A DNA stretch of 64,000 nucleotides from a virus (taxonomy: Duplodnaviria; Caudoviricetes). Positions 1 through 64,000 of the stretch are shown piece after piece (positions within the stretch are counted from its first letter, which is position 1; the number at the start of each line of letters is the position of its first letter). The position numbers were made by a program, and so were the translations under genes. Where the stretch lies: IMG/VR virus record IMGVR_UViG_3300042554_000772, positions 760 through 64,759 of that record; one strand, given 5' to 3'. Under the pieces are notes generated by a model. It did not search any database, was not told the DNA's origin, and saw nothing but the letters and a program-made list of their open reading frames with translations.

Positions 1-57
1 TTGTAAATGCTTGGCTTTCAATAAACATAAACGGAACACCGTATAAAATACCACTCT

Positions 58-312
58 ATGTTTAAAGACCTCTTAGGAGTTATCGAAAAGTTTACAAAAG
101 AACCCATTGCGGGTATGTTGTTCTTTACGATTATATGTGTTGGGTACTTATACCTCGACAATAAGACGAACTATCAGCAGCAAATCGTTAATTGCGGGAA
201 CAAGGTGGAGGCTCTTGAGCTAAAAGTTCAAGCTCTTGAGTATCGTCTAAGGGTTAGCGATAGCTTGCTTGTTAGGGCTTTGACTAAGTTAGAATCCATA
301 AATCAACAATAA
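58..312 (+). CDS. small membrane protein with coiled coil (possible holin or spanin component)
   Basis: One TM segment (IAGMLFFTIICVGYLYL) followed by a heptad-rich region; stop overlaps the next start. Confidence 0.45.
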   Translation: MFKDLLGVIEKFTKEPIAGMLFFTIICVGYLYLDNKTNYQQQIVNCGNKVEALELKVQALEYRLRVSDSLLVRALTKLESINQQ

Positions 313-623
313 TGAAGCGTATCTTCTTAACCATCTGTTTGTCGTTCACTGCTAATTCATGCTATGACGAGCGAATCATAGCCAAGCAGAAGGAAGCGAA
401 AATACTTGACTCAAGCCTTTCCGTGGCTGACAGTATCGCAGTAAAGCTTGACCATGTGATTCACGAGCTAGATAGCAAGCAAGTCGTTTATACGAAGAAA
501 CCTAGCGCACGCCTTAAACAGCTTGAAAAGGAGAACAAACACCTCAAGGATAGCATCAAGAACCTCCACGAATACTTTGTAACCGACCCCATTGATGGAA
601 CAGCGTATCAAGAATCTCATTAA
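312..623 (+). CDS. putative lipoprotein with coiled coil (possible spanin component)
   Basis: MKR plus hydrophobic stretch and Cys18 (TANSC); coiled-coil body. Confidence 0.4.
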   Translation: MKRIFLTICLSFTANSCYDERIIAKQKEAKILDSSLSVADSIAVKLDHVIHELDSKQVVYTKKPSARLKQLEKENKHLKDSIKNLHEYFVTDPIDGTAYQESH

Positions 624-1320
624 GAAGCACGGTTTGTCTGGGGTTAACAGCCCAAAGAAAACACCTAGCCACCCAACAAAGAAGGGCATTGTCCTTGCGA
701 AGGAGGGTGATAGGGTGAAGCTTATCCGCTTTGGGGACCAGAACATGGGGCACAATTACAGCCCAGAGGCCCGTAAGGGCTTTAAGTCAAGACACGCTAA
801 GAACATCGCCAAGGGCAAGATGAGCGCAGCCTATTGGTCGGATAAGGCTTTCTGGGGAGGCGAAGGTGCTGACAAGAAGATGCCACCTAAGTCTCAGAAA
901 TACACCAGAGGGCTGAAGAGGTATGCGGAAGGCGGTAAGGTAGCCACTAAGTCAAACCCTTCTCTATGGAAGCGCATTGTTGCATCGGTGAAGGCTAGCT
1001 CCAAGGGAGGCGATGCTGGGGAGTGGTCTGCGAGAAAGGCTCAGCTAGCTGTTCAGCAATACAAGAAGTCTGGTGGCGATTACAAAGGCCCCAAGAAAGA
1101 AACAAGCTTGTCTAAATGGACAAAGCAAGATTGGACGACCTCTTCTGGTAAGCCATCGGAGGGTAAGCGTCGTTATTTACCAAAGGCCGCATGGTCTGCT
1201 CTGTCTTCAGCGCAGAAAGCAGCGACAAACAAAGCGAAAGCAAAAGGTGATAGTGAAGGCAAACAATTCGTTAGCCAACCTAAATCAATAGCAGAAAAAG
1301 TAGCCAAGTATCGTAGTTGA
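592..1320 (+). CDS. basic two-domain phage protein
   Basis: N-domain IRFG...ARKGFKSRH...SAAYWS; C-domain GEWSARKAQL...SLSKWTKQDW...RYLP; joined by KRYAEGGKV. Both halves resemble small conserved phage domains. Confidence 0.65.
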   Translation: MMEQRIKNLIKKHGLSGVNSPKKTPSHPTKKGIVLAKEGDRVKLIRFGDQNMGHNYSPEARKGFKSRHAKNIAKGKMSAAYWSDKAFWGGEGADKKMPPKSQKYTRGLKRYAEGGKVATKSNPSLWKRIVASVKASSKGGDAGEWSARKAQLAVQQYKKSGGDYKGPKKETSLSKWTKQDWTTSSGKPSEGKRRYLPKAAWSALSSAQKAATNKAKAKGDSEGKQFVSQPKSIAEKVAKYRS

Positions 1321-1355
1321 CATATTTGTACACTAACAAGATGTACCAATCTGTC

Positions 1356-1363
1356 TACTTTTG
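1356..1363 (+). promoter_or_regulatory. Bacteroidota-type -7 promoter element TACTTTTG
   Basis: Matches TAnnTTTG in the intergenic gap before the scaffold/capsid genes. Confidence 0.6.
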
Positions 1364-1387
1364 CAAACAACTGTAATTCAATTACTT

Positions 1388-2527
1388 ATGGAAACAAACT
1401 TCAACCCGCTTGACAATCTAGCGAAGGATTTGGGAATCGAGATTTTTGATTCACCACCAACCCCAGAGAGCCAAGAAATCACATCGGATGTCAGTACCGA
1501 TTCAAACACTGACGATAGTTCTTTGACATCAGGAGCTGACGATAGCGGTCAGTATCAAGACCAAGGGGGTTCGCAAGACGCAGGCGACAATCAATCTTAT
1601 TCGGATGATTCCAATGTGTATTACAACCAAGGTTCGTTTGACAATCAAGATGACGAGCCAACCGAGGAGGAGACGCTAAGCTTTATCGATTCTTTTCTTC
1701 AAGAAAGGTACGGTAGCGGGCTTGAGGACATTCTATCGCAGCAGAGCAATAATGTAGATATCGACGAGCGGCTTTTGCCAATTCTTCAGTTCGTCAAGGA
1801 TACAGGTCGCTCCCCAGAGGATTGGTTCCGATACCAAATGCTAAATCCAACCGAAATGGACGATTTATCAGCGGTAAGGATGCAAATCTCGACGGAGTAC
1901 CCTGAGCTCTCCACACAGGAAATCAATGACCTCATTGAATCCAAATATAAAATCGGAGAGGATTTCTTTGACGAAAAGGAACAGAAATTGGCCCAACTTC
2001 AGCTCAAGATAGATGCAAATAAAGCTCGTCGAGAGATAGACGGCCTACGGAGTGGATACCTAGCAAGAACTGAAACGGGGAACGCTGGTGAATATGAAGT
2101 AGAATCTATCGTAGACGACAACTGGCTTCAAGAGATGTCTTCTGAGGTCGACGCACTCGAAGGAATAGACTTTGAAATTTCCGCTGGGAAAACATTCACT
2201 TTCGGGCTCAACGATTCTTACAAGAATAACCTTAAGTCAAAAAACGCTCAACTAGACTCATTCTTCGACCAATATGTCGAGCAGAACGGGCAATGGAACC
2301 ACGAGCTGTTCAGTATGCATAGAACGGTTGTAGACAACATCGACGAAATTGTCAAAGCTGTTTACAGTCAGGGCTTGTCAGACGGACAGCGTAAGATAGT
2401 CCAGAACGTGGCGAACATCGATTCGTCCCAACCCAATGTCGGACCTGGAGGCCAACGGAATAGTCTATTAGAGCAAATCGAAAACATCATGGGTCAGAAT
2501 GACTCCATGGTAAGATTCAAACTCTAA
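1388..2527 (+). CDS. acidic protein upstream of the major capsid gene (putative scaffold)
   Basis: D/E-rich N-terminus, helical body, crAss-like position; ATG 1388 preferred over TTG 1361, which lies inside the promoter. Confidence 0.65.
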   Translation: METNFNPLDNLAKDLGIEIFDSPPTPESQEITSDVSTDSNTDDSSLTSGADDSGQYQDQGGSQDAGDNQSYSDDSNVYYNQGSFDNQDDEPTEEETLSFIDSFLQERYGSGLEDILSQQSNNVDIDERLLPILQFVKDTGRSPEDWFRYQMLNPTEMDDLSAVRMQISTEYPELSTQEINDLIESKYKIGEDFFDEKEQKLAQLQLKIDANKARREIDGLRSGYLARTETGNAGEYEVESIVDDNWLQEMSSEVDALEGIDFEISAGKTFTFGLNDSYKNNLKSKNAQLDSFFDQYVEQNGQWNHELFSMHRTVVDNIDEIVKAVYSQGLSDGQRKIVQNVANIDSSQPNVGPGGQRNSLLEQIENIMGQNDSMVRFKL

Positions 2528-2553
2528 ACCAAACTTTTTAAACCAAAAACAAA

Positions 2554-3963
2554 ATGGCAAACGCATCAGGAACAGTTGCCTCTCAAGGCACATTAACCTC
2601 AGCGCCTAATGCACTTAGGCTCGCAACCCCAGACAAGTATATCTCTCTGGGTCAATTTCTCAACGAAATCAATAAGCCTGACAATCGCACTCAGCTTGTT
2701 AAGACTTTCGGAAACCAAGGTATCACTGGATTTCTTCAGCTGGTAGGTGCTGTTAAAACTGCTGGTACTGCTGACGAAGTTCAGTGGTGGGAAGAGCAGC
2801 GTCTCCACCCTCAGGCTAGCTTCACTGCTACAGCTTCCGCTACCGCATCTGCCGTAATGACTGTAGCTGTGTCCCCTGTAACAACTTCTGGAACAGCTGT
2901 GCTTCGTGTCAATGACGTTGTTCTTTGGGATAACTCTACGACTGTTCAGCGTGCTATTGTCACAGCAACTGGAACCAACAGCTATACTTTTCAGAGTCTG
3001 AACAACGTCGCTTTAACGGCACCAGTTAGCGCAACCACTTACAACTTGCCTATCATCGGTAACTTGTATGGACAGGGGACCGACCAGCCAAGCCAATACT
3101 TGGAGTCGAACCTTGTTAAGCGCACCAACCCTTACATGATTATCAAAGAAATCTTCAAAGTAACTGGTTCTCAAGCCACAAACATTGGTTGGGTGGACGT
3201 AGGAGGCGGAGATTATCGTTGGTTCATCAAGGGTGAGGCTGATACCCGTCAGCGGTTCATGGACAAGCGTGAAATGATGATGTTGCTCGGTCAGAAGAAC
3301 ATAAACACCGCCACTGGCGACTTTAGTTCTGCAAAAATCAGTGGTTCTGAAGGTTACTTCTCGGCCCTTGAAGACCGAGGCATTGTAACCAACGGATACT
3401 TGGACAACTTGACTGACCTCGATGTTATCTTGACCGTCCTTGACCGTAACGGTGCTGGTCCTGAGTACGCTGTTTACGTTGACCGTCTGCAAGACCTTGC
3501 ATTCGATGACCTCGTAGCTAAAGGCGTTACTAACCAAGCTTTGACCGCTGGTGTTGCCACTCAATTCGGTGCATTCAACAACAGCCCGAACATGGCTATC
3601 GAACTTGGATTCAAATCATTCGGACGTGGCGGTTATACCTTCCACAAGCATGACTGGAAACTGTTGAACGAGCCAACATTGCTTGGTACTTCAGTTGCCA
3701 CGACCGCTTCTGGTATCGGATTCGCTGGTGCCATGATTCCAATGGCTACTGTTGTAGACCCCAAGACTGGAAACCGTGAGTTCCCTCTGGAGATTAACTA
3801 CAAGTCGACCAACGGCATCTCTCGTGAGATGAACCACTGGCTGACTGGTTCCTTCATGGGTGCTACCAACTCAACCTTGGACGTACTGCAGTTCAACTAT
3901 TTGTCAGAGATTGCTCTGGTAACTCGTGCTGCAAACCGTCACGTTTTGATTAAGCGTTCTTAA
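2554..3963 (+). CDS. major capsid protein, crAss-like
   Basis: 469 aa with WWEEQRLH, IIKEIFKVTGSQATNIGWV, GSEGYF, GFKSFGRGGYTFHKHDWK motifs; strongly biased codons; followed by a stable hairpin. Confidence 0.85.
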   Translation: MANASGTVASQGTLTSAPNALRLATPDKYISLGQFLNEINKPDNRTQLVKTFGNQGITGFLQLVGAVKTAGTADEVQWWEEQRLHPQASFTATASATASAVMTVAVSPVTTSGTAVLRVNDVVLWDNSTTVQRAIVTATGTNSYTFQSLNNVALTAPVSATTYNLPIIGNLYGQGTDQPSQYLESNLVKRTNPYMIIKEIFKVTGSQATNIGWVDVGGGDYRWFIKGEADTRQRFMDKREMMMLLGQKNINTATGDFSSAKISGSEGYFSALEDRGIVTNGYLDNLTDLDVILTVLDRNGAGPEYAVYVDRLQDLAFDDLVAKGVTNQALTAGVATQFGAFNNSPNMAIELGFKSFGRGGYTFHKHDWKLLNEPTLLGTSVATTASGIGFAGAMIPMATVVDPKTGNREFPLEINYKSTNGISREMNHWLTGSFMGATNSTLDVLQFNYLSEIALVTRAANRHVLIKRS

Positions 3964-3978
3964 TTGACGTGACTACTC

Positions 3979-4016
3979 GCTGAAGACGGGGGCCCTTCGG
4001 GGCCCCCTGAATCAGC
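3979..4016 (+). other. cUUCGg stem-loop after capsid gene (mRNA stabiliser or weak terminator)
   Basis: GGGGGCCC-TTCG-GGGCCCCC extended by GCTGA/TCAGC; no U-tract. Confidence 0.7.
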
Positions 4017-4049
4017 AAAAGACTTCTTAACCCCTAAATTCTATTCAAT

Positions 4050-4883
4050 ATGGCACAAAGACCACAAGTACAAAGAGAGGTAGACGAGATTCTATCTCCA
4101 GACGAAGCAAAGATTGCTTCAGTCCCCGTGTTCCGACCCAAGAGGCGTGAACCTGTCCAGCAGACTGGACGAAAACAAAAAATCTATCAGCTCGTAGAAG
4201 GCGGAGGAATCTGGTTTAAATTAAGCCAATCCGATATTACTGTCTACGATAAAGAGAAGGATACCGTTCGTTCTATTCGCTATTGCCCCAATGAGCCATC
4301 GATTTATGTGGATGAGCAATCTGCTAATGGCCGACGTTCTCACATTATCTTTACCGATAAGATGCTTGGTGTCCCAGCGAACCAACCAAACCTTCAAGAG
4401 TATCTTGAGGTACATCCTGGGAACACAAAGAATGGAGGCAGTATCTTCTACGAGATTAACACCGAGAGAAAAACGGATACCTTGCTCCAAGACGAGTTCT
4501 TAGTGCATGACGCTATCACACTGGTTCGTGATAAATCCATCGACGAGCTGTTGCCCGTTATCATGTATTTGGGCATTAGTACAGACCAGCGTAATCAGGA
4601 AATTCGCAGGGAACTCCTTATTGAAGCCAAAGCTAACCCAAAGGCTTTCATTGAAATGTTTGACAATCCGATTGTCAAGATGCGGGCCTCCATCAAGATG
4701 GCCGTTGATTGCGGGATTCTTCGCATGAACCAAGACGGTACATTCTGGGCCGACTCCAACAGATTGATTATTGCCACCCCCATGGGGCAAGATGGCGTTG
4801 ACATGATGACGAAGTTCTGCTTGAGCGAGAAGGGCACCATTGTCCATCAGGAAATCCTGAAAAGGCTCGAAAAGTTTCAGTAA
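4050..4883 (+). CDS. conserved crAss-like protein downstream of capsid gene
   Basis: IRYCPNEPSIYVDEQ, LQEYLEVHPGN, AKANPKAF motifs; synteny. Confidence 0.7.
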   Translation: MAQRPQVQREVDEILSPDEAKIASVPVFRPKRREPVQQTGRKQKIYQLVEGGGIWFKLSQSDITVYDKEKDTVRSIRYCPNEPSIYVDEQSANGRRSHIIFTDKMLGVPANQPNLQEYLEVHPGNTKNGGSIFYEINTERKTDTLLQDEFLVHDAITLVRDKSIDELLPVIMYLGISTDQRNQEIRRELLIEAKANPKAFIEMFDNPIVKMRASIKMAVDCGILRMNQDGTFWADSNRLIIATPMGQDGVDMMTKFCLSEKGTIVHQEILKRLEKFQ

Positions 4884-4902
4884 GCTTAACTAGCTGACAG
4901 AT

Positions 4903-4931
4903 AAGGGGTTCCGTTTGAGAACCCCTTTTTT
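4903..4931 (+). terminator. intrinsic terminator
   Basis: AAGGGGTTC-N7-GAACCCCTT followed by a T-run. Confidence 0.8.
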
Positions 4932-4936
4932 GTTGG

Positions 4937-4944
4937 TATATTTG
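4937..4944 (+). promoter_or_regulatory. -7 element TATATTTG for tail genes
   Basis: TAnnTTTG 20 nt before ATG 4964. Confidence 0.65.
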
Positions 4945-4963
4945 CATCTAAAGCCGAAAAAGC

Positions 4964-5707
4964 ATGGCAAGCGTCTATACCGTATACAATGCACTGAAAA
5001 ACCTTGCAAACAAGGACCAGAGGGGCTTTATCACCCCCGCTGTGTTCAACTCCTTTGCTGGGGTTGCTCAGCTAAACGTATACAACAGATTGTTCGAGAA
5101 GATGACCCTAACCTCCTCCGTTCGCTCAAGGCAGCTTGCTGGTGAGCGTGAGGTAGCCCCTGTCAAGCAGATAAGGGAGGATTTGGCTAGATTCTATAAG
5201 GAGGTCACTATTTCTCAGACCTCGGCCTCTGACCAGACATTCCTCAAGCCATCGGATTTAGGTCGCATCATATCAGCTAAGACTTTTGGGACCTTCATCC
5301 TAGGCCAAACAACTAGCATTCCCATCGACCTCATTTACGATGAGGCGAAGATTGAGTATATCCTTCGTAGTACGCTATCTGTCCCCACGGAATCGAGGCC
5401 TGTTGCCCTTGTAAGCAATTTACTTGAGGTGTACCCCACAAGCATCAAGAAGATTAAGCTGAGGTACTACAAGCTCCCCGAAAGTTTGCTTGCGAATACT
5501 CTTACACCAACAAGGTCTCAGAACCCACCAACCTTTGGTTACTTGGGCTCTACAGAGACCTATAACCCTTCTGCGTCCTACGACTTTGAGCTGCCTGACC
5601 ATTATGTTTCAGAGCTCGTTTTAGAGATAGCTAAAATGGTTGGTGTGAACCTTAGGGATTCCGATGTATATGCTTACGCTGCTGGTCAAACCCAAGCTAA
5701 TCAATAA
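4964..5707 (+). CDS. tail ring/adaptor protein
   Basis: VYTVY...LANKDQRGFITPAVFN...AQ N-terminus and FELPD C-terminal motif typical of crAss-like ring proteins. Confidence 0.7.
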   Translation: MASVYTVYNALKNLANKDQRGFITPAVFNSFAGVAQLNVYNRLFEKMTLTSSVRSRQLAGEREVAPVKQIREDLARFYKEVTISQTSASDQTFLKPSDLGRIISAKTFGTFILGQTTSIPIDLIYDEAKIEYILRSTLSVPTESRPVALVSNLLEVYPTSIKKIKLRYYKLPESLLANTLTPTRSQNPPTFGYLGSTETYNPSASYDFELPDHYVSELVLEIAKMVGVNLRDSDVYAYAAGQTQANQ

Positions 5708-6516
5708 TGGCAAGAAATCTTATCACGGTTGACCAGATAGTCAACGACTTCGTTTTGAGCATGGCTGGAGACGACTATTGCGCTGATGTAACGGACACCC
5801 TTGTTCGTAATTACGCACTGAGGGGCATCCGTGAGGTTGGGTTCGATATGTCAAAGGTCGTCAGGAGCCTCAAGCTTCCTGTTAATCAATCCTTAAGCAC
5901 GGTTGACTTGCCAGACGATTTCGTTGATTTGGTTAAGATTGGCATCGTTGGAAGCGATGGATTGGTCTATGTGTTCGGGGAGAACAAGAACATCAATATG
6001 TCCCAAGCATACAAGCTGGATGCAGGTGGCAACCCGATTGAGGGCGATGATGGGCTCTACGAGCGTGTTGATGCCTACGGGACACCAAACGCTTACTCCA
6101 ACCCTTTTGGGTATGAATCCTATCTGTTCCGCAACTTCTGGGATAATGATTCCTACGGAGCTCTTTACGGGCTTGGTGGCGGCCAGTATTCTGGGGAGTA
6201 CCGAATGAACTACGACCAGAATAGGATTGAGTTGAACGGAAGCACAAGCTTTAGCGAGGTCGTTGTGGAGTATATCGCTGACGAGGCTCGCTCGGCCAAC
6301 CCATCGGTGCATCTGTACGCAGAGGCTGCCATCAGGGCATTTATCTATTACAGGATAATCGAGCGTAAATCAAGCGTTCCTATGGCGGAGAAACAGCGTG
6401 CTAGGGCAGAGTACTTCAACGAGAGAAGGTTGGCGAACTCTAGGCTTAAGTCTTTCAATATGACTGAGGCTCTGAAGGTTATCAGGAAGAACTTCAAGCA
6501 ATCCCCTAAGTACTAG
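5707..6516 (+). CDS. tail tubular/ring protein (P22 gp4-like)
   Basis: LPDDFVDLVKI and VVVEYIAD motifs; sits directly before the stabilisation protein. Confidence 0.7.
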   Translation: MARNLITVDQIVNDFVLSMAGDDYCADVTDTLVRNYALRGIREVGFDMSKVVRSLKLPVNQSLSTVDLPDDFVDLVKIGIVGSDGLVYVFGENKNINMSQAYKLDAGGNPIEGDDGLYERVDAYGTPNAYSNPFGYESYLFRNFWDNDSYGALYGLGGGQYSGEYRMNYDQNRIELNGSTSFSEVVVEYIADEARSANPSVHLYAEAAIRAFIYYRIIERKSSVPMAEKQRARAEYFNERRLANSRLKSFNMTEALKVIRKNFKQSPKY

Positions 6517-6517
6517 T

Positions 6518-9500
6518 ATGCCCATAGACAAACTTATACCAAGATACTTAAACAAAGACGACGACTACCTCCTGGTTAAATCCGTGGAGATGGTTGACGC
6601 TTTGAATATTCAAACCGCAGATGACGAAGGAGGAAACGCTGGAGTTGTCAAGAATGCTCTTGGTAACGTAGTAGTAAGTACTAATAGCACAGGCGATATC
6701 CTACCGATTGGAGGGAATATAGTAATAGGAACAACGTCGTGCAAGCAAACAGGAGAAATATTTTATTTTGTATATAACGGGTTCGGAGACCATAGCATTT
6801 ATCAGTATACAAGCAAAAGGAATACTGTAAGATTGGTTTATCGGGACCAAGTCCTTAACTTTACAGCTACAGGGTTCGTTAAGGCAGACTGTTTAGTTAA
6901 AGAGAACGGGGATACACTGTTGTACTTCACTGACGGCATTACAGACCCCAAGAAGATTAACGCTACAAAAGCTTTAGCAAATACCTCTGGGTTTCTTGGT
7001 TATCCATACAGGCAGGTTGGATTAAGCGGTTATACTAGTGATGAGAAGCTTCTTAGTATCACCACTATTAAAGCCCCTCCATTAGAGGCACCAACAGTAG
7101 AGGTAACGACGGTTACTGGTATCATTTCCAACAACATAACCAAAAAGAACTTTCAGTTTGCTTATCAGTATATCTACGAAGACGGGGAGGTATCTGCTAT
7201 TTCACCTTATTCGGAATTAGCCCTTGACATAAATGATTTCCTTGACGGATTTGGTGACGCTGATTCTGACTCCAGCAGAAATGCAATAAACATAACCTAC
7301 AAGCATTCAAAAGGGGATGTTTCGAAAATAAGGATACTGTACCGTTCTGGTAATTTCCCTAATTTTTCTATATTCAAGGAAGTAGACAACAATCGCTCTT
7401 TATCTTCTGGTGTAGTTACATTCACTAATTCAACATTAGGTCAAATTATATCTGATAATGAGGTAAATAAACAATACGATGCTATCCCATTGTCAGCAAG
7501 AAGTCAAGTAATCAGCGGCAATCGGCTTTCTTATGGTAACTACCTTGAGTTTTACGATAATACCACTGTATCTGGCAATATTTTGTTAGAATACAACCAA
7601 GACGCTGGGAAAAAGACAAACATACTTTCCACAAATTTTGTTAATGGGCCTGGTACTATTGTCAGCGCCAATACTAGCGGAGTTAATAATCTGGAGTTCG
7701 AGCTGGATTTAGCAAATATGCCAGAGTCATCCTTATCCGACCCTTCTATTATATTAAATTTTTCCGTATTTATAAATAGGACCATTATAAACCAGTTAAC
7801 GTCTCCTTTTAATGTTGGGCCTTTATCTGGGATTATTGGAGGTCTTACTCTCGGCAATATGTTGTTGGATATACAGAAAAAATCAACATTTACAGCATAC
7901 TCGTCAAAAGCCGCTCTAGCATCTTCTGTAATAAACTTAATCGATGGGGATTATTTGTTCAATATTTCTCCAGAGGGAACATTGGTTAGCTCTATGACAA
8001 CCGTTTCTGGTCTCTCTATATCGCTAGTTAATGTTTATTTTGCTGGTTCTTTGGCGGCAAATGTATCAGCTGTTTCGGTTTCTGGAAGCGTTATAAAGTT
8101 TAAGATTACGCCAAAGTCAAACGGTCTTAATATAAATTCAGTAAAGATAACCCAATATAACCCATTACTACAGCAATCGTTTGATGTTACTAGCTTTTTT
8201 GCCCCTGTATCGTGGAATGGCATATCTATAAACAATTTGTACAATATAACTTATAATGGGTTAAAAATCGTCAATTTGAATAGAAGCTTTTTTATAAACG
8301 ATTCAACGTCTACAACTTTTAAATCTGGTCAAAACCATAAATTTGGTATTGTTTACTATGATTCCTATAACAGGAGTTCTGCTGTTAATGAATTAGGGGA
8401 GATTTACAATCCGACGGAAGGGGAAAGGCAAGAGGAATATGGCGCTGCCGCATTAGGGGCAGCTAAAGTCATAATAAGGCTTAAGTCAAGTCCTCCAAGT
8501 TGGGCAAAAAAATGGAGGCTTGTTTATTCACCATATCAAACTTATTCGTTTTGCTATACTTATTCTGCGGCAGAGGCTTTTGTTTCAAAGACATCTACCG
8601 CAACTGGCTCCACGCAAAATAGGTCTATTTACATATCTGCAAGGCACTTAGAGGGGAAGGATACATCATACAAAGAAAGCCGAAATTCAATCTTTAACTA
8701 CACTTATGCCCAAGGGGATAAACTAAGGATTATTAGTTACGTCCCCTCAACGGCTAACGGTGGTGCACTTTACCCAAAGCAATTCGTGTATGACATTATT
8801 GGGTATGAATACTTTGATGCGACAAACACGCCAGTGTCTTTAGCGACTGGGGCTACTAATTATAATGAAAGAGCTACTGGCCCTTTCTTCATATTGAAGG
8901 ATGAAAACTACACAGGGTTTAATGCTGATAGCATCCTAAATAATTATTCTAATTGGGCTAGTGATGTTGTTTTTGAGGTTTTTAGGCCTATCCAAAGCGT
9001 CGCTAATTCTGTGTACAGGGAGACAAAAACCCAAGGAGACGTTCTTCAGGCCAGTGGTGTTTTTTATCATCAGAGTCAATTTAGGGATAGAACTTATTCT
9101 TTTACGAATCAAAAATTAACAGTAACTAGCGGAACAGCTTATACGTCTGGGTCTATTAAATTCTATCCTGGAGACATCGTTAATATGACAGCCATATTCC
9201 CAGCTATAGGGTCCTACCAACTCACAATAAAAGACACATATAGGATATATGACGGTAGAACGGTGGTAGTCTTTAGTGGGCCACTACCAGATGCTGGGTA
9301 TAATATAGTATCCATTGCTAACATAGACGACTCTATATTGGACTCAAGTGTAGGTGATTGTTATTATAGATTAAGGCAAATAAAACTAAATCCAATCAGT
9401 GGAACAATAACAGCTTCTGGCTCATACACAACTAATCCAGCAAATGTTTCTGGTATAAGATATGTAGACTATTATGTTGAAGACACCAGTATTAGTGATT

Positions 9501-10930
9501 TTTACAAATCAGATAATCTTAGCTTAGGAAGGCCGAATGTTGTATCTTCAAACGCCAAACAGATTGAAAGAAAGTCATCCATCACCTATTCGGAGCCATA
9601 CTCGCTTGATACATCTGTATTGAAGCTATCATCATTTAACGGTGGGCAAGGGAACTTCGTGGACCTCCCGAACGCATACGGGGCTATCAATTACATGATA
9701 AACAACGGGGACACCATCACGGTTCTCCAAGAAGTAAAGTCCTCTGTAATCCCAATCAACAGGAACCTAGTAGAGTACGCTGACGGCAGTACAAACGTGA
9801 CCATATCAACGAATTACCTTGGCAATCAATCTGTTTATGCTGGAGACTACGGGACCCAGAATCCTGAGAGCGTTATGTCCTACAAGGGTCGTGTTTACTT
9901 CGCAGACGTTCGCTCTGGCAAGATTGTAAGGATTGGTGGCGACGGGATTGAGCCTATCAGCGAGAATAAGATTGACGCTTATACTCAGGACAAGTGTTTC
10001 ATCATCGCTTCTGCTAGCGGTTCATACAAGGTGATTGGCGGTATTGACCCCATGCATAATGAGTATCTAGTAACCTACACCAATGTTTCTGGTGGAACCA
10101 ATATCAAAGACACGATTGCATACGACACAGAGGATAAAGTGTGGAATACGAGGTATTCGTTCATCCCTGAGGCCTACGATAATATGGACAACTATATGTA
10201 CACATTCAAGGATGGCCGTATGTACAGGCATACTGATGCAGCTACACGCAATAGTTTCTATGGGAGTGGTACTGCTTCTACGCTTAAGTTAATATCAGCT
10301 TTCAATAACTCTATGGTCAAGGTTGCTGAAGCTTTGAGCATTGAGGGCAATAGCCAATGGTCAGCTCAAGTTAAGTCGACGATTAGCCAATCGTCTGGTT
10401 TTGAGCAGTGTTCTACGTTCATACAGCTATCTGATTACTCTTTAAAAGAGGGGATGTATTACGCTAGCATTCCAATGAATATCAATACTGGCCTTTCTCC
10501 AACGTCGAATAGAACGGTAATTGGATATGTGGCAGCTACTGGAACATGGGCTAGCGGGGCGACTATAACTTTAGGAAATCCTATTGTAGCCCCATTTCAA
10601 GCCAGTGGCAATGCATCTATCTTTTGTCTTAATGCTTCTGGAAGCATTGTTTCTACATTGGCTAGCGGAACATCGGTTTACGGCTATCAGAATATAGAAC
10701 AATTCGACAGGAACACCATACGATTAAGCAATTTAGTAGGTGCGCCACCATCAATCGCAACAGGAACCATCTTAGTCGTGGATAGCAATGCGTCTGTAGA
10801 CGGAGACCCCATTAGGGGGCCTTATTTCCTAATCGAATTAAGCAATAGCGGTATAGTACCCATTGAAGCATACGCCTTTAACGTATACTTCAGCAGGTCG
10901 AAGCTTCACAACGAATTAGTCACTCAATAG
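6518..10930 (+). CDS. tail stabilisation/muzzle protein (P22 gp10-like)
   Basis: 1470 aa; LNKDDD..L, DALNI, FQFAYQYIYEDGEVSAISPYS, FKSGQNHKFGIVYYDSYNRS, YGTQNPES, VYFADVRSG motifs. Confidence 0.8.
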   Translation: MPIDKLIPRYLNKDDDYLLVKSVEMVDALNIQTADDEGGNAGVVKNALGNVVVSTNSTGDILPIGGNIVIGTTSCKQTGEIFYFVYNGFGDHSIYQYTSKRNTVRLVYRDQVLNFTATGFVKADCLVKENGDTLLYFTDGITDPKKINATKALANTSGFLGYPYRQVGLSGYTSDEKLLSITTIKAPPLEAPTVEVTTVTGIISNNITKKNFQFAYQYIYEDGEVSAISPYSELALDINDFLDGFGDADSDSSRNAINITYKHSKGDVSKIRILYRSGNFPNFSIFKEVDNNRSLSSGVVTFTNSTLGQIISDNEVNKQYDAIPLSARSQVISGNRLSYGNYLEFYDNTTVSGNILLEYNQDAGKKTNILSTNFVNGPGTIVSANTSGVNNLEFELDLANMPESSLSDPSIILNFSVFINRTIINQLTSPFNVGPLSGIIGGLTLGNMLLDIQKKSTFTAYSSKAALASSVINLIDGDYLFNISPEGTLVSSMTTVSGLSISLVNVYFAGSLAANVSAVSVSGSVIKFKITPKSNGLNINSVKITQYNPLLQQSFDVTSFFAPVSWNGISINNLYNITYNGLKIVNLNRSFFINDSTSTTFKSGQNHKFGIVYYDSYNRSSAVNELGEIYNPTEGERQEEYGAAALGAAKVIIRLKSSPPSWAKKWRLVYSPYQTYSFCYTYSAAEAFVSKTSTATGSTQNRSIYISARHLEGKDTSYKESRNSIFNYTYAQGDKLRIISYVPSTANGGALYPKQFVYDIIGYEYFDATNTPVSLATGATNYNERATGPFFILKDENYTGFNADSILNNYSNWASDVVFEVFRPIQSVANSVYRETKTQGDVLQASGVFYHQSQFRDRTYSFTNQKLTVTSGTAYTSGSIKFYPGDIVNMTAIFPAIGSYQLTIKDTYRIYDGRTVVVFSGPLPDAGYNIVSIANIDDSILDSSVGDCYYRLRQIKLNPISGTITASGSYTTNPANVSGIRYVDYYVEDTSISDFYKSDNLSLGRPNVVSSNAKQIERKSSITYSEPYSLDTSVLKLSSFNGGQGNFVDLPNAYGAINYMINNGDTITVLQEVKSSVIPINRNLVEYADGSTNVTISTNYLGNQSVYAGDYGTQNPESVMSYKGRVYFADVRSGKIVRIGGDGIEPISENKIDAYTQDKCFIIASASGSYKVIGGIDPMHNEYLVTYTNVSGGTNIKDTIAYDTEDKVWNTRYSFIPEAYDNMDNYMYTFKDGRMYRHTDAATRNSFYGSGTASTLKLISAFNNSMVKVAEALSIEGNSQWSAQVKSTISQSSGFEQCSTFIQLSDYSLKEGMYYASIPMNINTGLSPTSNRTVIGYVAATGTWASGATITLGNPIVAPFQASGNASIFCLNASGSIVSTLASGTSVYGYQNIEQFDRNTIRLSNLVGAPPSIATGTILVVDSNASVDGDPIRGPYFLIELSNSGIVPIEAYAFNVYFSRSKLHNELVTQ

Positions 10931-10943
10931 TATCTTTACAGTT

Positions 10944-11825
10944 ATGGAATCACGCAAAAAACCCAAAAAGTATGTGGTTGGAGGCATTATCGCAGCTGGA
11001 GCTGCTGGCCTCGGTCAAGCCATCTATGGTGGTGTCCAGGCAGCGAAAGCTGGGAAGGAGCTCAAGCGCCTTCAAGGCCAAAGGCCCGATTTAAACCTCA
11101 ACGTAGGGGATACCCCTGCAGAGTACTACAAAGCCTTTAAGGAGGCCTACGACCAAGACATCATGAACCGCCAGATGGAGTCCATAAAGACTGGTCTAGC
11201 GGGGACTACAGAAGCCCTATCGGGCGCTGGAGGTCGTGCTCTCCTTGGTGGTATCGGGGCTGCTACACAGCAAGCTCAGAGGCAAATGCAAGGGGTTGCT
11301 GATATTCAGCAGCAAAGGCAAACAGAGGCCCTTGGGCAGTTGGCATCCGCCAAAGAGCGCACAAGGGACCTTCAGCTAGAAGCTCAAGCCAAGACCTTGG
11401 GTATGCGTGAGGCTAGGTCTCAGGCAGACATCGCTGGTGCACAAGCCTCTAGGGACGCTGGTATTCAGAACGTGGCTGGGGGGCTTGGGCAGATTGCATC
11501 TGCTGGAGTCTATGGTTCGGAGATGTTTGGGAAGAAGAAAGACACCGATAGCTCTTTCATACCTCCTACCATGCCTGCTAAATACACTAATAGAAAGCCG
11601 TTGACTGCTGAGAAAGGTGGAGTCGTAAAAACCCCTGGGGAGTTCTCTCACAAGAAGAACCCGATTGACATCATGAAGGACGGTAAGAAAATTGCGGAGG
11701 CTACTGGTGGGGAGTACATCTTCAACCCCAAGCAGATGAGCAATATCAAGAAGTTCGTATCGAGCAATGATAAGAACAGATTGCACAGTTATGTACGCTC
11801 CTTAATCAAGAAATTCGAGAAGTAA
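10944..11825 (+). CDS. putative ejected cargo/internal virion protein 1
   Basis: Gly/Ala-rich amphipathic helices, Q-rich coil, C-terminal GEFSH...EATGGEYIFN domain; follows the muzzle gene. Confidence 0.6.
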   Translation: MESRKKPKKYVVGGIIAAGAAGLGQAIYGGVQAAKAGKELKRLQGQRPDLNLNVGDTPAEYYKAFKEAYDQDIMNRQMESIKTGLAGTTEALSGAGGRALLGGIGAATQQAQRQMQGVADIQQQRQTEALGQLASAKERTRDLQLEAQAKTLGMREARSQADIAGAQASRDAGIQNVAGGLGQIASAGVYGSEMFGKKKDTDSSFIPPTMPAKYTNRKPLTAEKGGVVKTPGEFSHKKNPIDIMKDGKKIAEATGGEYIFNPKQMSNIKKFVSSNDKNRLHSYVRSLIKKFEK

Positions 11826-13114
11826 TGGCAGCACTTAGCAGGGCGGTAATACAACTACCAGACTTCGCTGAAATGGCTTACAAAAAGTCATTAGCGGACG
11901 AGGAGCGTCGTTTAAGGGACGAGGAGAAGCAAGAGCGCAAAGTGGCTCAGAGGCAGCGGGAAGTCGATACTTTCGGTGTCAAGCAGTCTTATTACGAGAA
12001 ATCTTTCGCATTAGAGCCAGGCGCTAAAGCGGTAGCAGGTGAAGCATATAAGGCGTTTGAACAGGCTGGTATAGAATACGAGAAGACTGGCAGCGAAGAA
12101 GCTAAGCTTAAAATGCAGAAAGCGGCTGGTGTATACAACCAAGTTGTTGGTACTGGATTAGCAATATCTAATGGTATAATGGAAGAGGCGGAGACTTTTA
12201 GAAAGAATCCTTCAGCTTTTACTTCAGAAAGTCAAAAAGTGGCAAATCAAGCAATCGCTGATAGAAAAAACATTAACTTTCAACCTGTTCTTGAGAATGG
12301 GGTTTTATTCGTTACTGAAAAAGGCAAAAAGATACCAGTTACTGAATCCGTTTATTTTTCAACTAACTTACAACCAGGCTACAACACGCTTGGTTTAGTG
12401 CCAGTTGACCCATCTACCAAGTATATGAATCCAATGGAACAGGCTCAGCTCCTATCCAAGGGTCATTCGGATGCCAATGGGGTTAAAATAGACGATGGTA
12501 CGAATATTACATATAATAAACCAGAATTAGTCAAAAAAGTTAGGGCAGCCTATGAGAATAATTTAAAGGAATACCTGCCACAGGTGGAAGCTGTTATACT
12601 TAGACATTGGACTGCAGTAAATGGTAGACCTCCTTCTCCTCAGGAAAGGGAAAGCGTTATAGCTGAGTATAAAAACCCTACCTTATTTGAATCCGCTAAG
12701 GAAAGATTCTGGAGTGAAATGTTTCCGTTTATTGATACTCCACCAACACAAAGAGGGGTTGCATCTCAGCAACGCGAGCCATCGAAGAGAGACGAAGAGC
12801 TATCTTTCTTCTTGGAGAACTCAAAGCCAACTCCTGGAGTCTTCTCAGACGGGCGTAGAGCTATTCGCTTCATGTCCCCTCCAATTAAGGACATCGAGAT
12901 TGATAACTTTAACTATACCATCAAAGAGGTATCTTTTGACAAAAAGGGAACACCGAGTATGGTTATCACTGACTCAGAGGGTGATGTTTTAAAGAATGAC
13001 TCGAAGGAGTTCAAGTCTGCATACAAGGAGGCTCTTATTGACATGAAACCGTACCTTTCAAAGTTGAGGGCGATTTCTATGAATGAGCTATCTCGCAAAC
13101 AACCATTACCATAA
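11825..13114 (+). CDS. putative ejected cargo protein 2
   Basis: Helical, charged, coupled by TAATG; position between cargo genes. Confidence 0.55.
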   Translation: MAALSRAVIQLPDFAEMAYKKSLADEERRLRDEEKQERKVAQRQREVDTFGVKQSYYEKSFALEPGAKAVAGEAYKAFEQAGIEYEKTGSEEAKLKMQKAAGVYNQVVGTGLAISNGIMEEAETFRKNPSAFTSESQKVANQAIADRKNINFQPVLENGVLFVTEKGKKIPVTESVYFSTNLQPGYNTLGLVPVDPSTKYMNPMEQAQLLSKGHSDANGVKIDDGTNITYNKPELVKKVRAAYENNLKEYLPQVEAVILRHWTAVNGRPPSPQERESVIAEYKNPTLFESAKERFWSEMFPFIDTPPTQRGVASQQREPSKRDEELSFFLENSKPTPGVFSDGRRAIRFMSPPIKDIEIDNFNYTIKEVSFDKKGTPSMVITDSEGDVLKNDSKEFKSAYKEALIDMKPYLSKLRAISMNELSRKQPLP

Positions 13115-13127
13115 TAAAACAATCTAG

Positions 13128-16100
13128 ATGGATACAGAAGTTAAAAAGTTTGTGGAGCGCTCCATCAAAAGGGGCGACTCTTTAGCCCAAATTAAATCTA
13201 CGCTTGTTTCCTACGGCTGGGAGGAGAATGTAAACGAGGCGACAGGTTACTACGACGAGTTTAAAAAAAAAAGTCCCGCTGGAACTGGCTTAAGGGCCGC
13301 TGGGGTTTCTCCTTCGAGGCAAACGGTTACTCCGTCTTCATCGGGGTTTGCTTCTCAAGAAACTAAGAATATACCATTAGAGGACCCGCTCCTCACCAAG
13401 AAAGACGGGTATGCTAAGTCTTTGATGGAGCAGCTGAACTTAGCTGCAAAGGACAAAAACAATAGGAATAAGTACGTTCCAACCATCAACAAGCTTTGGA
13501 ATGAATACTCGTCAATCGATAGGGGAGCGCCTACCCCTTTAAGTCTATTTGAGGATAATGGGGCTATAAGCAAGAACTCATTAAATCTTCTTAATGAATC
13601 TTCTGCTAGGAATGCAGAGAGAATGAAAAGGGAAGCTATAGCAATAGCTAAAGATGATAATGTTTTAGAGTCGGGTGTAAGAAGTTTATGGGCGGGCTTA
13701 CTTGGTACAGCAAATTATCTTGGCGACTTGGTTGACCCAGATAGCTACGATGATGTGCCAGATGCAAAAACAGACCTTGAAAAGGAAGCTGAAGCTCAAT
13801 CGGCTAGGGCTCAGAAAGCCTCCTATGGACGTAAGTTATTAGCTGGGTACACGGACAAACAGATTGAAGATGGGTTCTACAAGAACTTTGCTGATGGCAA
13901 TGTAGCTACAGCACTCGGTCTGTTTGGTAGGGATGTGGTAGAGCTTCTGCCTCAAGTCGCTGCAAACGCTATCCCATACGTCGGTCTTCCCGCTCTGGCA
14001 GCGTCTGCTGGTGGTCAAGCATGGCTTAAAATTAAAGACGACGAGAAATACAACACACTCGAAAAGTTTCTGTACGCACCGCTTGTTGGTGCTGCTGAAT
14101 ATTTTACAGAGAAGTTCTTCGGCATGGATAGAAAAATGATTCAAGAAGGACTGTCAAAAGCATTCGGTAAGACCATCACATCAGCAGCTGATATCCCAAA
14201 GAAAGAGCTCGGTGATATGATTTTCGGCACACTGCCAAAAGCTGTTAGAGCTCCGTTGGAAGAAGGTTTTGAGGAAAGTCTTGTGAGCACTTTTACGCAA
14301 ACCCTTGACAAGATTATGGCTGAAAAGCCATTTGACCCTGTTGAAATCGCTGAGTCTGCTATGCTTGGTGCTGGGGCTGGTGGTTCGACATACGCATTGG
14401 TGCGAGGCAGTTCCGCTTTGCTCCAAACCCCGTTGTTCTCTGATGTATACAAGATTACGAATACCGCAGCGAATATTGACAATATACTCAAATCCAAAGA
14501 CATCAGCGACGAAGAGAGGGTTATCCTAACCGACCGATTAAACGGGTATAAGACTCAAATGAGGAAGCTTCAAGATGGGGCTAGCGAATACTACAAGCAG
14601 TTCTCACAAGAAGATAAACAGAAGACGCTTGAGCTAAATCAAACGATATCTAGAGGCATCCGCTCTTACAGCACCATGAAGACGGCTGAAGCTAAAGCTG
14701 AAACCGTAAACAGAATCAAGCAATCACTAGCCGAGAAGGCACAAATCGAACAGAAATATGATAGTGCGCAAAAACAACAAGTACCAAGTCCAGTCGTCCA
14801 AGGGGCGCAACCTGGGGGAGTTCCCGTCCAAGGAACAGGCACAGAAACGCCTCAAGCAGGTGGAGTACTTCAAGTACCTAGCCAGCAAGAAGAAAAAGTA
14901 GCAGAAGCTGCTAAGCAACCAAACGTCGGATTCAGACCTACAAAGGCTAGCCTTACATCTCAAACGCTTCCTCAGATTCTTTCTAACCTAAAGTCTTATG
15001 TTGAAAGTATTCCTGAAGAAACGCTGCAGAAGTTCGAGACAACACGCCAGTCAATTACGAATGGGTTTGAATCCGTTGCTAATGTAATATCCTCCTTTGC
15101 CAAGGAAAGTCTTAACGTCGAAGTTGAGGCCATTAACACCGAAGACGAATGGAATAAGGCAACGATGGACCCCACCACTGGAAAGCCAGAGAAGCTGTCT
15201 AGGGGCCTGTATTACCAAAGAGGACAAGAGGGGGCTCCCTCTAAGATTATCCTGTTCGCCCCAGCATTGCTTGGCAACACGGTCTATCACGAGGGTATCC
15301 ACGAGATAGTCCCACAGGCATTTGGTCAGGAGGGTATAAACAAGGTGGCTAAAGCGCTTGCAAGCGGAATAAAGCGAGACCCAGGGCTTAATGCAAAATT
15401 TGGTAACTTCTTGTCTCAATACGAGCAAGGTGACAAAAACGAAGAGCTTCTTGCTGAGTTGGGGGCAATGGTTGCAGCTGGAGATATCGATGTCGAGATT
15501 ACGAAGAGCCTCGCCACACGATTTATGGAAGCCGTAGCGAGCGTATTAGGAGCGGTTGGTATCAAGATGGCACCGAACTCTTCGCAGCTCTCTGAGGCGT
15601 TTTTAAGCTACTCACAGAAGCTCGGAGCTGGGGCTAAGCTTGATATTCAAAAGACAGCTGAAACCAAAGAGGAAGGAGACAAAAAGGGGCCAAAGAGACA
15701 AGCTGTTGGACTTAGAACGAAAGAGGAAAGTCTTGCTGAATTTGGCTTCCCAGTCGGTGATAAAGTAACCAATATCCGTCAGGTAGGTGCTGCGTTAGAG
15801 AAAAGACAACAGAAGAAGTATATTAAAATAGCTAAAAACGATACCAGCGACAAGGCAAAAGATATTATCTCAAACTATATGGTTGATGAGGTGATATTTG
15901 AACTAGAATCACTCGGTGAGTCTTCTGCTAAGGGTTGGTATGGGGAAAAGTTTCAGAAAGCACTTGATTTGCTGTCTGAGTCTATACCCAGCCTAAAAGA
16001 TAAAGGCAACAGAAATTTGTTTACCATGCTTGTTGCTATAACTTCTGATGGACAAAAGGTTATCAATAATTTCACCTATGCTATATCGTTATACAACTCT

Positions 16101-19100
16101 TACTTAAAGGATGGCGTTGTATCTGACAAATTTAATTTTGGTGGAGATAGGAATTCTGGGATGAAGATAAATGTAGGCAATATAAATAGATTAATTAAGC
16201 AATATGGGAATGATTTTGTTGCAATCAATGATTTTCTATTGCAAACAGATAGCTACGGTAATATCAAGAAGAAATACAATATAAAAAAGAGCGATTACAA
16301 AGTAACCACAACGATGCCAATTTCGGCTGGGGTATTTGGGCCTAAATTAGGAGCGTTCTTTGCGAACCTTTCTGGTCAAGAGAACTATTTGACCATGGAT
16401 AGATGGTGGAGTAGAACTTTTAATAGATATAGGGGTATACTCTTACCAACTGTAAAAGAACAGGGCAAGCAGAAGTTTTTAAATGCCATAGGAAAACCAA
16501 ACATTAGCAACAACGCCTTCCTAAAAGAGGTCAAAAAGTATGCTGACTCATACATAAAGAAAAAATACAAAAACGGTACAGCTATAGAGAAAGCGGCCAA
16601 TACCATCTATAAAGCTGCTTTTGTAGAGCTTAATGATAAGCCTTTTAATGCTGGAGATAGGGATATGATGATTGAGACAACGCAGGTTGCTCAAGAAAAA
16701 CTCAAGAAGGCTGGTTATGATTTATCAATGGCTGATATTCAGGCCATATTATGGTATTTCGAAAAAAGACTTTACGCAGAGATACAGAGCAAAAAGTCAG
16801 CAATGGACGTGGATTATTCCAATGCTGTGACCAAATTAATAGAAGGGAAAAAGGATTTATCATTCTTGCCAAACGAAGTCTCGAAAATTGTTAATGTAAA
16901 GGAATCTGAAGACGAATATGTTGATGCTATTAGTTCTCCTAGTAGCAATATTATACAGCTAGATGAAGCTGTTGATTTAGCTGCTGTTGATAAGGCCACA
17001 GAGACTATAAATAACGCTCAGAAAAGAAAGACCCCAAAGCGTCAAGGTTTTGAGGGTAAGCAGTCAGCGACATTCGTAAGAGAGTTAGATATCGCTATTA
17101 CCCCAGCGACAACCGAAAGAAAGTTTGATAAGGTAACAGCTAGAATAAAGAGCCTATCTGAGAAATACGATAGATTAGTAAAAGAGTCAGAGAAAGGGAT
17201 TGACAACTCAGAGGAGATTAATAACGTAGCCTCTCAAATACTAGATGCAGCGAGGAAACAGCTTGCTGCTAGGATTTCTAAAGTAAAAGGTGCTTCCGTT
17301 AAGTTTGACGATGATTTTAGAGGTCTGTACAACAATGTATTCGAGCCATCTTTTAACCTCAAGCTAAGGCTTACACCACAATCAAATGAGAATGAGGTAT
17401 CTCAGATTCTCAACGAGTTTGCTGAGAGATATACTCAAGATGCGTTTATCGTAGAAACAGCGTCAGAAGAATCAGAGGACTTTAGGAAGCAGTTAGGGGA
17501 AAATGTAATGCCTCTTGGCGATTACGACGAAAAGACAAATATGTCTCATTTCCCGCAACTTTATGCGGAATTTACCAGTCCTTTATCCGATAAGGAGCTA
17601 AATGAACTATCTTTGTCTTTAAGAGAAGGCGGAATTGATGGATTCTCGCTTAATAAGAAAGAATTAAAGATAACTATATTCCCATTTTTAACAGAAGAAC
17701 AAGAAAAATTATCAGAAGATGAGCAGCGAAGAATCAAAAAAGAATATTACGACGAACAAATCAGCTCAGCCCGAAAAGCTATGGCTAACGTCAGCCGAGT
17801 GGGAAGAGATGTCAAGTCAGAGGTCAGGTTCAGGAAGTCAACCTACAAAGGGGCAAAATCAACCGAAGGAGCAACCAGACAATACGATAGAGATAACTTT
17901 CTTAAAGCGCACAAAGACGGATTAACTAAGTATGAGCTGCTAGCTAAAGAGTTCAATAAGCTTCGTCTGGAGGAAATAGAGCTCTCCAAGAAAAAGGAGA
18001 AGCTACCTAATGATAAGCAAAAAAGGTATGATGAAATAAAAAGCGTCATTCAGCCTATCATCCAAGACACAATAGCTTTAAATGAGCCTTTTTACAAGGA
18101 GGCTAAGCGTGAGATAGAGAGAATTGCGTCGTCTGTTTCCCGCAACCTAAGAGGAGCATTCGTTTCTAGGTTCAACATAAAGAGACCAGAAAGGGCCTCT
18201 ATAAAGGTTATGCGATGGTATAACTCTGATATAGAAGACCTCGGTGATGGGGCTAGAGTAAATATCATCGTTGATAACGAGCAACAGGCTGACAGGCTGT
18301 TTAACGAAATCGACAAAAAGAACCCATCAAAAAACCCTGACAGGGAGAGGCGTGTAAATGAGACCACCGATTTGGGTTATCCGAAGCGTCTCATCGAGAT
18401 GGATACAAAGAATGGATTCATAGGGGAAATACAGATAATGACCCCAGAGGGGTATCTGGCTAAAGACGGGGTTGATTACTTTGACGACAATCAGCAAGAC
18501 TTTGCTAGAAAGAGACTCAAAGAAGTTCAGAATCGATTGGGATGGGCTATACCAGATGGTATAGGGCACTATTTCTATGAAATCAATCGTGACGAAAACA
18601 TAAACGACGAACTTAGGGAGCGTGCTAAAGCCCTTAGTCTTTCTTATTACAAGGCGTTTACAAACCCATCGTTTAAGTTAAGTGAAAGCGAGTTCACTAA
18701 AGAGCTGGCTAAGTTCAAAGAAGACGTAGACAAGGCTGATAAGAGCACTTGGGATGAAGGCAATAGCGGTAAATCACCAAAAACGCTAGACACCTATCTA
18801 GAAGAATCTGGAAAAAAAGAGCCAAAAGAAAGCGCACCTACTAAGAAGGCCATGCTCCAGATTATTGGTTCTAACTCACAGATGAAAGAATGGACATCTA
18901 AGATGCTATTAAAGGCAAACGAGATGGAGAGACGTGGAGTTAAGCCGAAAACAATCTTTAATGTGACTGGATGGGAGAGAGGAGCCGATAAGAAATGGAG
19001 ATACCCAGTTCCAACATTCAAGCTTAACTACACTAAAGTGGCTGAATTCAACGAAGGGCCAGTAGGTAATACGGTTAGCCTTTACGACCTTGTTGAAAAT

Positions 19101-22100
19101 AAGGGGAGGTTCAAGGAGGATACATCTAAATTCGGTTACAATAGATACGAATACGATGACAAGGGTAAGACAAGGACAAAGGAGAACGAGGACGTATTTG
19201 ATTTCTACCCAGAATTTGCTAATATGAAAGTAACGCTGGGACCATCTAATGGTTCTACGTTTTTTAAACATACGAAATCACCTGGGTCAAAAGGGCTTGG
19301 TGAAATAACTATGTCAAAAGATTGGTACAACAAGAGTCCAGACCACTTTTTCTTTGTTCTTGTTCACGAAATACAGCACGCAGTACAGAGAGAAGAGGGA
19401 TTTGCTGTTGGTGGTAGTGCATCAACCGTTGACAATGAAATCGATGAAGTTATTAAGGCAAACGAAAGAATCCTTAAAAACAAGGACAAGATTGTACCAG
19501 CTCTAAAAGAGAACATAAAAGAGCAAAAAAAGCGGATAAAATGGTATATCGACCAAGGGTATAGCCAAGAAACAATGATTAAGGATGGCGTATTGACCAC
19601 TCTTGATGGCTTAGAGACTCAGGTTCGTATGATTGACGATGTTGAGAAGCAATTAAACCTTTTAAAACAGATAAAAGCGGCTACTAATTTATCCAGCGTA
19701 GAGAAGTATAGAATCCTTTCTGGAGAGGTAGAGGCGGATAATGCTGCTAGAAGAGCTGCTTTTCAACTTGCTAAGGGGTCTCTTGCTACACAGCCGCTCA
19801 TAGATACCGAAGAAATCCCTAGAGAGTATCAGCTCATAATCACCCCAGATATCGAGGATATGTCTCTACCGTCTTTCTTGACTAAAATGGGATATCCCTC
19901 TAAACCCAAGCGTCAAGATATCTTAAGAGTAGCTGCACTGAAAGACGTGGAGAGTACGGCTAAGGCGTTAGAGGAGAAGTATTCAGCACAACCGATTAAA
20001 AGAAATGATATAATTAACAATAATCCACAAGAAATATATGCTTTATCAATAGGTATAAATCCAAGTAATTTATCCTATTTAGGTAAGGGGGATTTCGGGA
20101 AGGCATATAGCACTGACATTGGAACTGTTATAAAAATAACTTCATCAGCCAATGAGGCAGAAATAGCTTTAAGTTTAATAGGAAAAAAGGGAAACCACGC
20201 AGAAATATATGATGTAAAAAAAGTTGAAAACGAGTTTATTATACATCAAGAAGAATTAGACACTTATTCAGAAATTGAAGACAATCTACAAACAGTAGAA
20301 AATATTCTAAGCGAACAAGAATTGCCAATTCAGTATTTAGACTATTTAGACTATGACGAACTAAGTCAAGAGTCCAAAGATGAATATGATAGTTTATCGA
20401 ATTTCATTTCTGATTTAGAAGACATAAATGGACTTTATAGGAATTTAGGTATTGAAGCATCTGATTTGCAAAGTGGTAATTTAGGTTACGACAAAAACGG
20501 GAAACTAAAAGCATTTGACTTACAAGATAAATCTTCAAAGATAAAATCAAAAGATGTTAATGCAGATGCCCTTAAAGATAAAAATCAAGTAATCTCCGAA
20601 GCCTACCACGAAGCCAAGAAAGACGGGTCTAATCCTGAATTAGTCAAAGCGGTTGAGGACTTGTTGGTTGGAGAACAACAGCAACCAAAGCGCCAAGGCA
20701 TCTCAAAAGCTCAAGGGCCACTAATACCGATAGTCTACAACAGCTTGCTGCAGCAATCCACTAGGAACGCAGATGGGACGAATACCCCACCGTACACGCT
20801 TCAGGAGTGGCTGACCATGATGACCCCTTACCTGAACGCACAGACAGCTACTGCAATCTACAACGGTGTTGCAAGGAACAAGCCACCGTTCACTGCACCA
20901 AGCATCCAAGACGCTTACGATAGCTCAAAGAAACGCATGGAGGCAGGGAAGAACAAGGCTTTCTTCACATGGAACAACCTCAAGAAATACTTCATTGACA
21001 GACAGGCAGAGCTCAAGAAGGCGATTCTCGCCTCTGGGATGAAGAACGCTTACAACTATCTGGTCAACAAGGCTGGGTCTGGGGCTAGAGCTGCCTACTT
21101 CTACTACGAGAAGGAGAAGGATATCTACAAAGACCTCAAGAAGGAACAGATTGAAAAGCTCGACCAGATTATCATGCTCAGGCGTATCATCGAGATTGAT
21201 AGCAACTTCGATGAGCGTGGCGAAGCCCGCCCAAAGCACACCAACGGATTCAATAAGGGGTACGCTGAGATGGAGCTTTCAAGGCTCCAGAGTGAGCTTG
21301 GGGACGCTGCTTACAACGACCTCAACAACCGTGCAACCAAGTACTTTGATGCTTTCCGTTCGCTGTTAGACTCTATGTACGAGGAGGGGCTTGTTAGCGA
21401 GGAGCTGTACGAGCAGCTGAGGGATATCGATTACCAACCACGATTGTTCCTAGACCACGTTTTCGAGATGGATGAGCCATCCATGCGTGAGATGAACCTA
21501 AGCGCTGCACAAATCAAGCGAATCAAGGAAGGTAGCGAGGGTGACATTATGTTTGACTCAAGGTTCCTCCTAGCTCTTTATGCTAAGAGCGCATTCTCCA
21601 AGATTGCACGCAACAAGGCTAACAAGGAGATTGCCAAGGCCACCGAGGCACAGGGCAACGAGTCATGGGTATCCAAGACTGATAAGCCAGGCTTCAGCGA
21701 GGTTACTTACTTTGAAGATGGTGTCAAGAAGTCTTTCTACTTAAAGGATAACTTGAAGTCAGAGCTTGACGACATCAGCCGTGTATCAGGGATGCCTCAG
21801 AACATACAGAAGCTAATCGGTATGGTTACGGGTTCATTTGCAGTCAAGCTGTTGGCCACGAGGGCAAACCCATTGTTTGTCGCTAAGAACGTACCAAGGG
21901 ACTATCTGCACGTTCTCTTCTTCACGAAAGCATACGATAATATGTCCCTACCGCTTGCAGCCATGAGGCTCGCTGGTGACTTCATCAAGGGTGTTAAGAG
22001 CAAGCTCCAAGACGACCAAGACTTCAAGGACTTCGTTGAGTTCGGTGGTGGTATGGACTTTCTGTCCACAGAAGGAATGGAGAGTATGATTACGAACAGA

Positions 22101-23624
22101 ACTGTAACTAACAAGATTATTGAGAAGCTTGGTAAGGCTGGGGAATTATCAGAGATTGGCTTCCGCTTGGCTATGTACAAGAAATTCAAGGAAGACGGCA
22201 TGAAGGCCCTAGGACCTAACGCAACGGAGGATGAGGTTACAAGGGTTAAGGTTCAAGCTGTTACACAGGCTAGAGAGATGATTGACTTCTCTCAGGGCGG
22301 TATTGCAACGAAGAACTTGGAGATTGTCTCCCCCTACATCAACTCAGCATTCCAAGGCTTCAGGGTATCAACTAGCTACATTCAGAATAACCCCAAAGAG
22401 TTCGCTAAGAAGCTTGGATACTTATCTATCGGTGTAATGATGCTTGCGCTTTACAATGCGATGCTTGGTGACGACGATATGGAGGATATCCCAGAGGAGA
22501 CCAAGCGTAAGTACTTTATCATCATGACTCCGTTTACTTTCGAAGAGGACGGGAAGACCAAGCGTCACTATGTCAAGATAGCGAAGACACAACAGCTTGC
22601 ACCATTCATTGCTGGTCTTGAGCTGACATCGGATTACTTTGTTGCAGGGGTTATGGGGCGTAAGCCAAGAGAATCCAAGGATGCTTATGAGTACGCTTGG
22701 AAGGGGGCTACAATGTACTTCCCTAAAGACCCAAGCAACATCAAGAAAGAAATCTCTTCATCGGTTCCGTTGTTTGCTGCTATAGCTGCCTATGACATGA
22801 ATTACGACACCTACAGAGAGCGTGCTGTGTCAATGGACTACAACCAAGTGCTCCCACAGGACGAAGACTTCACCAACAAGCAAGTCCCTTACTTTTACAA
22901 GGCTCTCGCTCAAGGTATCGGTGCATCTGGCGGTGAGGCTGGCCCTAAGCGCCTTCAAGTCGCTACTGAGAAGTTCGTAACCACCCCGTATTCATCCTTG
23001 CTAACCATGGGTGCGTACACGATACTTGATTCGTTCTCAAGGCTATTCGAGCTTAAGGGCCCAGGAGGTATCCCCGTAAAAGACCAAGCAGCTATCTCTA
23101 ACAGCGTCAGCAAATCGTTAGGACTCAGTGCTTCCAAGGTGTTCACGGGTGCTACTGAGCCAGACTGGAGGAGCTACACGAGGAAGGAAGAGATTGAGCG
23201 CATCAACATGGAGGAGAAGTCCGAAAGACGTGGTATCAAGATTGCAGCTCAGAATATCGGTCAGAAGTACTTTGAGGCTTCCAACGCAAAGGATAGCAAG
23301 GCTATGAGCGAAGCTAGGAAGGAGTACCAAGATGAGTTGATGCGAATCAAAAAGGAGAGCGGTGTACCAGACGCTAAGTATTTTATGGATGCCTTCCAGC
23401 AAGCCAGAAAGTACGGGAAAGCCACCAACCCAGAGTACAACGACATCAGCTACGCTGCAAGCAACGAAGCTAAAGCGAGAATCATCATGGAGTACGGGGG
23501 TAGGACGATGAGCAGAAAAGAGTTAGTAGAATACATCAACGACTATAAGCGGAAGACTGGTAAGCCAATCAATGGTTCCGAAATCCTCCGTGAGTATCAA
23601 AAAGAAACAGGCTATGGTAAGTAA
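13128..23624 (+). CDS. giant polyvalent cargo protein (zincin, glycosylase-like, RelA/SpoT-like, LPD23-zincin, protein kinase, LPD38-like)
   Basis: HEGIH at 15288; GWY..AITS..GPKLGAF..TMDRWW..QAILW; K.PERA..K..DGAR..GY..EIQI..GH.FYE; TGWERGADKKWR plus HEIQH and GEVEA; GKGDFG..K..DLQSGN..AFD; IDFSQGG..PYINSAFQG. Confidence 0.8.
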   Translation: MDTEVKKFVERSIKRGDSLAQIKSTLVSYGWEENVNEATGYYDEFKKKSPAGTGLRAAGVSPSRQTVTPSSSGFASQETKNIPLEDPLLTKKDGYAKSLMEQLNLAAKDKNNRNKYVPTINKLWNEYSSIDRGAPTPLSLFEDNGAISKNSLNLLNESSARNAERMKREAIAIAKDDNVLESGVRSLWAGLLGTANYLGDLVDPDSYDDVPDAKTDLEKEAEAQSARAQKASYGRKLLAGYTDKQIEDGFYKNFADGNVATALGLFGRDVVELLPQVAANAIPYVGLPALAASAGGQAWLKIKDDEKYNTLEKFLYAPLVGAAEYFTEKFFGMDRKMIQEGLSKAFGKTITSAADIPKKELGDMIFGTLPKAVRAPLEEGFEESLVSTFTQTLDKIMAEKPFDPVEIAESAMLGAGAGGSTYALVRGSSALLQTPLFSDVYKITNTAANIDNILKSKDISDEERVILTDRLNGYKTQMRKLQDGASEYYKQFSQEDKQKTLELNQTISRGIRSYSTMKTAEAKAETVNRIKQSLAEKAQIEQKYDSAQKQQVPSPVVQGAQPGGVPVQGTGTETPQAGGVLQVPSQQEEKVAEAAKQPNVGFRPTKASLTSQTLPQILSNLKSYVESIPEETLQKFETTRQSITNGFESVANVISSFAKESLNVEVEAINTEDEWNKATMDPTTGKPEKLSRGLYYQRGQEGAPSKIILFAPALLGNTVYHEGIHEIVPQAFGQEGINKVAKALASGIKRDPGLNAKFGNFLSQYEQGDKNEELLAELGAMVAAGDIDVEITKSLATRFMEAVASVLGAVGIKMAPNSSQLSEAFLSYSQKLGAGAKLDIQKTAETKEEGDKKGPKRQAVGLRTKEESLAEFGFPVGDKVTNIRQVGAALEKRQQKKYIKIAKNDTSDKAKDIISNYMVDEVIFELESLGESSAKGWYGEKFQKALDLLSESIPSLKDKGNRNLFTMLVAITSDGQKVINNFTYAISLYNSYLKDGVVSDKFNFGGDRNSGMKINVGNINRLIKQYGNDFVAINDFLLQTDSYGNIKKKYNIKKSDYKVTTTMPISAGVFGPKLGAFFANLSGQENYLTMDRWWSRTFNRYRGILLPTVKEQGKQKFLNAIGKPNISNNAFLKEVKKYADSYIKKKYKNGTAIEKAANTIYKAAFVELNDKPFNAGDRDMMIETTQVAQEKLKKAGYDLSMADIQAILWYFEKRLYAEIQSKKSAMDVDYSNAVTKLIEGKKDLSFLPNEVSKIVNVKESEDEYVDAISSPSSNIIQLDEAVDLAAVDKATETINNAQKRKTPKRQGFEGKQSATFVRELDIAITPATTERKFDKVTARIKSLSEKYDRLVKESEKGIDNSEEINNVASQILDAARKQLAARISKVKGASVKFDDDFRGLYNNVFEPSFNLKLRLTPQSNENEVSQILNEFAERYTQDAFIVETASEESEDFRKQLGENVMPLGDYDEKTNMSHFPQLYAEFTSPLSDKELNELSLSLREGGIDGFSLNKKELKITIFPFLTEEQEKLSEDEQRRIKKEYYDEQISSARKAMANVSRVGRDVKSEVRFRKSTYKGAKSTEGATRQYDRDNFLKAHKDGLTKYELLAKEFNKLRLEEIELSKKKEKLPNDKQKRYDEIKSVIQPIIQDTIALNEPFYKEAKREIERIASSVSRNLRGAFVSRFNIKRPERASIKVMRWYNSDIEDLGDGARVNIIVDNEQQADRLFNEIDKKNPSKNPDRERRVNETTDLGYPKRLIEMDTKNGFIGEIQIMTPEGYLAKDGVDYFDDNQQDFARKRLKEVQNRLGWAIPDGIGHYFYEINRDENINDELRERAKALSLSYYKAFTNPSFKLSESEFTKELAKFKEDVDKADKSTWDEGNSGKSPKTLDTYLEESGKKEPKESAPTKKAMLQIIGSNSQMKEWTSKMLLKANEMERRGVKPKTIFNVTGWERGADKKWRYPVPTFKLNYTKVAEFNEGPVGNTVSLYDLVENKGRFKEDTSKFGYNRYEYDDKGKTRTKENEDVFDFYPEFANMKVTLGPSNGSTFFKHTKSPGSKGLGEITMSKDWYNKSPDHFFFVLVHEIQHAVQREEGFAVGGSASTVDNEIDEVIKANERILKNKDKIVPALKENIKEQKKRIKWYIDQGYSQETMIKDGVLTTLDGLETQVRMIDDVEKQLNLLKQIKAATNLSSVEKYRILSGEVEADNAARRAAFQLAKGSLATQPLIDTEEIPREYQLIITPDIEDMSLPSFLTKMGYPSKPKRQDILRVAALKDVESTAKALEEKYSAQPIKRNDIINNNPQEIYALSIGINPSNLSYLGKGDFGKAYSTDIGTVIKITSSANEAEIALSLIGKKGNHAEIYDVKKVENEFIIHQEELDTYSEIEDNLQTVENILSEQELPIQYLDYLDYDELSQESKDEYDSLSNFISDLEDINGLYRNLGIEASDLQSGNLGYDKNGKLKAFDLQDKSSKIKSKDVNADALKDKNQVISEAYHEAKKDGSNPELVKAVEDLLVGEQQQPKRQGISKAQGPLIPIVYNSLLQQSTRNADGTNTPPYTLQEWLTMMTPYLNAQTATAIYNGVARNKPPFTAPSIQDAYDSSKKRMEAGKNKAFFTWNNLKKYFIDRQAELKKAILASGMKNAYNYLVNKAGSGARAAYFYYEKEKDIYKDLKKEQIEKLDQIIMLRRIIEIDSNFDERGEARPKHTNGFNKGYAEMELSRLQSELGDAAYNDLNNRATKYFDAFRSLLDSMYEEGLVSEELYEQLRDIDYQPRLFLDHVFEMDEPSMREMNLSAAQIKRIKEGSEGDIMFDSRFLLALYAKSAFSKIARNKANKEIAKATEAQGNESWVSKTDKPGFSEVTYFEDGVKKSFYLKDNLKSELDDISRVSGMPQNIQKLIGMVTGSFAVKLLATRANPLFVAKNVPRDYLHVLFFTKAYDNMSLPLAAMRLAGDFIKGVKSKLQDDQDFKDFVEFGGGMDFLSTEGMESMITNRTVTNKIIEKLGKAGELSEIGFRLAMYKKFKEDGMKALGPNATEDEVTRVKVQAVTQAREMIDFSQGGIATKNLEIVSPYINSAFQGFRVSTSYIQNNPKEFAKKLGYLSIGVMMLALYNAMLGDDDMEDIPEETKRKYFIIMTPFTFEEDGKTKRHYVKIAKTQQLAPFIAGLELTSDYFVAGVMGRKPRESKDAYEYAWKGATMYFPKDPSNIKKEISSSVPLFAAIAAYDMNYDTYRERAVSMDYNQVLPQDEDFTNKQVPYFYKALAQGIGASGGEAGPKRLQVATEKFVTTPYSSLLTMGAYTILDSFSRLFELKGPGGIPVKDQAAISNSVSKSLGLSASKVFTGATEPDWRSYTRKEEIERINMEEKSERRGIKIAAQNIGQKYFEASNAKDSKAMSEARKEYQDELMRIKKESGVPDAKYFMDAFQQARKYGKATNPEYNDISYAASNEAKARIIMEYGGRTMSRKELVEYINDYKRKTGKPINGSEILREYQKETGYGK
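13263..13366 (+). other. A10 slippery tract and -1 frame extension KSRWNWLKGRWGFSFEANGYSVFIGVCFSRN*
   Basis: TTT AAA AAA AAA AGT at codons 45-49; the -1 frame is open to TAA 13364-13366 with preferred C/G-ending codons. Confidence 0.5.
14758..14901 (+). CDS. nested 47-aa basic protein in the +1 frame of the giant gene
   Basis: MIVRKNNKYQVQSSKGRNLGEFPSKEQAQKRLKQVEYFKYLASKKKK; A-rich start context; resembles a small phage family of form MIRK..RNLG.F...A.KRL.QVEYFK. Confidence 0.75.
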   Translation: MIVRKNNKYQVQSSKGRNLGEFPSKEQAQKRLKQVEYFKYLASKKKK

Positions 23625-24048
23625 ATTTGCACTCAAGATATGTTTAACGGGTTTCTTCTGTTTATTGGCTTCATGTTCGCCAGAATGGCATCTAAAGCGT
23701 GCAATAAGAAAGAATCCTATGATAGTGAAGACCGACACCCTAAAGGTTAGGGATACGTTCTACACGCCAGCGGTATACGTTACAGATACATTCGTTACGA
23801 AACAATACGACACCATCGAAATCATCAAGGACAAATTACAAATCAAAATCGTAAAATCAAATGATACTATTAGAGTTACTGGGGCTTGCAAATCGGATAC
23901 AATCGTGCGGACTGTTTCGGTCCCCGTTGAAAGGGTTGTTTACAAAGAAGCCAAGAAGAGCAAGCCTTTCGAGTATTTCTCAAGTGCGGTTTGGGGATTC
24001 GCAGCAGTATTACTGCTAGTCATTATCTACCGCTCTGAGAGGCGATAA
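23614..24048 (+). CDS. putative unimolecular spanin
   Basis: Lipobox LLASC, beta-rich DT repeats, C-terminal TM (AVWGFAAVLLLVIIY) followed by basic residues. Confidence 0.65.
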   Translation: MVSKFALKICLTGFFCLLASCSPEWHLKRAIRKNPMIVKTDTLKVRDTFYTPAVYVTDTFVTKQYDTIEIIKDKLQIKIVKSNDTIRVTGACKSDTIVRTVSVPVERVVYKEAKKSKPFEYFSSAVWGFAAVLLLVIIYRSERR

Positions 24049-24769
24049 GGTGCTTGTATCTTTCAAAGATATTTGAAGAGTGAGCTCTGAACTCTGCCAA
24101 CTCTCTTTCTAGTCCTTCCCGTCCTATTCTGTGGTGGAATCCGAATCCTCTAAGCCTATCTCTTTCTGGGATTCTTTCTTGTATTTGTAGATTCCTTTTT
24201 ATCATTTCCTCGTTGTACGGGCTGTTCCTGTACCATAGGATTACTAGATTTGAGTTGGAAGGCTTTGAATAGTGTCTACCTAAGTTGTATGCGTACGAGT
24301 AACTGCTCATTCTCCTCATGCCTCTCTTAGAGAGAGCTACTGGGTCGTCTGCGTATATGCCATGCGTGAATTGCTCACACAATAATCTATTCGGGTCTGG
24401 GCTTATCCCTTCCATATCTTTTGGGCAAACCATTACTGCAGAAGGTATATACCGACAACTTAAATCTGAATCATTGCAATTCGCATCTATATCCCCAATT
24501 AGGAATTCCGTTACATTAAGCACTACCCTCCACCCAGTAACGTCCTTCTCTATGATTGCCACTTCGAAATCCAATTCTTCGGCACCGAAATCTTTATTCT
24601 TGCTATCTATAATCTCCCAGTCTGGGCATATCTCTTTTATGATTTCTACGCTCCTATCGGTCGAACTGTAGTTAATCATTATTCCTTTGTCAAACATTGG
24701 CTTGTGGTGATTAAGCCAAAAGGGAAGAAGGTACTCTTCGTTGTAGAAGTGACATATTACCGTTTTCAT
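24023..24769 (-). CDS. glycosyltransferase family 2-like
   Basis: ICHFYNEEYLLPFWLNHH, SSTDRSVEII motifs. Confidence 0.7.
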   Translation of the reverse strand: MKTVICHFYNEEYLLPFWLNHHKPMFDKGIMINYSSTDRSVEIIKEICPDWEIIDSKNKDFGAEELDFEVAIIEKDVTGWRVVLNVTEFLIGDIDANCNDSDLSCRYIPSAVMVCPKDMEGISPDPNRLLCEQFTHGIYADDPVALSKRGMRRMSSYSYAYNLGRHYSKPSNSNLVILWYRNSPYNEEMIKRNLQIQERIPERDRLRGFGFHHRIGREGLERELAEFRAHSSNIFERYKHLIASQSGR

Positions 24770-25950
24770 ACCGTTTCTATTTGTAATGATGGAAAGTATT
24801 TAACCCAGATGTCTCCTTTGCCTTGTCTATGGCTAACCCTGCTTTTTATCTCATCGTAAAAGTTCCATGCCAGTGGCAATATCACGATAGGCTTATCTAT
24901 GCCAGTTAAAGCACAAGGGCTATCTATCCTTACGTTTGTGCCTGGAGTATATAACCCAACCTTCATGTCATTATCGTCAACGATGATGTCAGGAACAATG
25001 CCAGCATAATTAAGCAGTGTCATCCCCTTTGCTGCAGCTCCGTATGCTGCGATTTTAAAGCCCTCATTCCTCTTTGTGTCTATGAATGATTTAAGCTCTG
25101 ATACGACAACGCTTACGTTTTCAGCGTAATCAATATATGTCTTCATAGAGGTTAGCCCTTGGCTTATCTCTTCCTCAAGTAAGGCCGTATATTTTTTGGG
25201 AGCGTCTTTCCTTTTTGAAAAGGTGAACACATAGCTGATACCATGTACTGGTACCTTCTCTACGTCCACTAGTGTTAAGCCTGACCTATTCGCTAGGGCA
25301 AGCATTGAGTTCACGTTGAAGAAGGATAGGTGTTCATGGTAAATTGTATCAAACTGATTGCTCTTGACCATCTCAGCTTGAGATGTTTGGATGAATAACA
25401 GTGAATCATCATGCATCCTATATGAAGCATTATTCAAAAACTCAAGAGCCTTTTCAGTGTGGGCAAATACATTCTGAGCCACGATAATGTCAAACTGTTT
25501 CCAGTATGCAGTATGGTCAAAATACCCACACATGACATTGTGGTTCTTGCTGCTTATTGGATATAGATTCTCTGCAGGGTCAACGCCATACGTTTCCCAT
25601 CCAAGCTCTTTAAATGCATCTAGCTGAGTCCCATCATTGCAAGCGATATCAAGAACGCTTTTTGTGTATGGGGTTACTTTACCAGAGGTCCACTTTGCAA
25701 ACCATTTAAAGTACTCTTTCAGAGTTGTTGTAGTCCCACTTATGTACAAGTAGTTCTTGAACAGCTCGTCAGGATTGACGATATGCGTTAACTGAAGATG
25801 GTAGCAGTTCTTGCACAGATTCAACCCTAATGGGTACTCTGGAAGCTCTTCTCCCTTGTGGTAGCTATTAGCTAGGGGCTGTTTATTGAGGTCTAAGATT
25901 TGAACTAAATCGTTTTTACCACAAGCAATGCAATCTGTTTTATGGTTCAT
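24766..25950 (-). CDS. NDP-hexose C-methyltransferase
   Basis: Zn site CIAC...CKNC, VLDIACNDGTQL, NVFAH, FDTIYHEHLSFF, AYGAAAKGMTLLNY, PLAWNF. Confidence 0.85.
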   Translation of the reverse strand: MNHKTDCIACGKNDLVQILDLNKQPLANSYHKGEELPEYPLGLNLCKNCYHLQLTHIVNPDELFKNYLYISGTTTTLKEYFKWFAKWTSGKVTPYTKSVLDIACNDGTQLDAFKELGWETYGVDPAENLYPISSKNHNVMCGYFDHTAYWKQFDIIVAQNVFAHTEKALEFLNNASYRMHDDSLLFIQTSQAEMVKSNQFDTIYHEHLSFFNVNSMLALANRSGLTLVDVEKVPVHGISYVFTFSKRKDAPKKYTALLEEEISQGLTSMKTYIDYAENVSVVVSELKSFIDTKRNEGFKIAAYGAAAKGMTLLNYAGIVPDIIVDDNDMKVGLYTPGTNVRIDSPCALTGIDKPIVILPLAWNFYDEIKSRVSHRQGKGDIWVKYFPSLQIETV

Positions 25951-26839
25951 AAATTACCTTTTTATGTCTATTAACTTTTACCATGTTATCCCAATTATCC
26001 AAAAGCGAATTGGTTATAGTTGATACGTCTTCCTTAAACTCAAACGAGAACTCATTGATGAACTTTTCAGATGATATAGCGAAATCATAAGTAACAGTTT
26101 GTTCTTTGGCATTAGTCACTAATGATGGTGTCTCCAATTCGATGATGGGAACATTGCATATTTCTGCTACAGCATTAGCGATTTCTTCTGCTGTAGAGTT
26201 AAAGCTCGCTAGGTTGTATATGCCACGCTTATCTCTCTTTTCACTGATAATTGCTGATACGGCATTAACAAGGTCATTGATGCCTAATATAGGCCTGTTT
26301 ATATCTTTAACGTATAACTTTATATGACCATTCTCTTTAGCCGAAGAGACCATAGAGTTTATCATGACATCCGTTCTCAGCGTGGGTGAATAGCCACAAA
26401 CTGTCCCAAAGCGAAGACCATAGTATTCTACCTTAGAATCAATAGCCATCATGTCAATGAAATGCTTGGTGATGTCGTAGGTATTGTGAGGTACAAAGTC
26501 AGTATAGCTTTCTGTTAATGTGCCACCGCCAACGCATCCATATACACTAGAACTAGATGCATAGATTAGCTTTACACGATTCTCAGCCCTACTCAGCTTA
26601 TCCAGAAGGATGGCGAAATTATCTACATTGTTCTTAAATGCTGATAGCTGATTGTTTGCACACGAAGCCACTGAAGAGTTACCAGCAAGCAATATGATTG
26701 CGTCATATCTCTCAAAGAACTCTATGGGTAGATTCCTATAATCAATACCAATAGATAAGTCAACGGAATGGCATTTGATTTTTTCGGCAATGGCAGAGCC
26801 AATGTACCCATGCGAACCTATTAGCAATACATTATTCAT
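25940..26839 (-). CDS. NAD-dependent sugar epimerase/dehydratase
   Basis: GSHGYIGS, YASSSSVYG, YDITK (YxxxK), LRFGTVCG. Confidence 0.85.
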   Translation of the reverse strand: MNNVLLIGSHGYIGSAIAEKIKCHSVDLSIGIDYRNLPIEFFERYDAIILLAGNSSVASCANNQLSAFKNNVDNFAILLDKLSRAENRVKLIYASSSSVYGCVGGGTLTESYTDFVPHNTYDITKHFIDMMAIDSKVEYYGLRFGTVCGYSPTLRTDVMINSMVSSAKENGHIKLYVKDINRPILGINDLVNAVSAIISEKRDKRGIYNLASFNSTAEEIANAVAEICNVPIIELETPSLVTNAKEQTVTYDFAISSEKFINEFSFEFKEDVSTITNSLLDNWDNMVKVNRHKKVIYEP

Positions 26840-27350
26840 CGTTGAGTGGTTTAATGATGTACCAACTGTCTTGCTGTGGGTTTTCCGAAGCCGTGAACTC
26901 CTTGCCAATGATAGCAGTGAATTCTTCTAACGCTTTCCTGACCCCTTCAAGGCTTCTGTCATGACCACACAAGATGCCACCATTTTTAACCTTTGGCCAA
27001 TACTTGTTCATATCATGCAAAGCCCATTCGTAAGAGTGGTCTCCATCTACGTATACGAAATCGTACTTTCCGTCCTCCATATCCTCTAACGCAGAATCGC
27101 TGTACTTTTTAAGCAACGTGAATCTATTGGACTCTATGTGTTCTTTTAGATTCTCATTCGCCAACCTTTCTCTCTCAGACATATATTCAGCGGAAACATA
27201 TCCCCACCAATCTTTATATCCTTCGAATGGGTCAATGCCTATAAGCTTTAAGTTTCCAAGCTCATCTAGCATTCTTTTTGAATTCAATCCTTCTGCTACT
27301 CCTATCTCAACACCAAGCAATTCTTTGTCTTTGTCTAAATGTTCGTACAT
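26832..27350 (-). CDS. class I SAM-dependent methyltransferase
   Basis: GVEIGVAEG, DFVYVDGDHSYE, GGILCGHD. Confidence 0.85.
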   Translation of the reverse strand: MYEHLDKDKELLGVEIGVAEGLNSKRMLDELGNLKLIGIDPFEGYKDWWGYVSAEYMSERERLANENLKEHIESNRFTLLKKYSDSALEDMEDGKYDFVYVDGDHSYEWALHDMNKYWPKVKNGGILCGHDRSLEGVRKALEEFTAIIGKEFTASENPQQDSWYIIKPLNDE

Positions 27351-27359
27351 ACTATTGGT

Positions 27360-28082
27360 TTAAAATGTTACGTTTTGGAATAAGTTTAACGCTGGCATCC
27401 CCTCAAATATTTCAATCTGTTTGAACGGTACACTACCAAGCCATCCCTCAGATGAATACTTATCCTCTGTCTTAGGCTCTAACAGCTTTTGTACATGGCT
27501 TGATTTAGCCCACCAGAAGTTACCAGCGAAGAAAGAATACCCATGCGGGTGATGTTCTTTGTACATCTTGAAGTACTCAGGGAACTTAGCCTTGCTGATA
27601 TAATGGCATCCAGCAGCTTCACTGTCGCTATCCACAAGAGGCATGATTGCGTGCTGCCATCGAACCGAAGAGAAGAATAGCATAGAACGACACCACAGCT
27701 GATTGACGATGCCGCCCCTTGAGCTACCTTTTGTGTGTGCGTAGTAAACCAGCCCATCGTCCGTCTTTGCAAACTCCCATAGCTTTTTCAAGGTAACGCC
27801 TTCATAGCCGCTGTCCTCTTGAGCAGCAACGATAATCTTTGGATTCCCGTAACTCTGTAGATGTTCAATAACAGCTTGACGTTGCTCTGGCGCACCAACA
27901 ATGCCTACATATACGTTCTCAAGTACATCCATAAGCCCGTAGGCATTCAGCGTAACGAAGTGTTGATGAACCGTCAGCAACCAATCGCTGCCAGCGTAGA
28001 TGTGGTAGAAGTGATTAAGCCTCGGTAGAGTTACCTGTTGGCTCTGTGGCTGTTCCTGGGTCGGTAATTGAGATTGTTCCAT
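27360..28082 (-). CDS. glycan-cluster protein, putative glycosyltransferase
   Basis: YEGVTL, YAHTKG, FFAGNFWWAKS motifs common in phage glycan clusters. Confidence 0.55.
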   Translation of the reverse strand: MEQSQLPTQEQPQSQQVTLPRLNHFYHIYAGSDWLLTVHQHFVTLNAYGLMDVLENVYVGIVGAPEQRQAVIEHLQSYGNPKIIVAAQEDSGYEGVTLKKLWEFAKTDDGLVYYAHTKGSSRGGIVNQLWCRSMLFFSSVRWQHAIMPLVDSDSEAAGCHYISKAKFPEYFKMYKEHHPHGYSFFAGNFWWAKSSHVQKLLEPKTEDKYSSEGWLGSVPFKQIEIFEGMPALNLFQNVTF

Positions 28083-29196
28083 TGTCTATTAAATTTTGAA
28101 TTCGATTTTCCATGCCGTTTTCCCTGTAAGCTCTTAGGTAAAGGTTTGCCTTCTTAGCGAATATCTCAGGGAACTGAAAGTTCTTTAGTACATACTCTTG
28201 CAGATTCTTCTGCATACCCTCACGCAAATCCTTGTCAAGTATAAGCTGCTTGGTGTAACGATACCACCCAGACTCCTCTGCCTTTGACACGATGAACCCG
28301 TTGTAGCCGTGCTTGATGTGCTCCTTGTAGTAATCCATGTCAGAGCAGATGAGAGCCTTGCCCATCCATCCAGCCTCAACGACCTTCAGCTCAGAACGAG
28401 AACGATTGAACTCTGTCTTGTTCACTGGGGCATAGGCTACATCGACATCGTTATACCCGTACATATACTCGTAGACGGACCTAGCTGGGATGCGGTTGTA
28501 GTGCTTGTTGTTCCCTCTGTTGCTGAATACACGCTCGTAGAAGTTATAGGAGGGGTTGTCATTGTAACCTCCCAGTGTAACGGTGTACTTACCGTTCAGT
28601 GACTTGTCGTTACAAAGCATCTTCATGCTCTTCTCCATCAGCGCAACGTCTTCAACGTGCTGAGCCCCACCGAACCAACCGAAGCGCACATAGGATGCTG
28701 GTCGTTGCACGGGGACGTATTGATGGAACTTGTTGGGGTAAGGCACGTTCTTGATTACCGTTACCTCTGGGTTGAAGTTGCCAGCTCTGCTAGCCAAGTA
28801 ATCCGTCGAGCAAGTGATGTAGTCGGCTTGCCTGATGTTCTCCTCGATGATGCGAGATAGGTTGTTGTCTTTGTAATGCTTGTAGGACACATGGTCCTTG
28901 TTAAGCACCCAATAGTCGTCAAGGTCAAGGATAACCCTAGCACCAAACTGTTTCAGTGCCTTGGCTGCTTCTTGGACGGACTCCACGGATTTCGTGTCCA
29001 TAACCCTTGTGATAACAAAGAGGTCTGTCTCTACGATGTTCGTGTCCCCAATCTTGTCAAATCCAGCAAAATTCCTGAACTCAAACAAGTCGGAGCTATC
29101 CTCCATCCAAGCGTTTGGCATATTGAGCCGATAGAACGCAGCTCCGCTCTCTTCCTGTGTGTAAATCGTGCTAATGACGATTGGTCTTTTATTCAT
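28015..29196 (-). CDS. glycosyltransferase (GT-B/GT4-like)
   Basis: FYRLNMP, DLDDYW, GWFGGAQH, FNRSRSELKVVEAG, ICSD. Confidence 0.8.
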   Translation of the reverse strand: MNKRPIVISTIYTQEESGAAFYRLNMPNAWMEDSSDLFEFRNFAGFDKIGDTNIVETDLFVITRVMDTKSVESVQEAAKALKQFGARVILDLDDYWVLNKDHVSYKHYKDNNLSRIIEENIRQADYITCSTDYLASRAGNFNPEVTVIKNVPYPNKFHQYVPVQRPASYVRFGWFGGAQHVEDVALMEKSMKMLCNDKSLNGKYTVTLGGYNDNPSYNFYERVFSNRGNNKHYNRIPARSVYEYMYGYNDVDVAYAPVNKTEFNRSRSELKVVEAGWMGKALICSDMDYYKEHIKHGYNGFIVSKAEESGWYRYTKQLILDKDLREGMQKNLQEYVLKNFQFPEIFAKKANLYLRAYRENGMENRIQNLIDNGTISITDPGTATEPTGNSTEA

Positions 29197-29209
29197 ATTA
29201 AATTGATTA

Positions 29210-29217
29210 CAAATATA
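29210..29217 (-). promoter_or_regulatory. -7 element TATATTTG for the glycan cluster
   Basis: TAnnTTTG 14 nt upstream of ATG 29196. Confidence 0.6.
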
Positions 29218-29225
29218 AGGGTATT

Positions 29226-31007
29226 TTACCCGTCACACGATAGACAACTAGGGTCAGTAGCCCTTGCAGCGATATCGCCACGCAATACGGACTCCGTTCT
29301 CATGTAGTATAGAGTCTTGATTCCTTGGTTCCAAGCCTCCATGTGGACTTGGTTAATCCACTTGGGGGATGCCTCCGTAGGGAATGCAAGGTTCAGCGAA
29401 ACAGATTGGTCCACATAACGCTGACGAATGCTGGCTTGCTTGATTATCTCCATCTGGTTAATCTCCTTGAAGGTCTTGTAGACATCCTTAATCGACTCAA
29501 CAAGAGCTGTTGAAGACCTATGTTCATCGATATGCTTGACCTCACCGTTGACAAAGAGATAGCTGTCAAGGAAATCAAGCCCCTGAACGCTACCGCCATC
29601 CTCTAGAATCTTATCCCATACCTCCTTGGTGTTCATGCCAATCTTACGCAAGGTCTTCTCAAGCTCTGGGTTCTTTCTGATGAATGTACCCTTTGCGGAT
29701 TGCTCCGTGAATACATTCGCTGCCCAAGGCTCGATACCAGCCGACACATTGCCAGAGAGCTTTGAATTGCTAACTGTTGGGGCAACAGCTCGTAGATGGG
29801 TGTTCCGCATACCGAAACCTCTGCACCACAACGGCTCCCCGTAGATGCGAGCCATATCCCTTGAGGCACGCTCGCTCTCAAGCTTGATGTGCGAGAAGAT
29901 GGAGCGTGTGTGCATCTGCGCTGGGAGTCCTTCGAAGGACATACCCTTCTGTTGTAGATAGGTATGCCAGCCGAGGACACCGAGCCCAAGAGCTCGCCCC
30001 TTCTCAGCTGAACGCACAGAGTTCTCAAAGCCCCTCATGTTCTTGGCTTTCTGAATGAACTCCTCAAGCACCCCGTCAAGGAACATTGTAGCGGTGTATA
30101 CGAGGTCTGTATCCTTCCACTCGTCGTACTTAGCTAGGTTGAGCGACGATAGGCAGCACACAAAAGAGTGAGACTCATCGGTGTATAAAGCAATCTCTGA
30201 GCAGATGTTAGTCATGAAGACCTTGAGACCGTTCTTTTTGTACATCTCTGGGTTTGCCTTGTTGACATTCCCACGGAACATGACATAGGGCTCTCCTGTA
30301 GCCTTACGCTTCTGCAATACCTTAGCCCAGCGTCTGCGTGACTCTTGGTCTCCCTCTTCTAACTTACGCATGAACTTATCAGATATGACCACGCATTGGT
30401 GCATATTCAAGCACTGACGGTTCACATCGCCCTTTGGCTCACGAATCTCAATCCACTCCCAGAAGTCATCATGCTCGATGTTGAGGTTGACGCTAGCAGC
30501 CCCTCGTCTTACATTACCCTGCGATGTTGCAAGGATAGTAGAATCATAGATTTTACAGAAGGGGACCACTCCATCGGTGGTGCCGTTTGAGTTAGCGATA
30601 GGGGAGCCAGCAGGTCGTAGCATATTCATACCGATACCAACCCCTCCACCGTGCTTTGCTAGCAGCATCATTTCTAGGTTCTTCATTCCGATGTCTTGGA
30701 TGCTATCTCCAACATCTACACCGAAGCAAGAGATGGGTAGCCCTCTATCGGTCCCTGTGTTAGCGAGAACTGGTGTCGCTAAGCACAACCAATTATTCCA
30801 GACGTACGAGAACAGCTTGTCCTCGAATGCCTTCGTTTGATTCAATCTGTTTGTTACTGCTCTGCATACTCTCTTGTATGCGTCTTTGGGTGTTTCATTG
30901 TTAATCAAGTATCCATTCGTAATGGTCTTGACGTACTCCTCTGTGTTTGCCCAAGCGGGGAAGTCTACACCGACCTCCCAATTAAATTCTTTTCCGTAGT
31001 TTCTCAT
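29226..31007 (-). CDS. nrdA: ribonucleotide reductase class I alpha subunit
   Basis: ATPVLAN, LPISCF, GGGVG, TNICSEI, VCCLSS, APTVSNS, KTLYY, C-terminal CLSCDG. Confidence 0.95.
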   Translation of the reverse strand: MRNYGKEFNWEVGVDFPAWANTEEYVKTITNGYLINNETPKDAYKRVCRAVTNRLNQTKAFEDKLFSYVWNNWLCLATPVLANTGTDRGLPISCFGVDVGDSIQDIGMKNLEMMLLAKHGGGVGIGMNMLRPAGSPIANSNGTTDGVVPFCKIYDSTILATSQGNVRRGAASVNLNIEHDDFWEWIEIREPKGDVNRQCLNMHQCVVISDKFMRKLEEGDQESRRRWAKVLQKRKATGEPYVMFRGNVNKANPEMYKKNGLKVFMTNICSEIALYTDESHSFVCCLSSLNLAKYDEWKDTDLVYTATMFLDGVLEEFIQKAKNMRGFENSVRSAEKGRALGLGVLGWHTYLQQKGMSFEGLPAQMHTRSIFSHIKLESERASRDMARIYGEPLWCRGFGMRNTHLRAVAPTVSNSKLSGNVSAGIEPWAANVFTEQSAKGTFIRKNPELEKTLRKIGMNTKEVWDKILEDGGSVQGLDFLDSYLFVNGEVKHIDEHRSSTALVESIKDVYKTFKEINQMEIIKQASIRQRYVDQSVSLNLAFPTEASPKWINQVHMEAWNQGIKTLYYMRTESVLRGDIAARATDPSCLSCDG

Positions 31008-32047
31008 TATTTAGTTGTCCAAGTTAAACTGCTTGATTCTCCGACCGTCAACACTTGACCAGCCGTTCCTATACTTAAGTTCTGCCAATCAGAGCCATCC
31101 CAATACTTGATATCACCAACACTTTGACCGCTGGAATACCCAGCACCCGCTGGCCCTGTAGCACCTGTAGCACCCGTCGGACCCTGTTGGCCTTCTGCCC
31201 CTTGTGGCCCTTGGGCACCTGTTAGACCTGTTTCTCCTTTATCGCCTTTAGGGCCTATTGCTCCTGCTGCACCTGGTGGACCTGTGTCGCCTTGTAGACC
31301 TCTGTCGCCTGGTGCCCCTTGTGGACCTTGTGGACCTGTGTCGCCTTGTAGACCTCTGTCGCCTGGTGCCCCTTGTGGACCTTGTTGGCCTTGTGGACCT
31401 GTGTCGCCTTGTAGACCTCTGTCGCCAGGCACGCCTTGTATACCCTGCGGCCCTTGCGCTCCTGTGTCGCCTTGTAAACCTCTGTCGCCAGGCACGCCTT
31501 GTATACCCTGCGGCCCTTGCGCTCCTGTGTCGCCTTGTAAACCTCTGTCGCCTGGTACCCCCTGTATACCCTGCGGCCCTTGCGCTCCTGTGTCGCCTTG
31601 TAAACCTCTGTCGCCTGGTACACCTTGTATACCTTGACTACCCTGAGCTCCAGTAGGACCAACATTGCCAACCGATGCCAATAATTGCCAAGCAGTTGAC
31701 TGTATGTTCGGTGTATCAGTCGTTTGTGCTACAACGCATATCCAGCTGCTTCCTCCATAACTGACAATATCGTTTAGAGAATAAACAGTCCCTTGTGGTG
31801 TATATGGGCCTTGCCATGTTACACCTGGTCCTTGCGGGCCAATAGGCCCTTGAGGCCCTTGAGCTCCTGTTTGCCCCTGTGGACCCTGCTCACCAGCTGG
31901 CCCCTTACCACCCCTCCATTTGTTCTCAAGGAAGTCCGTAATCAGAGGAAAGCTAACTCCTGTAACTCTATTAATCTGGATGACGCTTGCGTCTGGGTTC
32001 TCTGTGAGGTAATCAAAGAGAATTTTGTCTGTGTAGTTGTAGTTCAT
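31007..32047 (-). CDS. collagen-like protein with carbohydrate-binding-like module
   Basis: Long Gly-X-Y tracts; W.G.Y...[14 protein letters not shown]...W module. Confidence 0.8.
31280..31640 (-). repeat. 63-bp tandem repeats encoding [21 protein letters not shown]
   Basis: CTGTGTCGCCTTGTA(A/G)ACCTCTGTCGCC recurs six times, mostly at 63-bp spacing. Confidence 0.9.
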
Positions 32048-32256
32048 TTTTCCTTCGATTTTGTTTTCATAATTTCCATAACCGAATCATCGGTCTCGTC
32101 AGTCTCGCAGATATAGGTTACGAAGAACTTCTTCCCGTTAATCTGGGTCTCCCAATAAAAAACGGTCAGCTTCTCAACCTCATCCTCCGTCATTGAGTCG
32201 CAGATGTCAGCGACTTTGCTCTTGTACTCTTTTGGTGTAAGTCTTTTCAGTTTCAT
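32044..32256 (-). CDS. hypothetical protein
   Basis: Fills the gap in the operon and overlaps the next start. Confidence 0.55.
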   Translation of the reverse strand: MKLKRLTPKEYKSKVADICDSMTEDEVEKLTVFYWETQINGKKFFVTYICETDETDDSVMEIMKTKSKEK

Positions 32257-32267
32257 AGTTTAAAGGT

Positions 32268-33260
32268 TTAGTGCCAAACATCTTCAAAGTCTTCCCCCTC
32301 TCCAGCTTTGGAGTAATCCGTTGGGCGTAGAGCGAAGAAGTCCGTATGCGTGAGACCACCCGTTAGGTGATAGAACCAATCGAGGTTATCGGATTTCGTG
32401 GTGTCAACGATGAACACAGGCTCGTATCCGAGCTCAATGAGCTTTTCGTTTGCCCGCTTGCGGATGAACTCCACCAAGTCCTCTGCCTTCAGGTTCTCTA
32501 GGTCCCCGTTCTCAAACATCTTGTTGATGAAATCAATCTCCATGTTGACGCTCAAATGAGCAGCCTCCAGAATCTTATCTCTCGCTGCATCCTTCAGCTC
32601 TGGGTACTCTTCGCACATCTGCCTGAATAGCATACAACCCATCTTAGAGTGCAAGGATTCATCCCTCACAGACCATTTCATCTGCTGCCCTATCCCCTTG
32701 AGGAGGTTACGCATCTGAAAGGAATACAGCACAGCAAAGGAGGAGTACAGCGACACACCCTCAGCGAAGGCAGAGAACACCGCCAGCGACTTGGCTACCT
32801 CGACCCTAGCGAGTGGCATCGTTGCCAGCTCCACATAGGTGTAGTCGTTCTTGGTGTTCATCAGGTTGTCGAACTTGTTCTTCGTTACCTCGTTATGGAG
32901 GAAGCCGTCGAAGTTCTCCAAGCCCAAGGTCTCGTTGAGGTAGCTATAAGCCGTTGCGTGGATGGTCTCCTGAGAGCCAAACATCATCGCCATCTGGATG
33001 ATTTCATGCTTCGGGAACCACCTTGTGACCTGATTTGTCCAATAGTCGGACACAGCACACTCTGTTTGTGCGAAGCCTAGCAAGATGTTCCCGACGAGCT
33101 GTTTCTCGTGGTCAGATAAGTTTTCTCTAAAGTCTTTAACGTCCTGTTGCATGGGTATCTCCGTGTGCAACCAGAACGCTTGAGCTTGCTTGAGCCACCC
33201 CTCCGTATAGTAGACGGGGTACTCAAAAGGTTTGTATGGGATTCTTTGTTTAAAGAGCAT
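32268..33260 (-). CDS. nrdB: ribonucleotide reductase class I beta subunit
   Basis: YKPFEYP, QETIHATAYS, EGVSLYSSF, RDESLH, DFFALRPTDYSK. Confidence 0.95.
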   Translation of the reverse strand: MLFKQRIPYKPFEYPVYYTEGWLKQAQAFWLHTEIPMQQDVKDFRENLSDHEKQLVGNILLGFAQTECAVSDYWTNQVTRWFPKHEIIQMAMMFGSQETIHATAYSYLNETLGLENFDGFLHNEVTKNKFDNLMNTKNDYTYVELATMPLARVEVAKSLAVFSAFAEGVSLYSSFAVLYSFQMRNLLKGIGQQMKWSVRDESLHSKMGCMLFRQMCEEYPELKDAARDKILEAAHLSVNMEIDFINKMFENGDLENLKAEDLVEFIRKRANEKLIELGYEPVFIVDTTKSDNLDWFYHLTGGLTHTDFFALRPTDYSKAGEGEDFEDVWH

Positions 33261-33756
33261 CTTTGATTTTTTTAATGAATGAACTAGTCTTTATCTCCTC
33301 CAAATCAGCCACTGGAATCCATGTGAACAGGTCGCTACGGCCTTCCCTTGAGTGGTTCTTGTAGGGGCCCGCAAATTTATAGTAAACCTGCTCATCCTCC
33401 AATAGCTTTGGCTCCACAATGGACACGATTTTGTCCCTATCCACCGTTACCCAGCGGTCCTCAAACTCGTATACAATGAATGTCGCTAACCCATAACCCC
33501 AACCTACCCTACCGCTTACATTCTTCATCTCGAAGATAGCGTAAGCCTCGTTAAAACCAGAGCCCCTTGACAGCCTCCTACGGCCCTTCACGTCGATGCA
33601 ATCCCCGTTGATGGATACATCCCAGTGCTCGTGGATGTTTTGGTACTGAGAGGCTTTCAGGATGGTCTCTGGCAGACCGTAGGTGATGATATAGTCAGCG
33701 ACAAACCTCTCCTCTGCCGATTTCCCTTCGGCTACCGATGAAGCAAACCTGCTCAT
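33250..33756 (-). CDS. PD-(D/E)xK-like nuclease
   Basis: GKSAEERF...HWD...IDVKG...E.KNV.G..GW. Confidence 0.55.
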   Translation of the reverse strand: MSRFASSVAEGKSAEERFVADYIITYGLPETILKASQYQNIHEHWDVSINGDCIDVKGRRRLSRGSGFNEAYAIFEMKNVSGRVGWGYGLATFIVYEFEDRWVTVDRDKIVSIVEPKLLEDEQVYYKFAGPYKNHSREGRSDLFTWIPVADLEEIKTSSFIKKIKDAL

Positions 33757-33757
33757 A

Positions 33758-33970
33758 TTACTGAGAGTTGTGCTCTTCCAGAGCGTCTTTAAGGAAGTCT
33801 AACTCCTTCCTTGAATCCACCAACAGCTCGGTGCAAGCTTTCCTAACGAGTTCTTCGTCGTGTATCGGGTCCCCTTTTTCGTCGTGTAGTTTTTCGTATA
33901 GGTCGATTGCGTGTCTTTGAATGCGACTTACCGACATCAGGTAGTAAGCCGACAGTTGTATCTTGTCCAT
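33758..33970 (-). CDS. hypothetical protein
   Basis: Helical 70 aa in operon. Confidence 0.55.
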   Translation of the reverse strand: MDKIQLSAYYLMSVSRIQRHAIDLYEKLHDEKGDPIHDEELVRKACTELLVDSRKELDFLKDALEEHNSQ

Positions 33971-34403
33971 CGTTTAAGATTATGTTTATGGTTTGGTCTA
34001 CTTGTAATTGGTTTTTAGGTAAAAAGATTTTGTAATCAGTCATCTCGTTGATGACCAGCCAGTGAAGAAATAGCTTCCAGCGTATTGTGAATGTGTGCTG
34101 CGAAGGCACAAATCCCTTGGTTTCAATGATGAACTTGTGGTCATGGGACACAAAGTCTGGCTTGTAGGTGATGGGGAACTCCTTTCCGTTGCTTCGGTTG
34201 ACCATGAGCTGAGCCCCGTTGGTGCACTTAAAGTAGGTACCTGGGAAAACGAAGCCGTCCATGAGCGTGTACGATTCGGACTCATAGTCGAATACCAAAC
34301 CAGCGGCTCTGAGTTTCTTGTAGCAGTAGAGCTCCAGACCACTCTTGAATTGGATTCCATCGTAGAAGTTCTTCTCTGCATTTATCTTAGTTTTTTTGGC
34401 CAT
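33843..34403 (-). CDS. endonuclease I-like resolvase
   Basis: DGIQFKSGLE...YKPDF...IIETKG. Confidence 0.75.
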   Translation of the reverse strand: MAKKTKINAEKNFYDGIQFKSGLELYCYKKLRAAGLVFDYESESYTLMDGFVFPGTYFKCTNGAQLMVNRSNGKEFPITYKPDFVSHDHKFIIETKGFVPSQHTFTIRWKLFLHWLVINEMTDYKIFLPKNQLQVDQTINIILNDGQDTTVGLLPDVGKSHSKTRNRPIRKTTRRKRGPDTRRRTR

Positions 34404-34430
34404 CTGTAAATCTATGAACCTATCTGTCAA

Positions 34431-36248
34431 TTATCTAAATAAAGTTTCACTTAGTTCTCCACAAGCTAAAGGATTGAACATCAGCGAACCATCGTTGAAG
34501 TAGAAGGTGTTTCTGTCGAAGTTGCACTCGAACATGAGAGGGTTGTCCAACGATGTAGGGGAACCACCCGTTTCTGTCTCACGAATCTTACGAACGTGCA
34601 TCTCAACAGTTCGCCTCAACGCTGCATCGGGATGCTGAATCTTTCTGTGGAAGGTCACGAAATCATCCGCCCTATTTACGAACTTACCACCTCCCTCGGT
34701 CTGCTCTGCAAACGGGGCAATGGGCAATCCGTCTGGGCCCTTCATACGCTGGGCTTCCGTTACTGCGTGGGCGTTGAGCCACACCGCAATGCCGTTGGCG
34801 TTCGCCATCGTCAGCATCTCGCTAATCGCTTCGTAGTCGTACTCATGCACACCCAAGGTAGAACCCTGCCTCATATCACGCTTGAGTCCGTTGTAGGGGT
34901 CTATGAGGACCCCATCAAGCCTCTCTTGGCGTAGAACCTTCTCAGTGAAGACGAGGAGGTCATAGAAGGAGTAGGTTTTGTTGTTCTCAATAATCGTGAA
35001 GTGAGCTCGAACCCAGTCGTAGCTGAGCTTCAATTCAGCCTTGGTCATCGACTCAATGGTCTTACCCATGGCGAAGGTCATTAGTTTCATCTTCACGGAG
35101 GCGGTCTTGTTCTCGGAGGTGTATAGCAACCACTTCCAGCCATGCTTCATGGAGCTAGCCACCTGTAGGTACAATGCGAAGGTCGTCTTACCGATGTTGG
35201 AATGGCCGTTAATAACCATAAAGTTCTTCTTGAACCGCCAGTGAGCGTCAACCTTCTCAATTCCAGTGGACAGACCTTGAGGAATCTCCCCTCTTGCGAA
35301 CATGGAAATCCACTTGTAATCGTCGTCGTCAGAGGAGATGAAGGACATATCCCCATCGCTGATTAGGAGCTCCCTACGCATCTTATCCCGCTCGTCAAGG
35401 ACATTCTTAATGGGCATCAATTTGCCTCGCTCTAAGCCGTCCCTGATGGTGTTCATGGCTACCTGCATGGAGTCTACATCTCGCTTGCTTATCTCCCTAG
35501 CCAATACACGAACGACCTCATCCTCCTCCATCAGCGAGGCAGCGATGTACCCGCCACAGAGCACGGAGGCACGAAGTAGCACATCATGTTTCTCCCCCTG
35601 CTCAGCTCTGCGAATCATGCGACACGCAATGTTCAGCTGCTCATAGTCTGTGATACCAGCTGTTTTAACTTCAATCTGTTGCGCCTCGGCTCGTTCGGAG
35701 AGAAGACCCCCGTAGGGTTCAGCGTCCTCCCTATAGACAATCTCTGGGTCGTAGCTAAAGAAGCAAGCCCTTGACACATTGATACCTGTTGGGTCTACCT
35801 CAAGGCCGTAATTGATGTCGTAGTACTTGATGATGGAGCGGTAGTGGTCTCGGTGGCGTTCGGGGTTTGATATCCTTACCACAACCTTGATTCCTCTACC
35901 AGAGGGGGACACGAAGCATACAAGCGTGTGCTTATCCAGTGCTATGTGCCTCTTGGCTTCTACAGCGTTAACATCGTCGATGTCGATAACCATCAAGCCA
36001 GAGTGCTCCTCAAGGGACGCATCGTCCCTCGTTCTGAACACCCCAGAGAAACAGATAATGGGTAGCTGCTTCTTCTCGTCTTTAGTTGCCTCGCCTGAGC
36101 GAATGCGCTCAATAATCGTTAAAGAATACTTTTTTGGGTTCGCCACTTGTTGAACTACTTGTCCAAGCGTGGCGACAATCGGGCTCGCTGTGTCCGTCAG
36201 TGTCTTGAACACCGTTATCCTCTTGTCTAGTGGGTTGGTCTCGTTCAT
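34431..36248 (-). CDS. primase-helicase (VirE-N/BT4734-like N-domain plus DnaB-like helicase)
   Basis: KKQLP..FSG, IDID, FVSPSGRGIK, RACFFSYD; Walker A GHSNIGKT, LIDPYN. Confidence 0.85.
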   Translation of the reverse strand: MNETNPLDKRITVFKTLTDTASPIVATLGQVVQQVANPKKYSLTIIERIRSGEATKDEKKQLPIICFSGVFRTRDDASLEEHSGLMVIDIDDVNAVEAKRHIALDKHTLVCFVSPSGRGIKVVVRISNPERHRDHYRSIIKYYDINYGLEVDPTGINVSRACFFSYDPEIVYREDAEPYGGLLSERAEAQQIEVKTAGITDYEQLNIACRMIRRAEQGEKHDVLLRASVLCGGYIAASLMEEDEVVRVLAREISKRDVDSMQVAMNTIRDGLERGKLMPIKNVLDERDKMRRELLISDGDMSFISSDDDDYKWISMFARGEIPQGLSTGIEKVDAHWRFKKNFMVINGHSNIGKTTFALYLQVASSMKHGWKWLLYTSENKTASVKMKLMTFAMGKTIESMTKAELKLSYDWVRAHFTIIENNKTYSFYDLLVFTEKVLRQERLDGVLIDPYNGLKRDMRQGSTLGVHEYDYEAISEMLTMANANGIAVWLNAHAVTEAQRMKGPDGLPIAPFAEQTEGGGKFVNRADDFVTFHRKIQHPDAALRRTVEMHVRKIRETETGGSPTSLDNPLMFECNFDRNTFYFNDGSLMFNPLACGELSETLFR

Positions 36249-36522
36249 CTTGTAATACGATTTTTAATAAAATTAAATAGCCAATTAAATCAGTTACGGT
36301 GTCTTCGGTGTGGTCGTTGAGTCCTCGGTTCTTGATGCGGTTCAACTTATCGTCAATCCTAGCGCAGATAGAATCCCTCGGTGATTTCTTGCTGAACACA
36401 TTCGCAGGGTTCGTTGCGCTATCCCCGTAAGCAATGTTCTTCTCGATGAGCAAGGTCTCAATAGCACGGACTTGCTCGATAATCTTTTCGTTAGTACTCT
36501 TTTTGGTATCTTCCATTGTCAT
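36109..36522 (-). CDS. nucleotide-modification-associated domain protein (Nmad1/DUF1599-like)
   Basis: KNIAYGDS...RIDDKLNRI...EDTVTDLIGY. Confidence 0.7.
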   Translation of the reverse strand: MTMEDTKKSTNEKIIEQVRAIETLLIEKNIAYGDSATNPANVFSKKSPRDSICARIDDKLNRIKNRGLNDHTEDTVTDLIGYLILLKIVLQDERDQPTRQEDNGVQDTDGHSEPDCRHAWTSSSTSGEPKKVFFNDY

Positions 36523-36853
36523 ATTTTTGGGTTACTTGATAAACAAAAGCTTCAATCTCTGAGCCGTCATCCATGATGAGAGGTATCTTCTCTCGCTCGT
36601 AGAAGTAAGGGTGGCCCTCAAGGGAATCTAAAATCCTGAGCCCCACATCATCAACGGAGTAGAGCTCTATTGTGACATTCTCTCCATCCTCGTGCTCTCC
36701 TTTGATTAAGTAGGGGAGCCCGTCAACGCATAGCCTCATCTTCGCCTTGGTTTCGCAATCGCCTAAGAACTCGGCATCAGCGTACTCCATGTAAGGGTGG
36801 TTGCCTTTATTGCGCTTTAGAGTGCCATACACTCCAACTAGGTGTCTATCCAT
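36491..36853 (-). CDS. gamma-glutamylcyclotransferase (AIG2-like)
   Basis: VYGTLK...NH, GLPYL, LDSLEGHPYFYER. Confidence 0.85.
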   Translation of the reverse strand: MDRHLVGVYGTLKRNKGNHPYMEYADAEFLGDCETKAKMRLCVDGLPYLIKGEHEDGENVTIELYSVDDVGLRILDSLEGHPYFYEREKIPLIMDDGSEIEAFVYQVTQKYDNGRYQKEY

Positions 36854-37049
36854 TGGACACCTCCATTCGTATTCTTCTAATGAGCCTTGATGCGTTGGAT
36901 ACAAAGACTGATGATGGTCTGCTCTGACCATTGTATACTTTAATGAATCCTCCTCTCGACATATCTAAATGCTTGGCCATTGTGGATTGCGAAATGCCAT
37001 ATTCATCCACAAGAGACCTTATGATGTAAACGGCTTTCTCAGGTGTCAT
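36846..37049 (-). CDS. HTH DNA-binding protein
   Basis: GISQSTMAKHLDMSRGGF..G.SRP. Confidence 0.65.
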   Translation of the reverse strand: MTPEKAVYIIRSLVDEYGISQSTMAKHLDMSRGGFIKVYNGQSRPSSVFVSNASRLIRRIRMEVSNG

Positions 37050-37228
37050 GGTCTTTTGTTTAGTAGGTGTAGCTTTTTTTCTGCAATTCTAACGGTTAAA
37101 TCGCTAAATGCAGCCCTATTCTGCAAAACAGATTGCAAATTGCTTGACTCTTGCTCGATTGATTCGGCCCCAAGCTTTGAGGTCCATTGCGTATATCGCT
37201 TCGTATCAAATAGTTCTTGGTTCATAGT

Positions 37229-37477
37229 TTAAAAGTTATCGTTACACCAGATGGGGGTCTTTTCGCCAACATAAGCCGATGTCATATTAAAGTAGAAGTA
37301 ATCAAACGCATCCTCTTCGTTCATGTCTTTTGAAAGAATTTCAATGCACTTAGATATAGAGTAAATGAGGCGCATGGTCTCCCAGTCAATACCTATGATA
37401 GCATCGTCGAAGCCGTCAACCTTGAGTAGTCCTTCCTCCTCGTAAATTTTGAATAATTTCTCGCTGAATTTAGTCAT
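37229..37477 (-). CDS. conserved phage hypothetical protein
   Basis: DGFDDAIIG...AYVGEKTPIW motif. Confidence 0.7.
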   Translation of the reverse strand: MTKFSEKLFKIYEEEGLLKVDGFDDAIIGIDWETMRLIYSISKCIEILSKDMNEEDAFDYFYFNMTSAYVGEKTPIWCNDNF

Positions 37478-37803
37478 AGGTTTGAGGTTAATGGGTTAGG
37501 TGGTAGGGGCATCCAGTAGAGAACTGAGGATAATTCATTGCAAGACTCCCAACAAAAAGATGCATCATCAAGCTCAGATAAACATTCTACGCTTTGATAG
37601 CCATATTTTGTAAACACTAGAACATCTTCACCAAAAGCGGGTTTCTTTTTTTTCAATTTAATCCATTTTCTGCTACGCTCTTCTACAAGCCTAATGATTT
37701 CTTCTTGCTGCTTCTCAGTAAGCATCACATCACCATTCGCATTTCGCATTTGCTCAAAGCATGAGCGCAAGCTCCATTCGGTTTTGATTGTTTCGTTTTT
37801 CAT
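37474..37803 (-). CDS. DUF551-like protein
   Basis: WI...P...VL...YWMPLPPNP. Confidence 0.65.
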   Translation of the reverse strand: MKNETIKTEWSLRSCFEQMRNANGDVMLTEKQQEEIIRLVEERSRKWIKLKKKKPAFGEDVLVFTKYGYQSVECLSELDDASFCWESCNELSSVLYWMPLPPNPLTSNL

Positions 37804-37876
37804 AGGGTTTGGTTGGTAAGCTTATAGGCTGACGCTGGGGGAGGTTTGGTCAGCGTGTAGGCTGACGATTTGTTCA

Positions 37877-38107
37877 CTAATGAGTACTTTCCCGAACAAG
37901 ATATAACCCATTTTTTTCATCATAAGTGACGCTCTCGTTTGGTATGATTTTTACATCATTAATTGATATTTTGCAAGGTTCACCTAAGTAGCGGATAGAT
38001 TCACTGTCGCTTTCGTGAATGACACCTGCTTCGCAAAATTTTGGGTTTATTCCCTTTGGTTGAAAGTATATCGTTTTCATGTATGGGATGACGGATTTAT
38101 CATTCAT
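37877..38107 (-). CDS. hypothetical protein
   Basis: ORF in accessory run; the true start may be MKTIY. Confidence 0.45.
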   Translation of the reverse strand: MNDKSVIPYMKTIYFQPKGINPKFCEAGVIHESDSESIRYLGEPCKISINDVKIIPNESVTYDEKNGLYLVRESTH

Positions 38108-38152
38108 TATATGCGATAAGGGTGCTTATTGACCGATTTATCATTCATTATA
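38089..38152. repeat. 23-bp direct repeat TGAC(G/C)GATTTATCATTCATTATA x2
   Basis: Copies at 38089-38111 and 38130-38152, one mismatch. Confidence 0.85.
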
Positions 38153-38164
38153 CCCGATTGCGTA

Positions 38165-38368
38165 TTAAACGTGGGTTCGTGTTTCCGAATCCCAAATTTC
38201 AGTCCATTTGAAGTTCTTCCAGCTGTCCTTCCATAAAAGTTTAAACTTTTCTATGATTTTTGCTTCAAAACTTCTTGCCTCTTCCAAGGTGTCGAAGTCC
38301 TCCTGAAAATCATTCATCCCTCCCTCAGGATAATAGGCATCACCTGCAAATACTAAGAATCGTTTCAT
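38165..38368 (-). CDS. hypothetical protein
   Basis: FLVFAGDAYYPEGGMNDF motif seen in small phage proteins. Confidence 0.6.
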   Translation of the reverse strand: MKRFLVFAGDAYYPEGGMNDFQEDFDTLEEARSFEAKIIEKFKLLWKDSWKNFKWTEIWDSETRTHV

Positions 38369-38625
38369 TATTGAGTGTTATTTGTGTTTGTATCCAACAG
38401 GCGATTTTTTTCTGCATTTAACCAGTCTTTAGCCGACATACCGCTATTGGCAAATTTTTTTGAATTAAGCATATCCAATGCTATTTCAAGTGCGTGTAAT
38501 TGATACTTTTTATCAGCAATCAAGCCATCTAAATACTCATAAAAAGCCATTTGAGCCTCATACTCTGCTTGTGCTTGTGCTTGTGCAGCCCATCCTGCTT
38601 CGTATTCCCATTGTTCTTGTGTCAT
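38368..38625 (-). CDS. hypothetical protein
   Basis: Coupled ORF. Confidence 0.5.
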   Translation of the reverse strand: MTQEQWEYEAGWAAQAQAQAEYEAQMAFYEYLDGLIADKKYQLHALEIALDMLNSKKFANSGMSAKDWLNAEKNRLLDTNTNNTQ

Positions 38626-38626
38626 T

Positions 38627-38824
38627 TTATTTAGGTTTTAAGGTTTGAAATAGTTTGTACGCACCACACGAATCGGTCAGGGTCTTCACCTGCGGTCCAA
38701 ATCCGTTGCTACGGGATAGGACATACTCGCAGGCATCCCCCTTGGCCCGCACCTCAATCACCTTCCAAGGGCGGTCGTTGGTGCAGGCGGTCAGGAGGAG
38801 TAGTAGGAGCGATAGGCATCTCAT
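38627..38824 (-). CDS. small lipoprotein
   Basis: MRCLSLLLLLLTAC lipobox. Confidence 0.6.
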   Translation of the reverse strand: MRCLSLLLLLLTACTNDRPWKVIEVRAKGDACEYVLSRSNGFGPQVKTLTDSCGAYKLFQTLKPK

Positions 38825-38925
38825 AGTGTCCAGATTAGTGTAAGCATGATTAAAATAAAGAGCGCAGTGGCTATTCCCTTGCCGATTTCAATTAGCAATT
38901 CGAGTACGTTTCCGATGTTCATAAC

Positions 38926-39327
38926 TTACCCTTTAATCCAAGACTTTAGGAAAGTTTCTTTTGCAACACCTACAAACAGATGCCCCACGAAGAACGCAAC
39001 GCCAAGCGTTGGGTTTAGCAAACCGATAGCCACCGATGCGACGACTATCTTGCACATCTGAAACAAGTGCTCAGCGTCCGTGAGGAACACCAAGAATGTA
39101 GAGCTGAACGGGAACCGCTCCTCTTGAGGCATCGGGATACCGAAGTGATACCACTTTGGTTTGTAAGGTTTTAACCTACCTGTCTTAGTTACAGCCCACT
39201 TGTTCTTCCAAGAAGCCATGCCGTTCCATTTCATGAACTTAGGGCCCCATTGGCTCTTGATGCACTCATCCTCCATCTCGTTGAACAACATGAATAAGAA
39301 GCCTAGTAGTAAAAATAAAAGTTCCAT
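38926..39327 (-). CDS. membrane protein
   Basis: Hydrophobic segments; SWKNKW...VFLTDAEHLF. Confidence 0.6.
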   Translation of the reverse strand: MELLFLLLGFLFMLFNEMEDECIKSQWGPKFMKWNGMASWKNKWAVTKTGRLKPYKPKWYHFGIPMPQEERFPFSSTFLVFLTDAEHLFQMCKIVVASVAIGLLNPTLGVAFFVGHLFVGVAKETFLKSWIKG

Positions 39328-39442
39328 TAGATTACATTTAATAGTTTAAGTATTAGTACAAATATCCCACCGCTTATCATTACAGCCATACCCGATAGGA
39401 TTAGCCATAGTAGCAAAGTAATCGATGGTGGGAACTCAACGA

Positions 39443-39784
39443 CTATTTTACGCTTTTTGTGTCTTCGACTCTTGATTTCCATTTGATTTTGTCTGCTATC
39501 TGTTTTAGGTTTACAACTCCCGCCTCCGTCGCCTCCCAGAAATCTTGCGATTCTAGGAGTACGACATTGGTTAGAGGCTTGTTGGGTGTTACAAGCAAAA
39601 CATGGGTTTCCATTGGATGTCTCCTGTGATTAGAGAGCTTGGCGACAGGGTTTTCAAAGGTTCCTACTTGAATGTTCAGCAGTATCTTCTTGTCATCCTT
39701 GGTGAACCCAAAGAACGGATTGTCAGAGTAAACCATTTTGACTTTCCATTCGAGTGCTACGAAAAACGCTATAAATTCTTCCAT
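39443..39784 (-). CDS. hypothetical protein
   Basis: ORF adjacent to the SSB-like gene. Confidence 0.55.
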   Translation of the reverse strand: MEEFIAFFVALEWKVKMVYSDNPFFGFTKDDKKILLNIQVGTFENPVAKLSNHRRHPMETHVLLVTPNKPLTNVVLLESQDFWEATEAGVVNLKQIADKIKWKSRVEDTKSVK

Positions 39785-40042
39785 TTAGAAGGGTAAGTCA
39801 GAGGATTGCTGGGGAGCTTCTGACTGTTGTGGTTTTGGTTCTACAAGAATAGCGTAAGGCTTCTTGGGGTCTCGACCATTCTTGACCCTGATTCGTACAC
39901 GGCCATTGTGGTCTGCTTTTTTAATCGCCTCTTGCATTTCTGCAACAGTGAGCGATAGCGTGTAGCCTGAAAATTGGCCCTCGTATTCATCGTAAAATAC
40001 GCTACCGCAGTAATTTGGTTTTGGTCTAGTTTCTGTTGACAT
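39785..40042 (-). CDS. putative single-stranded DNA-binding protein
   Basis: C-terminal DLPF tail; next to recombination genes. Confidence 0.55.
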   Translation of the reverse strand: MSTETRPKPNYCGSVFYDEYEGQFSGYTLSLTVAEMQEAIKKADHNGRVRIRVKNGRDPKKPYAILVEPKPQQSEAPQQSSDLPF

Positions 40043-40053
40043 AGTTTTTGTTT

Positions 40054-40875
40054 TTAAAGAATGTTTGTGATGATGTGATTGTCTAAATCTCTTCCTTCTA
40101 TAAAGAAATCTCTATAGGTAATCGTAGCGTTTCTTACAAGCCGCTCCCCCAGCTCGTAAAACTCCCTTGATACGCTGAACATACCAAGGTCTCCAGTCGA
40201 CTTGTCAATCACAATGAAGTGAAAGTTCAAGAAATGAACAGAGAATATCTTTGAGTATATGTACACCTGTGCAGCGTACCCATACCTCCTAGCACTTTGC
40301 TCGAACGATGTGATGTCCGAAGTGGTTTTGATGTCGTAAATTGAACCATCGCTGTGAATCATGTCAGCCTTCGCACGGAACGGATAGCCGTTCACATAGC
40401 CAATCCCAGGCTTCTCGTACACCGAGCCTTGAATGATGTCGGATATAGTCCTGCAACGAAACATCGTGTCGCATAAGCTCTTGCAATCATCGTACTCGTC
40501 TCGTGTGATAACGGATTTGCCCTCAGATGCACCCTTAGCGTCCTTGAAAGCTTTCGTGCTCTTGGAGGCTACATCAACCACAACGAATCGGTTCTCAAGC
40601 TCTTGAGGCTCAAGAACCATCGTGTGAAACAGCTTGCCGTTTGTGAGCGCAGGGCTGTCCGAGTTTGAGCCGAAGCGTAGGTAACGATGATAAGCCTTCG
40701 GGGATTGATTCAGAATCTTCACAGAGGAAGATGATAGTGATGCGCTACCAAGATACCCGTAGTAGAAGGAGTCATCCTTCATCTTCTCAAGAAGCTCGTC
40801 CTTCCTCCAAGAGGAGCCGTCTAGCAGAACAATCTGTTGTGCCTCTATCAAGGCATCGTTTTCGTTATTATCCAT
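40054..40875 (-). CDS. exonuclease VIII/RecE-like PD-(D/E)xK nuclease
   Basis: LSSSSVK, GKLFHTMVLEP, RAKAD, DIKTT, YGYAAQVYIY. Confidence 0.8.
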   Translation of the reverse strand: MDNNENDALIEAQQIVLLDGSSWRKDELLEKMKDDSFYYGYLGSASLSSSSVKILNQSPKAYHRYLRFGSNSDSPALTNGKLFHTMVLEPQELENRFVVVDVASKSTKAFKDAKGASEGKSVITRDEYDDCKSLCDTMFRCRTISDIIQGSVYEKPGIGYVNGYPFRAKADMIHSDGSIYDIKTTSDITSFEQSARRYGYAAQVYIYSKIFSVHFLNFHFIVIDKSTGDLGMFSVSREFYELGERLVRNATITYRDFFIEGRDLDNHIITNIL

Positions 40876-41443
40876 TACTGATTAAAGATTTAAGCGTTGA
40901 AACTTGAGCCTCACTGAATAGTTTGCCCTTTGCCGACATAACCTTGTCAAAGGACTCCTTGGAAGGATTCTCACGGATGTAGTCCAGAGCTTTCTGGTAC
41001 ACATCGTCAGCTTTCACAGCCTCGCTTCTCGTCTCCTGTGCTTGCGGGGCGGGGCGGGGGGCGGTGGCGGGCTGTGGTCGGGCGGATAGGTTCTGCTTCG
41101 CTATGGCCATATCCACCTCCTCAGCCGAAGCAATAGAAGTTTCAATACCGATACCAAGGTTGGCTAAACAGCGACCCCAAGCGGAGCTTTCCCCGTTCTC
41201 AATGTAGGAAGTCTTGTTAATCATTGAACTTGACCTATCCTCCTGAGCGTGTCCCACCGCCATAATCTTACCATCGGGGTTCTTGGCTACAGCACGGATG
41301 ATGCACGATTGGTCATCGTACGAAATGAGTTCTGTTTCCATAGACCACCCTCTGTATTCGGGTGCGGTGCGGAAGTAGAGTATCCTTTGGGATACCTCAA
41401 CATAGGCTTTGCCCTTAATGTTGGTTGTTTTGAATTGATGCAT
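40868..41443 (-). CDS. ssDNA-annealing recombinase (Rad52/Sak-like)
   Basis: IKGKAYVEV..R, GHAQE, INKTSYIEN.E.SAWGR; paired with the exonuclease. Confidence 0.65.
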   Translation of the reverse strand: MHQFKTTNIKGKAYVEVSQRILYFRTAPEYRGWSMETELISYDDQSCIIRAVAKNPDGKIMAVGHAQEDRSSSMINKTSYIENGESSAWGRCLANLGIGIETSIASAEEVDMAIAKQNLSARPQPATAPRPAPQAQETRSEAVKADDVYQKALDYIRENPSKESFDKVMSAKGKLFSEAQVSTLKSLISNG

Positions 41444-41466
41444 AGAATTGAATTAGATTAGTGAGC

Positions 41467-41474
41467 CAAAGGTA
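41467..41474 (-). promoter_or_regulatory. -7 element TACCTTTG for the recombination/replication operon
   Basis: TAnnTTTG in the intergenic gap. Confidence 0.6.
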
Positions 41475-41506
41475 CAAGCTGTTCCTCGTCCTTGTATACA
41501 TTTTTG

Positions 41507-41974
41507 TTAATTAGTTTCACACAGCATTCCACAAACGGATAGCTCAATATCCAAGTGCTGTGAGAATGCGGAGTAGCGTTCCCTCAGTATCTTATCGTAG
41601 GTTATCATAGAGTCAGCAGATTTCAGTGAGTTGATTATCGTGGTGTGGTGTCTGTCCCCAAGCATCTTGCCTATGGCCTTCAAAGACCAACGCTTTGAGT
41701 GTAGATACTTGCAAATGAAGTGTCTTGCGAACACGATGTCTTGGGTTCTGCGTTCCCCCTTGAGTTCCTGAATGGATACCTTGAGCCACCTTGATGCGAC
41801 CTCAAGTATCGTGCTGTTCTCTACATTGGATATTTCGTCAATGATAGATATAATGGAGTTAGCGGAGAAAACCACTGAGTCCATATCAACCCCGTAGCGT
41901 TGTGTCTGCATACGAAGTGCGGAGGCAAAGACCTCCTTGTCCCTCCTTGAGAGGGATATGATTTCTTGTTTCAT
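41507..41974 (-). CDS. DnaA C-terminal-like HTH protein
   Basis: RRTQDIVFARH...SLKAIGKMLGDRHHTTII. Confidence 0.75.
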   Translation of the reverse strand: MKQEIISLSRRDKEVFASALRMQTQRYGVDMDSVVFSANSIISIIDEISNVENSTILEVASRWLKVSIQELKGERRTQDIVFARHFICKYLHSKRWSLKAIGKMLGDRHHTTIINSLKSADSMITYDKILRERYSAFSQHLDIELSVCGMLCETN

Positions 41975-41981
41975 AATTGGT

Positions 41982-42239
41982 TTAGTTTAAAATTTGTAGG
42001 TGCGACCTTTCGGAGTCAAAGTCATATTTCATCCACATTCCCTCTGCGATTTCAAGGAACAAGTCCCCTCTCCTCAAGGGTTTCCCATCAAGAAGAATGC
42101 CGTAGAAGTGGTTGTCCTCGTCATACTCAAGCTCCCCATTCTCAAGGGATTGAAGTATCTCAAGAGCTGTTTCCTCCCGACCATCGTAGCGGATGCCGTT
42201 GTAGACCTGCTTGTCCTCTTTGTTAAGTATCTTAATCAT
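41982..42239 (-). CDS. hypothetical protein
   Basis: ORF in early array. Confidence 0.5.
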   Translation of the reverse strand: MIKILNKEDKQVYNGIRYDGREETALEILQSLENGELEYDEDNHFYGILLDGKPLRRGDLFLEIAEGMWMKYDFDSERSHLQILN

Positions 42240-42565
42240 CGTTTGCTTTTAATTATAGTGTAATTGTCTGCCGAATATAGTGCATAATGCTTGAGCTTCT
42301 TCTCAAGAACCTTCTTGCCCCAAAACATACCCATATCGTGGTTGACCACCTCGTAATGTGTACCCTGACATTCAACGATATCCCCTATACCAAAGGAGTA
42401 CTTATGAACCCCCTTTGCGTAGTAGAGGCTGTCCAAGGCTACAGATAGTTTCTTCTGTAGTGCGTAGACCTCTGCTATCTGTTGTTCAAGCTGTTCTTGG
42501 GGGTGGTCATTCTTAATTTGACCAACCCCCTTTGTCTTTAATGCGATGATACTATCCAAGTCCAT
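42236..42565 (-). CDS. hypothetical protein
   Basis: ORF in early array. Confidence 0.5.
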   Translation of the reverse strand: MDLDSIIALKTKGVGQIKNDHPQEQLEQQIAEVYALQKKLSVALDSLYYAKGVHKYSFGIGDIVECQGTHYEVVNHDMGMFWGKKVLEKKLKHYALYSADNYTIIKSKR

Positions 42566-42702
42566 TAGGCTTCCTTTTAGATTTCCGTTTAATAAATTCC
42601 CTATACATAACTGAACAGATTGAAATTCTCTGCATCTCGTTGGGGTAGCGTTTGCGGTTGACGGCCATTGCGATACGCATAAACTGAGCCATCTCTTGTT
42701 CG

Positions 42703-42966
42703 TTATACATTAGATATAGTTTGCGCCATTGCCGTAGCCTCTGTCGGTTGATGCGTCGGGGGGGTTGGTTGACCCCCCACTCGGCTCTGTTTGTCCGTTT
42801 GCCTGAGAGCAAGGGCGAAGTTACCGCCTACGGATGATAAAGTCAAGTTTCTAAGCAACAAGTTTTCCTCATTTAGACGATTGATTTCCTCGGTCATAGC
42901 CTCAATGCGTAGCCGTTGGTATTCCATTAGTGATTGGGCGAATGCCCCCGTTGGGTAGGTTTTCAT
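42703..42966 (-). CDS. hypothetical coiled-coil protein
   Basis: A-rich leader, coiled coil. Confidence 0.5.
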   Translation of the reverse strand: MKTYPTGAFAQSLMEYQRLRIEAMTEEINRLNEENLLLRNLTLSSVGGNFALALRQTDKQSRVGGQPTPPTHQPTEATAMAQTISNV

Positions 42967-43010
42967 AGGTTTAAGGTTTAGTTGTTTGGTTTAAATTGAT
43001 TTAAGTACAG

Positions 43011-43427
43011 CTATCGTTTGAACACCACCTCCTTTGCGATGTGGCCGTCTACAAACTTGCTGACCACAACCTCTTTAATATCGTGTTCTTTTTCAGTGAG
43101 CAAAATTATCTCCGAAACAAAGTTTAAATACTCCTTGTCGGTAGATAGAGTACCGCTATTGCGCCAACCTTTGGTGGTGTACACTCGGTATGCCCCATAG
43201 GGTTCTGCAATAGTTTTCCGAATGAACTTTATATTATCGTATGTGCAGTCCTTGGACTTGTTCTTCTTTATAGGTTTACCATCCTTGCCTCGCTTGATAT
43301 AGTATTCACTTAGATAGCCACATTCGGAGCAGTGGATATACTCCTCCCCCGTTTTGTAATAGAAGTCAACAAGGCATTCATCGTGGTTACACCTTGGGCA
43401 ATTCATATTGTCAGTTACGCTTCCCAT
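43011..43427 (-). CDS. zinc-finger protein
   Basis: CPRC...CSECGY. Confidence 0.6.
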   Translation of the reverse strand: MGSVTDNMNCPRCNHDECLVDFYYKTGEEYIHCSECGYLSEYYIKRGKDGKPIKKNKSKDCTYDNIKFIRKTIAEPYGAYRVYTTKGWRNSGTLSTDKEYLNFVSEIILLTEKEHDIKEVVVSKFVDGHIAKEVVFKR

Positions 43428-43445
43428 AATTTTAGTTTTAAAGGG

Positions 43446-43697
43446 TTAAACAGATTGATAGTATTGATAGGTTACATAGGGGTGTCCGTTGACTCCGTAT
43501 TGGTGTTCAATTTCAACCACTGCGTAACGCTTGTGGACTTGTATCTCAGCACCCTCGTCCTTGCTTGTGTCAATGCCCTCGCTTGTCAAGTCAAAGAGAG
43601 CATCGTCAAGCGAAGTGTACGGGCCAAGTAGCCGTGATGATTTGGAGTAGTTGTCCCACAAGATTGTGGTAACACTGATTGGTGGGTTGTCTTTCAT
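43446..43697 (-). CDS. hypothetical protein
   Basis: A-rich leader, in array. Confidence 0.5.
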   Translation of the reverse strand: MKDNPPISVTTILWDNYSKSSRLLGPYTSLDDALFDLTSEGIDTSKDEGAEIQVHKRYAVVEIEHQYGVNGHPYVTYQYYQSV

Positions 43698-43722
43698 AGG
43701 GTTAGTGTTTAGATATTATTTT

Positions 43723-43995
43723 TTATACTAAGTTTTCGTTAATAATTGGCCGAAATTTTGGATTACCTGATAATTCTAATTTTAGAATATCTTTAACATT
43801 ACTCCAAAATAAATATCCTCTATCCGAACCCATATCCCCCAACACCTCATTACATACAATCAATGCAAAATTTACTGATTGATTATACCTCAATTCATCA
43901 GGATTTTTTGTGCTAATAAAACTACCATTATTGGATAAAATATGATAAAACTTATAGATTAGTTTCCTCGCTTTTTCTTCGGCTGTAGTTGGCAT
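43723..43995 (-). CDS. hypothetical protein
   Basis: EKARKLIYKF...FALIVCNEVL...FWSNVK; low GC. Confidence 0.55.
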   Translation of the reverse strand: MPTTAEEKARKLIYKFYHILSNNGSFISTKNPDELRYNQSVNFALIVCNEVLGDMGSDRGYLFWSNVKDILKLELSGNPKFRPIINENLV

Positions 43996-44133
43996 TTTTA
44001 TTTGGTTTATTGGTTGAACAAAAGTGCGTAGGCAAATCTTCCGAAGAAGATTAGCCCAAGCACTGCGGTTAGTAGAGAGAACCCGTATTCAAGTAGGGTT
44101 ACAGCTAAGTAATTTGGTTTCTGTTTCATTGGT

Positions 44134-44382
44134 TTAGTTGGTTTCGGATTGGGTGTAGTAGTTCTTAATTGCCTGAGTAACATACAGCTCGGAGGCTATC
44201 TTCTCGTCCTGAGTCAGGTGTCTAACGGAGTCAAAGGCCACCTCAATATCAAAAGGGGTAGCATCCAAGGGGCTGACTGAGAGAATAACCTCCCCCGTTA
44301 CATAGGCATCGTTGACCTCAAGTTGAAAGCGGTGGGTGGTAATGGAGTCGGAGAGTTGGTGTTTTAGCTTAAATTGGTTCAT
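44134..44382 (-). CDS. hypothetical protein
   Basis: A-rich leader, in array. Confidence 0.5.
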   Translation of the reverse strand: MNQFKLKHQLSDSITTHRFQLEVNDAYVTGEVILSVSPLDATPFDIEVAFDSVRHLTQDEKIASELYVTQAIKNYYTQSETN

Positions 44383-44517
44383 CTTGTTTCTGTTTAGAGT
44401 TTAAGTAGATTAGTGCGAAGATTAGGAACATAATTGGTAGCGTTGCCCTCTGTAGTTTTACAAAGGGCAACAAGCTACACAAAAACATAAGTACGGATAT
44501 TACTCGGTCTGTCTTAT

Positions 44518-44703
44518 TCATACGAACCGAACGAATTTAATGGGGTAGTAATGGTACTTGGTGGGGGACAGCTTGACAAGTACCTTGTACCTGCCCTTGC
44601 ATCGTTCGTCCGTTGTCATCCACACGGAGCGACCTGTACGAATGTTACCTTGTCTGTCTGTGCAAATCACTTTGCGATTGATAGCGAATTGTTTTGTTTT
44701 CAT
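44518..44703 (-). CDS. small basic protein
   Basis: A-rich leader AAAAACAACT-ATG. Confidence 0.5.
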   Translation of the reverse strand: MKTKQFAINRKVICTDRQGNIRTGRSVWMTTDERCKGRYKVLVKLSPTKYHYYPIKFVRFV

Positions 44704-44715
44704 AGTTGTTTTATT

Positions 44716-45612
44716 TTAGAAATATGGATAACCTGAACGGATAGTTTCTGTTAATTCGGATATTGAGGTTGGTAGTTCGTTGGCTATTGAGGTTGATGTT
44801 GGGATTGGTTCTGTAGTCCTCCAACCTCCCACCAACGAAACAGAACCCGAAGAAAGCGAGTTTTGGGTTCTTGATGTCCCATCATCATCCCCATCATTCA
44901 GTGGGGTGTCATCGTTAAGTGCTTGATGCAAGCACTGCCAATACTCCCTGCCCATAGGGGATTCGTCCCACCTGATATGGTCTATAAGCCTCGCAACATT
45001 CATATTGGCCTTGAAATGCCTGACAAATTCTTTCGTGCTGTAGTTGTAATTAAAAAGAATAAAAGCCATCTTGTTGTCATAGCACTTTTTAAACTTAATG
45101 GTTTCAGCACGGAGGTTGTCAACGAATGATAGTGGTGTCCGTCTTAGCATATACTCGTAGGGGGATTCTTCAAACAAGTCCCCCAACCTACGGAGTTCAA
45201 AGTTCAAGTAGTCCATAGGGTTCTGCTGTACCTTGGTGTTTGCACGAAGAAAGGTCAATAGCTGTTCCTCTGTAAGAATAACAGATTCGCTTTGTGGTAA
45301 ATACTCGTGTCCACTTTCATTGTGGTCTATTACGAAAACATATTTTTGAACAAATTTGGAAAGAAATTCATCCGTGAACCCCATAGTCCTTGATGTTGAA
45401 GGGGATAGTAAGTCCTTCATATAGAAGCTAAAGGTTATATGCTCCCTTCTGCGTGTAGCTACCCAATTAAAAAATTGGTCGGGATTGGGTGGGTCGACAA
45501 GTTGTCCAATTCTGTACCTGAACCTCCCCGTAAATTCTTCTTGGAGAGCCTTGAGAAATGCTACAGCACTCCCCCTTTGGGAGTGCGTGTAGCGGAGAAT
45601 GATTGTTTTCAT
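44716..45612 (-). CDS. hypothetical early protein
   Basis: 298-aa ORF with W..SP.G.EYW motif. Confidence 0.6.
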   Translation of the reverse strand: MKTIILRYTHSQRGSAVAFLKALQEEFTGRFRYRIGQLVDPPNPDQFFNWVATRRREHITFSFYMKDLLSPSTSRTMGFTDEFLSKFVQKYVFVIDHNESGHEYLPQSESVILTEEQLLTFLRANTKVQQNPMDYLNFELRRLGDLFEESPYEYMLRRTPLSFVDNLRAETIKFKKCYDNKMAFILFNYNYSTKEFVRHFKANMNVARLIDHIRWDESPMGREYWQCLHQALNDDTPLNDGDDDGTSRTQNSLSSGSVSLVGGWRTTEPIPTSTSIANELPTSISELTETIRSGYPYF

Positions 45613-45624
45613 AGAGCGTTAATT

Positions 45625-46434
45625 TTAGTAGGTGTAAGCATCGTTTAGTTCGTCTGTCAAAATGGCACTGCGTAGAGCCTTCATATGATTCTTCTCAAAG
45701 GCTTTGACCTCCTTGAGGTGCTTGTCCCGTGCCTCAAGAGTCCCCCCAATAAGAGGGACTGAGGAGCGGTTGTATCCGTTGTAGCTGTTAGTGGATGGCT
45801 CAACAGCATAGCCCTTTTTGTAGTCCCATAGAGGCGTTTGAACGCCACCCTTCTGCACCTTCGTGTTGCCGTGGTATACATAGTCAAGCGAACGCTTGTA
45901 GCTATCGTTTGAATACCAAGTGTCTTGGTTCTTGTCCCAATGCCCAAGTTGTGAGTTAAGTATCCTGAAAGCCCCACGATAGTCCATAAGAACCACCTTG
46001 TTGGTGCGACCAAGCAAGTGCATTGCAAAGCCGTTGACTCCTTTGTGGTCAATGAACGATACATTCTTGGGGCTGAAGTTGCCCAACAGCTCCGCAAATT
46101 CCCGTGTGTCGCTGATAATGGTGTCCCCAAGGCCGTAGATAATGCCGTTGTGAATGAGTGATACCTTGCCCTCTGCAACAGAGTGTGGGTGGAGCATATC
46201 CGTACCCTTGCCGTGGGTTGCAATACGGAAATGGAGCATCAAGGGGTGTTCGGTGTTGTTACGAATGAACTGATACTCCTCATAAAAGGACTCAAAAGAA
46301 GTCCCTTCGTGGTAGGAGCGAATGGAGTTGCCGTCCACATAGCCGATACCTGCTCCGTGGTAGTTGTTGTCCCAACAATTTTGGAGGGACTTTTTGGAAA
46401 GTTTTGCTGATTTGTTAAGAATTGCGATACACAT
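45625..46434 (-). CDS. class II glutamine amidotransferase
   Basis: N-terminal MC, HFRIATHG, HPH, LIHNGII, SDT. Confidence 0.85.
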   Translation of the reverse strand: MCIAILNKSAKLSKKSLQNCWDNNYHGAGIGYVDGNSIRSYHEGTSFESFYEEYQFIRNNTEHPLMLHFRIATHGKGTDMLHPHSVAEGKVSLIHNGIIYGLGDTIISDTREFAELLGNFSPKNVSFIDHKGVNGFAMHLLGRTNKVVLMDYRGAFRILNSQLGHWDKNQDTWYSNDSYKRSLDYVYHGNTKVQKGGVQTPLWDYKKGYAVEPSTNSYNGYNRSSVPLIGGTLEARDKHLKEVKAFEKNHMKALRSAILTDELNDAYTY

Positions 46435-46454
46435 TTTGAGTTGAATTTAAAGGG

Positions 46455-46484
46455 TTGAATTGAATTGAATTGAATTGAATTGAA
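46455..46484. repeat. (TTGAA)6 microsatellite
   Basis: Six perfect pentamers in the leader of the GATase gene. Confidence 0.9.
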
Positions 46485-46529
46485 AGACTGATGATAGTGG
46501 GGGGGCTATAACCACCCCCCCTTATCAAG

Positions 46530-64000: not shown

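Follow-up and report, generated by a model that had tools for sequence, protein, structure and literature searches.

Phage polyvalent proteins carry unrelated enzymes in one giant chain (Iyer et al. 2017, PMC5512222). The same paper predicts that these proteins are injected and that zincins process them, describes some as transferred at full length, and places LPD38 and RelA/SpoT among the polyvalent-protein domains found only in phages. N4 gp50 of the Schitoviridae, about 3,500 residues long and expelled with the DNA (PMC13434306), is counted by that paper among the polyvalent proteins, on the strength of which it carries an MPTase domain. A further giant product, gp66 of Cellulophaga phage phi14:2, is an RNA polymerase described as virion-packaged (Drobysheva et al., 10.1101/2020.03.07.982082).

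We analysed a window, meaning the whole 64,000-nucleotide stretch of DNA, from a complete phage genome of about 64.5 kb (64,759 bp when a 232-bp end repeat is counted in). An uninterrupted reading frame at 13128-23624 on the plus strand encodes a giant protein of 3,498 aa. Like polyvalent proteins, it has LPD23, LPD38-like and RelA/SpoT-like domains and zincin motifs and lies in a neighbourhood of virion genes. It is a phage-type polyvalent protein, a class already described, and not an RNA polymerase. Neither this class of protein nor the group of phages nor the general notion of processing is new. New here are a PKRQ tag that recurs at the joints between modules, and the loss of a cassette exactly at a PKRQ codon between near-identical phages. 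The features are as follows, all on the plus strand.

6518..10930, plus strand: muzzle-like tail protein, 1,470 aa, borderline crAss_MUZ_C, phrog_14478
10944..13114, plus strand: two ORFs of 293 and 429 aa in the cargo-gene position, between the muzzle-like and the giant gene, no family match
13128..23624, plus strand: giant ORF, 3,498 aa, polyvalent protein, closes the structural operon
13128..15689, plus strand: module A, aa 1-854, conserved N-terminal chassis; for many relatives homology stops at aa 847/848
15288..15302, plus strand: HEGIH zincin motif, aa 721-725, candidate processing protease
15690..15701, plus strand: PKRQ tag 1, aa 855-858, joint A/B, BLAST breakpoint
15702..17033, plus strand: module B, aa 859-1302, DUF7178-like
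17034..17045, plus strand: PKRQ tag 2, aa 1303-1306, joint B/C, BLAST breakpoint
17046..18860, plus strand: module C, aa 1307-1911, with KKAMLQ at its end as a variant joint that also finishes in Gln
18099..18593, plus strand: RelA/SpoT-like nucleotide pyrophosphokinase domain, aa 1658-1822, match to Tas1 (6ox6)
18861..19904, plus strand: module D, aa 1912-2259, LPD23 (aa 1923-1961) and second zincin motif HEIQH (aa 2080)
19905..19916, plus strand: PKRQ tag 3, aa 2260-2263, joint D/E, where identity with contig L006 resumes
19917..20684, plus strand: module E, aa 2264-2519, protein-kinase-like, truncated, stops right after the DFG-equivalent Asp
20685..20696, plus strand: PKRQ tag 4, aa 2520-2523, joint E/F, precedes module F
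20697..23621, plus strand: module F, aa 2524-3498, conserved C-terminal chassis, mostly helical, LPD38-type fold
57907..62549, plus strand: TerL and portal, phrog_6681 and phrog_6547, both common to phi14:2

An earlier note on this DNA had placed the giant gene in the virion-RNAP slot of crAss-like phages, and its position bears this out. The gene ends the structural operon three genes past the muzzle-like gene. In phi14:2, gp66 with its DFDID motif lies five genes past the muzzle gene g071 and is likewise a giant product that closes the structural operon. Giant genes hold the equivalent terminal position in Panino (1,829 aa) and MW202828 (3,859 aa). The muzzle-like protein matches Pfam crAss_MUZ_C at E 8.5e-6, scoring 26.6 bits where the cut-off is 27, and the main crAss_MUZ domain, for which phi14:2 g071 served as the control, is unmatched in it. 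Since the structural proteins of phi14:2 match in TerL only, synteny with the crassviruses rests on gene order and PHROGs. Panino and phi46:3 both have a homologue of module F; that of phi46:3 comprises gp120 plus gp121, which lie among virion structural genes; gp120 is a "virion structural protein" by annotation alone.

The phage itself is not a crassvirus, which corrects the crAss-like placement of the earlier note. It belongs to an assemblage of flavobacterial podoviruses of about 60-77 kb (elemo phages, Panino, Pachyviridae and Pervagoviridae), and it is a sister of the Crassvirales close to isolates of the last two families. Its closest TerL relatives are phages of 60-77 kb. Among the matches listed, TerL is 23-35 % identical to crassviruses over stretches that cover 11-61 % of the query. 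TerL and portal are of the crAss type, falling into phrog_6681 and phrog_6547 as in phi14:2, and the phage differs from the Crassvirales in that no virion RNAP was found and in a genome of about 64.5 kb against about 90-105 kb. Two families of the assemblage have been called relatives of the Crassvirales (Evseev et al. 2023, PMC9855967). As phages of the assemblage are in culture, the window does not reveal a hidden lineage that is new.

The earlier note had also held that the lineage lacks an RNA polymerase, and neither by motif nor by similarity nor by fold did we detect an RNAP in the giant protein or in the rest of the complete genome. The single ORF has no D-x-D-x-D in all 3,498 aa, whereas in gp66, which served as the control, DFDID stands at aa 1361. 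The motif is also absent from proteins P0002-P0024 and occurs in only 3 genome ORFs of at least 150 aa. One of the ORFs with such a motif, a 598-aa ORF 3′ of the portal gene with DFDFD, was considered as the polymerase and rejected. It has no match in the PDB or the phage collection; of its 657 homologues, 10 among the 150 matches listed were examined, none carried the motif, and the homologues are repeat proteins. When 334 stop-to-stop ORFs were searched by phmmer, with gp66 plus 21 further phi14:2 proteins as queries, TerL alone was matched, and gp66 did not match the giant protein at E ≤ 0.1. PF00623 found nothing in the whole genome, and the same model was positive in 14 of 14 control genomes. 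In tblastn, gp66 matched 147 crAss-type records at 22-27 % identity, and no elemo, Pachyviridae or Pervagoviridae record appeared in the summary counts or among the matches listed. The fold test covered modules A and F; the two models (that of A of low confidence) are mainly helical and free of a barrel, with no significant RNAP in the PDB. The giant ORF is thus unlike gp66 in lacking the motif, any similarity and, in its modelled parts, a barrel, and it carries effector enzymes in place of a polymerase. The core of N4 gp50 is a T7-like RNAP; PF00940 matched nothing in the giant ORF or the whole genome, in a search without a working control (positive in no genome) that is uninformative.

Claims that RNAP is absent are fragile in the crAss-related assemblage, because the epsilon crAss group was first reported without a transcription block (Yutin 2021, PMC7886860) and was later given a divergent vRNAP by HHpred (PMC11054128). 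Crass-type RNAPs are extremely divergent, the module A model is of low confidence, structure models span A and F alone, and the family scans took in 40 ORFs. All of this would leave room for a very divergent RNAP, be it in the giant protein or elsewhere among the phage genes. The D-x-D-x-D, gp66, PF00623 and A/F fold tests all came out negative, and we consider such a hidden polymerase very improbable. A phage with no polymerase of its own would be transcribed by the host RNAP. The earlier note had seen host-type TAnnTTTG promoters on both strands. The motif is not enriched overall (43 sites against 45.8 ± 7.3 expected), and 7 of the 43 are well placed, in the correct orientation and with a start codon 14-26 nt downstream (four on the plus strand, three on the minus strand). 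No well-placed site precedes the giant gene, and a −33 TTTG element is not consistent upstream of the seven.

The two end modules of the giant protein are conserved. Module A was modelled by AlphaFold at a mean pLDDT of 57.9: helices run to about aa 550, disorder spans 545-605, and a small alpha/beta domain with HEGIH follows, in which three strands precede the motif helix at 718-726. Both motifs that the earlier note had read are present, HEGIH starting with aa 721 and HEIQH with aa 2080. An alignment of 25 sequences has E722 in every member, and each of Y720, H721 and H725 in at least 90 %. Searching the PDB with the module A model by Foldseek, we found a best E of 0.39, no match at E ≤ 1e-3 and no zincin. 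Pfam MPTase-PolyVal is unmatched in the HEGIH region at E ≤ 10, a difference from the polyvalent MPTase as Pfam models it. A likeness of module A to sigma-70 was rejected as helical noise; it involved many chains, but at probability ≤0.08 and TM of about 0.05-0.12.

Module F (975 aa; mean pLDDT 70.3) has a single hydrophobic helix by hydropathy, at aa 3096-3114, followed by the LPD38 region at aa 3115-3278. Its model gave 108 BFVD matches at E ≤ 1e-3 to the C-terminal parts of phage polyvalent proteins, with TMq of about 0.5-0.67 for the top ones and targets labelled LPD38, RelA/SpoT, LT_GEWL or methylase. The LPD38-like call made earlier thus holds by fold (LPD38-labelled proteins, e.g. E 3.9e-17) and not by sequence, where it scores 19.3 bits against the Pfam cut-off of 27. 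Against the PDB the module F model had no match at E ≤ 1e-3, and a PDB profile search with a 10-sequence alignment returned DnaJ only (E 0.15). A search for related loci from one module F sequence recovered 2 close loci only. The A/F chassis is not universal in the group, since the giant protein of MW202828, the nearest TerL relative, resembles neither A nor F.

Between the two ends lie the cassettes. The multi-enzyme nature claimed by the earlier note is evident from a RelA/SpoT-like domain, two HExxH motifs, a kinase-like module and LPD23 in one chain. For module B, DUF7178 is the only lead (Pfam E 0.016, under the cut-off), with Atlas scores of 0.95-0.96 to viral clusters that have DUF7178 in 14-33 % of their members, and tblastn matches in 39-kb phages. 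A glycosylase, as previously suggested for aa 859-1302, is not supported, and the PDB search gave no match to this part. In module C, the similarity is to Tas1 (PDB 6ox6), a type VI secretion effector of Pseudomonas aeruginosa, whose toxin domain aligns with aa 1658-1822 at E 1.3e-5 for the module alone and 1.2e-4 for the whole protein. The alignment covers 165 aa with low identity and the GEIQ motif in common, which supports the RelA/SpoT-like call; the Pfam RelA_SpoT model is unmatched in the giant protein. As with Tas1, the predicted role here is that of a delivered enzyme acting on the bacterial cell; unlike Tas1, delivery would be by phage ejection and not by a secretion system. In module D, LPD23 passes its Pfam cut-off (E 1.8e-9, 37.7 bits against 27), in agreement with the earlier call.

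Module E had been called a kinase. The Gly-rich loop, the beta3 Lys, the alphaC Glu, D-x4-N and the DFG Asp are invariant in an alignment of 32 sequences (GxGDFG, Lys, Glu, D-x4-N and the final AFD are all kept). PDB support is weak: a profile gave 48 matches at E ≤ 10, 45 of them to Ser/Thr kinases, with a best E of 0.077, and phmmer with the module sequence alone found nothing. In the Atlas a T7-type kinase ranked 12th with a score of 0.94.

As a whole, the giant protein is assigned to no PHROGs family, none of the six modules has a meaningful NCBIfam match, and Tas1 is the sole PDB sequence match at E ≤ 1. A family search at E ≤ 1e-3 gathered 104 giant proteins including the query, whose precomputed Pfam domains include ART-PolyVal, Kinase-PolyVal, LPD22/23/38 and methylases. 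In summary, of what the earlier note had observed, the ORF, the motifs, LPD23, the LPD38-like fold and the RelA/SpoT-like call stand, the kinase is weak, the TAnnTTTG promoters are partly borne out, and the glycosylase is not supported. Of what it had concluded, the slot, the failure to find an RNAP and the multi-enzyme class are supported, and the crassvirus placement is not.

We then come to the joints. PKRQ occurs 4 times against 0.023 expected, and all 4 copies in a six-frame translation of the genome fall inside the giant ORF. BLAST breakpoints at aa 847/848, 1301-1316, 2254-2271 and 2514-2521 coincide with the tags. The C/D joint has KKAMLQ (once) and no PKRQ, so that the joint tags are of a basic-x-Gln type (PKRQ four times, KKAMLQ once). 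PKRQ is present in 15 of the 104 family proteins, all in the closest clade, in 30 distinct contexts that join varied module ends to varied module starts. In 14 of 14 closest relatives it stands directly 5′ of module F, after 7 different upstream modules. In clades further away the joint before module F reads K-x-K-x-Q or KVKR[Q/M], and module A is followed by [V/P]-[K/R]-x-Q. Across the 104 proteins the generalised tag pattern occurs 198 times against 95.8 in shuffles, about 2-fold. The linkers are of low confidence, with pLDDT below 50 at 806-848 of the A model and 1-7 of the F model. Polyvalent proteins as presented in the 2017 paper differ from the giant ORF, whose joints bear an explicit recurring Gln-ending tag. 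The literature searched, including the accessible parts of Iyer et al. 2017 (PMC5512222), gave no defined cleavage motif for polyvalent proteins.

The cassettes are swapped between phages at the tags. In contig L006, which is 92-97 % identical, 18820-19904 (module D and the last 14 residues of C) is missing, and identity picks up at 19905, the first PKRQ codon of tag 3. Module D is also missing from many relatives that retain tags.

PKRQ probably marks cut points that would yield separate host-attacking enzymes; we infer the cutting, as we do the packaging, the injection, the protease and the targets of the giant protein. The best explanation of the whole, to which we give a probability of roughly 60 %, is a polyvalent protein that is most likely packaged and ejected, with tags cut after Gln and transcription by the host RNAP. 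The giant protein would most likely be packed in the capsid and ejected with the DNA into a Bacteroidota host. Modules A and F would be the conserved chassis and B, C, D and E exchangeable cassettes in between. The basic-x-Gln tags would be cleavage sites with Gln at P1, and the module A zincin, as the most likely reader of the tags, would release the cassettes either inside the head or within the host. Short conserved tags flanking cargo units, with putative cutting after a fixed residue, recall the Gln-specific polyprotein processing of RNA viruses and the T4 head protease, which cuts capsid-targeting peptides.

The mosaic with L006 is recombination exactly at a tag, and joints could be conserved merely where recombinants stay viable. 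The giant protein may act uncut, its PKRQ joints being flexible linkers that tolerate cassette recombination and not protease sites. Two observations fit this idea: module A has neither a zincin fold match nor an MPTase family match, and Iyer et al. 2017 (PMC5512222) note full-length transfer for some polyvalent proteins. A linker needs no fixed four residues, yet PKRQ is kept although its synonymous codons vary among the four sites (CCA/CCC for Pro; AGA/CGT/CGC for Arg). The Gln of the joint persists down to 25-40 % identity amid unalignable linker, and 12 nt is generally too short to steer homologous recombination alone. We think it rather doubtful that the protein acts uncut.

If the tags are cut, the cutter may be a protease other than the module A zincin: an unrecognised capsid maturation protease, the module D zincin or a host enzyme. 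P1-Gln cutting is typical of chymotrypsin-like viral proteases and not of zincins, which are not known for P1-Gln specificity. Head-region ORFs of 388 aa and 598 aa have no family match, and a 242-aa ORF matches just PHROGs of unknown or minor-head function. Against this, no protease family was found by PHROGs or Pfam in the 40 ORFs scanned. No chymotrypsin-like or assemblin-like protease was detected, the only protease-like motifs being the two HExxH. Many relatives with tags lack module D and its zincin, whereas the HExxH of module A is found in nearly all relatives that bear them. Another cutter seems unlikely to us, and we prefer the module A zincin as the candidate.

By prediction, polyvalent proteins enter the cell ahead of all other phage weapons, and the locus bears on how a single giant chain is turned into several active enzymes. 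It offers five precise candidate cut sites and the candidate protease residues H721, E722 and H725. Taken with natural variants that are one cassette apart, these make the idea of processing directly testable. A broader reading, which we put forward only tentatively, is that sister lineages of the Crassvirales share a homologous ejection slot, in which a muzzle gene is followed by cargo and a terminal giant protein, with alternative payloads: a vRNAP in the crassviruses and here a self-processing string of effectors with a private basic-x-Gln code read by the zincin of module A. If this were true, cassettes would be swappable between phages as ready-to-release units, and the 2017 idea of polyvalent-protein processing would gain exact, testable cut sites. 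Relatives of the crassviruses that fill the polymerase slot with host-takeover enzymes, and would depend on host RNAP, bear on the origin of the crAss virion RNAP.

The giant gene is a single uninterrupted ORF of 3,498 aa on the + strand (window 13128-23624), as the earlier note had described. It closes a long + strand structural block, and the strand switches to - immediately after it. A 158-aa ORF (window 23572-24048, +), with 91 % DNA identity in the closely identical related contig L006 and no family match, overlaps the final 53 nt of the gene, in a different frame. The window covers bases 760-64759 of one 64,759-bp contig, whose terminal 232 bases are repeated at the start and end with one mismatch. 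Thus, the genome is complete at about 64.5 kb (tool estimate of completeness, 100).

Performing BLAST against 103 relatives, we found sharp homology breakpoints that delimit six modules in the protein.

Modules of the giant protein (window 13128-23624, + strand)
aa 1-854: A, conserved end module
aa 859-1302: B, DUF7178-like cassette
aa 1307-1911: C, RelA/SpoT-like cassette
aa 1912-2259: D, cassette with LPD23 and HEIQH
aa 2264-2519: E, plausibly kinase-like cassette
aa 2524-3498: F, conserved end module

The peptide PKRQ occurs four times in the protein (aa 855, 1303, 2260 and 2520) against 0.023 expected, coincides with a breakpoint at every site, and has no further copy in any of the six genome reading frames. 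It is carried by 15 of the 104 family proteins, the closest clade, in 30 distinct contexts, this one tag linking varied module ends with varied module starts. PKRQ immediately precedes module F in 14/14 closest relatives, behind seven different upstream modules, and a Gln-ending basic tag stands at the same joints in more distant clades; the joint between modules C and D of the giant protein reads KKAMLQ followed by IIG. The synonymous codons differ among the four PKRQ sites, which points to selection acting on the peptide. L006 (92-97 % identical) lacks the block at window 18820-19904, which comprises module D and, ahead of it, the KKAMLQ linker that belongs to module C; sequence identity is restored from the first PKRQ codon (19905) onward. 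The linkers were modelled with low confidence. The tags most likely serve as cleavage sites in which Gln is the P1 residue, and module A, through its conserved HExxH domain, would be the best candidate protease (E722 invariant; H721 and H725 kept in at least 90 % of 25 sequences).

A motif search located both of the zincin motifs claimed earlier, HEGIH at aa 721 and HEIQH at aa 2080, and Pfam bore out LPD23 (aa 1923-1961, E 1.8e-9, above cut-off). The LPD38-like region fell below the Pfam cut-off (aa 3115-3278, E 1.3e-3), but the model of module F gave 108 BFVD matches at E<=1e-3, to C-terminal parts of phage proteins that bear the labels LPD38, RelA/SpoT, LT_GEWL or methylase. Beyond these two, the giant protein had no Pfam match at E<=1, and no match in PHROGs. 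Its sole PDB sequence match, the RelA/SpoT-like toxin Tas1 (6ox6) at aa 1658-1822 (E 1.2e-4; 1.3e-5 with module C alone; GEIQ stretch in common), agrees with the proposed RelA/SpoT-like module. The glycosylase-like reading of aa 859-1302 found no support, DUF7178 giving the only leads. A stretch of module F (aa 3096-3125, window 22413-22502) holds the protein's only strongly hydrophobic helix and, behind it, an acidic GDDDMEDIP patch kept across the family; it may contact the membrane as part of an ejection module.

Module E (window 19917-20684) has 292 short relatives, mostly stand-alone, in a large family of ~190-aa phage proteins (P0121-P0239) without a Pfam family. These carry all kinase core motifs and end a few residues past the DFG-equivalent Asp; some lie on contigs up to 293 kb. 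When the query was aligned with 31 of the 120 relatives listed, GxGDFG, a Lys, a Glu, D-x4-N and a final AFD were invariant. The alignment profile matched 48 PDB sequences at E<=10, 45 of them Ser/Thr kinases with alignments that span the Gly loop to the DFG position, but the best E was only 0.077. The protein kinase reading of the earlier note is plausible.

A large protein collection yielded 104 giant proteins, query included, whose precomputed domains comprise ART-PolyVal, Kinase-PolyVal, LPD22/23/38 and methylases. Such domains are hallmarks of the polyvalent proteins of Iyer et al. 2017 (PMC5512222), and the giant protein belongs with that class.

The earlier note had proposed a lineage without an RNA polymerase. 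As it stated, the giant protein has no D-x-D-x-D motif, and neither have its relatives P0002-P0024; only three genome ORFs of >=150 aa carry one. Among these, a 598-aa ORF with DFDFD was rejected as an RNAP: the motif was present in 0/10 homologues examined, and its relatives are repeat proteins (3-8 matched stretches). This ORF lies directly after the portal gene (window 62856-64000, running on across the contig ends); searches of Pfam, PHROGs, the PDB and the phage collection gave no match for it. The phi14:2 virion RNAP gp66 had no match among 334 stop-to-stop ORFs (phmmer). By tblastn, it reached 147 crAss-type records at 22-27 % identity, with no elemo, Pachyviridae or Pervagoviridae record in the summary counts or among the matches listed. 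PF00623 had no match in the genome while it matched in 14/14 control genomes; PF00940 had none either, in a search that had no working control. AlphaFold models of modules A and F were mainly helical (mean pLDDT 57.9 and 70.3) and had no PDB match at E<=1e-3. An RNAP was not found by motif, gp66, PF00623 or these folds; some doubt stays, as the fold models cover modules A and F only. The epsilon crAss group also calls for caution: passages of PMC7886860 first report it without a transcription block, and passages of PMC11054128 later give it a divergent vRNAP via HHpred.

TAnnTTTG, proposed as a host-type promoter, showed no overall enrichment (43 copies vs 45.8 expected). Correctly oriented copies stand 14-26 nt ahead of a start codon in seven cases (four on the + strand, three on -). 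This placement is compatible with host-RNAP transcription, as weak evidence. One of the seven comes after a terminator-like hairpin. At window 4884-4963, such a hairpin with a T-run stands directly before a TATATTTG element, 20 nt upstream of start 4964.

A second variable island lies just downstream of the giant gene, and about 1.3 kb of other DNA takes its place in L006 (91-97 % identical). This island (first line below) and two other loci were noted:

Window 24048-27359: the variable island, with glycosyltransferase-like, C-methyltransferase, epimerase-like and DNA-methyltransferase-like genes
Window 31007-32047 (-): collagen-repeat ORF between two ribonucleotide reductase genes, away from the structural block; 47 PHROGs matched, with tail-fibre or tail families making up most of the 25 listed
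Window 46530-47981 (-): 483-aa ORF with no match at all in PHROGs or Pfam

Scanning 40 ORFs against PHROGs or Pfam, we found primase/helicase and ribonucleotide reductase, and no DNA polymerase.

TerL was 50 % identical to that of MW202828 (60.9 kb), 40 % to Maribacter phage Panino, 39.5 % to Flavobacterium elemo phages and 34-37 % to Cellulophaga phi18:3, phi19:3 and phi38:1; the listed crassviruses gave only about 23-35 %, in alignments that covered part of the query (11-61 %). The PHROGs of TerL and portal are shared with crassvirus phi14:2, and the upstream 1,470-aa protein is a borderline match to the crAss muzzle C-terminal domain (26.6 bits vs cut-off 27; control, phi14:2 g071). When 22 phi14:2 structural proteins were compared pairwise with the 334 ORFs (phmmer), TerL was the only match. 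In Evseev et al. 2023 (PMC9855967), Pachyviridae and Pervagoviridae already stand beside Crassvirales. On these comparisons, the muzzle-like domain and that placement, we read the phage as a sister-group relative of Crassvirales, not a crassvirus, which corrects the crAss-like lineage claimed earlier.

The gene order parallels that of phi14:2, in which gp66, the protein with DFDID, is encoded five genes downstream of the muzzle gene. A giant gene occupies the same slot in Panino (1,829 aa) and in MW202828 (3,859 aa, 741-12320, two HExxH motifs), and in phi46:3 the virion structural genes include a module-F homologue (gp120/gp121). In the proposed mechanism, the giant protein would be packaged, injected and cut. 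The protein of MW202828, the closest TerL relative, shares modules with proteins that in turn share module C with the giant protein. It resembles neither module A nor module F, so even the conserved end modules are replaceable within the phage group.

What the first reader, a model, noticed from the sequence alone, without database searches (positions are those of the whole stretch)
13263..13366. A10 slippery site would yield a ~79-aa product with an aromatic beta-hairpin tail
Seen: codons 45-49 read TTT AAA AAA AAA AGT. A -1 shift gives KSRWNWLKGRWGFSFEANGYSVFIGVCFSRN-stop, mostly in the C/G-ending codons this phage prefers (TTC, AAC, TAC, ATC, CGC), while frame 0 here is a featureless S/P/G linker. 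WGFSFEA-NG-YSVFIGV looks like an amphipathic beta-hairpin. Established: A runs of 9 or more and A-AAA-AAA promote slippage. Inference: a programmed short form that sets stoichiometry and may oligomerise into an outer-membrane pore for cargo or DNA ejection.
Basis: partly seen in the sequence, partly recalled or inferred. Interest (0 to 1): 0.8.

Follow-up and report, generated by a model that had tools for sequence, protein, structure and literature searches.

The report
Conserved poly-A slip site, giant phage gene
A run of ten A's near the start of a giant virion-protein gene of an uncultured lake phage is kept letter for letter in distant relatives, together with a short shifted reading frame that evolves like a real gene, so the phage most likely makes a small second protein by slipping one base there.

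Summary
Window 13263-13272 is A10, the longest homopolymer in the window, at codons 46-49 of a 3498-codon ORF. The -1 frame reads 30 more codons to TAA at 13364-13366.

It is more than chance. A run of A8-A12 lies at the same domain boundary in all 15 related loci found without presupposing the run, at down to 26% protein identity. Similar runs lie in Flavobacterium Elemovirus isolates, Maribacter phage Panino and MW202828.1. The phage otherwise prefers AAG and breaks its other KKK triplets.

The -1 ORF has no start codon and is closed by a stop at the run's 5' edge. Within three lineages, changes cluster at its wobble positions: 12 of 26 variable columns against 24 of 210 in flanks.

Best reading: a slip site, more likely RNA-polymerase than ribosomal, that yields the giant protein plus a ~72-80-residue protein. 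The short protein joins the shared three-helix N-domain to a basic, aromatic hairpin tail. Out-of-frame variants in metagenome contigs suggest the run also varies in DNA.

The pore and stoichiometry ideas are untested. RNA evidence is equivocal. My searches found no description for this gene family; the scan noted homopolymer slip sites on other DNA.

The parts
13128..23624 (+). Giant 3498-codon ORF (frame 0), a large polyvalent virion-type protein
   Evidence: ORF. Pfam LPD23, 37.7 bits against a cut-off of 27; LPD38 only 19.3 bits, below its cut-off. It lies in the structural module after the virion structural genes. The syntenic giant genes of Elemovirus phages are annotated 'structural protein'.
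13128..13262 (+). Codons 1-45: small three-helix N-terminal domain shared by the long and the short product
   Evidence: AlphaFold2 helices 3-15, 19-28 and 32-48, pLDDT 86-90. A profile search finds the same ~38-residue unit as repeats in 66 representative proteins. There is a weak likeness to RecX three-helix repeats.
13263..13272 (+). A10 run (AAA AAA AAA A of AGT): the slip site
   Evidence: T-A(8-11)-GTCC is kept in all 15 loci found through protein patterns. Genome-wide Lys codon use is 30-41% AAA, and all 4 other KKK triplets found are broken by AAG.
13265..13366 (+). -1 frame ORF, stop to stop: KKK, then a 30-codon basic/aromatic tail, then TAA. It can be entered only inside the run.
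   Evidence: TAA at 13262-13264 closes the frame at the run's 5' edge, and there is no ATG, GTG or TTG inside; conservation and substitution pattern; predicted hairpin.
13273..13293 (+). +1 frame tail VPLELA plus TAA, giving a ~54-residue N-domain-only product if one A is lost
   Evidence: Its length is not conserved across lineages (4 to 33 codons), so it is probably not selected as a peptide. The natural plain-ORF form P0034 carries this tail.
13272..13382 (+). Frame-0 residues 49-85: disordered S/P/G-rich linker of the giant protein, overprinted by the -1 ORF
   Evidence: pLDDT below 50 for residues 52-85; radical frame-0 replacements are tolerated here.
13243..13312 (+). About 70-base block around the run, shared by co-existing strains with different N-domain and downstream modules (a mosaic junction)
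   Evidence: depth rises 3- to 4-fold in this block, contigs of 4 runs break here, and loose ends lead into other module types; the N-domain types MDTEV and MAEDL combine freely with the downstream types.

Best explanation
The A10 run is a conserved slip (recoding) site at the boundary between a small three-helix N-terminal domain and the rest of a giant virion polyvalent protein.

Most decoding stays in frame and gives the 3498-residue protein. A fraction of decoding events gain one base in the run. I think this is more likely an extra A added by RNA polymerase on the 10-base A:T hybrid (about 55% of this reading) than a ribosomal -1 slip on A-AAA-AAA (about 25%), or it is both. The shifted frame is open only from within the run.

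The shift yields a ~79-residue protein: the same N-domain, a Lys stretch, and a 30-residue basic, Trp/Phe/Gly-rich tail predicted to form a beta-hairpin.

The tail is a functional peptide kept by selection. It overprints a disordered linker of the giant protein. Because the run also changes length in DNA (A8-A12 in nature), the ratio of the two products can also shift heritably.

Shown: the anatomy, the conservation and the selection signature. Inferred: that slipping happens, at which level, and what the short protein does. My guess is a membrane- or partner-binding companion that shares the giant protein's docking domain.
For: (1) The run is kept at nucleotide level. All 15 loci retrieved through protein patterns that do not need an A run have an uninterrupted T-A(8-11)-GTCC at the same place: 12 have A10, and one each has A11, A9 and A8. 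They span lineages only 26-27% identical in the N-terminal 130 residues.

(2) KKK is invariant in the alignment of 10 N-termini. It is present in 28 of the 31 homologues: 2 lack the N-terminus and 1 is frame-shifted at the run.

(3) The phage uses AAA for only 41% of Lys codons in the giant gene and 30% in other ORFs, and AGT for 11% of Ser codons. Its 4 other KKK triplets all contain AAG.

(4) More distant relatives, with TerL 40-50% identical, have the same layout with different flanks: MW202828.1 has C-A11-GAC, the only run of A9 or longer in its genome; Elemovirus has G-A10-TCA at codons 57-60 of the 'structural protein'; Panino has G-A9-TCC.

(5) The -1 ORF is open for 16-43 codons after the run in every lineage examined. 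It has no start codon, and a stop overlaps the run's 5' edge in 12 of 12 T-A10 or G-A10 loci.

(6) Selection signature. In group E (6 loci), frame-0 third positions vary at 3 of 23 sites in the overlap against 122 of 193 in flanks (Fisher p=5e-6). Pooled over three groups, 12 of 26 variable columns fall on frame-0 position 2, which is the -1 wobble, against 24 of 210 in flanks (p=6e-5). Ten columns are silent in -1 but change frame 0, often radically (A/D, E/G/K, L/P/Q, L/S). The -1 changes are K/R, I/V and A/T, including a three-base AAG to CGC swap.

(7) The tail's codon adaptation and aromatic/Gly content are outliers among -1 windows.

(8) No conserved RNA structure explains the silent-site constraint.

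(9) The overlap lies in a predicted disordered linker of frame 0, and the tail folds as a hairpin.

(10) Precedent. In Thermus dnaX, an A9 run gives heterogeneous mRNAs and a roughly 50% short product, and nine A/T is the length at which many bacteria show selection against such runs (PMC1088944, abstract and passages read).
Against: No direct evidence of slipping exists. The only RNA data are Logan contigs of three metatranscriptomes. One (X15) shows A11 beside A10, at depth 10.1 of 27.3. Two show none, at depths 11.3 and 6.9. One DNA run shows none at depth 92.8. RNA libraries may hold DNA, and A11 strains exist as DNA (P0035), so this does not separate RNA slippage from strain polymorphism.

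The selection test rests on only 26 variable columns in three groups of 3-6 related sequences. Group C flanks had to be left out because the ungapped alignment failed there.

Cross-lineage likeness of the tails is loose: lengths run from 16 to 43 residues, and the MW202828.1 tail has no Trp. It is partly expected from an S/P/G-rich frame 0, because TCN read one base early gives Phe/Leu/Ile/Val.

The five extra IMG/VR lineages were found with a pattern that presupposes A10-GTCC.

The fold rests on 3 sequences, with pLDDT 64-71 in the tail.

The Elemovirus data give no substitutions: elemoA and elemoD are identical over the first ~380 bases.
Confidence: 0.7

Rival explanations
1. The run is a pure contingency locus. 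It is kept as a hypermutable DNA tract that switches the giant cargo gene off and on between generations (bet-hedging against host defences). The -1 tail is only what OFF variants happen to make and has no role of its own.
For: Run length does vary in natural DNA assemblies: A11 (L012), A9 (L015) and A8 (L016) among 7 metagenome loci.

Plain-ORF short forms sit in the protein database. P0035 (4 member sequences) and P0033 imply A11, P0034 implies A12 and P0036 implies A9; the DNA of P0034-P0036 was not seen. P0013 has an N-terminus shifted at the run.

The giant frame stays open behind the shifted runs: 603, 241 and 215 of 231 codons.

Phage contingency loci at A9 tracts were shown in T2 agt (bioRxiv 10.1101/2025.10.21.683753; abstract and sections 5 and 8 read).
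Against: It does not explain purifying selection on the -1 peptide, its start-less, stop-bounded layout in all lineages, or its codon adaptation.

Of the 60 listed Elemovirus isolate records, 53 carry A10 unchanged and none shows another length.

All 8 IMG/VR loci have A10.

This rival is compatible with the best explanation as an added layer.
Confidence: 0.15
2. The run is a poly(A)-track attenuator. Consecutive AAA Lys codons make ribosomes stall and slide, so the run is kept to hold down synthesis of a protein needed in few copies. Shifted ribosomes simply terminate soon, and the tail is not functional.
For: Iterated AAA codons lower output and cause sliding in E. coli (PMC4363877), and poly(A) tracks act as attenuators (PMC4552401). 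For both papers I saw only the search listing and the start of the abstract.

Both shifted frames end within 6-30 codons in the window.
Against: As for the first rival, the -1 frame is conserved as a protein, while the +1 tail is not (4 to 33 codons).

Attenuation alone would not keep a 16-43-codon ORF open in every lineage, when the -1 frame of this gene is open for 22 or more codons at only 10% of positions.
Confidence: 0.08
3. It is chance or a protein-level motif only. KKK is a conserved linker or cleavage motif of the giant protein, the A run is a by-product, and the -1 ORF is a compositional shadow of an S/P/G-rich linker.
For: KKK is invariant at protein level. Ser-rich frame 0 automatically gives hydrophobic -1 codons. 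The deep frame-0 motif PS-x-S-E/G overlaps the conserved part of the tail.
Against: A protein motif does not fix AAA over the preferred AAG in every lineage, nor the A of AGT or AAT. Frame-0 residues flanking the run differ (SP, NQ, NP, DE) while the run stays. Substitutions favour the -1 protein over frame 0.
Confidence: 0.04

Closest known systems
Thermus thermophilus dnaX tau/gamma, made by transcriptional slippage on an A9 run (as described in Baranov et al. 2005, PMC1088944, passages read)
   Same: A homopolymer A run of hybrid length lies inside a coding sequence, with no need for a downstream stimulator. mRNAs fall in all three frames. The product of the shifted frames is a shorter protein sharing the N-terminus.
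   Different: In dnaX the run lies seven-eighths of the way along the gene and the shifted frames stop almost at once. Here it lies at codon 46 of 3498, so the short form is 2% of the long one, and the -1 frame adds a conserved 16-43-residue peptide of its own. Slippage is not demonstrated here.
Phage -1 ribosomal frameshifting such as lambda G/GT and E. coli dnaX (A-AAA-AAG) (Atkins et al. 2016, PMC5009743, passages read; the dnaX heptamer is recalled)
   Same: Two products with a common N-terminal part come from one phage structural-module gene, and A-AAA-AAA is present in frame.
   Different: No conserved downstream structure was found, and hosts of this group appear not to use Shine-Dalgarno leaders. 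The run is 9-11 bases where 7 would do. The shifted product is the short one, not the extension.
Phage contingency loci (A9 tracts in T2 agt; Gomez, Barrick and Waters 2025, bioRxiv 10.1101/2025.10.21.683753; abstract and sections 5 and 8 read)
   Same: A mononucleotide A tract in a phage gene has +/-1 length variants in populations, and the gene plausibly serves in conflict with the host.
   Different: Here the tract is conserved across lineages at 26% protein identity, at a fixed domain boundary, and is coupled to an overlapping ORF under selection. Switching and phenotype are untested.
Potyvirus P3N-PIPO (GA6 transcriptional slippage into a short overlapping ORF; PMC4552492 and PMC5027478, search listing and start of abstract only)
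   Same: A short start-less overlapping ORF is reached only by polymerase slippage at a conserved A run. It gives an N-terminal fusion with a new C-terminus and was recognised first by conservation.
   Different: That is an RNA virus replicase in plants with a 6-7-base run. This is a dsDNA phage with a 10-base run.

Membership tests
Programmed transcriptional slippage site (dnaX-Thermus type) | Uninterrupted A or T run of about 9 or more bases inside a coding sequence | tested here: met
   A10 at 13263-13272; A8-A11 in relatives.
Programmed transcriptional slippage site (dnaX-Thermus type) | Run conserved among homologues against codon preference | tested here: met
   15 of 15 pattern-independent loci. 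AAA is 30-41% of Lys codons, and the other KKK triplets are broken by AAG.
Programmed transcriptional slippage site (dnaX-Thermus type) | Run length heterogeneous in mRNA but not in the DNA of the same population | tested here: inconclusive
   contigs only. A11 lies beside A10 in 1 of 3 RNA libraries (depth 10.1 of 27.3) and in none of 1 DNA run (depth 92.8). The samples differ, and A11 DNA strains exist (P0035).
Programmed transcriptional slippage site (dnaX-Thermus type) | Shifted-frame protein detected | not testable with these tools
-1 programmed ribosomal frameshift site | X-XXY-YYZ heptamer in the zero frame | tested here: met
   A-AAA-AAA within codons 46-48.
-1 programmed ribosomal frameshift site | Conserved stimulator (downstream stem-loop or pseudoknot, or upstream SD-like element) | tested here: not met
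   Folds of 6 loci give z-scores from +1.0 to -2.3 with different structures and none shared. No SD-like motif lies upstream of the run (read directly).
Phage contingency locus (hypermutable simple repeat) | +/-1 length variants of the repeat among otherwise close genomes | tested here: met
   L013/L014 (A10), L015 (A9) and L016 (A8) differ at only 8 of 88 following bases. L010 (A10) stands against L012 (A11). But 53 of 60 listed Elemovirus isolate records are invariant.
Phage contingency locus (hypermutable simple repeat) | Raised, reversible mutation rate with a selectable phenotype | not testable with these tools
   This needs fluctuation assays in a cultured relative.
Overlapping (overprinted) coding sequence | Loss of frame-0 synonymous variation and substitutions that spare the alternative frame | tested here: met
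   Third-position variability is 3 of 23 against 122 of 193 (p=5e-6). Position-2 share is 12 of 26 against 24 of 210 (p=6e-5). The counts are small.
Large polyvalent proteins (LPD-domain proteins of phages and conjugative elements) | Giant multidomain protein with Pfam LPD domains | tested here: met
   LPD23 scores 37.7 bits against a cut-off of 27; LPD38 is below its cut-off. Homologues carry PF18838, PF18857 and PF18760.

The most novel reading that the evidence does not exclude
The run is a two-level rheostat for an injected anti-host cargo. RNA-polymerase slippage makes, in every infection, a fixed share of a small Trp/Arg-rich hairpin protein. That protein uses the giant protein's own docking domain to act with it, for example at the membrane or portal during packaging or ejection. 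DNA-level run-length changes (A8-A12) heritably reset the ratio, or silence the giant protein, as bet-hedging. The arrangement would be shared by a whole clade of podophages of Flavobacteriia, with module swapping centred on the conserved slip block.
Probability: 0.25. Interest if true: 0.8.

Novelty: new member of a known kind. Interest (0 to 1): 0.65.

Why it matters
Giant polyvalent virion proteins are thought to be delivered into the host with the DNA, but how their synthesis and loading are controlled is unknown.

A slip site kept from uncultured lake phages to cultured Flavobacterium and Maribacter phages would add a hidden, unannotated small protein to every one of these genomes. It would show that gene callers sometimes split or truncate the giant gene at this spot. 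It would also give a direct experimental handle in cultured systems.

It is a clean new case for separating transcriptional slippage, ribosomal slippage and DNA phase variation at one site.

Tried and rejected
DNA of homologues:
- The window's own N-terminus found no locus in viral contigs.
- No DNA was found for lineages P0019 and P0031, so their runs are unknown.
- blastn of 2 kb and tblastn of the first 700 residues against the phage collection found nothing. The Elemovirus N-terminus matched only Elemovirus.

Structure and family searches:
- RNA structure as the cause of silent-site constraint: no shared or significant fold.
- Pfam on the short forms: nothing below E=0.07.
- Foldseek against the PDB: no match at E<=0.001.
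- ESM Atlas: best score 0.84, a lead only, with no family.
- Complex prediction with four copies of the short form: no verdict (score 0.01, mark 0.42). It says nothing either way about oligomers.

Comparisons that gave no usable signal:
- elemoA against elemoD gave no substitutions.
- Panino's A9, which puts the N-domain out of frame with both other frames, is not used as evidence of DNA variation. That genome was sequenced on MinION only (PMC11590407, passages).
- Read laying: the parts without cover, and the absence of A11 in X16 and X17 at depth 7-11, are not evidence of absence.

Ideas noted but not tested:
- The frame-0 motif [LV]-S-E resembles phage prohead-protease sites. This is recalled, not tested.
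The nearest TerL relatives are Elemovirus, Cellulophaga and Maribacter podophages.

Literature:
- 'polyvalent protein'+frameshift+phage gave 3 papers, none on this.
- 'transcriptional slippage'/bacteriophage/homopolymeric/virion gave nothing on this family.
- crAss-like/slippage/cargo: none of the 12 papers listed holds all three terms.
- 'Flavobacterium phages'/'Baltic Sea'/elemo gave no description of the run.
- Supplements were closed. Virion proteomics of Elemovirus or Cellulophaga phages, if any exists, was not seen and could bear on the claim.
Full report
**What is there.**
The window comes from a 64,759-base virus record that CheckV rates complete. Positions 13263-13272 are ten A's. This is the longest homopolymer of any base in the window. 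The run forms codons 46-48 (AAA AAA AAA) and the first base of codon 49 (AGT) of a 3498-codon ORF, 13128..23624.

Read one base back, the sequence gives K, then a 30-residue tail rich in Trp, Phe, Gly and Arg/Lys, then TAA at 13364-13366. The product is 79 residues.

The +1 frame ends after six codons, with TAA at 13291-13293.

The giant ORF matches Pfam LPD23 above its cut-off. It lies at the end of a structural module that holds the large terminase, the portal, several 'virion structural protein' families and a 1470-residue protein.

The closest cultured relatives by TerL (40-50% identity) are podophages of Flavobacteriia: Flavobacterium Elemovirus, Maribacter phage Panino and Cellulophaga phages. 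Public runs that hold the stretch are lake-water metagenomes and metatranscriptomes.

**Is it more than chance?**
The giant gene uses AAA for 41% of Lys codons, other ORFs for 30%, and AGT for 11% of Ser codons. The four other KKK triplets I found are all interrupted by AAG.

The -1 frame of the gene is open for 30 or more codons at only 4.2% of positions. The tail's W+F+Y+G share (40%) exceeds all 143 open -1 windows of the gene. Its codon adaptation (0.796) lies 2.5 SD above those windows. Frame 0 in the overlap scores below the gene's average.

**Relatives.**
A word-indexed search with residues 1-500 gave 31 proteins of 2179-3659 residues. Of these, 28 have hydrophobic-KKK at the end of a ~45-residue N-terminal domain, 2 lack the N-terminus, and 1 (P0013) starts in another frame that joins at the run. 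In an alignment of ten N-termini, identity falls to 26% and K46-K48 are among only eight invariant columns.

- One IMG/VR contig (L002) came from the closer groups.
- Six IMG/VR loci (L004-L009) came from a group about 27% identical to the window.
- Seven loci came from JGI/ENA metagenomes.

None of these searches needed an A run, only Lys codons of either kind. All 15 loci, the window included, carry an uninterrupted T-A(n)-GTCC at the same place. Twelve have A10. L012 has A11, L015 has A9 and L016 has A8.

The -1 frame is open for 30 codons (two groups), 28 codons or 22 codons after the run. Its sequence pattern recurs: Ser, then basic and aromatic residues, Gly, a short hydrophobic strand, a Gly turn, a second strand ending in Ile/Phe-Gly-Val/Ile, then a charged end.

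A pattern scan of IMG/VR for the run with its flanks gave 90 stretches. Twelve have this gene layout, and five of those belong to three further lineages, with tails of 25, 24 and 16-17 codons. This scan presupposes the run, so it tests only the ORF.

More distant relatives keep the layout with other flanks.
- MW202828.1 has a 3859-codon syntenic gene whose 62-residue N-domain is followed by C-A11-GAC. That is the only run of A9 or longer in the genome. Its -1 tail is 25 residues, basic and then Tyr/Cys/Ile-rich.
- In Elemovirus isolates, the giant 'structural protein' gene has G-A10-TCA at codons 57-60. Its -1 tail is 43 residues with Trp/Phe-Gly motifs.
- Panino has G-A9-TCC, 32 bases upstream of the annotated start of its 1829-codon gene. 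An unannotated N-domain ORF runs into the tract, and the 36-residue -1 tail is of the same kind.

In 12 of 12 loci with T-A10 or G-A10, the -1 ORF contains no ATG, GTG or TTG. It is closed by a TAA or TGA that overlaps the run's 5' edge. It can therefore be reached only by shifting inside the run.

**Is the -1 frame coding?**
I compared the loci within each of three lineages, without gaps.

In group E (six loci), variable columns by frame-0 codon position are:

| Region | Position 1 | Position 2 | Position 3 | Sites per position |
|---|---|---|---|---|
| N-domain | 6 | 5 | 29 | 43 |
| Downstream block 1 | 10 | 4 | 24 | 50 |
| Downstream block 2 | 28 | 14 | 69 | 100 |
| Overlap | 3 | 6 | 3 | 23, 24, 23 |

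Third-position variability falls from 122 of 193 in the flanks to 3 of 23 in the overlap (p=5e-6).

In group B2, frame-0 position 2 varies at 4 of 30 overlap sites against 1 of 196 flank sites (p=0.001).

Pooled over groups C, B2 and E, 12 of 26 variable overlap columns fall on frame-0 position 2, which is the wobble position of the -1 frame. The figure for the flanks of E and B2 is 24 of 210 (p=6e-5). Group C flanks were left out because they do not align without gaps.

Ten of the 26 columns are silent in -1 while changing frame 0, often radically (A/D, E/G/K, L/P/Q, L/S). Six are silent in frame 0 only. The -1 replacements are K/R, I/V and A/T, including an AAG to CGC swap that keeps the charge.

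Folding 130-base stretches of six loci gave no shared or significant structure, with z-scores from +1.0 to -2.3. An RNA element therefore does not explain the constraint.

AlphaFold2 places the overlap in a disordered stretch of the giant protein. Residues 52-85 have pLDDT below 50, between a confident three-helix domain and later helices. This is the usual setting for overprinting.

The counts are small, and this is the main weakness of the argument.

**The short protein.**
Contigs with A11 or A8 encode it as a plain ORF: P0033 (=L012), P0035 (80 residues, 4 member sequences, with a tail almost identical to the window's) and P0032 (L016).

AlphaFold2 on these three gives mean pLDDT 75.5.

Searches for relatives of the short form gave little.
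- Pfam, Foldseek against the PDB and the ESM Atlas gave nothing usable.
- A profile search of 1.84 billion representatives gave 66 hits. Most are proteins that carry the N-domain unit as tandem repeats, and one of them reaches Pfam's RecX three-helix model by summed score.

The N-domain is thus a common small binding-type module. What it binds is unknown.

**At which level does the shift occur?**
No conserved stimulator was found. Start codons in this group follow A-rich leaders without Shine-Dalgarno motifs. The run is 9-11 bases in every lineage, where a heptamer would serve a ribosome.

Nine A/T is the length at which many bacteria show selection against such runs. Thermus dnaX makes about half of its product short by polymerase slippage on A9 (PMC1088944, abstract and passages). 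I therefore favour transcriptional slippage, without proof.

The Logan contigs of three lake metatranscriptomes and one metagenome were laid on the stretch.
- RNA run X15 has three contigs with an extra A (depth 10.1 of 27.3) beside an A10 contig. One of the three continues into the other N-domain type.
- RNA runs X16 and X17 show none, at depths 11.3 and 6.9.
- DNA run X2 shows none at depth 92.8.

A11 strains exist as DNA, and RNA libraries may hold DNA. This is a weak hint at most.

**DNA-level variation.**
Three of the seven metagenome loci are out of frame. The protein database holds further plain-ORF forms that imply A9 (P0036), A11 (P0035) and A12 (P0034). Behind the shifted runs the giant frame stays open for 603, 241 and 215 of 231 codons.

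This fits a hypermutable tract of the kind now described in T-even phages (bioRxiv 10.1101/2025.10.21.683753; abstract and sections 5 and 8).

Against a high switching rate:
- All 8 IMG/VR loci have A10.
- 53 of 60 listed Elemovirus isolate records are identical across the run, and none shows another length. Seven listed records begin exactly at the run, which suggests assembly breaks there.
- Panino's A9 may be a MinION homopolymer error.

I treat DNA variation as a real second layer, not as the reason the tail is conserved.

**Comparison and novelty.**
The mechanism belongs to a known kind: homopolymer slippage giving two proteins with a common N-terminus. It works like Thermus dnaX and, in its start-less overlapping ORF, like potyvirus PIPO. 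It fails the stimulator criterion of classical -1 ribosomal frameshift sites.

My searches found no description of a slip site in giant polyvalent virion proteins or in these phage groups. Supplements were closed.

Earlier notes of this scan report conserved homopolymer slip sites in other phage and giant-virus genes on other DNA, and none in this family.

I rate it a new member of a known kind. It is of moderate to high interest because it is deeply conserved, adds an unannotated protein to a whole phage clade, and is testable in cultured hosts.

Noticed in passing
window 49034-49041 and 49100-49108: The two other longest A runs (A8, A9) are intergenic, and each is followed by the same TGTGGGGAA motif 66 bases apart. 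This may be a repeated regulatory element.
   Followed up: no
window 13243-13312; L002, L010-L016: N-domain types (MDTEV.. and MAEDL..) and downstream module types combine freely among co-existing lake strains. The ~70-base slip block is the shared junction, and de Bruijn contigs of 4 runs break there.
   Followed up: partly
window 13128-13262; P0038-P0098: The N-domain is one unit of a widespread ~38-residue three-helix repeat (G-x-S-x-x-E/Q-I-K-x-x-L-x-x-x-G-W). It occurs up to 10 times per protein, often after a membrane span at the C-terminus of large surface proteins. It has a weak RecX_HTH1 likeness and no Pfam model of its own was hit.
   Followed up: partly
window about 13310-13345 (frame 0); P0019-P0031: The frame-0 linker keeps a deep motif P/R-S-x-S-E/G-L/S in all lineages. 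It resembles Leu/Val-x-Glu prohead-protease sites, a likeness that is recalled and untested, so the N-domain might be a removable targeting piece.
   Followed up: no
PP540027.1 33717-33900 (L118 11718-11900, minus strand): In Maribacter phage Panino the giant gene is annotated from an internal GTG. The N-domain ORF upstream is unannotated, and a small opposite-strand CDS is called over it instead. The annotation is probably split by the A tract.
   Followed up: partly
MT497081.1, MT497085.1, MT497087.1, MT497103.1, MT497111.1, MT497115.1, MT497125.1 (record starts): Seven of the 60 listed Elemovirus isolate records begin exactly at the first or second A of the run. Many others begin 90 bases upstream. 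Assemblies seem to break at or near this homopolymer.
   Followed up: no
L016, about 215 codons after the run: In the A8 variant the giant frame meets a stop after 215 of 231 codons read. This may be decay of a switched-off copy or a second indel.
   Followed up: no
window 13090-13130; L010-L016, L031, L057 upstream of the start codons: Start codons follow A/T-rich leaders (TAATAAAACAA..ATG) with no Shine-Dalgarno motif. This is consistent with Bacteroidota hosts.
   Followed up: no

Follow-up and report, generated by a model that had tools for sequence, protein, structure and literature searches.

Positions 14758 to 14901 on the plus strand of the window, the 64,000-nucleotide stretch of phage DNA analysed here, are very probably a true dual-coding segment in which an ancient small gene lies inside the linker of a cargo protein and is most likely initiated independently. 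The nested gene runs from ATG to TAG over 47 codons and was identified from sequence and homology in the +1 frame of a 3498-aa ORF (13128–23624, plus strand), across residues 544 to 592 of the giant protein. Its predicted 47-aa product is basic, with a pI of 10.4. The start, stop and peptide given in an earlier note on this DNA were exact on re-reading of the sequence, and A was present at -3 and -6 as claimed there (bases just 5' of the start: ...ACAGAAAT ATG). The leader at 14728–14757 (plus strand) was A-rich, with 10 A among its final 20 bases, had no Shine-Dalgarno (SD) motif and opened with a +1-frame stop (TAG, 14728–14730) 9 codons 5' of the nested ATG. The other genes of the window were also without SD motifs, with an SD-like 4-mer in 6 of 50, and their leaders were A-rich. 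No TAnnTTTG-type promoter motif was visible by eye in 14600–14757.

The host gene was assigned as a gene for a large polyvalent (cargo-type) protein on the basis of an LPD-type Pfam domain and several effector modules in one polypeptide. LPD23 scored 37.7 bits against a cut-off of 27 (E 1.8e-9), while LPD38 matched the C-terminal module weakly with 19.3 bits, under its cut-off. The order of the giant protein was an N-terminal module of ~540 aa, effector modules (HExxH motifs, LPD23) and a conserved C-terminal module of ~900 aa, and two HExxH motifs were visible in the translation. Read in the host frame (frame 0, 14757–14903, plus strand), the nested span was a stop-free linker in which E, Q, V, G, A and P made up 76% of the residues. 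The host frame had been described from the letters as a Q/P/G/V linker over this span, just before the first zincin domain; the translation was indeed rich in Q, P, G, V, E and A with a host pN/pS of ~1.3, and the same position before the zincin was seen in the giant ORF. Frame 0 here encodes only an acidic disordered linker that joins the conserved N-terminal module to the first effector (zincin) module. Iyer et al. 2017 (PMC5512222) predicted that the large polyvalent proteins found in phages and conjugative elements are packaged in the head and delivered with the DNA, and the host gene resembles them in carrying LPD23 above the Pfam cut-off. The main text of that paper does not contain the words 'overlapping', 'frameshift', 'linker' or 'AP2'.

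Conservation of the arrangement and of both frames

In 23 loci on 22 contigs from the window and IMG/VR, the small ORF lay within a giant ORF and always in its +1 frame, with L003, L005 and L013 being one contig that was entered once. At the nested start column 20 loci had ATG and 3 had GTG, and each of the 23 ORFs closed with its own stop after 43 to 54 codons. Nested copies made up 18 of the best 80 viral loci, with an identical frame relation in all, and lay ~415–864 residues into the giant ORF. Loci L006–L011 shared 35–39% identity in the adjacent zincin region, yet in each of them the ORF was +1 relative to the giant ORF, and L012, a more distant relative in the zincin region, had no copy of the small ORF. 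The giant proteins of the nested loci were 24–36% identical or not alignable. At the nucleotide level the ORF was an island of conservation between unalignable flanks, and some other contigs matched the ORF core only. Of 17 nested loci, 15 had a match to the N-terminal module. In L008 and L011 the giant protein did not match P0002 in its upstream part, and L024 and L075 had no match at all, with the nested gene present in all four. A Pfam search with the giant ORFs of L024 and L075 and with a 251-aa 'mid' carrier (L015) returned no family.

Comparison with the closest relative, L003, placed a mosaic boundary at 14715–14757 (plus strand), with 48% protein identity upstream and 97% downstream. 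The DNA was near-identical from ~14715 on, ~40 nt 5' of the ORF. One DNA contig held a diverged replacement of 14394–14675. An assembly error was ruled out as the structure recurred on 22 contigs and in metagenome sequencing runs. The stretch was found in lake and freshwater metagenome runs; the uncovered parts in X8 and X24 carry no meaning. Contigs from an RNA library (X19) covered 14398–15355, which may be DNA carry-over, is uninformative on the frame and demonstrates neither transcription nor translation.

Pooled pN/pS from pairwise NG86 counts over the 23 loci was 0.43 in the small frame, 1.29 in the host frame and 1.07 in the third frame. The small-frame value was below that of the host frame in 245 of 253 pairs, which are not independent, and in all 11 disjoint pairs, two of which share near-identical members (window/L013 and L039/L041). 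Being nearly identical to L008 and L011, L007 and L009 did not enter the selection tests, and pS was close to saturation between the more distant loci. Differences at codon positions 1, 2 and 3 of the small ORF numbered 3104, 2588 and 4467, respectively. The 3 differences between the window and L003 left the small-frame protein unchanged, and each of them was nonsynonymous in the host frame; the 6 population variants listed inside the ORF were all at its third codon positions. The nested frame is under purifying selection that is distinguishable from the host frame. DNA-level conservation alone was ruled out by a pS of 0.2–0.7 while amino acids were kept; such plentiful synonymous change with kept amino acids indicates selection at the protein level.

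Codon use in the nested ORF was distinctive, with no T-ending codon among 47. None of 15,870 stretches of 47 codons in the genes of the window was free of T-ending codons, and the lowest gene had 23% T among eligible codons; ordinary codon optimisation was thereby ruled out as the source of the depletion. The preferred codons reported earlier held only in part, and the codon usage is better read as avoidance of stops in the host frame. By simulation (synonymous resampling) the probability of an open host frame was 0.0003–0.003, and 0.002 for the window ORF. The host (-1) frame was open in 18 of 18 nested copies against 0 of 59 non-nested homologues, and third-position T amounted to 2.4% in nested copies against 25–36% in non-nested homologues; these counts omit L018, L023 and L031, which have an in-frame TGA inside the domain. 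The host frame is open because of the near-total avoidance of T-ending codons in the nested gene, with T at 0 of 271 stop-prone third positions. T-ending codons were also scarce at 'safe' sites (21/323, 6.5%) compared with ~42% in giant genes, so stop avoidance alone cannot explain the bias, to which selection acting on the linker's composition or the small gene's expression may contribute. Overall, the host frame is kept open by selection, and both frames are maintained as true dual coding.

The small-protein family and its predicted fold

A phmmer search with the 47 aa found 370 proteins at E ≤ 1e-3 among 1.84 billion (best E 5.7e-10), and tblastn matched 286 phage records. The family occurred as free-standing 45–55-aa phage proteins, as N-terminal modules and as in-frame modules of other large polyvalent proteins. 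Stand-alone relatives open with MIVK or MIRK and close with a basic tail, as the window ORF does, and all 5 invariant (S13, A28, R31, L32, K39) and 6 nearly invariant (I2, V11, G16, G20, E36, F38) signature residues were kept in the window ORF. The likeness to a free-standing small phage protein, mentioned in the earlier note, was borne out by the homology search suggested there; for instance, Aeromonas phage 1233 has an unannotated ORF of 43–50 aa. Vibrio phage phi-pp2 and Yersinia phage TG1 encode small proteins (BFVD) of the same unnamed 45–55-aa family, which shares with the window product 43–67% identity over the full length, the MIVK-type start, S13/A28/R31/L32/K39, the basic tail and the predicted fold. 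A lack of stand-alone homologues, together with stop codons in this frame in relatives, had been named beforehand as grounds against the gene. Neither holds; stand-alone homologues exist and the frame is open in relatives, so the finding survives. Unlike the nested copies, stand-alone family genes had ordinary codon usage, and their -1 frame held ~5 stops on average and was open in 0 of 23.

The stand-alone members were all labelled 'hypothetical protein' or nameless. Pfam (LPD families included) and NCBIfam searches with the 47 aa returned no family even at E ≤ 10, and PHROG matches were marginal, to parts of phrog_2859 and phrog_3684 (E 0.0034 and 0.01). On these sequence searches, the domain family is without a Pfam, NCBIfam or named PHROG model and is newly defined here. 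A collection of 15 billion predicted proteins did not contain the exact 47-aa protein, and blastn of window positions 14000–15800 against a phage collection gave no match. The giant protein matched none of the 150 best domain carriers by blastp at 1e-3, which indicates that the in-frame carriers are not its relatives, and comparison of the 812-aa neighbour in Aeromonas phage 1233 with the giant protein gave nothing significant.

The AF2 model of the 47-aa product had a pLDDT of 94.4, with strands at residues 2–5, 8–12 and 18–22 and a helix at 25–46. BFVD members superposed on the model with an rmsd of 0.6–1.1 Å and a query-normalised TM-score of 0.7–0.88, at E values of only 6e-3 to 0.1; the predicted fold is common to family members in these models. 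Foldseek of the model against the PDB found nothing at E ≤ 1e-3, a PDB profile search had no significant match (WRI1, an AP2 protein, at E 0.24), and the ESM Atlas returned only unnamed 45–49-aa clusters. The wide VIA-align search reached a best Z of 5.4 with PH-domain halves, among generic strand-strand-strand-helix matches that name no fold family. AP2/ERF and lambda-integrase arm-type DNA-binding domains are alike in having a three-stranded sheet against a C-terminal helix, and an 'LGtYdt.eeA' motif is like that of AP2, with Z values (AP2 2gcc 4.4, lambda Int 2wcc 4.2) that are weak, tied with unrelated folds and not evidence of membership. YegP-like small domains have a similar sheet-helix build.

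Probable expression of the nested gene

Internal initiation appears to be the best-supported route of expression. Translation would most likely start independently at AUG 14758 on the same late mRNA as the giant gene, through an A-rich, SD-free leader as in the other genes of the phage, and would yield a free basic 47-aa protein of three beta-strands and a long helix. Nesting would tie synthesis of the small protein in time and place to that of the cargo protein. In other phages this polypeptide seems to come from a late gene of its own or from an in-frame module of a polyvalent or prohead-protease-like protein.

Programmed +1 frameshifting just before 14758, ending at TAG 14901, would give a protein of ~590 aa with the N-module and a C-terminal small domain beside the full-length product. 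In P0022, P0082 and P0152, larger proteins of the family, the domain does lie at the extreme C-terminus, and an open host frame and selection on the small frame would be equally expected from this route. However, a small-frame stop was present 2–26 codons 5' of the start (2–3 codons in 7 of the 23 loci), the intervening bases held no slippery motif common to the 23 loci, and the ATG/GTG start column, which frameshift entry does not require, was kept in all 23 at a position that is mostly K in the in-frame homologues. Frameshifting is unsupported as an expression route and was considered improbable.

Two further readings deny the small frame a product. An unexpressed former in-frame or free-standing copy, kept by recent ancestry or by a DNA-level role such as a recombination handle, would fit the mosaic boundary between the window and L003, the nucleotide island between unalignable flanks and the contigs that match only the ORF core. 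Such a relic was judged very improbable: its start and stop were kept in 23 of 23 loci, differences were concentrated at the third codon positions of the ORF, and the range of pS with amino acids kept points to selection on a protein. A chance ORF could be expected in the alternative frame of a long gene, and alternative-frame ORFs of at least 40 aa (40–74 codons) were common inside the giant gene. The bare presence of a 47-aa ORF is within chance, but its sequence is far beyond chance, and the 370 homologues and the conservation under purifying selection in 23 loci refute this explanation, whose probability was taken as close to nil. Independent initiation at AUG 14758 is kept here as the preferred route.

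Genomic context, possible function and origin

Stand-alone copies adjoined genes for terminase, portal, adaptor, tail-fibre and virion-structural proteins. Genes of cultured siphophages that were deposited under the names prohead protease, DUF2213 or coat protein began with the domain, and the in-frame carriers were polyvalent proteins with ART-PolyVal, SprT-like, GNAT and DUF5662 domains. The terminase and portal neighbours, the prohead-protease fusions and the cargo proteins point to a role in the virion interior. The small protein is probably a virion-interior or late-module accessory that works with packaged cargo proteins, and it may bind packaged DNA or a common partner inside the capsid. 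The charge of in-frame family members was near neutral by residue counts made by hand, so a DNA-binding role may not be general. The family is present in head-module, polyvalent cargo and free-standing late genes of very different phages, and its function is therefore probably general to virion biology.

The idea raised earlier of a dedicated inhibitor or chaperone role, in which the small protein would bind the effector domains of the giant protein and keep them inactive during assembly, is unlikely. Nesting does ensure that the small gene is expressed together with the cargo protein, and the gene adjoins the conserved N-module at 15 of the 17 nested loci and directly precedes the first zincin of the giant ORF. 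Against this, the domain was found at 55–70% identity with unrelated partners (ART-PolyVal, SprT-like, GNAT, LRR, cytidyltransferase-like and prohead-protease-like), it also stood by itself as a separate gene next to those for terminase, portal and tail fibre, and the nested gene persisted in L008, L011, L024 and L075. Occurrence with quite different effectors and with head and tail genes argues for a more general virion-associated role.

The DUF2213/XkdF-like 'prohead protease' or 'coat protein' genes of 45–48-kb siphophages, such as Shigella phage DS8, carry the domain as residues 1–45 of ~470 aa and sit just upstream of two further head-module genes. Unlike in the window, the domain is there fused in frame; the product names are those of the depositors, and the Pfam match of DS8 to DUF2213 is under the cut-off (E 0.007). 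In-frame copies were flanked by L-x-E-K before and H-[MLI]-N-E after the domain (the counts omit P0003 and the repeat protein P0106), which resemble T4-type prohead-protease sites. The flanks may point to excision of the domain from polyvalent precursors.

The reading of a captured gene that serves as linker, also made in the earlier note, fits because the nested frame is the old and widespread one and the host frame is only a linker. A broader proposal, held tentatively and as doubtful, is that phages need a free polypeptide of ~45 aa in the capsid and obtain it from three interchangeable sources, namely a free-standing late gene, excision from polyvalent precursors or, in a freshwater clade that may be crAss-like, an out-of-frame nested gene translated in step with ribosome traffic along the giant cargo mRNA, with the nesting born of a fusion of two neighbouring cargo genes across an older small gene in another frame. 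If true, such fusion would be overprinting in reverse and a general assembly route for polyvalent giant genes.

Complete small genes nested in a shifted frame are known from Rz1 inside Rz of phage lambda and from genes B, K and E of phiX174. These are alike in having their own start and stop on the same strand and mRNA, wholly inside a larger gene. Rz1-type and phiX174 nested genes are usually regarded as younger and overprinted, whereas here the nested frame is old and widespread and the host frame is the derived, unconstrained linker. The host also differs in being a 3498-aa polyvalent cargo gene, with the arrangement kept in all 23 loci. No published description of the nested gene was found in literature searches on crAss/Crassvirales overlapping genes, cargo and embedded phage genes.

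The segment is a clear example, with strong statistics, of dual coding among uncultured phages, and it is missed by gene callers. Its polarity, with an old widespread gene within a younger linker frame, is unusual and is relevant to the way smaller genes are combined into giant polyvalent cargo genes. The codon signature of no third-position T and an open -1 frame provides a simple search rule for further nested copies. Finally, the muzzle-protein model crAss_MUZ_C, the sole crAss marker tried, matched a 1470-aa ORF (6518–10930) upstream of the cargo genes with 26.6 bits against a cut-off of 27.

Nested ORF and conservation of its arrangement

Translation of the window returned exactly the ATG, TAG and peptide that had been proposed: a small ORF of 47 codons on the plus strand, from an ATG at 14758 to a TAG at 14899-14901, in the +1 frame of the giant ORF (13128-23624, plus strand, 3498 codons) and overlapping residues 544-592 of the giant protein. 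The A at -3 and at -6 of the leader was present as claimed, a +1-frame stop lay nine codons 5' of the ATG, and frame 0 over the small ORF was translated to the Q/P/G/V-rich linker that the earlier note had described. The length of the small ORF alone was unremarkable because many alternative-frame ORFs occur inside the giant gene, and the case therefore rests wholly on homology and conservation. A search of 15 billion predicted proteins did not find the exact peptide.

The closest relative, a single contig represented by the related loci L003, L005 and L013, showed 48% identity in the N-terminal part of the giant protein and was nearly identical from about 14715 onward. Inside the small ORF three bases differed, all synonymous in the small frame and all nonsynonymous in the host frame. 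More distant loci (L006-L011) showed 35-39% identity in the adjacent zincin region and sequence flanking the small ORF that was not alignable; in all of them an uninterrupted giant ORF had a small-ORF homologue of 51-60% identity in its +1 frame, with ATG or GTG in one alignment column and a stop directly after FKHKKK. Scanning viral contigs with the family alignment as query produced 500 relatives. The best 80 of these consisted of 18 nested in ORFs of 1728-2747 codons, 25 small free-standing ORFs, 25 N-terminal in ORFs of 110-400 codons and 12 in frame in ORFs of at least 400 codons. The nested copies were +1 relative to the giant ORF at all 18 loci and lay about 415-864 residues into it. 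The N-terminal module of the giant ORF matched that of the window in 15 of 17 nested loci (24-36% identity), while no match to it was found for L024 and L075. The earlier note would have given up the gene had relatives carried stops in the small frame and stand-alone homologues been missing; homologues exist and the ORF is kept nested.

Mosaicism was also observed between the window and L003 at about 14394-14757, where the N-terminal module was swapped between close relatives (48% vs 97% identity) with a boundary about 40 nt 5' of the nested ATG. One DNA contig had a diverged replacement of 14394-14675.

Selection on both frames and probable reading of the small frame

Nei-Gojobori counts for 23 nested ORFs, pooled over 253 pairs, produced a pN/pS of 0.43 for the small frame, 1.29 for the host frame and 1.07 for the third frame, and the small frame had the lower pN/pS in 245 pairs. 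Differences at small-ORF codon positions 1, 2 and 3 numbered 3104, 2588 and 4467, respectively. The small frame was also lower in 11/11 disjoint pairs (0.09-0.68 vs 0.81 and above), two of which share near-identical members. In addition, the variants listed inside 14758-14901 from contigs of four public runs all fell on small-ORF third positions (6/6); a further 56 differences across the whole stretch lay outside this listing.

Synonymous resampling of small-ORF codons, in which codon frequencies were taken from the surrounding giant gene, left the host frame open in only 0.03-0.27% of the 20,000 trials run at each locus, with 4.6-5.7 stops expected. Host-frame stops require T at the third position of the small ORF, and none of the 47 codons in the window ended in T. 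Across loci, third-position T was 2.4% in nested copies vs 25-36% in homologues not overlapping a giant ORF out of frame, and the -1 frame over the domain was open in 18/18 nested copies vs 0/59 non-nested ones. No third-position T occurred at 271 stop-prone sites. Its frequency was low even at 'safe' sites (21/323 vs about 42% in giant genes), so stop avoidance is not the whole cause, and linker composition or small-gene expression may add to it. Ordinary codon optimisation was rejected as the cause, as the gene of the window with the lowest third-position T still had 23%; no 47-codon gene window out of 15,870 lacked T-ending codons.

In the host frame E, Q, V, G, A and P made up 76% of linker residues. 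The purifying signal in the small frame and the openness of the host frame thus show that both are maintained, the former for its amino-acid sequence and the latter so that it stays open and encodes a linker of hydrophilic, acidic composition. Overall, the small ORF is very probably a functional, dual-coding nested gene, and the proposal of a captured gene doubling as linker is supported.

The start codon occupied one alignment column at all 23 loci. A frameshift from the giant frame into the small frame was unsupported, since a small-frame stop lay 2-26 codons upstream of the start (three or fewer in 7/23 loci) and the intervening bases shared no motif across the 23 loci. The simplest model, and a likely one, is independent, internal initiation on the same mRNA. 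Only 6 of 50 genes in the window had a Shine-Dalgarno motif and leaders were A-rich; the nested-gene leader was likewise A-rich without such a motif. L024 and L075 had SD-like AAGGA/AGGAGG upstream of the small ORF.

Small protein family, predicted fold and possible role

No Pfam (LPD models included) or NCBIfam model matched the 47-aa peptide, and in PHROGs two families of unknown function were matched marginally, at internal parts. A tblastn search of 50,697 phage records matched 286, the best being an unannotated free-standing ORF of 43-50 codons in Aeromonas phage 1233. The domain made up residues 1-45 of a head-module protein of roughly 470 aa in Shigella phage DS8 and in many siphophages of 45-48 kb; depositors named that protein hypothetical, coat protein, DUF2213 protein or prohead protease. 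A phmmer search of 1.84 billion representative proteins gave 370 matches at E<=1e-3 (best E 5.7e-10, 67% identity). Stand-alone proteins of 45-55 aa consisted of the domain, with an MIVK/MIRK start and a basic tail at the end; proteins of 100-300 aa carried it N-terminally, some proteins carried it C-terminally, and giant proteins of 900-3000 aa contained it in frame. The giant carriers tested were polyvalent proteins with ART-PolyVal, SprT-like, GNAT and DUF5662 domains, and no resemblance to the giant protein of the window was found among them. Alignment with 31 short relatives showed that all invariant and nearly invariant positions were kept in the window peptide. Free-standing relatives were named 'hypothetical protein' or had no name; their existence in both searches bears out the resemblance to a free-standing small phage protein that the earlier note pointed to.

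The Aeromonas phage 1233 homologue (L001:2980-3132) is at 54730-54852, minus strand, of OR359403.1, a GenBank record with 28 annotated features only, the homologue not among them. An architecture of about 250 aa recurred at L015, L016, L028, L037, L042, L057, L060, L071, L083, L087, L088 and L092, with a short leader, the small domain and then about 156 residues starting with a conserved IDLT...FSYSAIMR motif; Pfam gave no family for L015, the one carrier tested. At L055:3711-8248 a copy lay between two cytidyltransferase-like genes. In-frame copies at L018:5989-6123, L023:5989-6123 and L031:5923-6132 had TGA (IVKKGSK*QVQ) exactly where other copies have W; in these phages TGA is probably decoded as Trp.

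A confident AlphaFold2 model built from the family alignment (pLDDT 94.4) had three strands and a 22-residue helix. Searches of solved structures produced generic matches only (PH-domain halves, Z 5.4; AP2, Z 4.4; lambda Int N-domain, Z 4.2; small proteins HVO_2922 and NMB1088), and Foldseek gave no match in the PDB at E<=1e-3. In BFVD, family members were fused to cytidyltransferase-like, XkdF-like and polyvalent proteins or were 52-59-aa proteins of two myophages. The window protein was strongly basic (pI 10.4). Free-standing copies adjoined large terminase, portal, adaptor, tail-fibre and virion-structural genes; these neighbours and the prohead-protease-like and polyvalent cargo fusions place the family in a late, virion-associated module. 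An accessory role in the capsid interior is a tentative reading, in which DNA, the protein itself or a common capsid component would be the partner. A general virion-associated role is more probable than the putative inhibitor or chaperone of effectors put forward in the earlier note.

In-frame copies (phmmer-matched proteins P0004-P0153) were preceded by L-x-E-K, with [LIVM]-x-E-x in 58/94, and H-[MKLIV]-[NKD]-E often came after them (E at +4 in 57/128). These flanks resemble T4-type prohead-protease sites (L/I-x-E), so that polyvalent precursors may release the domain by cleavage.

Known nested genes, phage and host gene

Textbook nested phage genes include Rz1 in Rz and B, K and E of phiX174. 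The present case differs in polarity, as an old family lies inside a derived linker frame, and also in what kind of gene is the host, how large it is and how widely conservation extends; nesting itself is already known, and these features set the gene apart. No description of it was found in the portions consulted of the literature on crAss, overlapping or embedded phage genes. 'Overlapping', 'frameshift' and 'linker' do not occur in the consulted text of the polyvalent-protein paper (PMC5512222).

The window covers almost all of a 64,759-bp IMG/VR virus record, in which the small domain occurs once, and the sequencing runs that contain this stretch were lake and freshwater metagenomes. The upstream ORF at 6518-10930 (1470 aa) scored 26.6 bits for the crassvirus muzzle C-terminal domain, just below the cut-off of 27; on this domain score the freshwater phage of 65 kb seems to be crAss-like. 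The giant protein matched LPD23 above the Pfam cut-off and LPD38 below it. Finally, it contained PKRQ four times (residues 855, 1303, 2260 and 2520) and PKRL twice (1752 and 3273) at apparent module boundaries, which may be processing sites.

What the first reader, a model, noticed from the sequence alone, without database searches (positions are those of the whole stretch)
15690..20696. PKRQ motif marks module junctions of the polyvalent protein: candidate self-processing code
Seen: exact PKRQ at aa 855 (15690), 1303 (17034), 2260 (19905) and 2520 (20685), with different synonymous codons. These fall between zincin/glycosylase-like, glycosylase-like/RelA region, LPD23-zincin/kinase and kinase/C-terminal region. 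The fifth junction has PTKKAMLQ. Inference: cleavage sites, plausibly for the resident HExxH zincin, that release individual effectors and allow plug-and-play cassette exchange.
Basis: partly seen in the sequence, partly recalled or inferred. Interest (0 to 1): 0.85.

Follow-up and report, generated by a model that had tools for sequence, protein, structure and literature searches.

The report
Junction motif in phage polyvalent protein
A giant virion protein of an uncultured marine phage is a string of swappable enzyme cassettes joined by the same four residues (Pro-Lys-Arg-Gln), which look like exact cutting points for the long-suspected but never shown processing of such proteins.

Summary
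PKRQ occurs four times in the 3498-aa ORF 13128..23624, at the stated coordinates; 0.023 are expected, and 0 of 1000 shuffles match it.

In 14 close relatives the motif (PKRQ, PKAQ, PKRM) sits where one upstream cassette is joined to different downstream cassettes. Sister clades use [VLIA]-K-x-Q or PKFQ, so Lys at P3 and Gln/Met at P1 are kept.

AlphaFold puts all four PKRQ sites and a fifth, degenerate PKES site in stretches with pLDDT under 50, between confident domains.

A Gln also precedes three unrelated domain families in far more distant polyvalent proteins, 102 of 136 for the glycosylase-like one.

An N-terminal HExxH domain is constant across the family.

Cleavage itself is inferred, not shown. 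Self-processing by zincins was proposed by Iyer et al. 2017, but my searches found no site motif in print. This scan has already noted analogous junction motifs on other DNA.

Verdict: a real feature, a new variant of a known kind, and directly testable.

The parts
13128..23624 (+). Gene for the 3498-aa polyvalent virion protein (P0001), stop codon included
   Evidence: It lies just downstream of a crAss-type muzzle protein and virion structural genes. LPD23 is above the Pfam cut-off.
13128..15689 (+). Constant N-terminal module (aa 1-854). It contains two low-complexity linkers without the motif and a zincin-like domain (aa ~590-833).
   Evidence: 58-96% identical over aa 1-847 in clade A relatives, 39-60% in clade B. 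AF2 folds aa 590-833. Linker sequences are shown.
15288..15302 (+). HEGIH (aa 721-725), the HExxH of the constant N-terminal zincin; a conserved E-x-L-x-E-L-G helix follows about 55 aa downstream
   Evidence: NT.YHE..H is present in 38 of 43 family members. The 5 without it are the shorter entries. Sequences.
15690..15701 (+). Junction 1: PKRQ (aa 855-858)
   Evidence: It lies inside the AF2 segment aa 834-868 with pLDDT under 50.
15702..17033 (+). Cassette 'mod7' (aa 859-1302): HhH-GPD DNA-glycosylase-like fold at aa 869-1254
   Evidence: VIA-align: 3n0u Z 10.8, rmsd 4.0, 199 aligned. The top 23 rows are mostly HhH-type DNA glycosylases, plus two DUF2419 queuine-salvage entries and one phage 5-PmdU glycinyltransferase. 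1897 representative homologues, nearly all in giant proteins.
17034..17045 (+). Junction 2: PKRQ (aa 1303-1306)
   Evidence: It lies inside the AF2 segment aa 1297-1320 with pLDDT under 50.
17046..18821 (+). Cassette 'mod4' (aa 1307-1898) with a RelA/SpoT-type region at aa 1658-1822 (nt 18099-18593)
   Evidence: phmmer against PDB: Tas1 (6ox6_A), E 1.3e-5. A cassette of 596-597 aa recurs in 8 relatives.
18822..18833 (+). Junction 3 (degenerate): PKES (aa 1899-1902), where relatives with the same upstream module have PKRQ
   Evidence: It lies inside the AF2 segment aa 1895-1919 with pLDDT under 50.
18837..18860 (+). PTKKAMLQ (aa 1904-1911), lead-in of the LPD23 module; Gln 1911 directly precedes the LPD23 core
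   Evidence: A Gln directly before [IL]IG in 11 of 13 unique contexts from several lineages.
18834..19904 (+). Cassette LPD23 plus second zincin (aa 1903-2259; HEIQH at aa 2080-2084, nt 19365-19379)
   Evidence: Pfam LPD23, 37.7 bits against a cut-off of 27. The cassette is optional: it is absent from P0002 and P0003.
19905..19916 (+). Junction 4: PKRQ (aa 2260-2263)
   Evidence: It lies inside the AF2 segment aa 2201-2276 with pLDDT under 50.
19917..20684 (+). Kinase-like cassette (aa 2264-2519; folded core aa 2298-2473), GC 33%
   Evidence: VIA-align: protein kinases, Z 10.4-7.8, about 130-144 aligned. 240 shorter homologues, mostly about 190-aa free-standing proteins. GC.
20685..20696 (+). 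Junction 5: PKRQ (aa 2520-2523)
   Evidence: It lies inside the AF2 segment aa 2515-2529 with pLDDT under 50. All 15 clade A proteins carry PKRQ at this point.
20697..23621 (+). Constant C-terminal module (aa 2524-3498) with a weak LPD38 match; it contains an invariant GPKRLQ at nt 22941-22958
   Evidence: Conserved at 36-98% identity in P0002-P0043. Invariant columns. Related to virion structural protein gp120 of Cellulophaga phage phi46:3.

Best explanation
The PKRQ tetrapeptides are proteolytic processing sites of a virion-packaged polyvalent protein; in general form the site is [P/V/L/I/A]-K-x-[Q/M].

The protein has a constant N-terminal part with a zincin-like HExxH domain and a constant C-terminal structural or ejection part. 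Between them sits a variable run of effector cassettes: a glycosylase-like, a RelA/Tas1-like, an LPD23-zincin and a kinase-like cassette. Each cassette lies between disordered linkers that carry the motif.

After assembly or after ejection a peptidase cuts at, or directly before, the conserved Gln and frees the cassettes as separate proteins. I take this peptidase to be the protein's own N-terminal zincin, at about 60:40 against any other protease.

Because every cassette brings or meets the same short site, cassettes can be swapped at the junctions without loss of processing.

Shown here: motif position, exact swap points, lineage-specific variants, linker location, and constancy of the zincin. 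Inferred: cleavage itself, the protease, the scissile bond and the timing.
For: 1. PKRQ x4 is far beyond chance and occurs only in this protein in the window.

2. Exact swap points. The tail 'TWDEGNSGKSP..LEESGQKA-PKRQ' is followed by a kinase-like module (P0002), by another module (P0003), or directly by the C-terminal module (P0006, P0007, P0012, P0013). The tail '..KMGYPSK-PKRQ' is followed by the kinase-like module in the window and by the C-terminal module in P0009. Motif-to-motif cassettes keep their length: 596-597 aa in 8 relatives, 304-307 aa in 9, and 979 aa in 13 of 15 clade A proteins.

3. Enrichment. PK.Q is seen 47 times against 6.8 expected in 15 clade A proteins, and 16 against 2.4 in 7 clade C proteins (the rows are related, so they are not independent).

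4. Breakpoints. 34 of 102 homology-start sites in clade A lie at a motif, although the motif windows cover 1.8% of positions. In clade B it is 21 of 74 against 5.0%.

5. A protein-level pattern. Clade B reads PKVKLQ, KKLKAQ, KKIKLQ, NKIKFQ and KPKAKQQ; clade C reads (S/T)QPKFQ. In the 70 unique contexts picked by the motif pattern, which fixes Lys at P3, P1 is Q in 61, M in 8 and S in 1; P4 is P in 54 and V/A/L/I in 16.

6. AF2. All five junctions lie in stretches with pLDDT under 50 between domains with pLDDT mostly 80-97.

7. Deep conservation of the Gln. It is the residue before the glycosylase-like domain in 102 of 136 representative giant proteins, preceded by lineage-specific residues (LFQ, LYQ, LNQ, RSQ, MYQ). 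The same P3-P1 tripeptide recurs elsewhere in the same protein 111 times against 51.2 expected; controls give 60, 54 and 53. A Gln also precedes LPD23 (11 of 13 contexts) and an HGSP-type domain (7 of 14 contexts).

8. Protease candidate. The N-terminal NT.YHE..H is present in 38 of 43 family members. Of the 150 representatives, 138 have at least one HExxH, 153 in all against 5.5 expected. No motif lies in the two linkers upstream of the zincin.

9. Cassettes differ sharply in GC, from 33% to 48%, as expected for imported units.
Against: - No cleavage product has been seen, and nothing here measures proteolysis.
- Iyer et al. 2017 (passages) report that N4 virion RNAP, ArdC and TraC1, all with MPTase domains, are delivered full length.
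- The N-terminal HExxH domain matches no Pfam family. The fold search gave it no peptidase match, and that part was barely tested.
- The window's third junction reads PKES and one relative reads PKRS, so either Gln is not essential or these sites are not cut.
- 68 of 102 homology-start sites in clade A have no motif, and at least one module join (..AKLDIQKMEE|SRTRVQG..) lacks it.
- PK.Q is not enriched in the 61 more distant family members, 18 against 22.6 expected.
- The Gln could simply be the first conserved residue of each domain.
- Arg is CGY at 14 of 17 PKRQ sites, although CGY makes up 24% of Arg codons in these genes. That points to shared descent or DNA-level copying of the junctions.
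- Low pLDDT can also come from thin alignment columns rather than from true disorder.
Confidence: 0.55

Rival explanations
1. Uncleaved linker that serves as, or is the scar of, a recombination handle. The 12-nt junction sequence and its flanks are what cassette exchange uses or leaves behind, and the protein works as one chain.
For: - The swap points coincide with the motif.
- Junction codons are more alike than the protein needs: Arg is CGY at 14 of 17 PKRQ sites against 24% gene-wide, Lys is AAG at 17 of 22 motif sites and Gln is CAA at 20 of 22.
- The codons travel with the downstream cassette.
- N4 vRNAP, ArdC and TraC1 stay full length (Iyer 2017 passages).
Against: - Only 12 nt are shared, with no longer DNA repeat at the junctions.
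- Clade B sites (VKLQ, LKAQ, IKLQ, IKFQ, AKQQ) share little DNA but keep Lys and Gln.
- The Gln persists before the same domains in proteins only 40-50% identical, where no DNA homology is left.
Confidence: 0.23
2. The sites are cleaved, but by another enzyme: a separate phage head-maturation protease or a host protease, not the resident zincin. This is a variant nested within the best explanation.
For: - The zincin domain has no family or fold match to a known peptidase.
- Head proteases process internal proteins in T4-like and phiKZ-like phages (recalled; the SPN3US papers were seen only as search listings).
- Gln at P1 is typical of cysteine or serine 3C-type enzymes rather than zincins (recalled).
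Against: - No head protease was recognised among the window's annotated ORFs, though several ORFs have no annotation.
- PKRQ is absent from every other ORF of 80 aa or more, unlike head-protease sites, which occur in several virion proteins.
- HExxH accompanies nearly all such proteins.
Confidence: 0.2
3. The motif is a short docking or targeting peptide, for example for packaging, a chaperone or the ejection channel. It is repeated once per cassette and is never cut.
For: It is a short, exposed, basic motif in disordered linkers, specific to this protein.
Against: Nothing explains why a docking peptide must sit at every junction, only downstream of the zincin, and change as a set between lineages. 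No partner is known.
Confidence: 0.08

Closest known systems
Phage-type polyvalent proteins with zincin-like MPTase domains (Iyer, Burroughs, Anand, de Souza, Aravind 2017, PMC5512222; passages read)
   Same: A giant late or virion protein that strings unrelated effector domains (kinase lacking the C-lobe, RelA/SpoT, LPD23, LPD38) around HExxH domains. The authors propose release of the domains by the embedded peptidase and draw the analogy to RNA-virus polyproteins.
   Different: The passages I read name no cleavage site, linker motif or swap point; 'linker' has 0 occurrences in the text and 'cleavage site' 1, in a passage the call did not show me. Here the exact sites, their lineage-specific variants and a Gln shared by several domain families are defined. 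The paper's supplements could not be seen.
crAss-like phage virion RNAP block (phi14:2 gp65-gp66-gp67; Drobysheva et al. preprint 10.1101/2020.03.07.982082, passages read)
   Same: A large virion-packaged protein set next to the tail genes. In some phages it is fused into one huge polyprotein 'likely cleaved', with a zincin-like domain in one component. The window has a crAss-type muzzle protein upstream.
   Different: The window's protein has no DFDxD or DxDxD motif. It found no phi14:2 match: tblastn of aa 1-3000 returned 11 records, none of them phi14:2. The middle of the protein carries effector cassettes instead of an RNAP.
Polyproteins of RNA viruses cut by 3C/3CL-type proteases after Gln (recalled, not taken from any call)
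   Same: A short site with an invariant Gln at every domain junction, in exposed linkers; a resident protease; virus-specific residues at P4-P2.
   Different: This is a dsDNA phage. The candidate enzyme is a metallopeptidase, which usually selects the residue after the cut, so the bond may lie before the Gln. No homology to 3C-type enzymes.
Head-protease processing of internal or ejection proteins (T4 gp21, phiKZ/SPN3US head proteases; site rules recalled, papers seen only as listings)
   Same: Packaged proteins are trimmed at short consensus sites during head maturation.
   Different: Those sites end in Glu, occur in many virion proteins and are cut by a separate enzyme. Here the motif is confined to one protein and no head protease was recognised.
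Phage P1 DdrB (as described in Iyer 2017)
   Same: A polyvalent protein with an MPTase that is known to be processed before packaging.
   Different: There is a single processing event whose site was not given in the passages read, and no cassette array.

Membership tests
Phage-type polyvalent protein (Iyer et al. 2017) | One polypeptide with several unrelated effector or enzyme domains | tested here: met
   HhH-glycosylase-like fold, Tas1/RelA-like region, kinase-like fold, two HExxH motifs.
Phage-type polyvalent protein (Iyer et al. 2017) | Carries large-polyvalent-protein-associated domains (LPDs) | tested here: met
   LPD23 scores 37.7 bits against a cut-off of 27. LPD38 scores only 19.3 bits against 27, so that one is inconclusive.
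Phage-type polyvalent protein (Iyer et al. 2017) | Zincin-like MPTase domain | tested here: inconclusive
   HEGIH and HEIQH are present, with a conserved downstream Glu-bearing helix. No Pfam peptidase family matched, and the fold search barely tested this part.
Phage-type polyvalent protein (Iyer et al. 2017) | Encoded among late or virion genes of a phage | tested here: met
   Muzzle protein and virion structural PHROGs lie upstream. Terminase and portal are in the same window.
Phage-type polyvalent protein (Iyer et al. 2017) | Packaged in the virion and delivered at infection | not testable with these tools
   Only indirect: the C-terminal module is related to a protein annotated as virion structural in Cellulophaga phage phi46:3.
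Protease-processed viral polyprotein | The same short site at the domain junctions | tested here: met
   Four PKRQ plus one PKES in the window. The motif sits at exact swap points in relatives.
Protease-processed viral polyprotein | Sites lie in exposed linkers, not inside folds | tested here: met
   All five lie in stretches with pLDDT under 50 between confident domains. Low pLDDT is an indirect sign of disorder.
Protease-processed viral polyprotein | Cleavage products exist | not testable with these tools
   No proteomic data were to hand. A search for free-standing forms of the C-terminal module returned mainly contig-end fragments.
crAss-like or N4-like virion RNA polymerase | Catalytic DFDxD / DxDxD motif | tested here: not met
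   The 3498 aa contain no DFD.D and no D.D.D.
Head-protease substrates (T4 or phiKZ type) | The site is shared by several virion proteins and a head protease gene is present | tested here: not met
   PKRQ occurs in no other ORF of 80 aa or more. No protease family was found in the ORFs scanned, but unannotated ORFs remain.

The most novel reading that the evidence does not exclude
Polyvalent proteins of many tailed-phage lineages share one Gln-anchored processing code. Each domain is preceded by x-x-Q, and the P4-P2 residues are rewritten lineage by lineage (PKRQ, VKxQ, PKFQ, LFQ/LYQ, RSQ, MYQ) together with the resident zincin. dsDNA phages would then run a true polyprotein strategy like RNA viruses. 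The code would also give the exact boundaries of hundreds of injected effector domains, and would explain how cassettes can be exchanged freely.
Probability: 0.35. Interest if true: 0.85.

Novelty: new variant of a known kind. Interest (0 to 1): 0.66.

Why it matters
Whether giant phage polyvalent proteins are cut into separate effectors, where and by what, has been open since they were described in 2017. This locus gives residue-exact candidate sites, a candidate protease with a one-residue test (E722), and natural swap experiments in relatives.

If the wider Gln rule holds, it would give a way to delimit injected effector domains in thousands of uncharacterised phage proteins. It would also help explain their rapid cassette turnover.

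The finding is comparative only; no cleavage has been shown.

Tried and rejected
- RNAP reading of the slot: rejected. There is no DFDxD or DxDxD and no phi14:2 match.
- PHROGs on the giant protein: 0 families.
- Megablast against phages: no match.
- IMG/VR scan: only 2 loci.
- Whole-protein MAFFT alignments A2, A3 and A5 were discarded. Non-homologous cassettes had been forced onto each other, and the kinase homologues were misplaced. Trimmed alignments A4 and A6 were used instead.
- Foldseek against PDB with the two-domain model: no match at E 0.001 or better.
- The N-terminal zincin domain got no peptidase match in VIA-align. That part was barely tested, so this says nothing about its fold.
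- Complex prediction of the zincin domain with a 36-aa junction peptide: 'no answer', score 0.01 against a mark of 0.32. It counts neither for nor against.
- Search for free-standing C-terminal modules that begin at the junction: 14 shorter hits. The ones inspected start at internal Met residues or carry other upstream sequence, and most come from short contigs, so this is no evidence of split genes.
- De novo 4-mer scan of the 61 distant family members: no common motif.
- Cultured relatives phi46:3 and Panino have the C-terminal module but no HExxH and no clear junction motif.
- A negative-selection argument (motif avoided inside domains) was dropped, because P0003 has an internal PKKQ.
- Literature searches found no paper that gives a junction or cleavage motif for polyvalent proteins. 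Supplements are closed and may hold more.

Full report
**Observation.** The window holds one 3498-aa ORF at 13128..23624 on the + strand.
- PKRQ occurs at aa 855, 1303, 2260 and 2520, which is nt 15690, 17034, 19905 and 20685, as stated.
- Composition predicts 0.023 copies. In 0 of 1000 shuffles did any 4-mer reach the observed Poisson p of 1.2e-8.
- A cruder count is less striking: in 40 of 500 shuffles some 4-mer occurred four times.
- At DNA level CCNAAGMGNCAA has 4 matches against 0.41 expected, all of them in frame.
- Among six-frame ORFs of 80 aa or more, PKRQ is confined to this protein. One PKAQ lies in the terminase.

**Context.**
- The gene follows virion structural genes and a protein with a crAss-type muzzle C-terminal domain. 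Terminase, portal, an endolysin-like protein and replication and nucleotide-metabolism genes (ribonucleotide reductase, primase/helicase) fill the rest of the window.
- The contig is about 64.8 kb.
- The C-terminal module is related to gp120, annotated as a virion structural protein, of Cellulophaga phage phi46:3 (Pachyviridae), and to a protein of Maribacter phage Panino.
- The protein is not a virion RNA polymerase: it has no DFDxD or DxDxD.

**Modules.** Pfam finds only LPD23 above its cut-off, plus a weak LPD38.
- AlphaFold models of aa 590-1320 (mean pLDDT 74) and aa 1860-2760 (mean pLDDT 72) give confident domains.
- aa 869-1254 resembles HhH-GPD DNA glycosylases. The best match is 3n0u at Z 10.8; the top 23 rows are mostly HhH-type DNA glycosylases, with two DUF2419 queuine-salvage entries and one phage glycinyltransferase among them. 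The fold is helical, so these Z values are moderate evidence.
- aa 2298-2473 resembles the N-lobe and catalytic core of protein kinases, Z 10.4-7.8. This fits the truncated kinase that Iyer et al. describe and the roughly 190-aa free-standing homologues.
- aa 1658-1822 matches the RelA/SpoT-type synthetase Tas1, E 1.3e-5.

**Comparative test.** A length-matched search returned 103 related giant proteins. All share the C-terminal roughly 980 aa, and most share the N-terminal roughly 850 aa, with variable middles.
- In the 14 closest relatives the motif sits exactly at the swap points. One upstream tail joins, after PKRQ, to a kinase-like module, to another module, or straight to the C-terminal module. 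The LPD23-zincin tail joins either to the kinase-like module (window) or to the C-terminal module (P0009).
- Splitting at the motif gives cassettes of constant length: 596-597 aa in 8 relatives, 304-307 aa in 9, and 979 aa in 13 of 15 clade A proteins.
- Variants are PKAQ, PKRM and once PKRS.
- The window's remaining junction reads PKES, exactly where relatives have PKRQ.
- An unbiased breakpoint scan puts 34 of 102 homology-start sites at a motif, against 1.8% of positions covered. The other 68 are mostly local drops in identity, plus a few joins without the motif.

**Lineage variants.**
- Clade B (C-terminal module 56% identical) uses [P/K]K-[V/A/I/L]-K-x-Q. Clade C (38% identical) uses (S/T)QPKFQ.
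- Over the 70 unique contexts picked by the motif pattern, which fixes Lys at P3, P1 is Q in 61, M in 8 and S in 1.
- The clade B sites share little DNA, so the constraint acts on the protein.

**DNA level.**
- The junctions share only the 12 nt, and no longer repeat flanks them.
- Their codons are nevertheless more alike than the peptide requires: Arg is CGY at 14 of 17 PKRQ sites against 24% gene-wide. The codons go with the downstream cassette.
- This points to junctions being inherited or copied along with cassettes.
- GC changes at the junctions: 46%, 37%, 41%, 41%, 33% and 48% for the six modules in order.

**A wider rule.**
- The glycosylase-like cassette has 1897 representative homologues, nearly all inside giant proteins, and the homology begins right after PKRQ.
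- In 102 of 136 of them the preceding residue is Gln, behind lineage-specific residues.
- That same tripeptide recurs elsewhere in the same protein 111 times against 51.2 expected; controls give 60, 54 and 53. Examples are sRSQ x4, LFQ x4-5 and dpriMYQ x3.
- A Gln also precedes LPD23 (11 of 13 contexts) and an HGSP-type domain (7 of 14 contexts).
- HExxH is present in 138 of the 150 representatives.

**Linkers.** All five junctions lie in stretches with pLDDT under 50: aa 834-868, 1297-1320, 1895-1919, 2201-2276 and 2515-2529. Thin alignment columns can also lower pLDDT.

**Protease.**
- The N-terminal NT.YHE..H domain is present in 38 of 43 family members. The five without it are the shorter entries, probably cut at a contig end (inference).
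- The LPD23-zincin is optional.
- No head protease was recognised in the window.
- Zincins usually select the residue after the scissile bond (recalled). The cut may therefore fall before the Gln and leave an N-terminal Gln on each cassette.

**Literature and earlier notes.**
- Iyer et al. 2017 propose MPTase self-processing but give no site in the passages read. They also note that N4 vRNAP, ArdC and TraC1 stay full length.
- The phi14:2 preprint calls fused crAss polyproteins 'likely cleaved'.
- The phi24B preprint finds a 2811-aa polyvalent protein in virions, but the passages I read say nothing on its processing.
- Six searches found no published junction motif.
- Earlier notes of this scan, on other genomes, describe analogous junction motifs, including L[YFH]Q and [IL]K[TS]KA[QA][IM].

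**Verdict.** The feature is real and the cassette-junction reading is shown. The cleavage reading is the best explanation, at about 0.55, but it remains untested.

Noticed in passing
window 22941-22958 (aa 3272-3277): GPKRLQ inside the constant C-terminal module is invariant in all 9 aligned sequences from clades with different junction codes (G749-Q754 in A1). It may be an ancestral site or a structural motif. This region was not folded.
   Followed up: partly
window 13128-23621: GC and GC3 jump at the junctions. The kinase-like cassette has 33% GC and 26% GC3; the C-terminal module has 48% and 60%.
   Followed up: yes
window 19917-20684: The kinase-like cassette has 240 shorter homologues. 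Most are free-standing proteins of about 185-196 aa, some on contigs up to 293 kb. Conserved helices flank the core in the window's cassette.
   Followed up: partly
protein P0027 (typed stretch): Two junction-type sites lie in tandem 12 residues apart (..KVKRM-AISEDIG-KVKRM..) ahead of the C-terminal module. TKAQ precedes IISG at the start of its LPD23-like module.
   Followed up: no
L023 4976-11617 (Pseudomonas phage AF, AF_016): This cultured phage's 2213-aa protein has ..RRLDQ|FAGQ.. before its LPD23-type HExxH domain and ..RLLNQ|NDNGDARGF.. about 45 aa before a second HExxH. These match the L-x-Q pattern seen in other lineages (read by eye). It could serve as a test system.
   Followed up: no
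L003 12701-13100 (Cellulophaga phage phi46:3, between gp120 and gp121): The frame-0 translation shows one stop codon and then an open frame that runs on into gp121. The C-terminal-module homologue may be one gene interrupted by a single stop.
   Followed up: no
window 58057-58068 (terminase aa 51-54): A single PKAQ lies in the large terminase subunit, probably by chance.
   Followed up: no
window 15702-17033: The glycosylase-like cassette belongs to a very large family: 1897 representatives at E 0.001 or better, almost all within giant proteins. It has only a weak, sub-threshold Pfam match, to DUF7178.
   Followed up: partly
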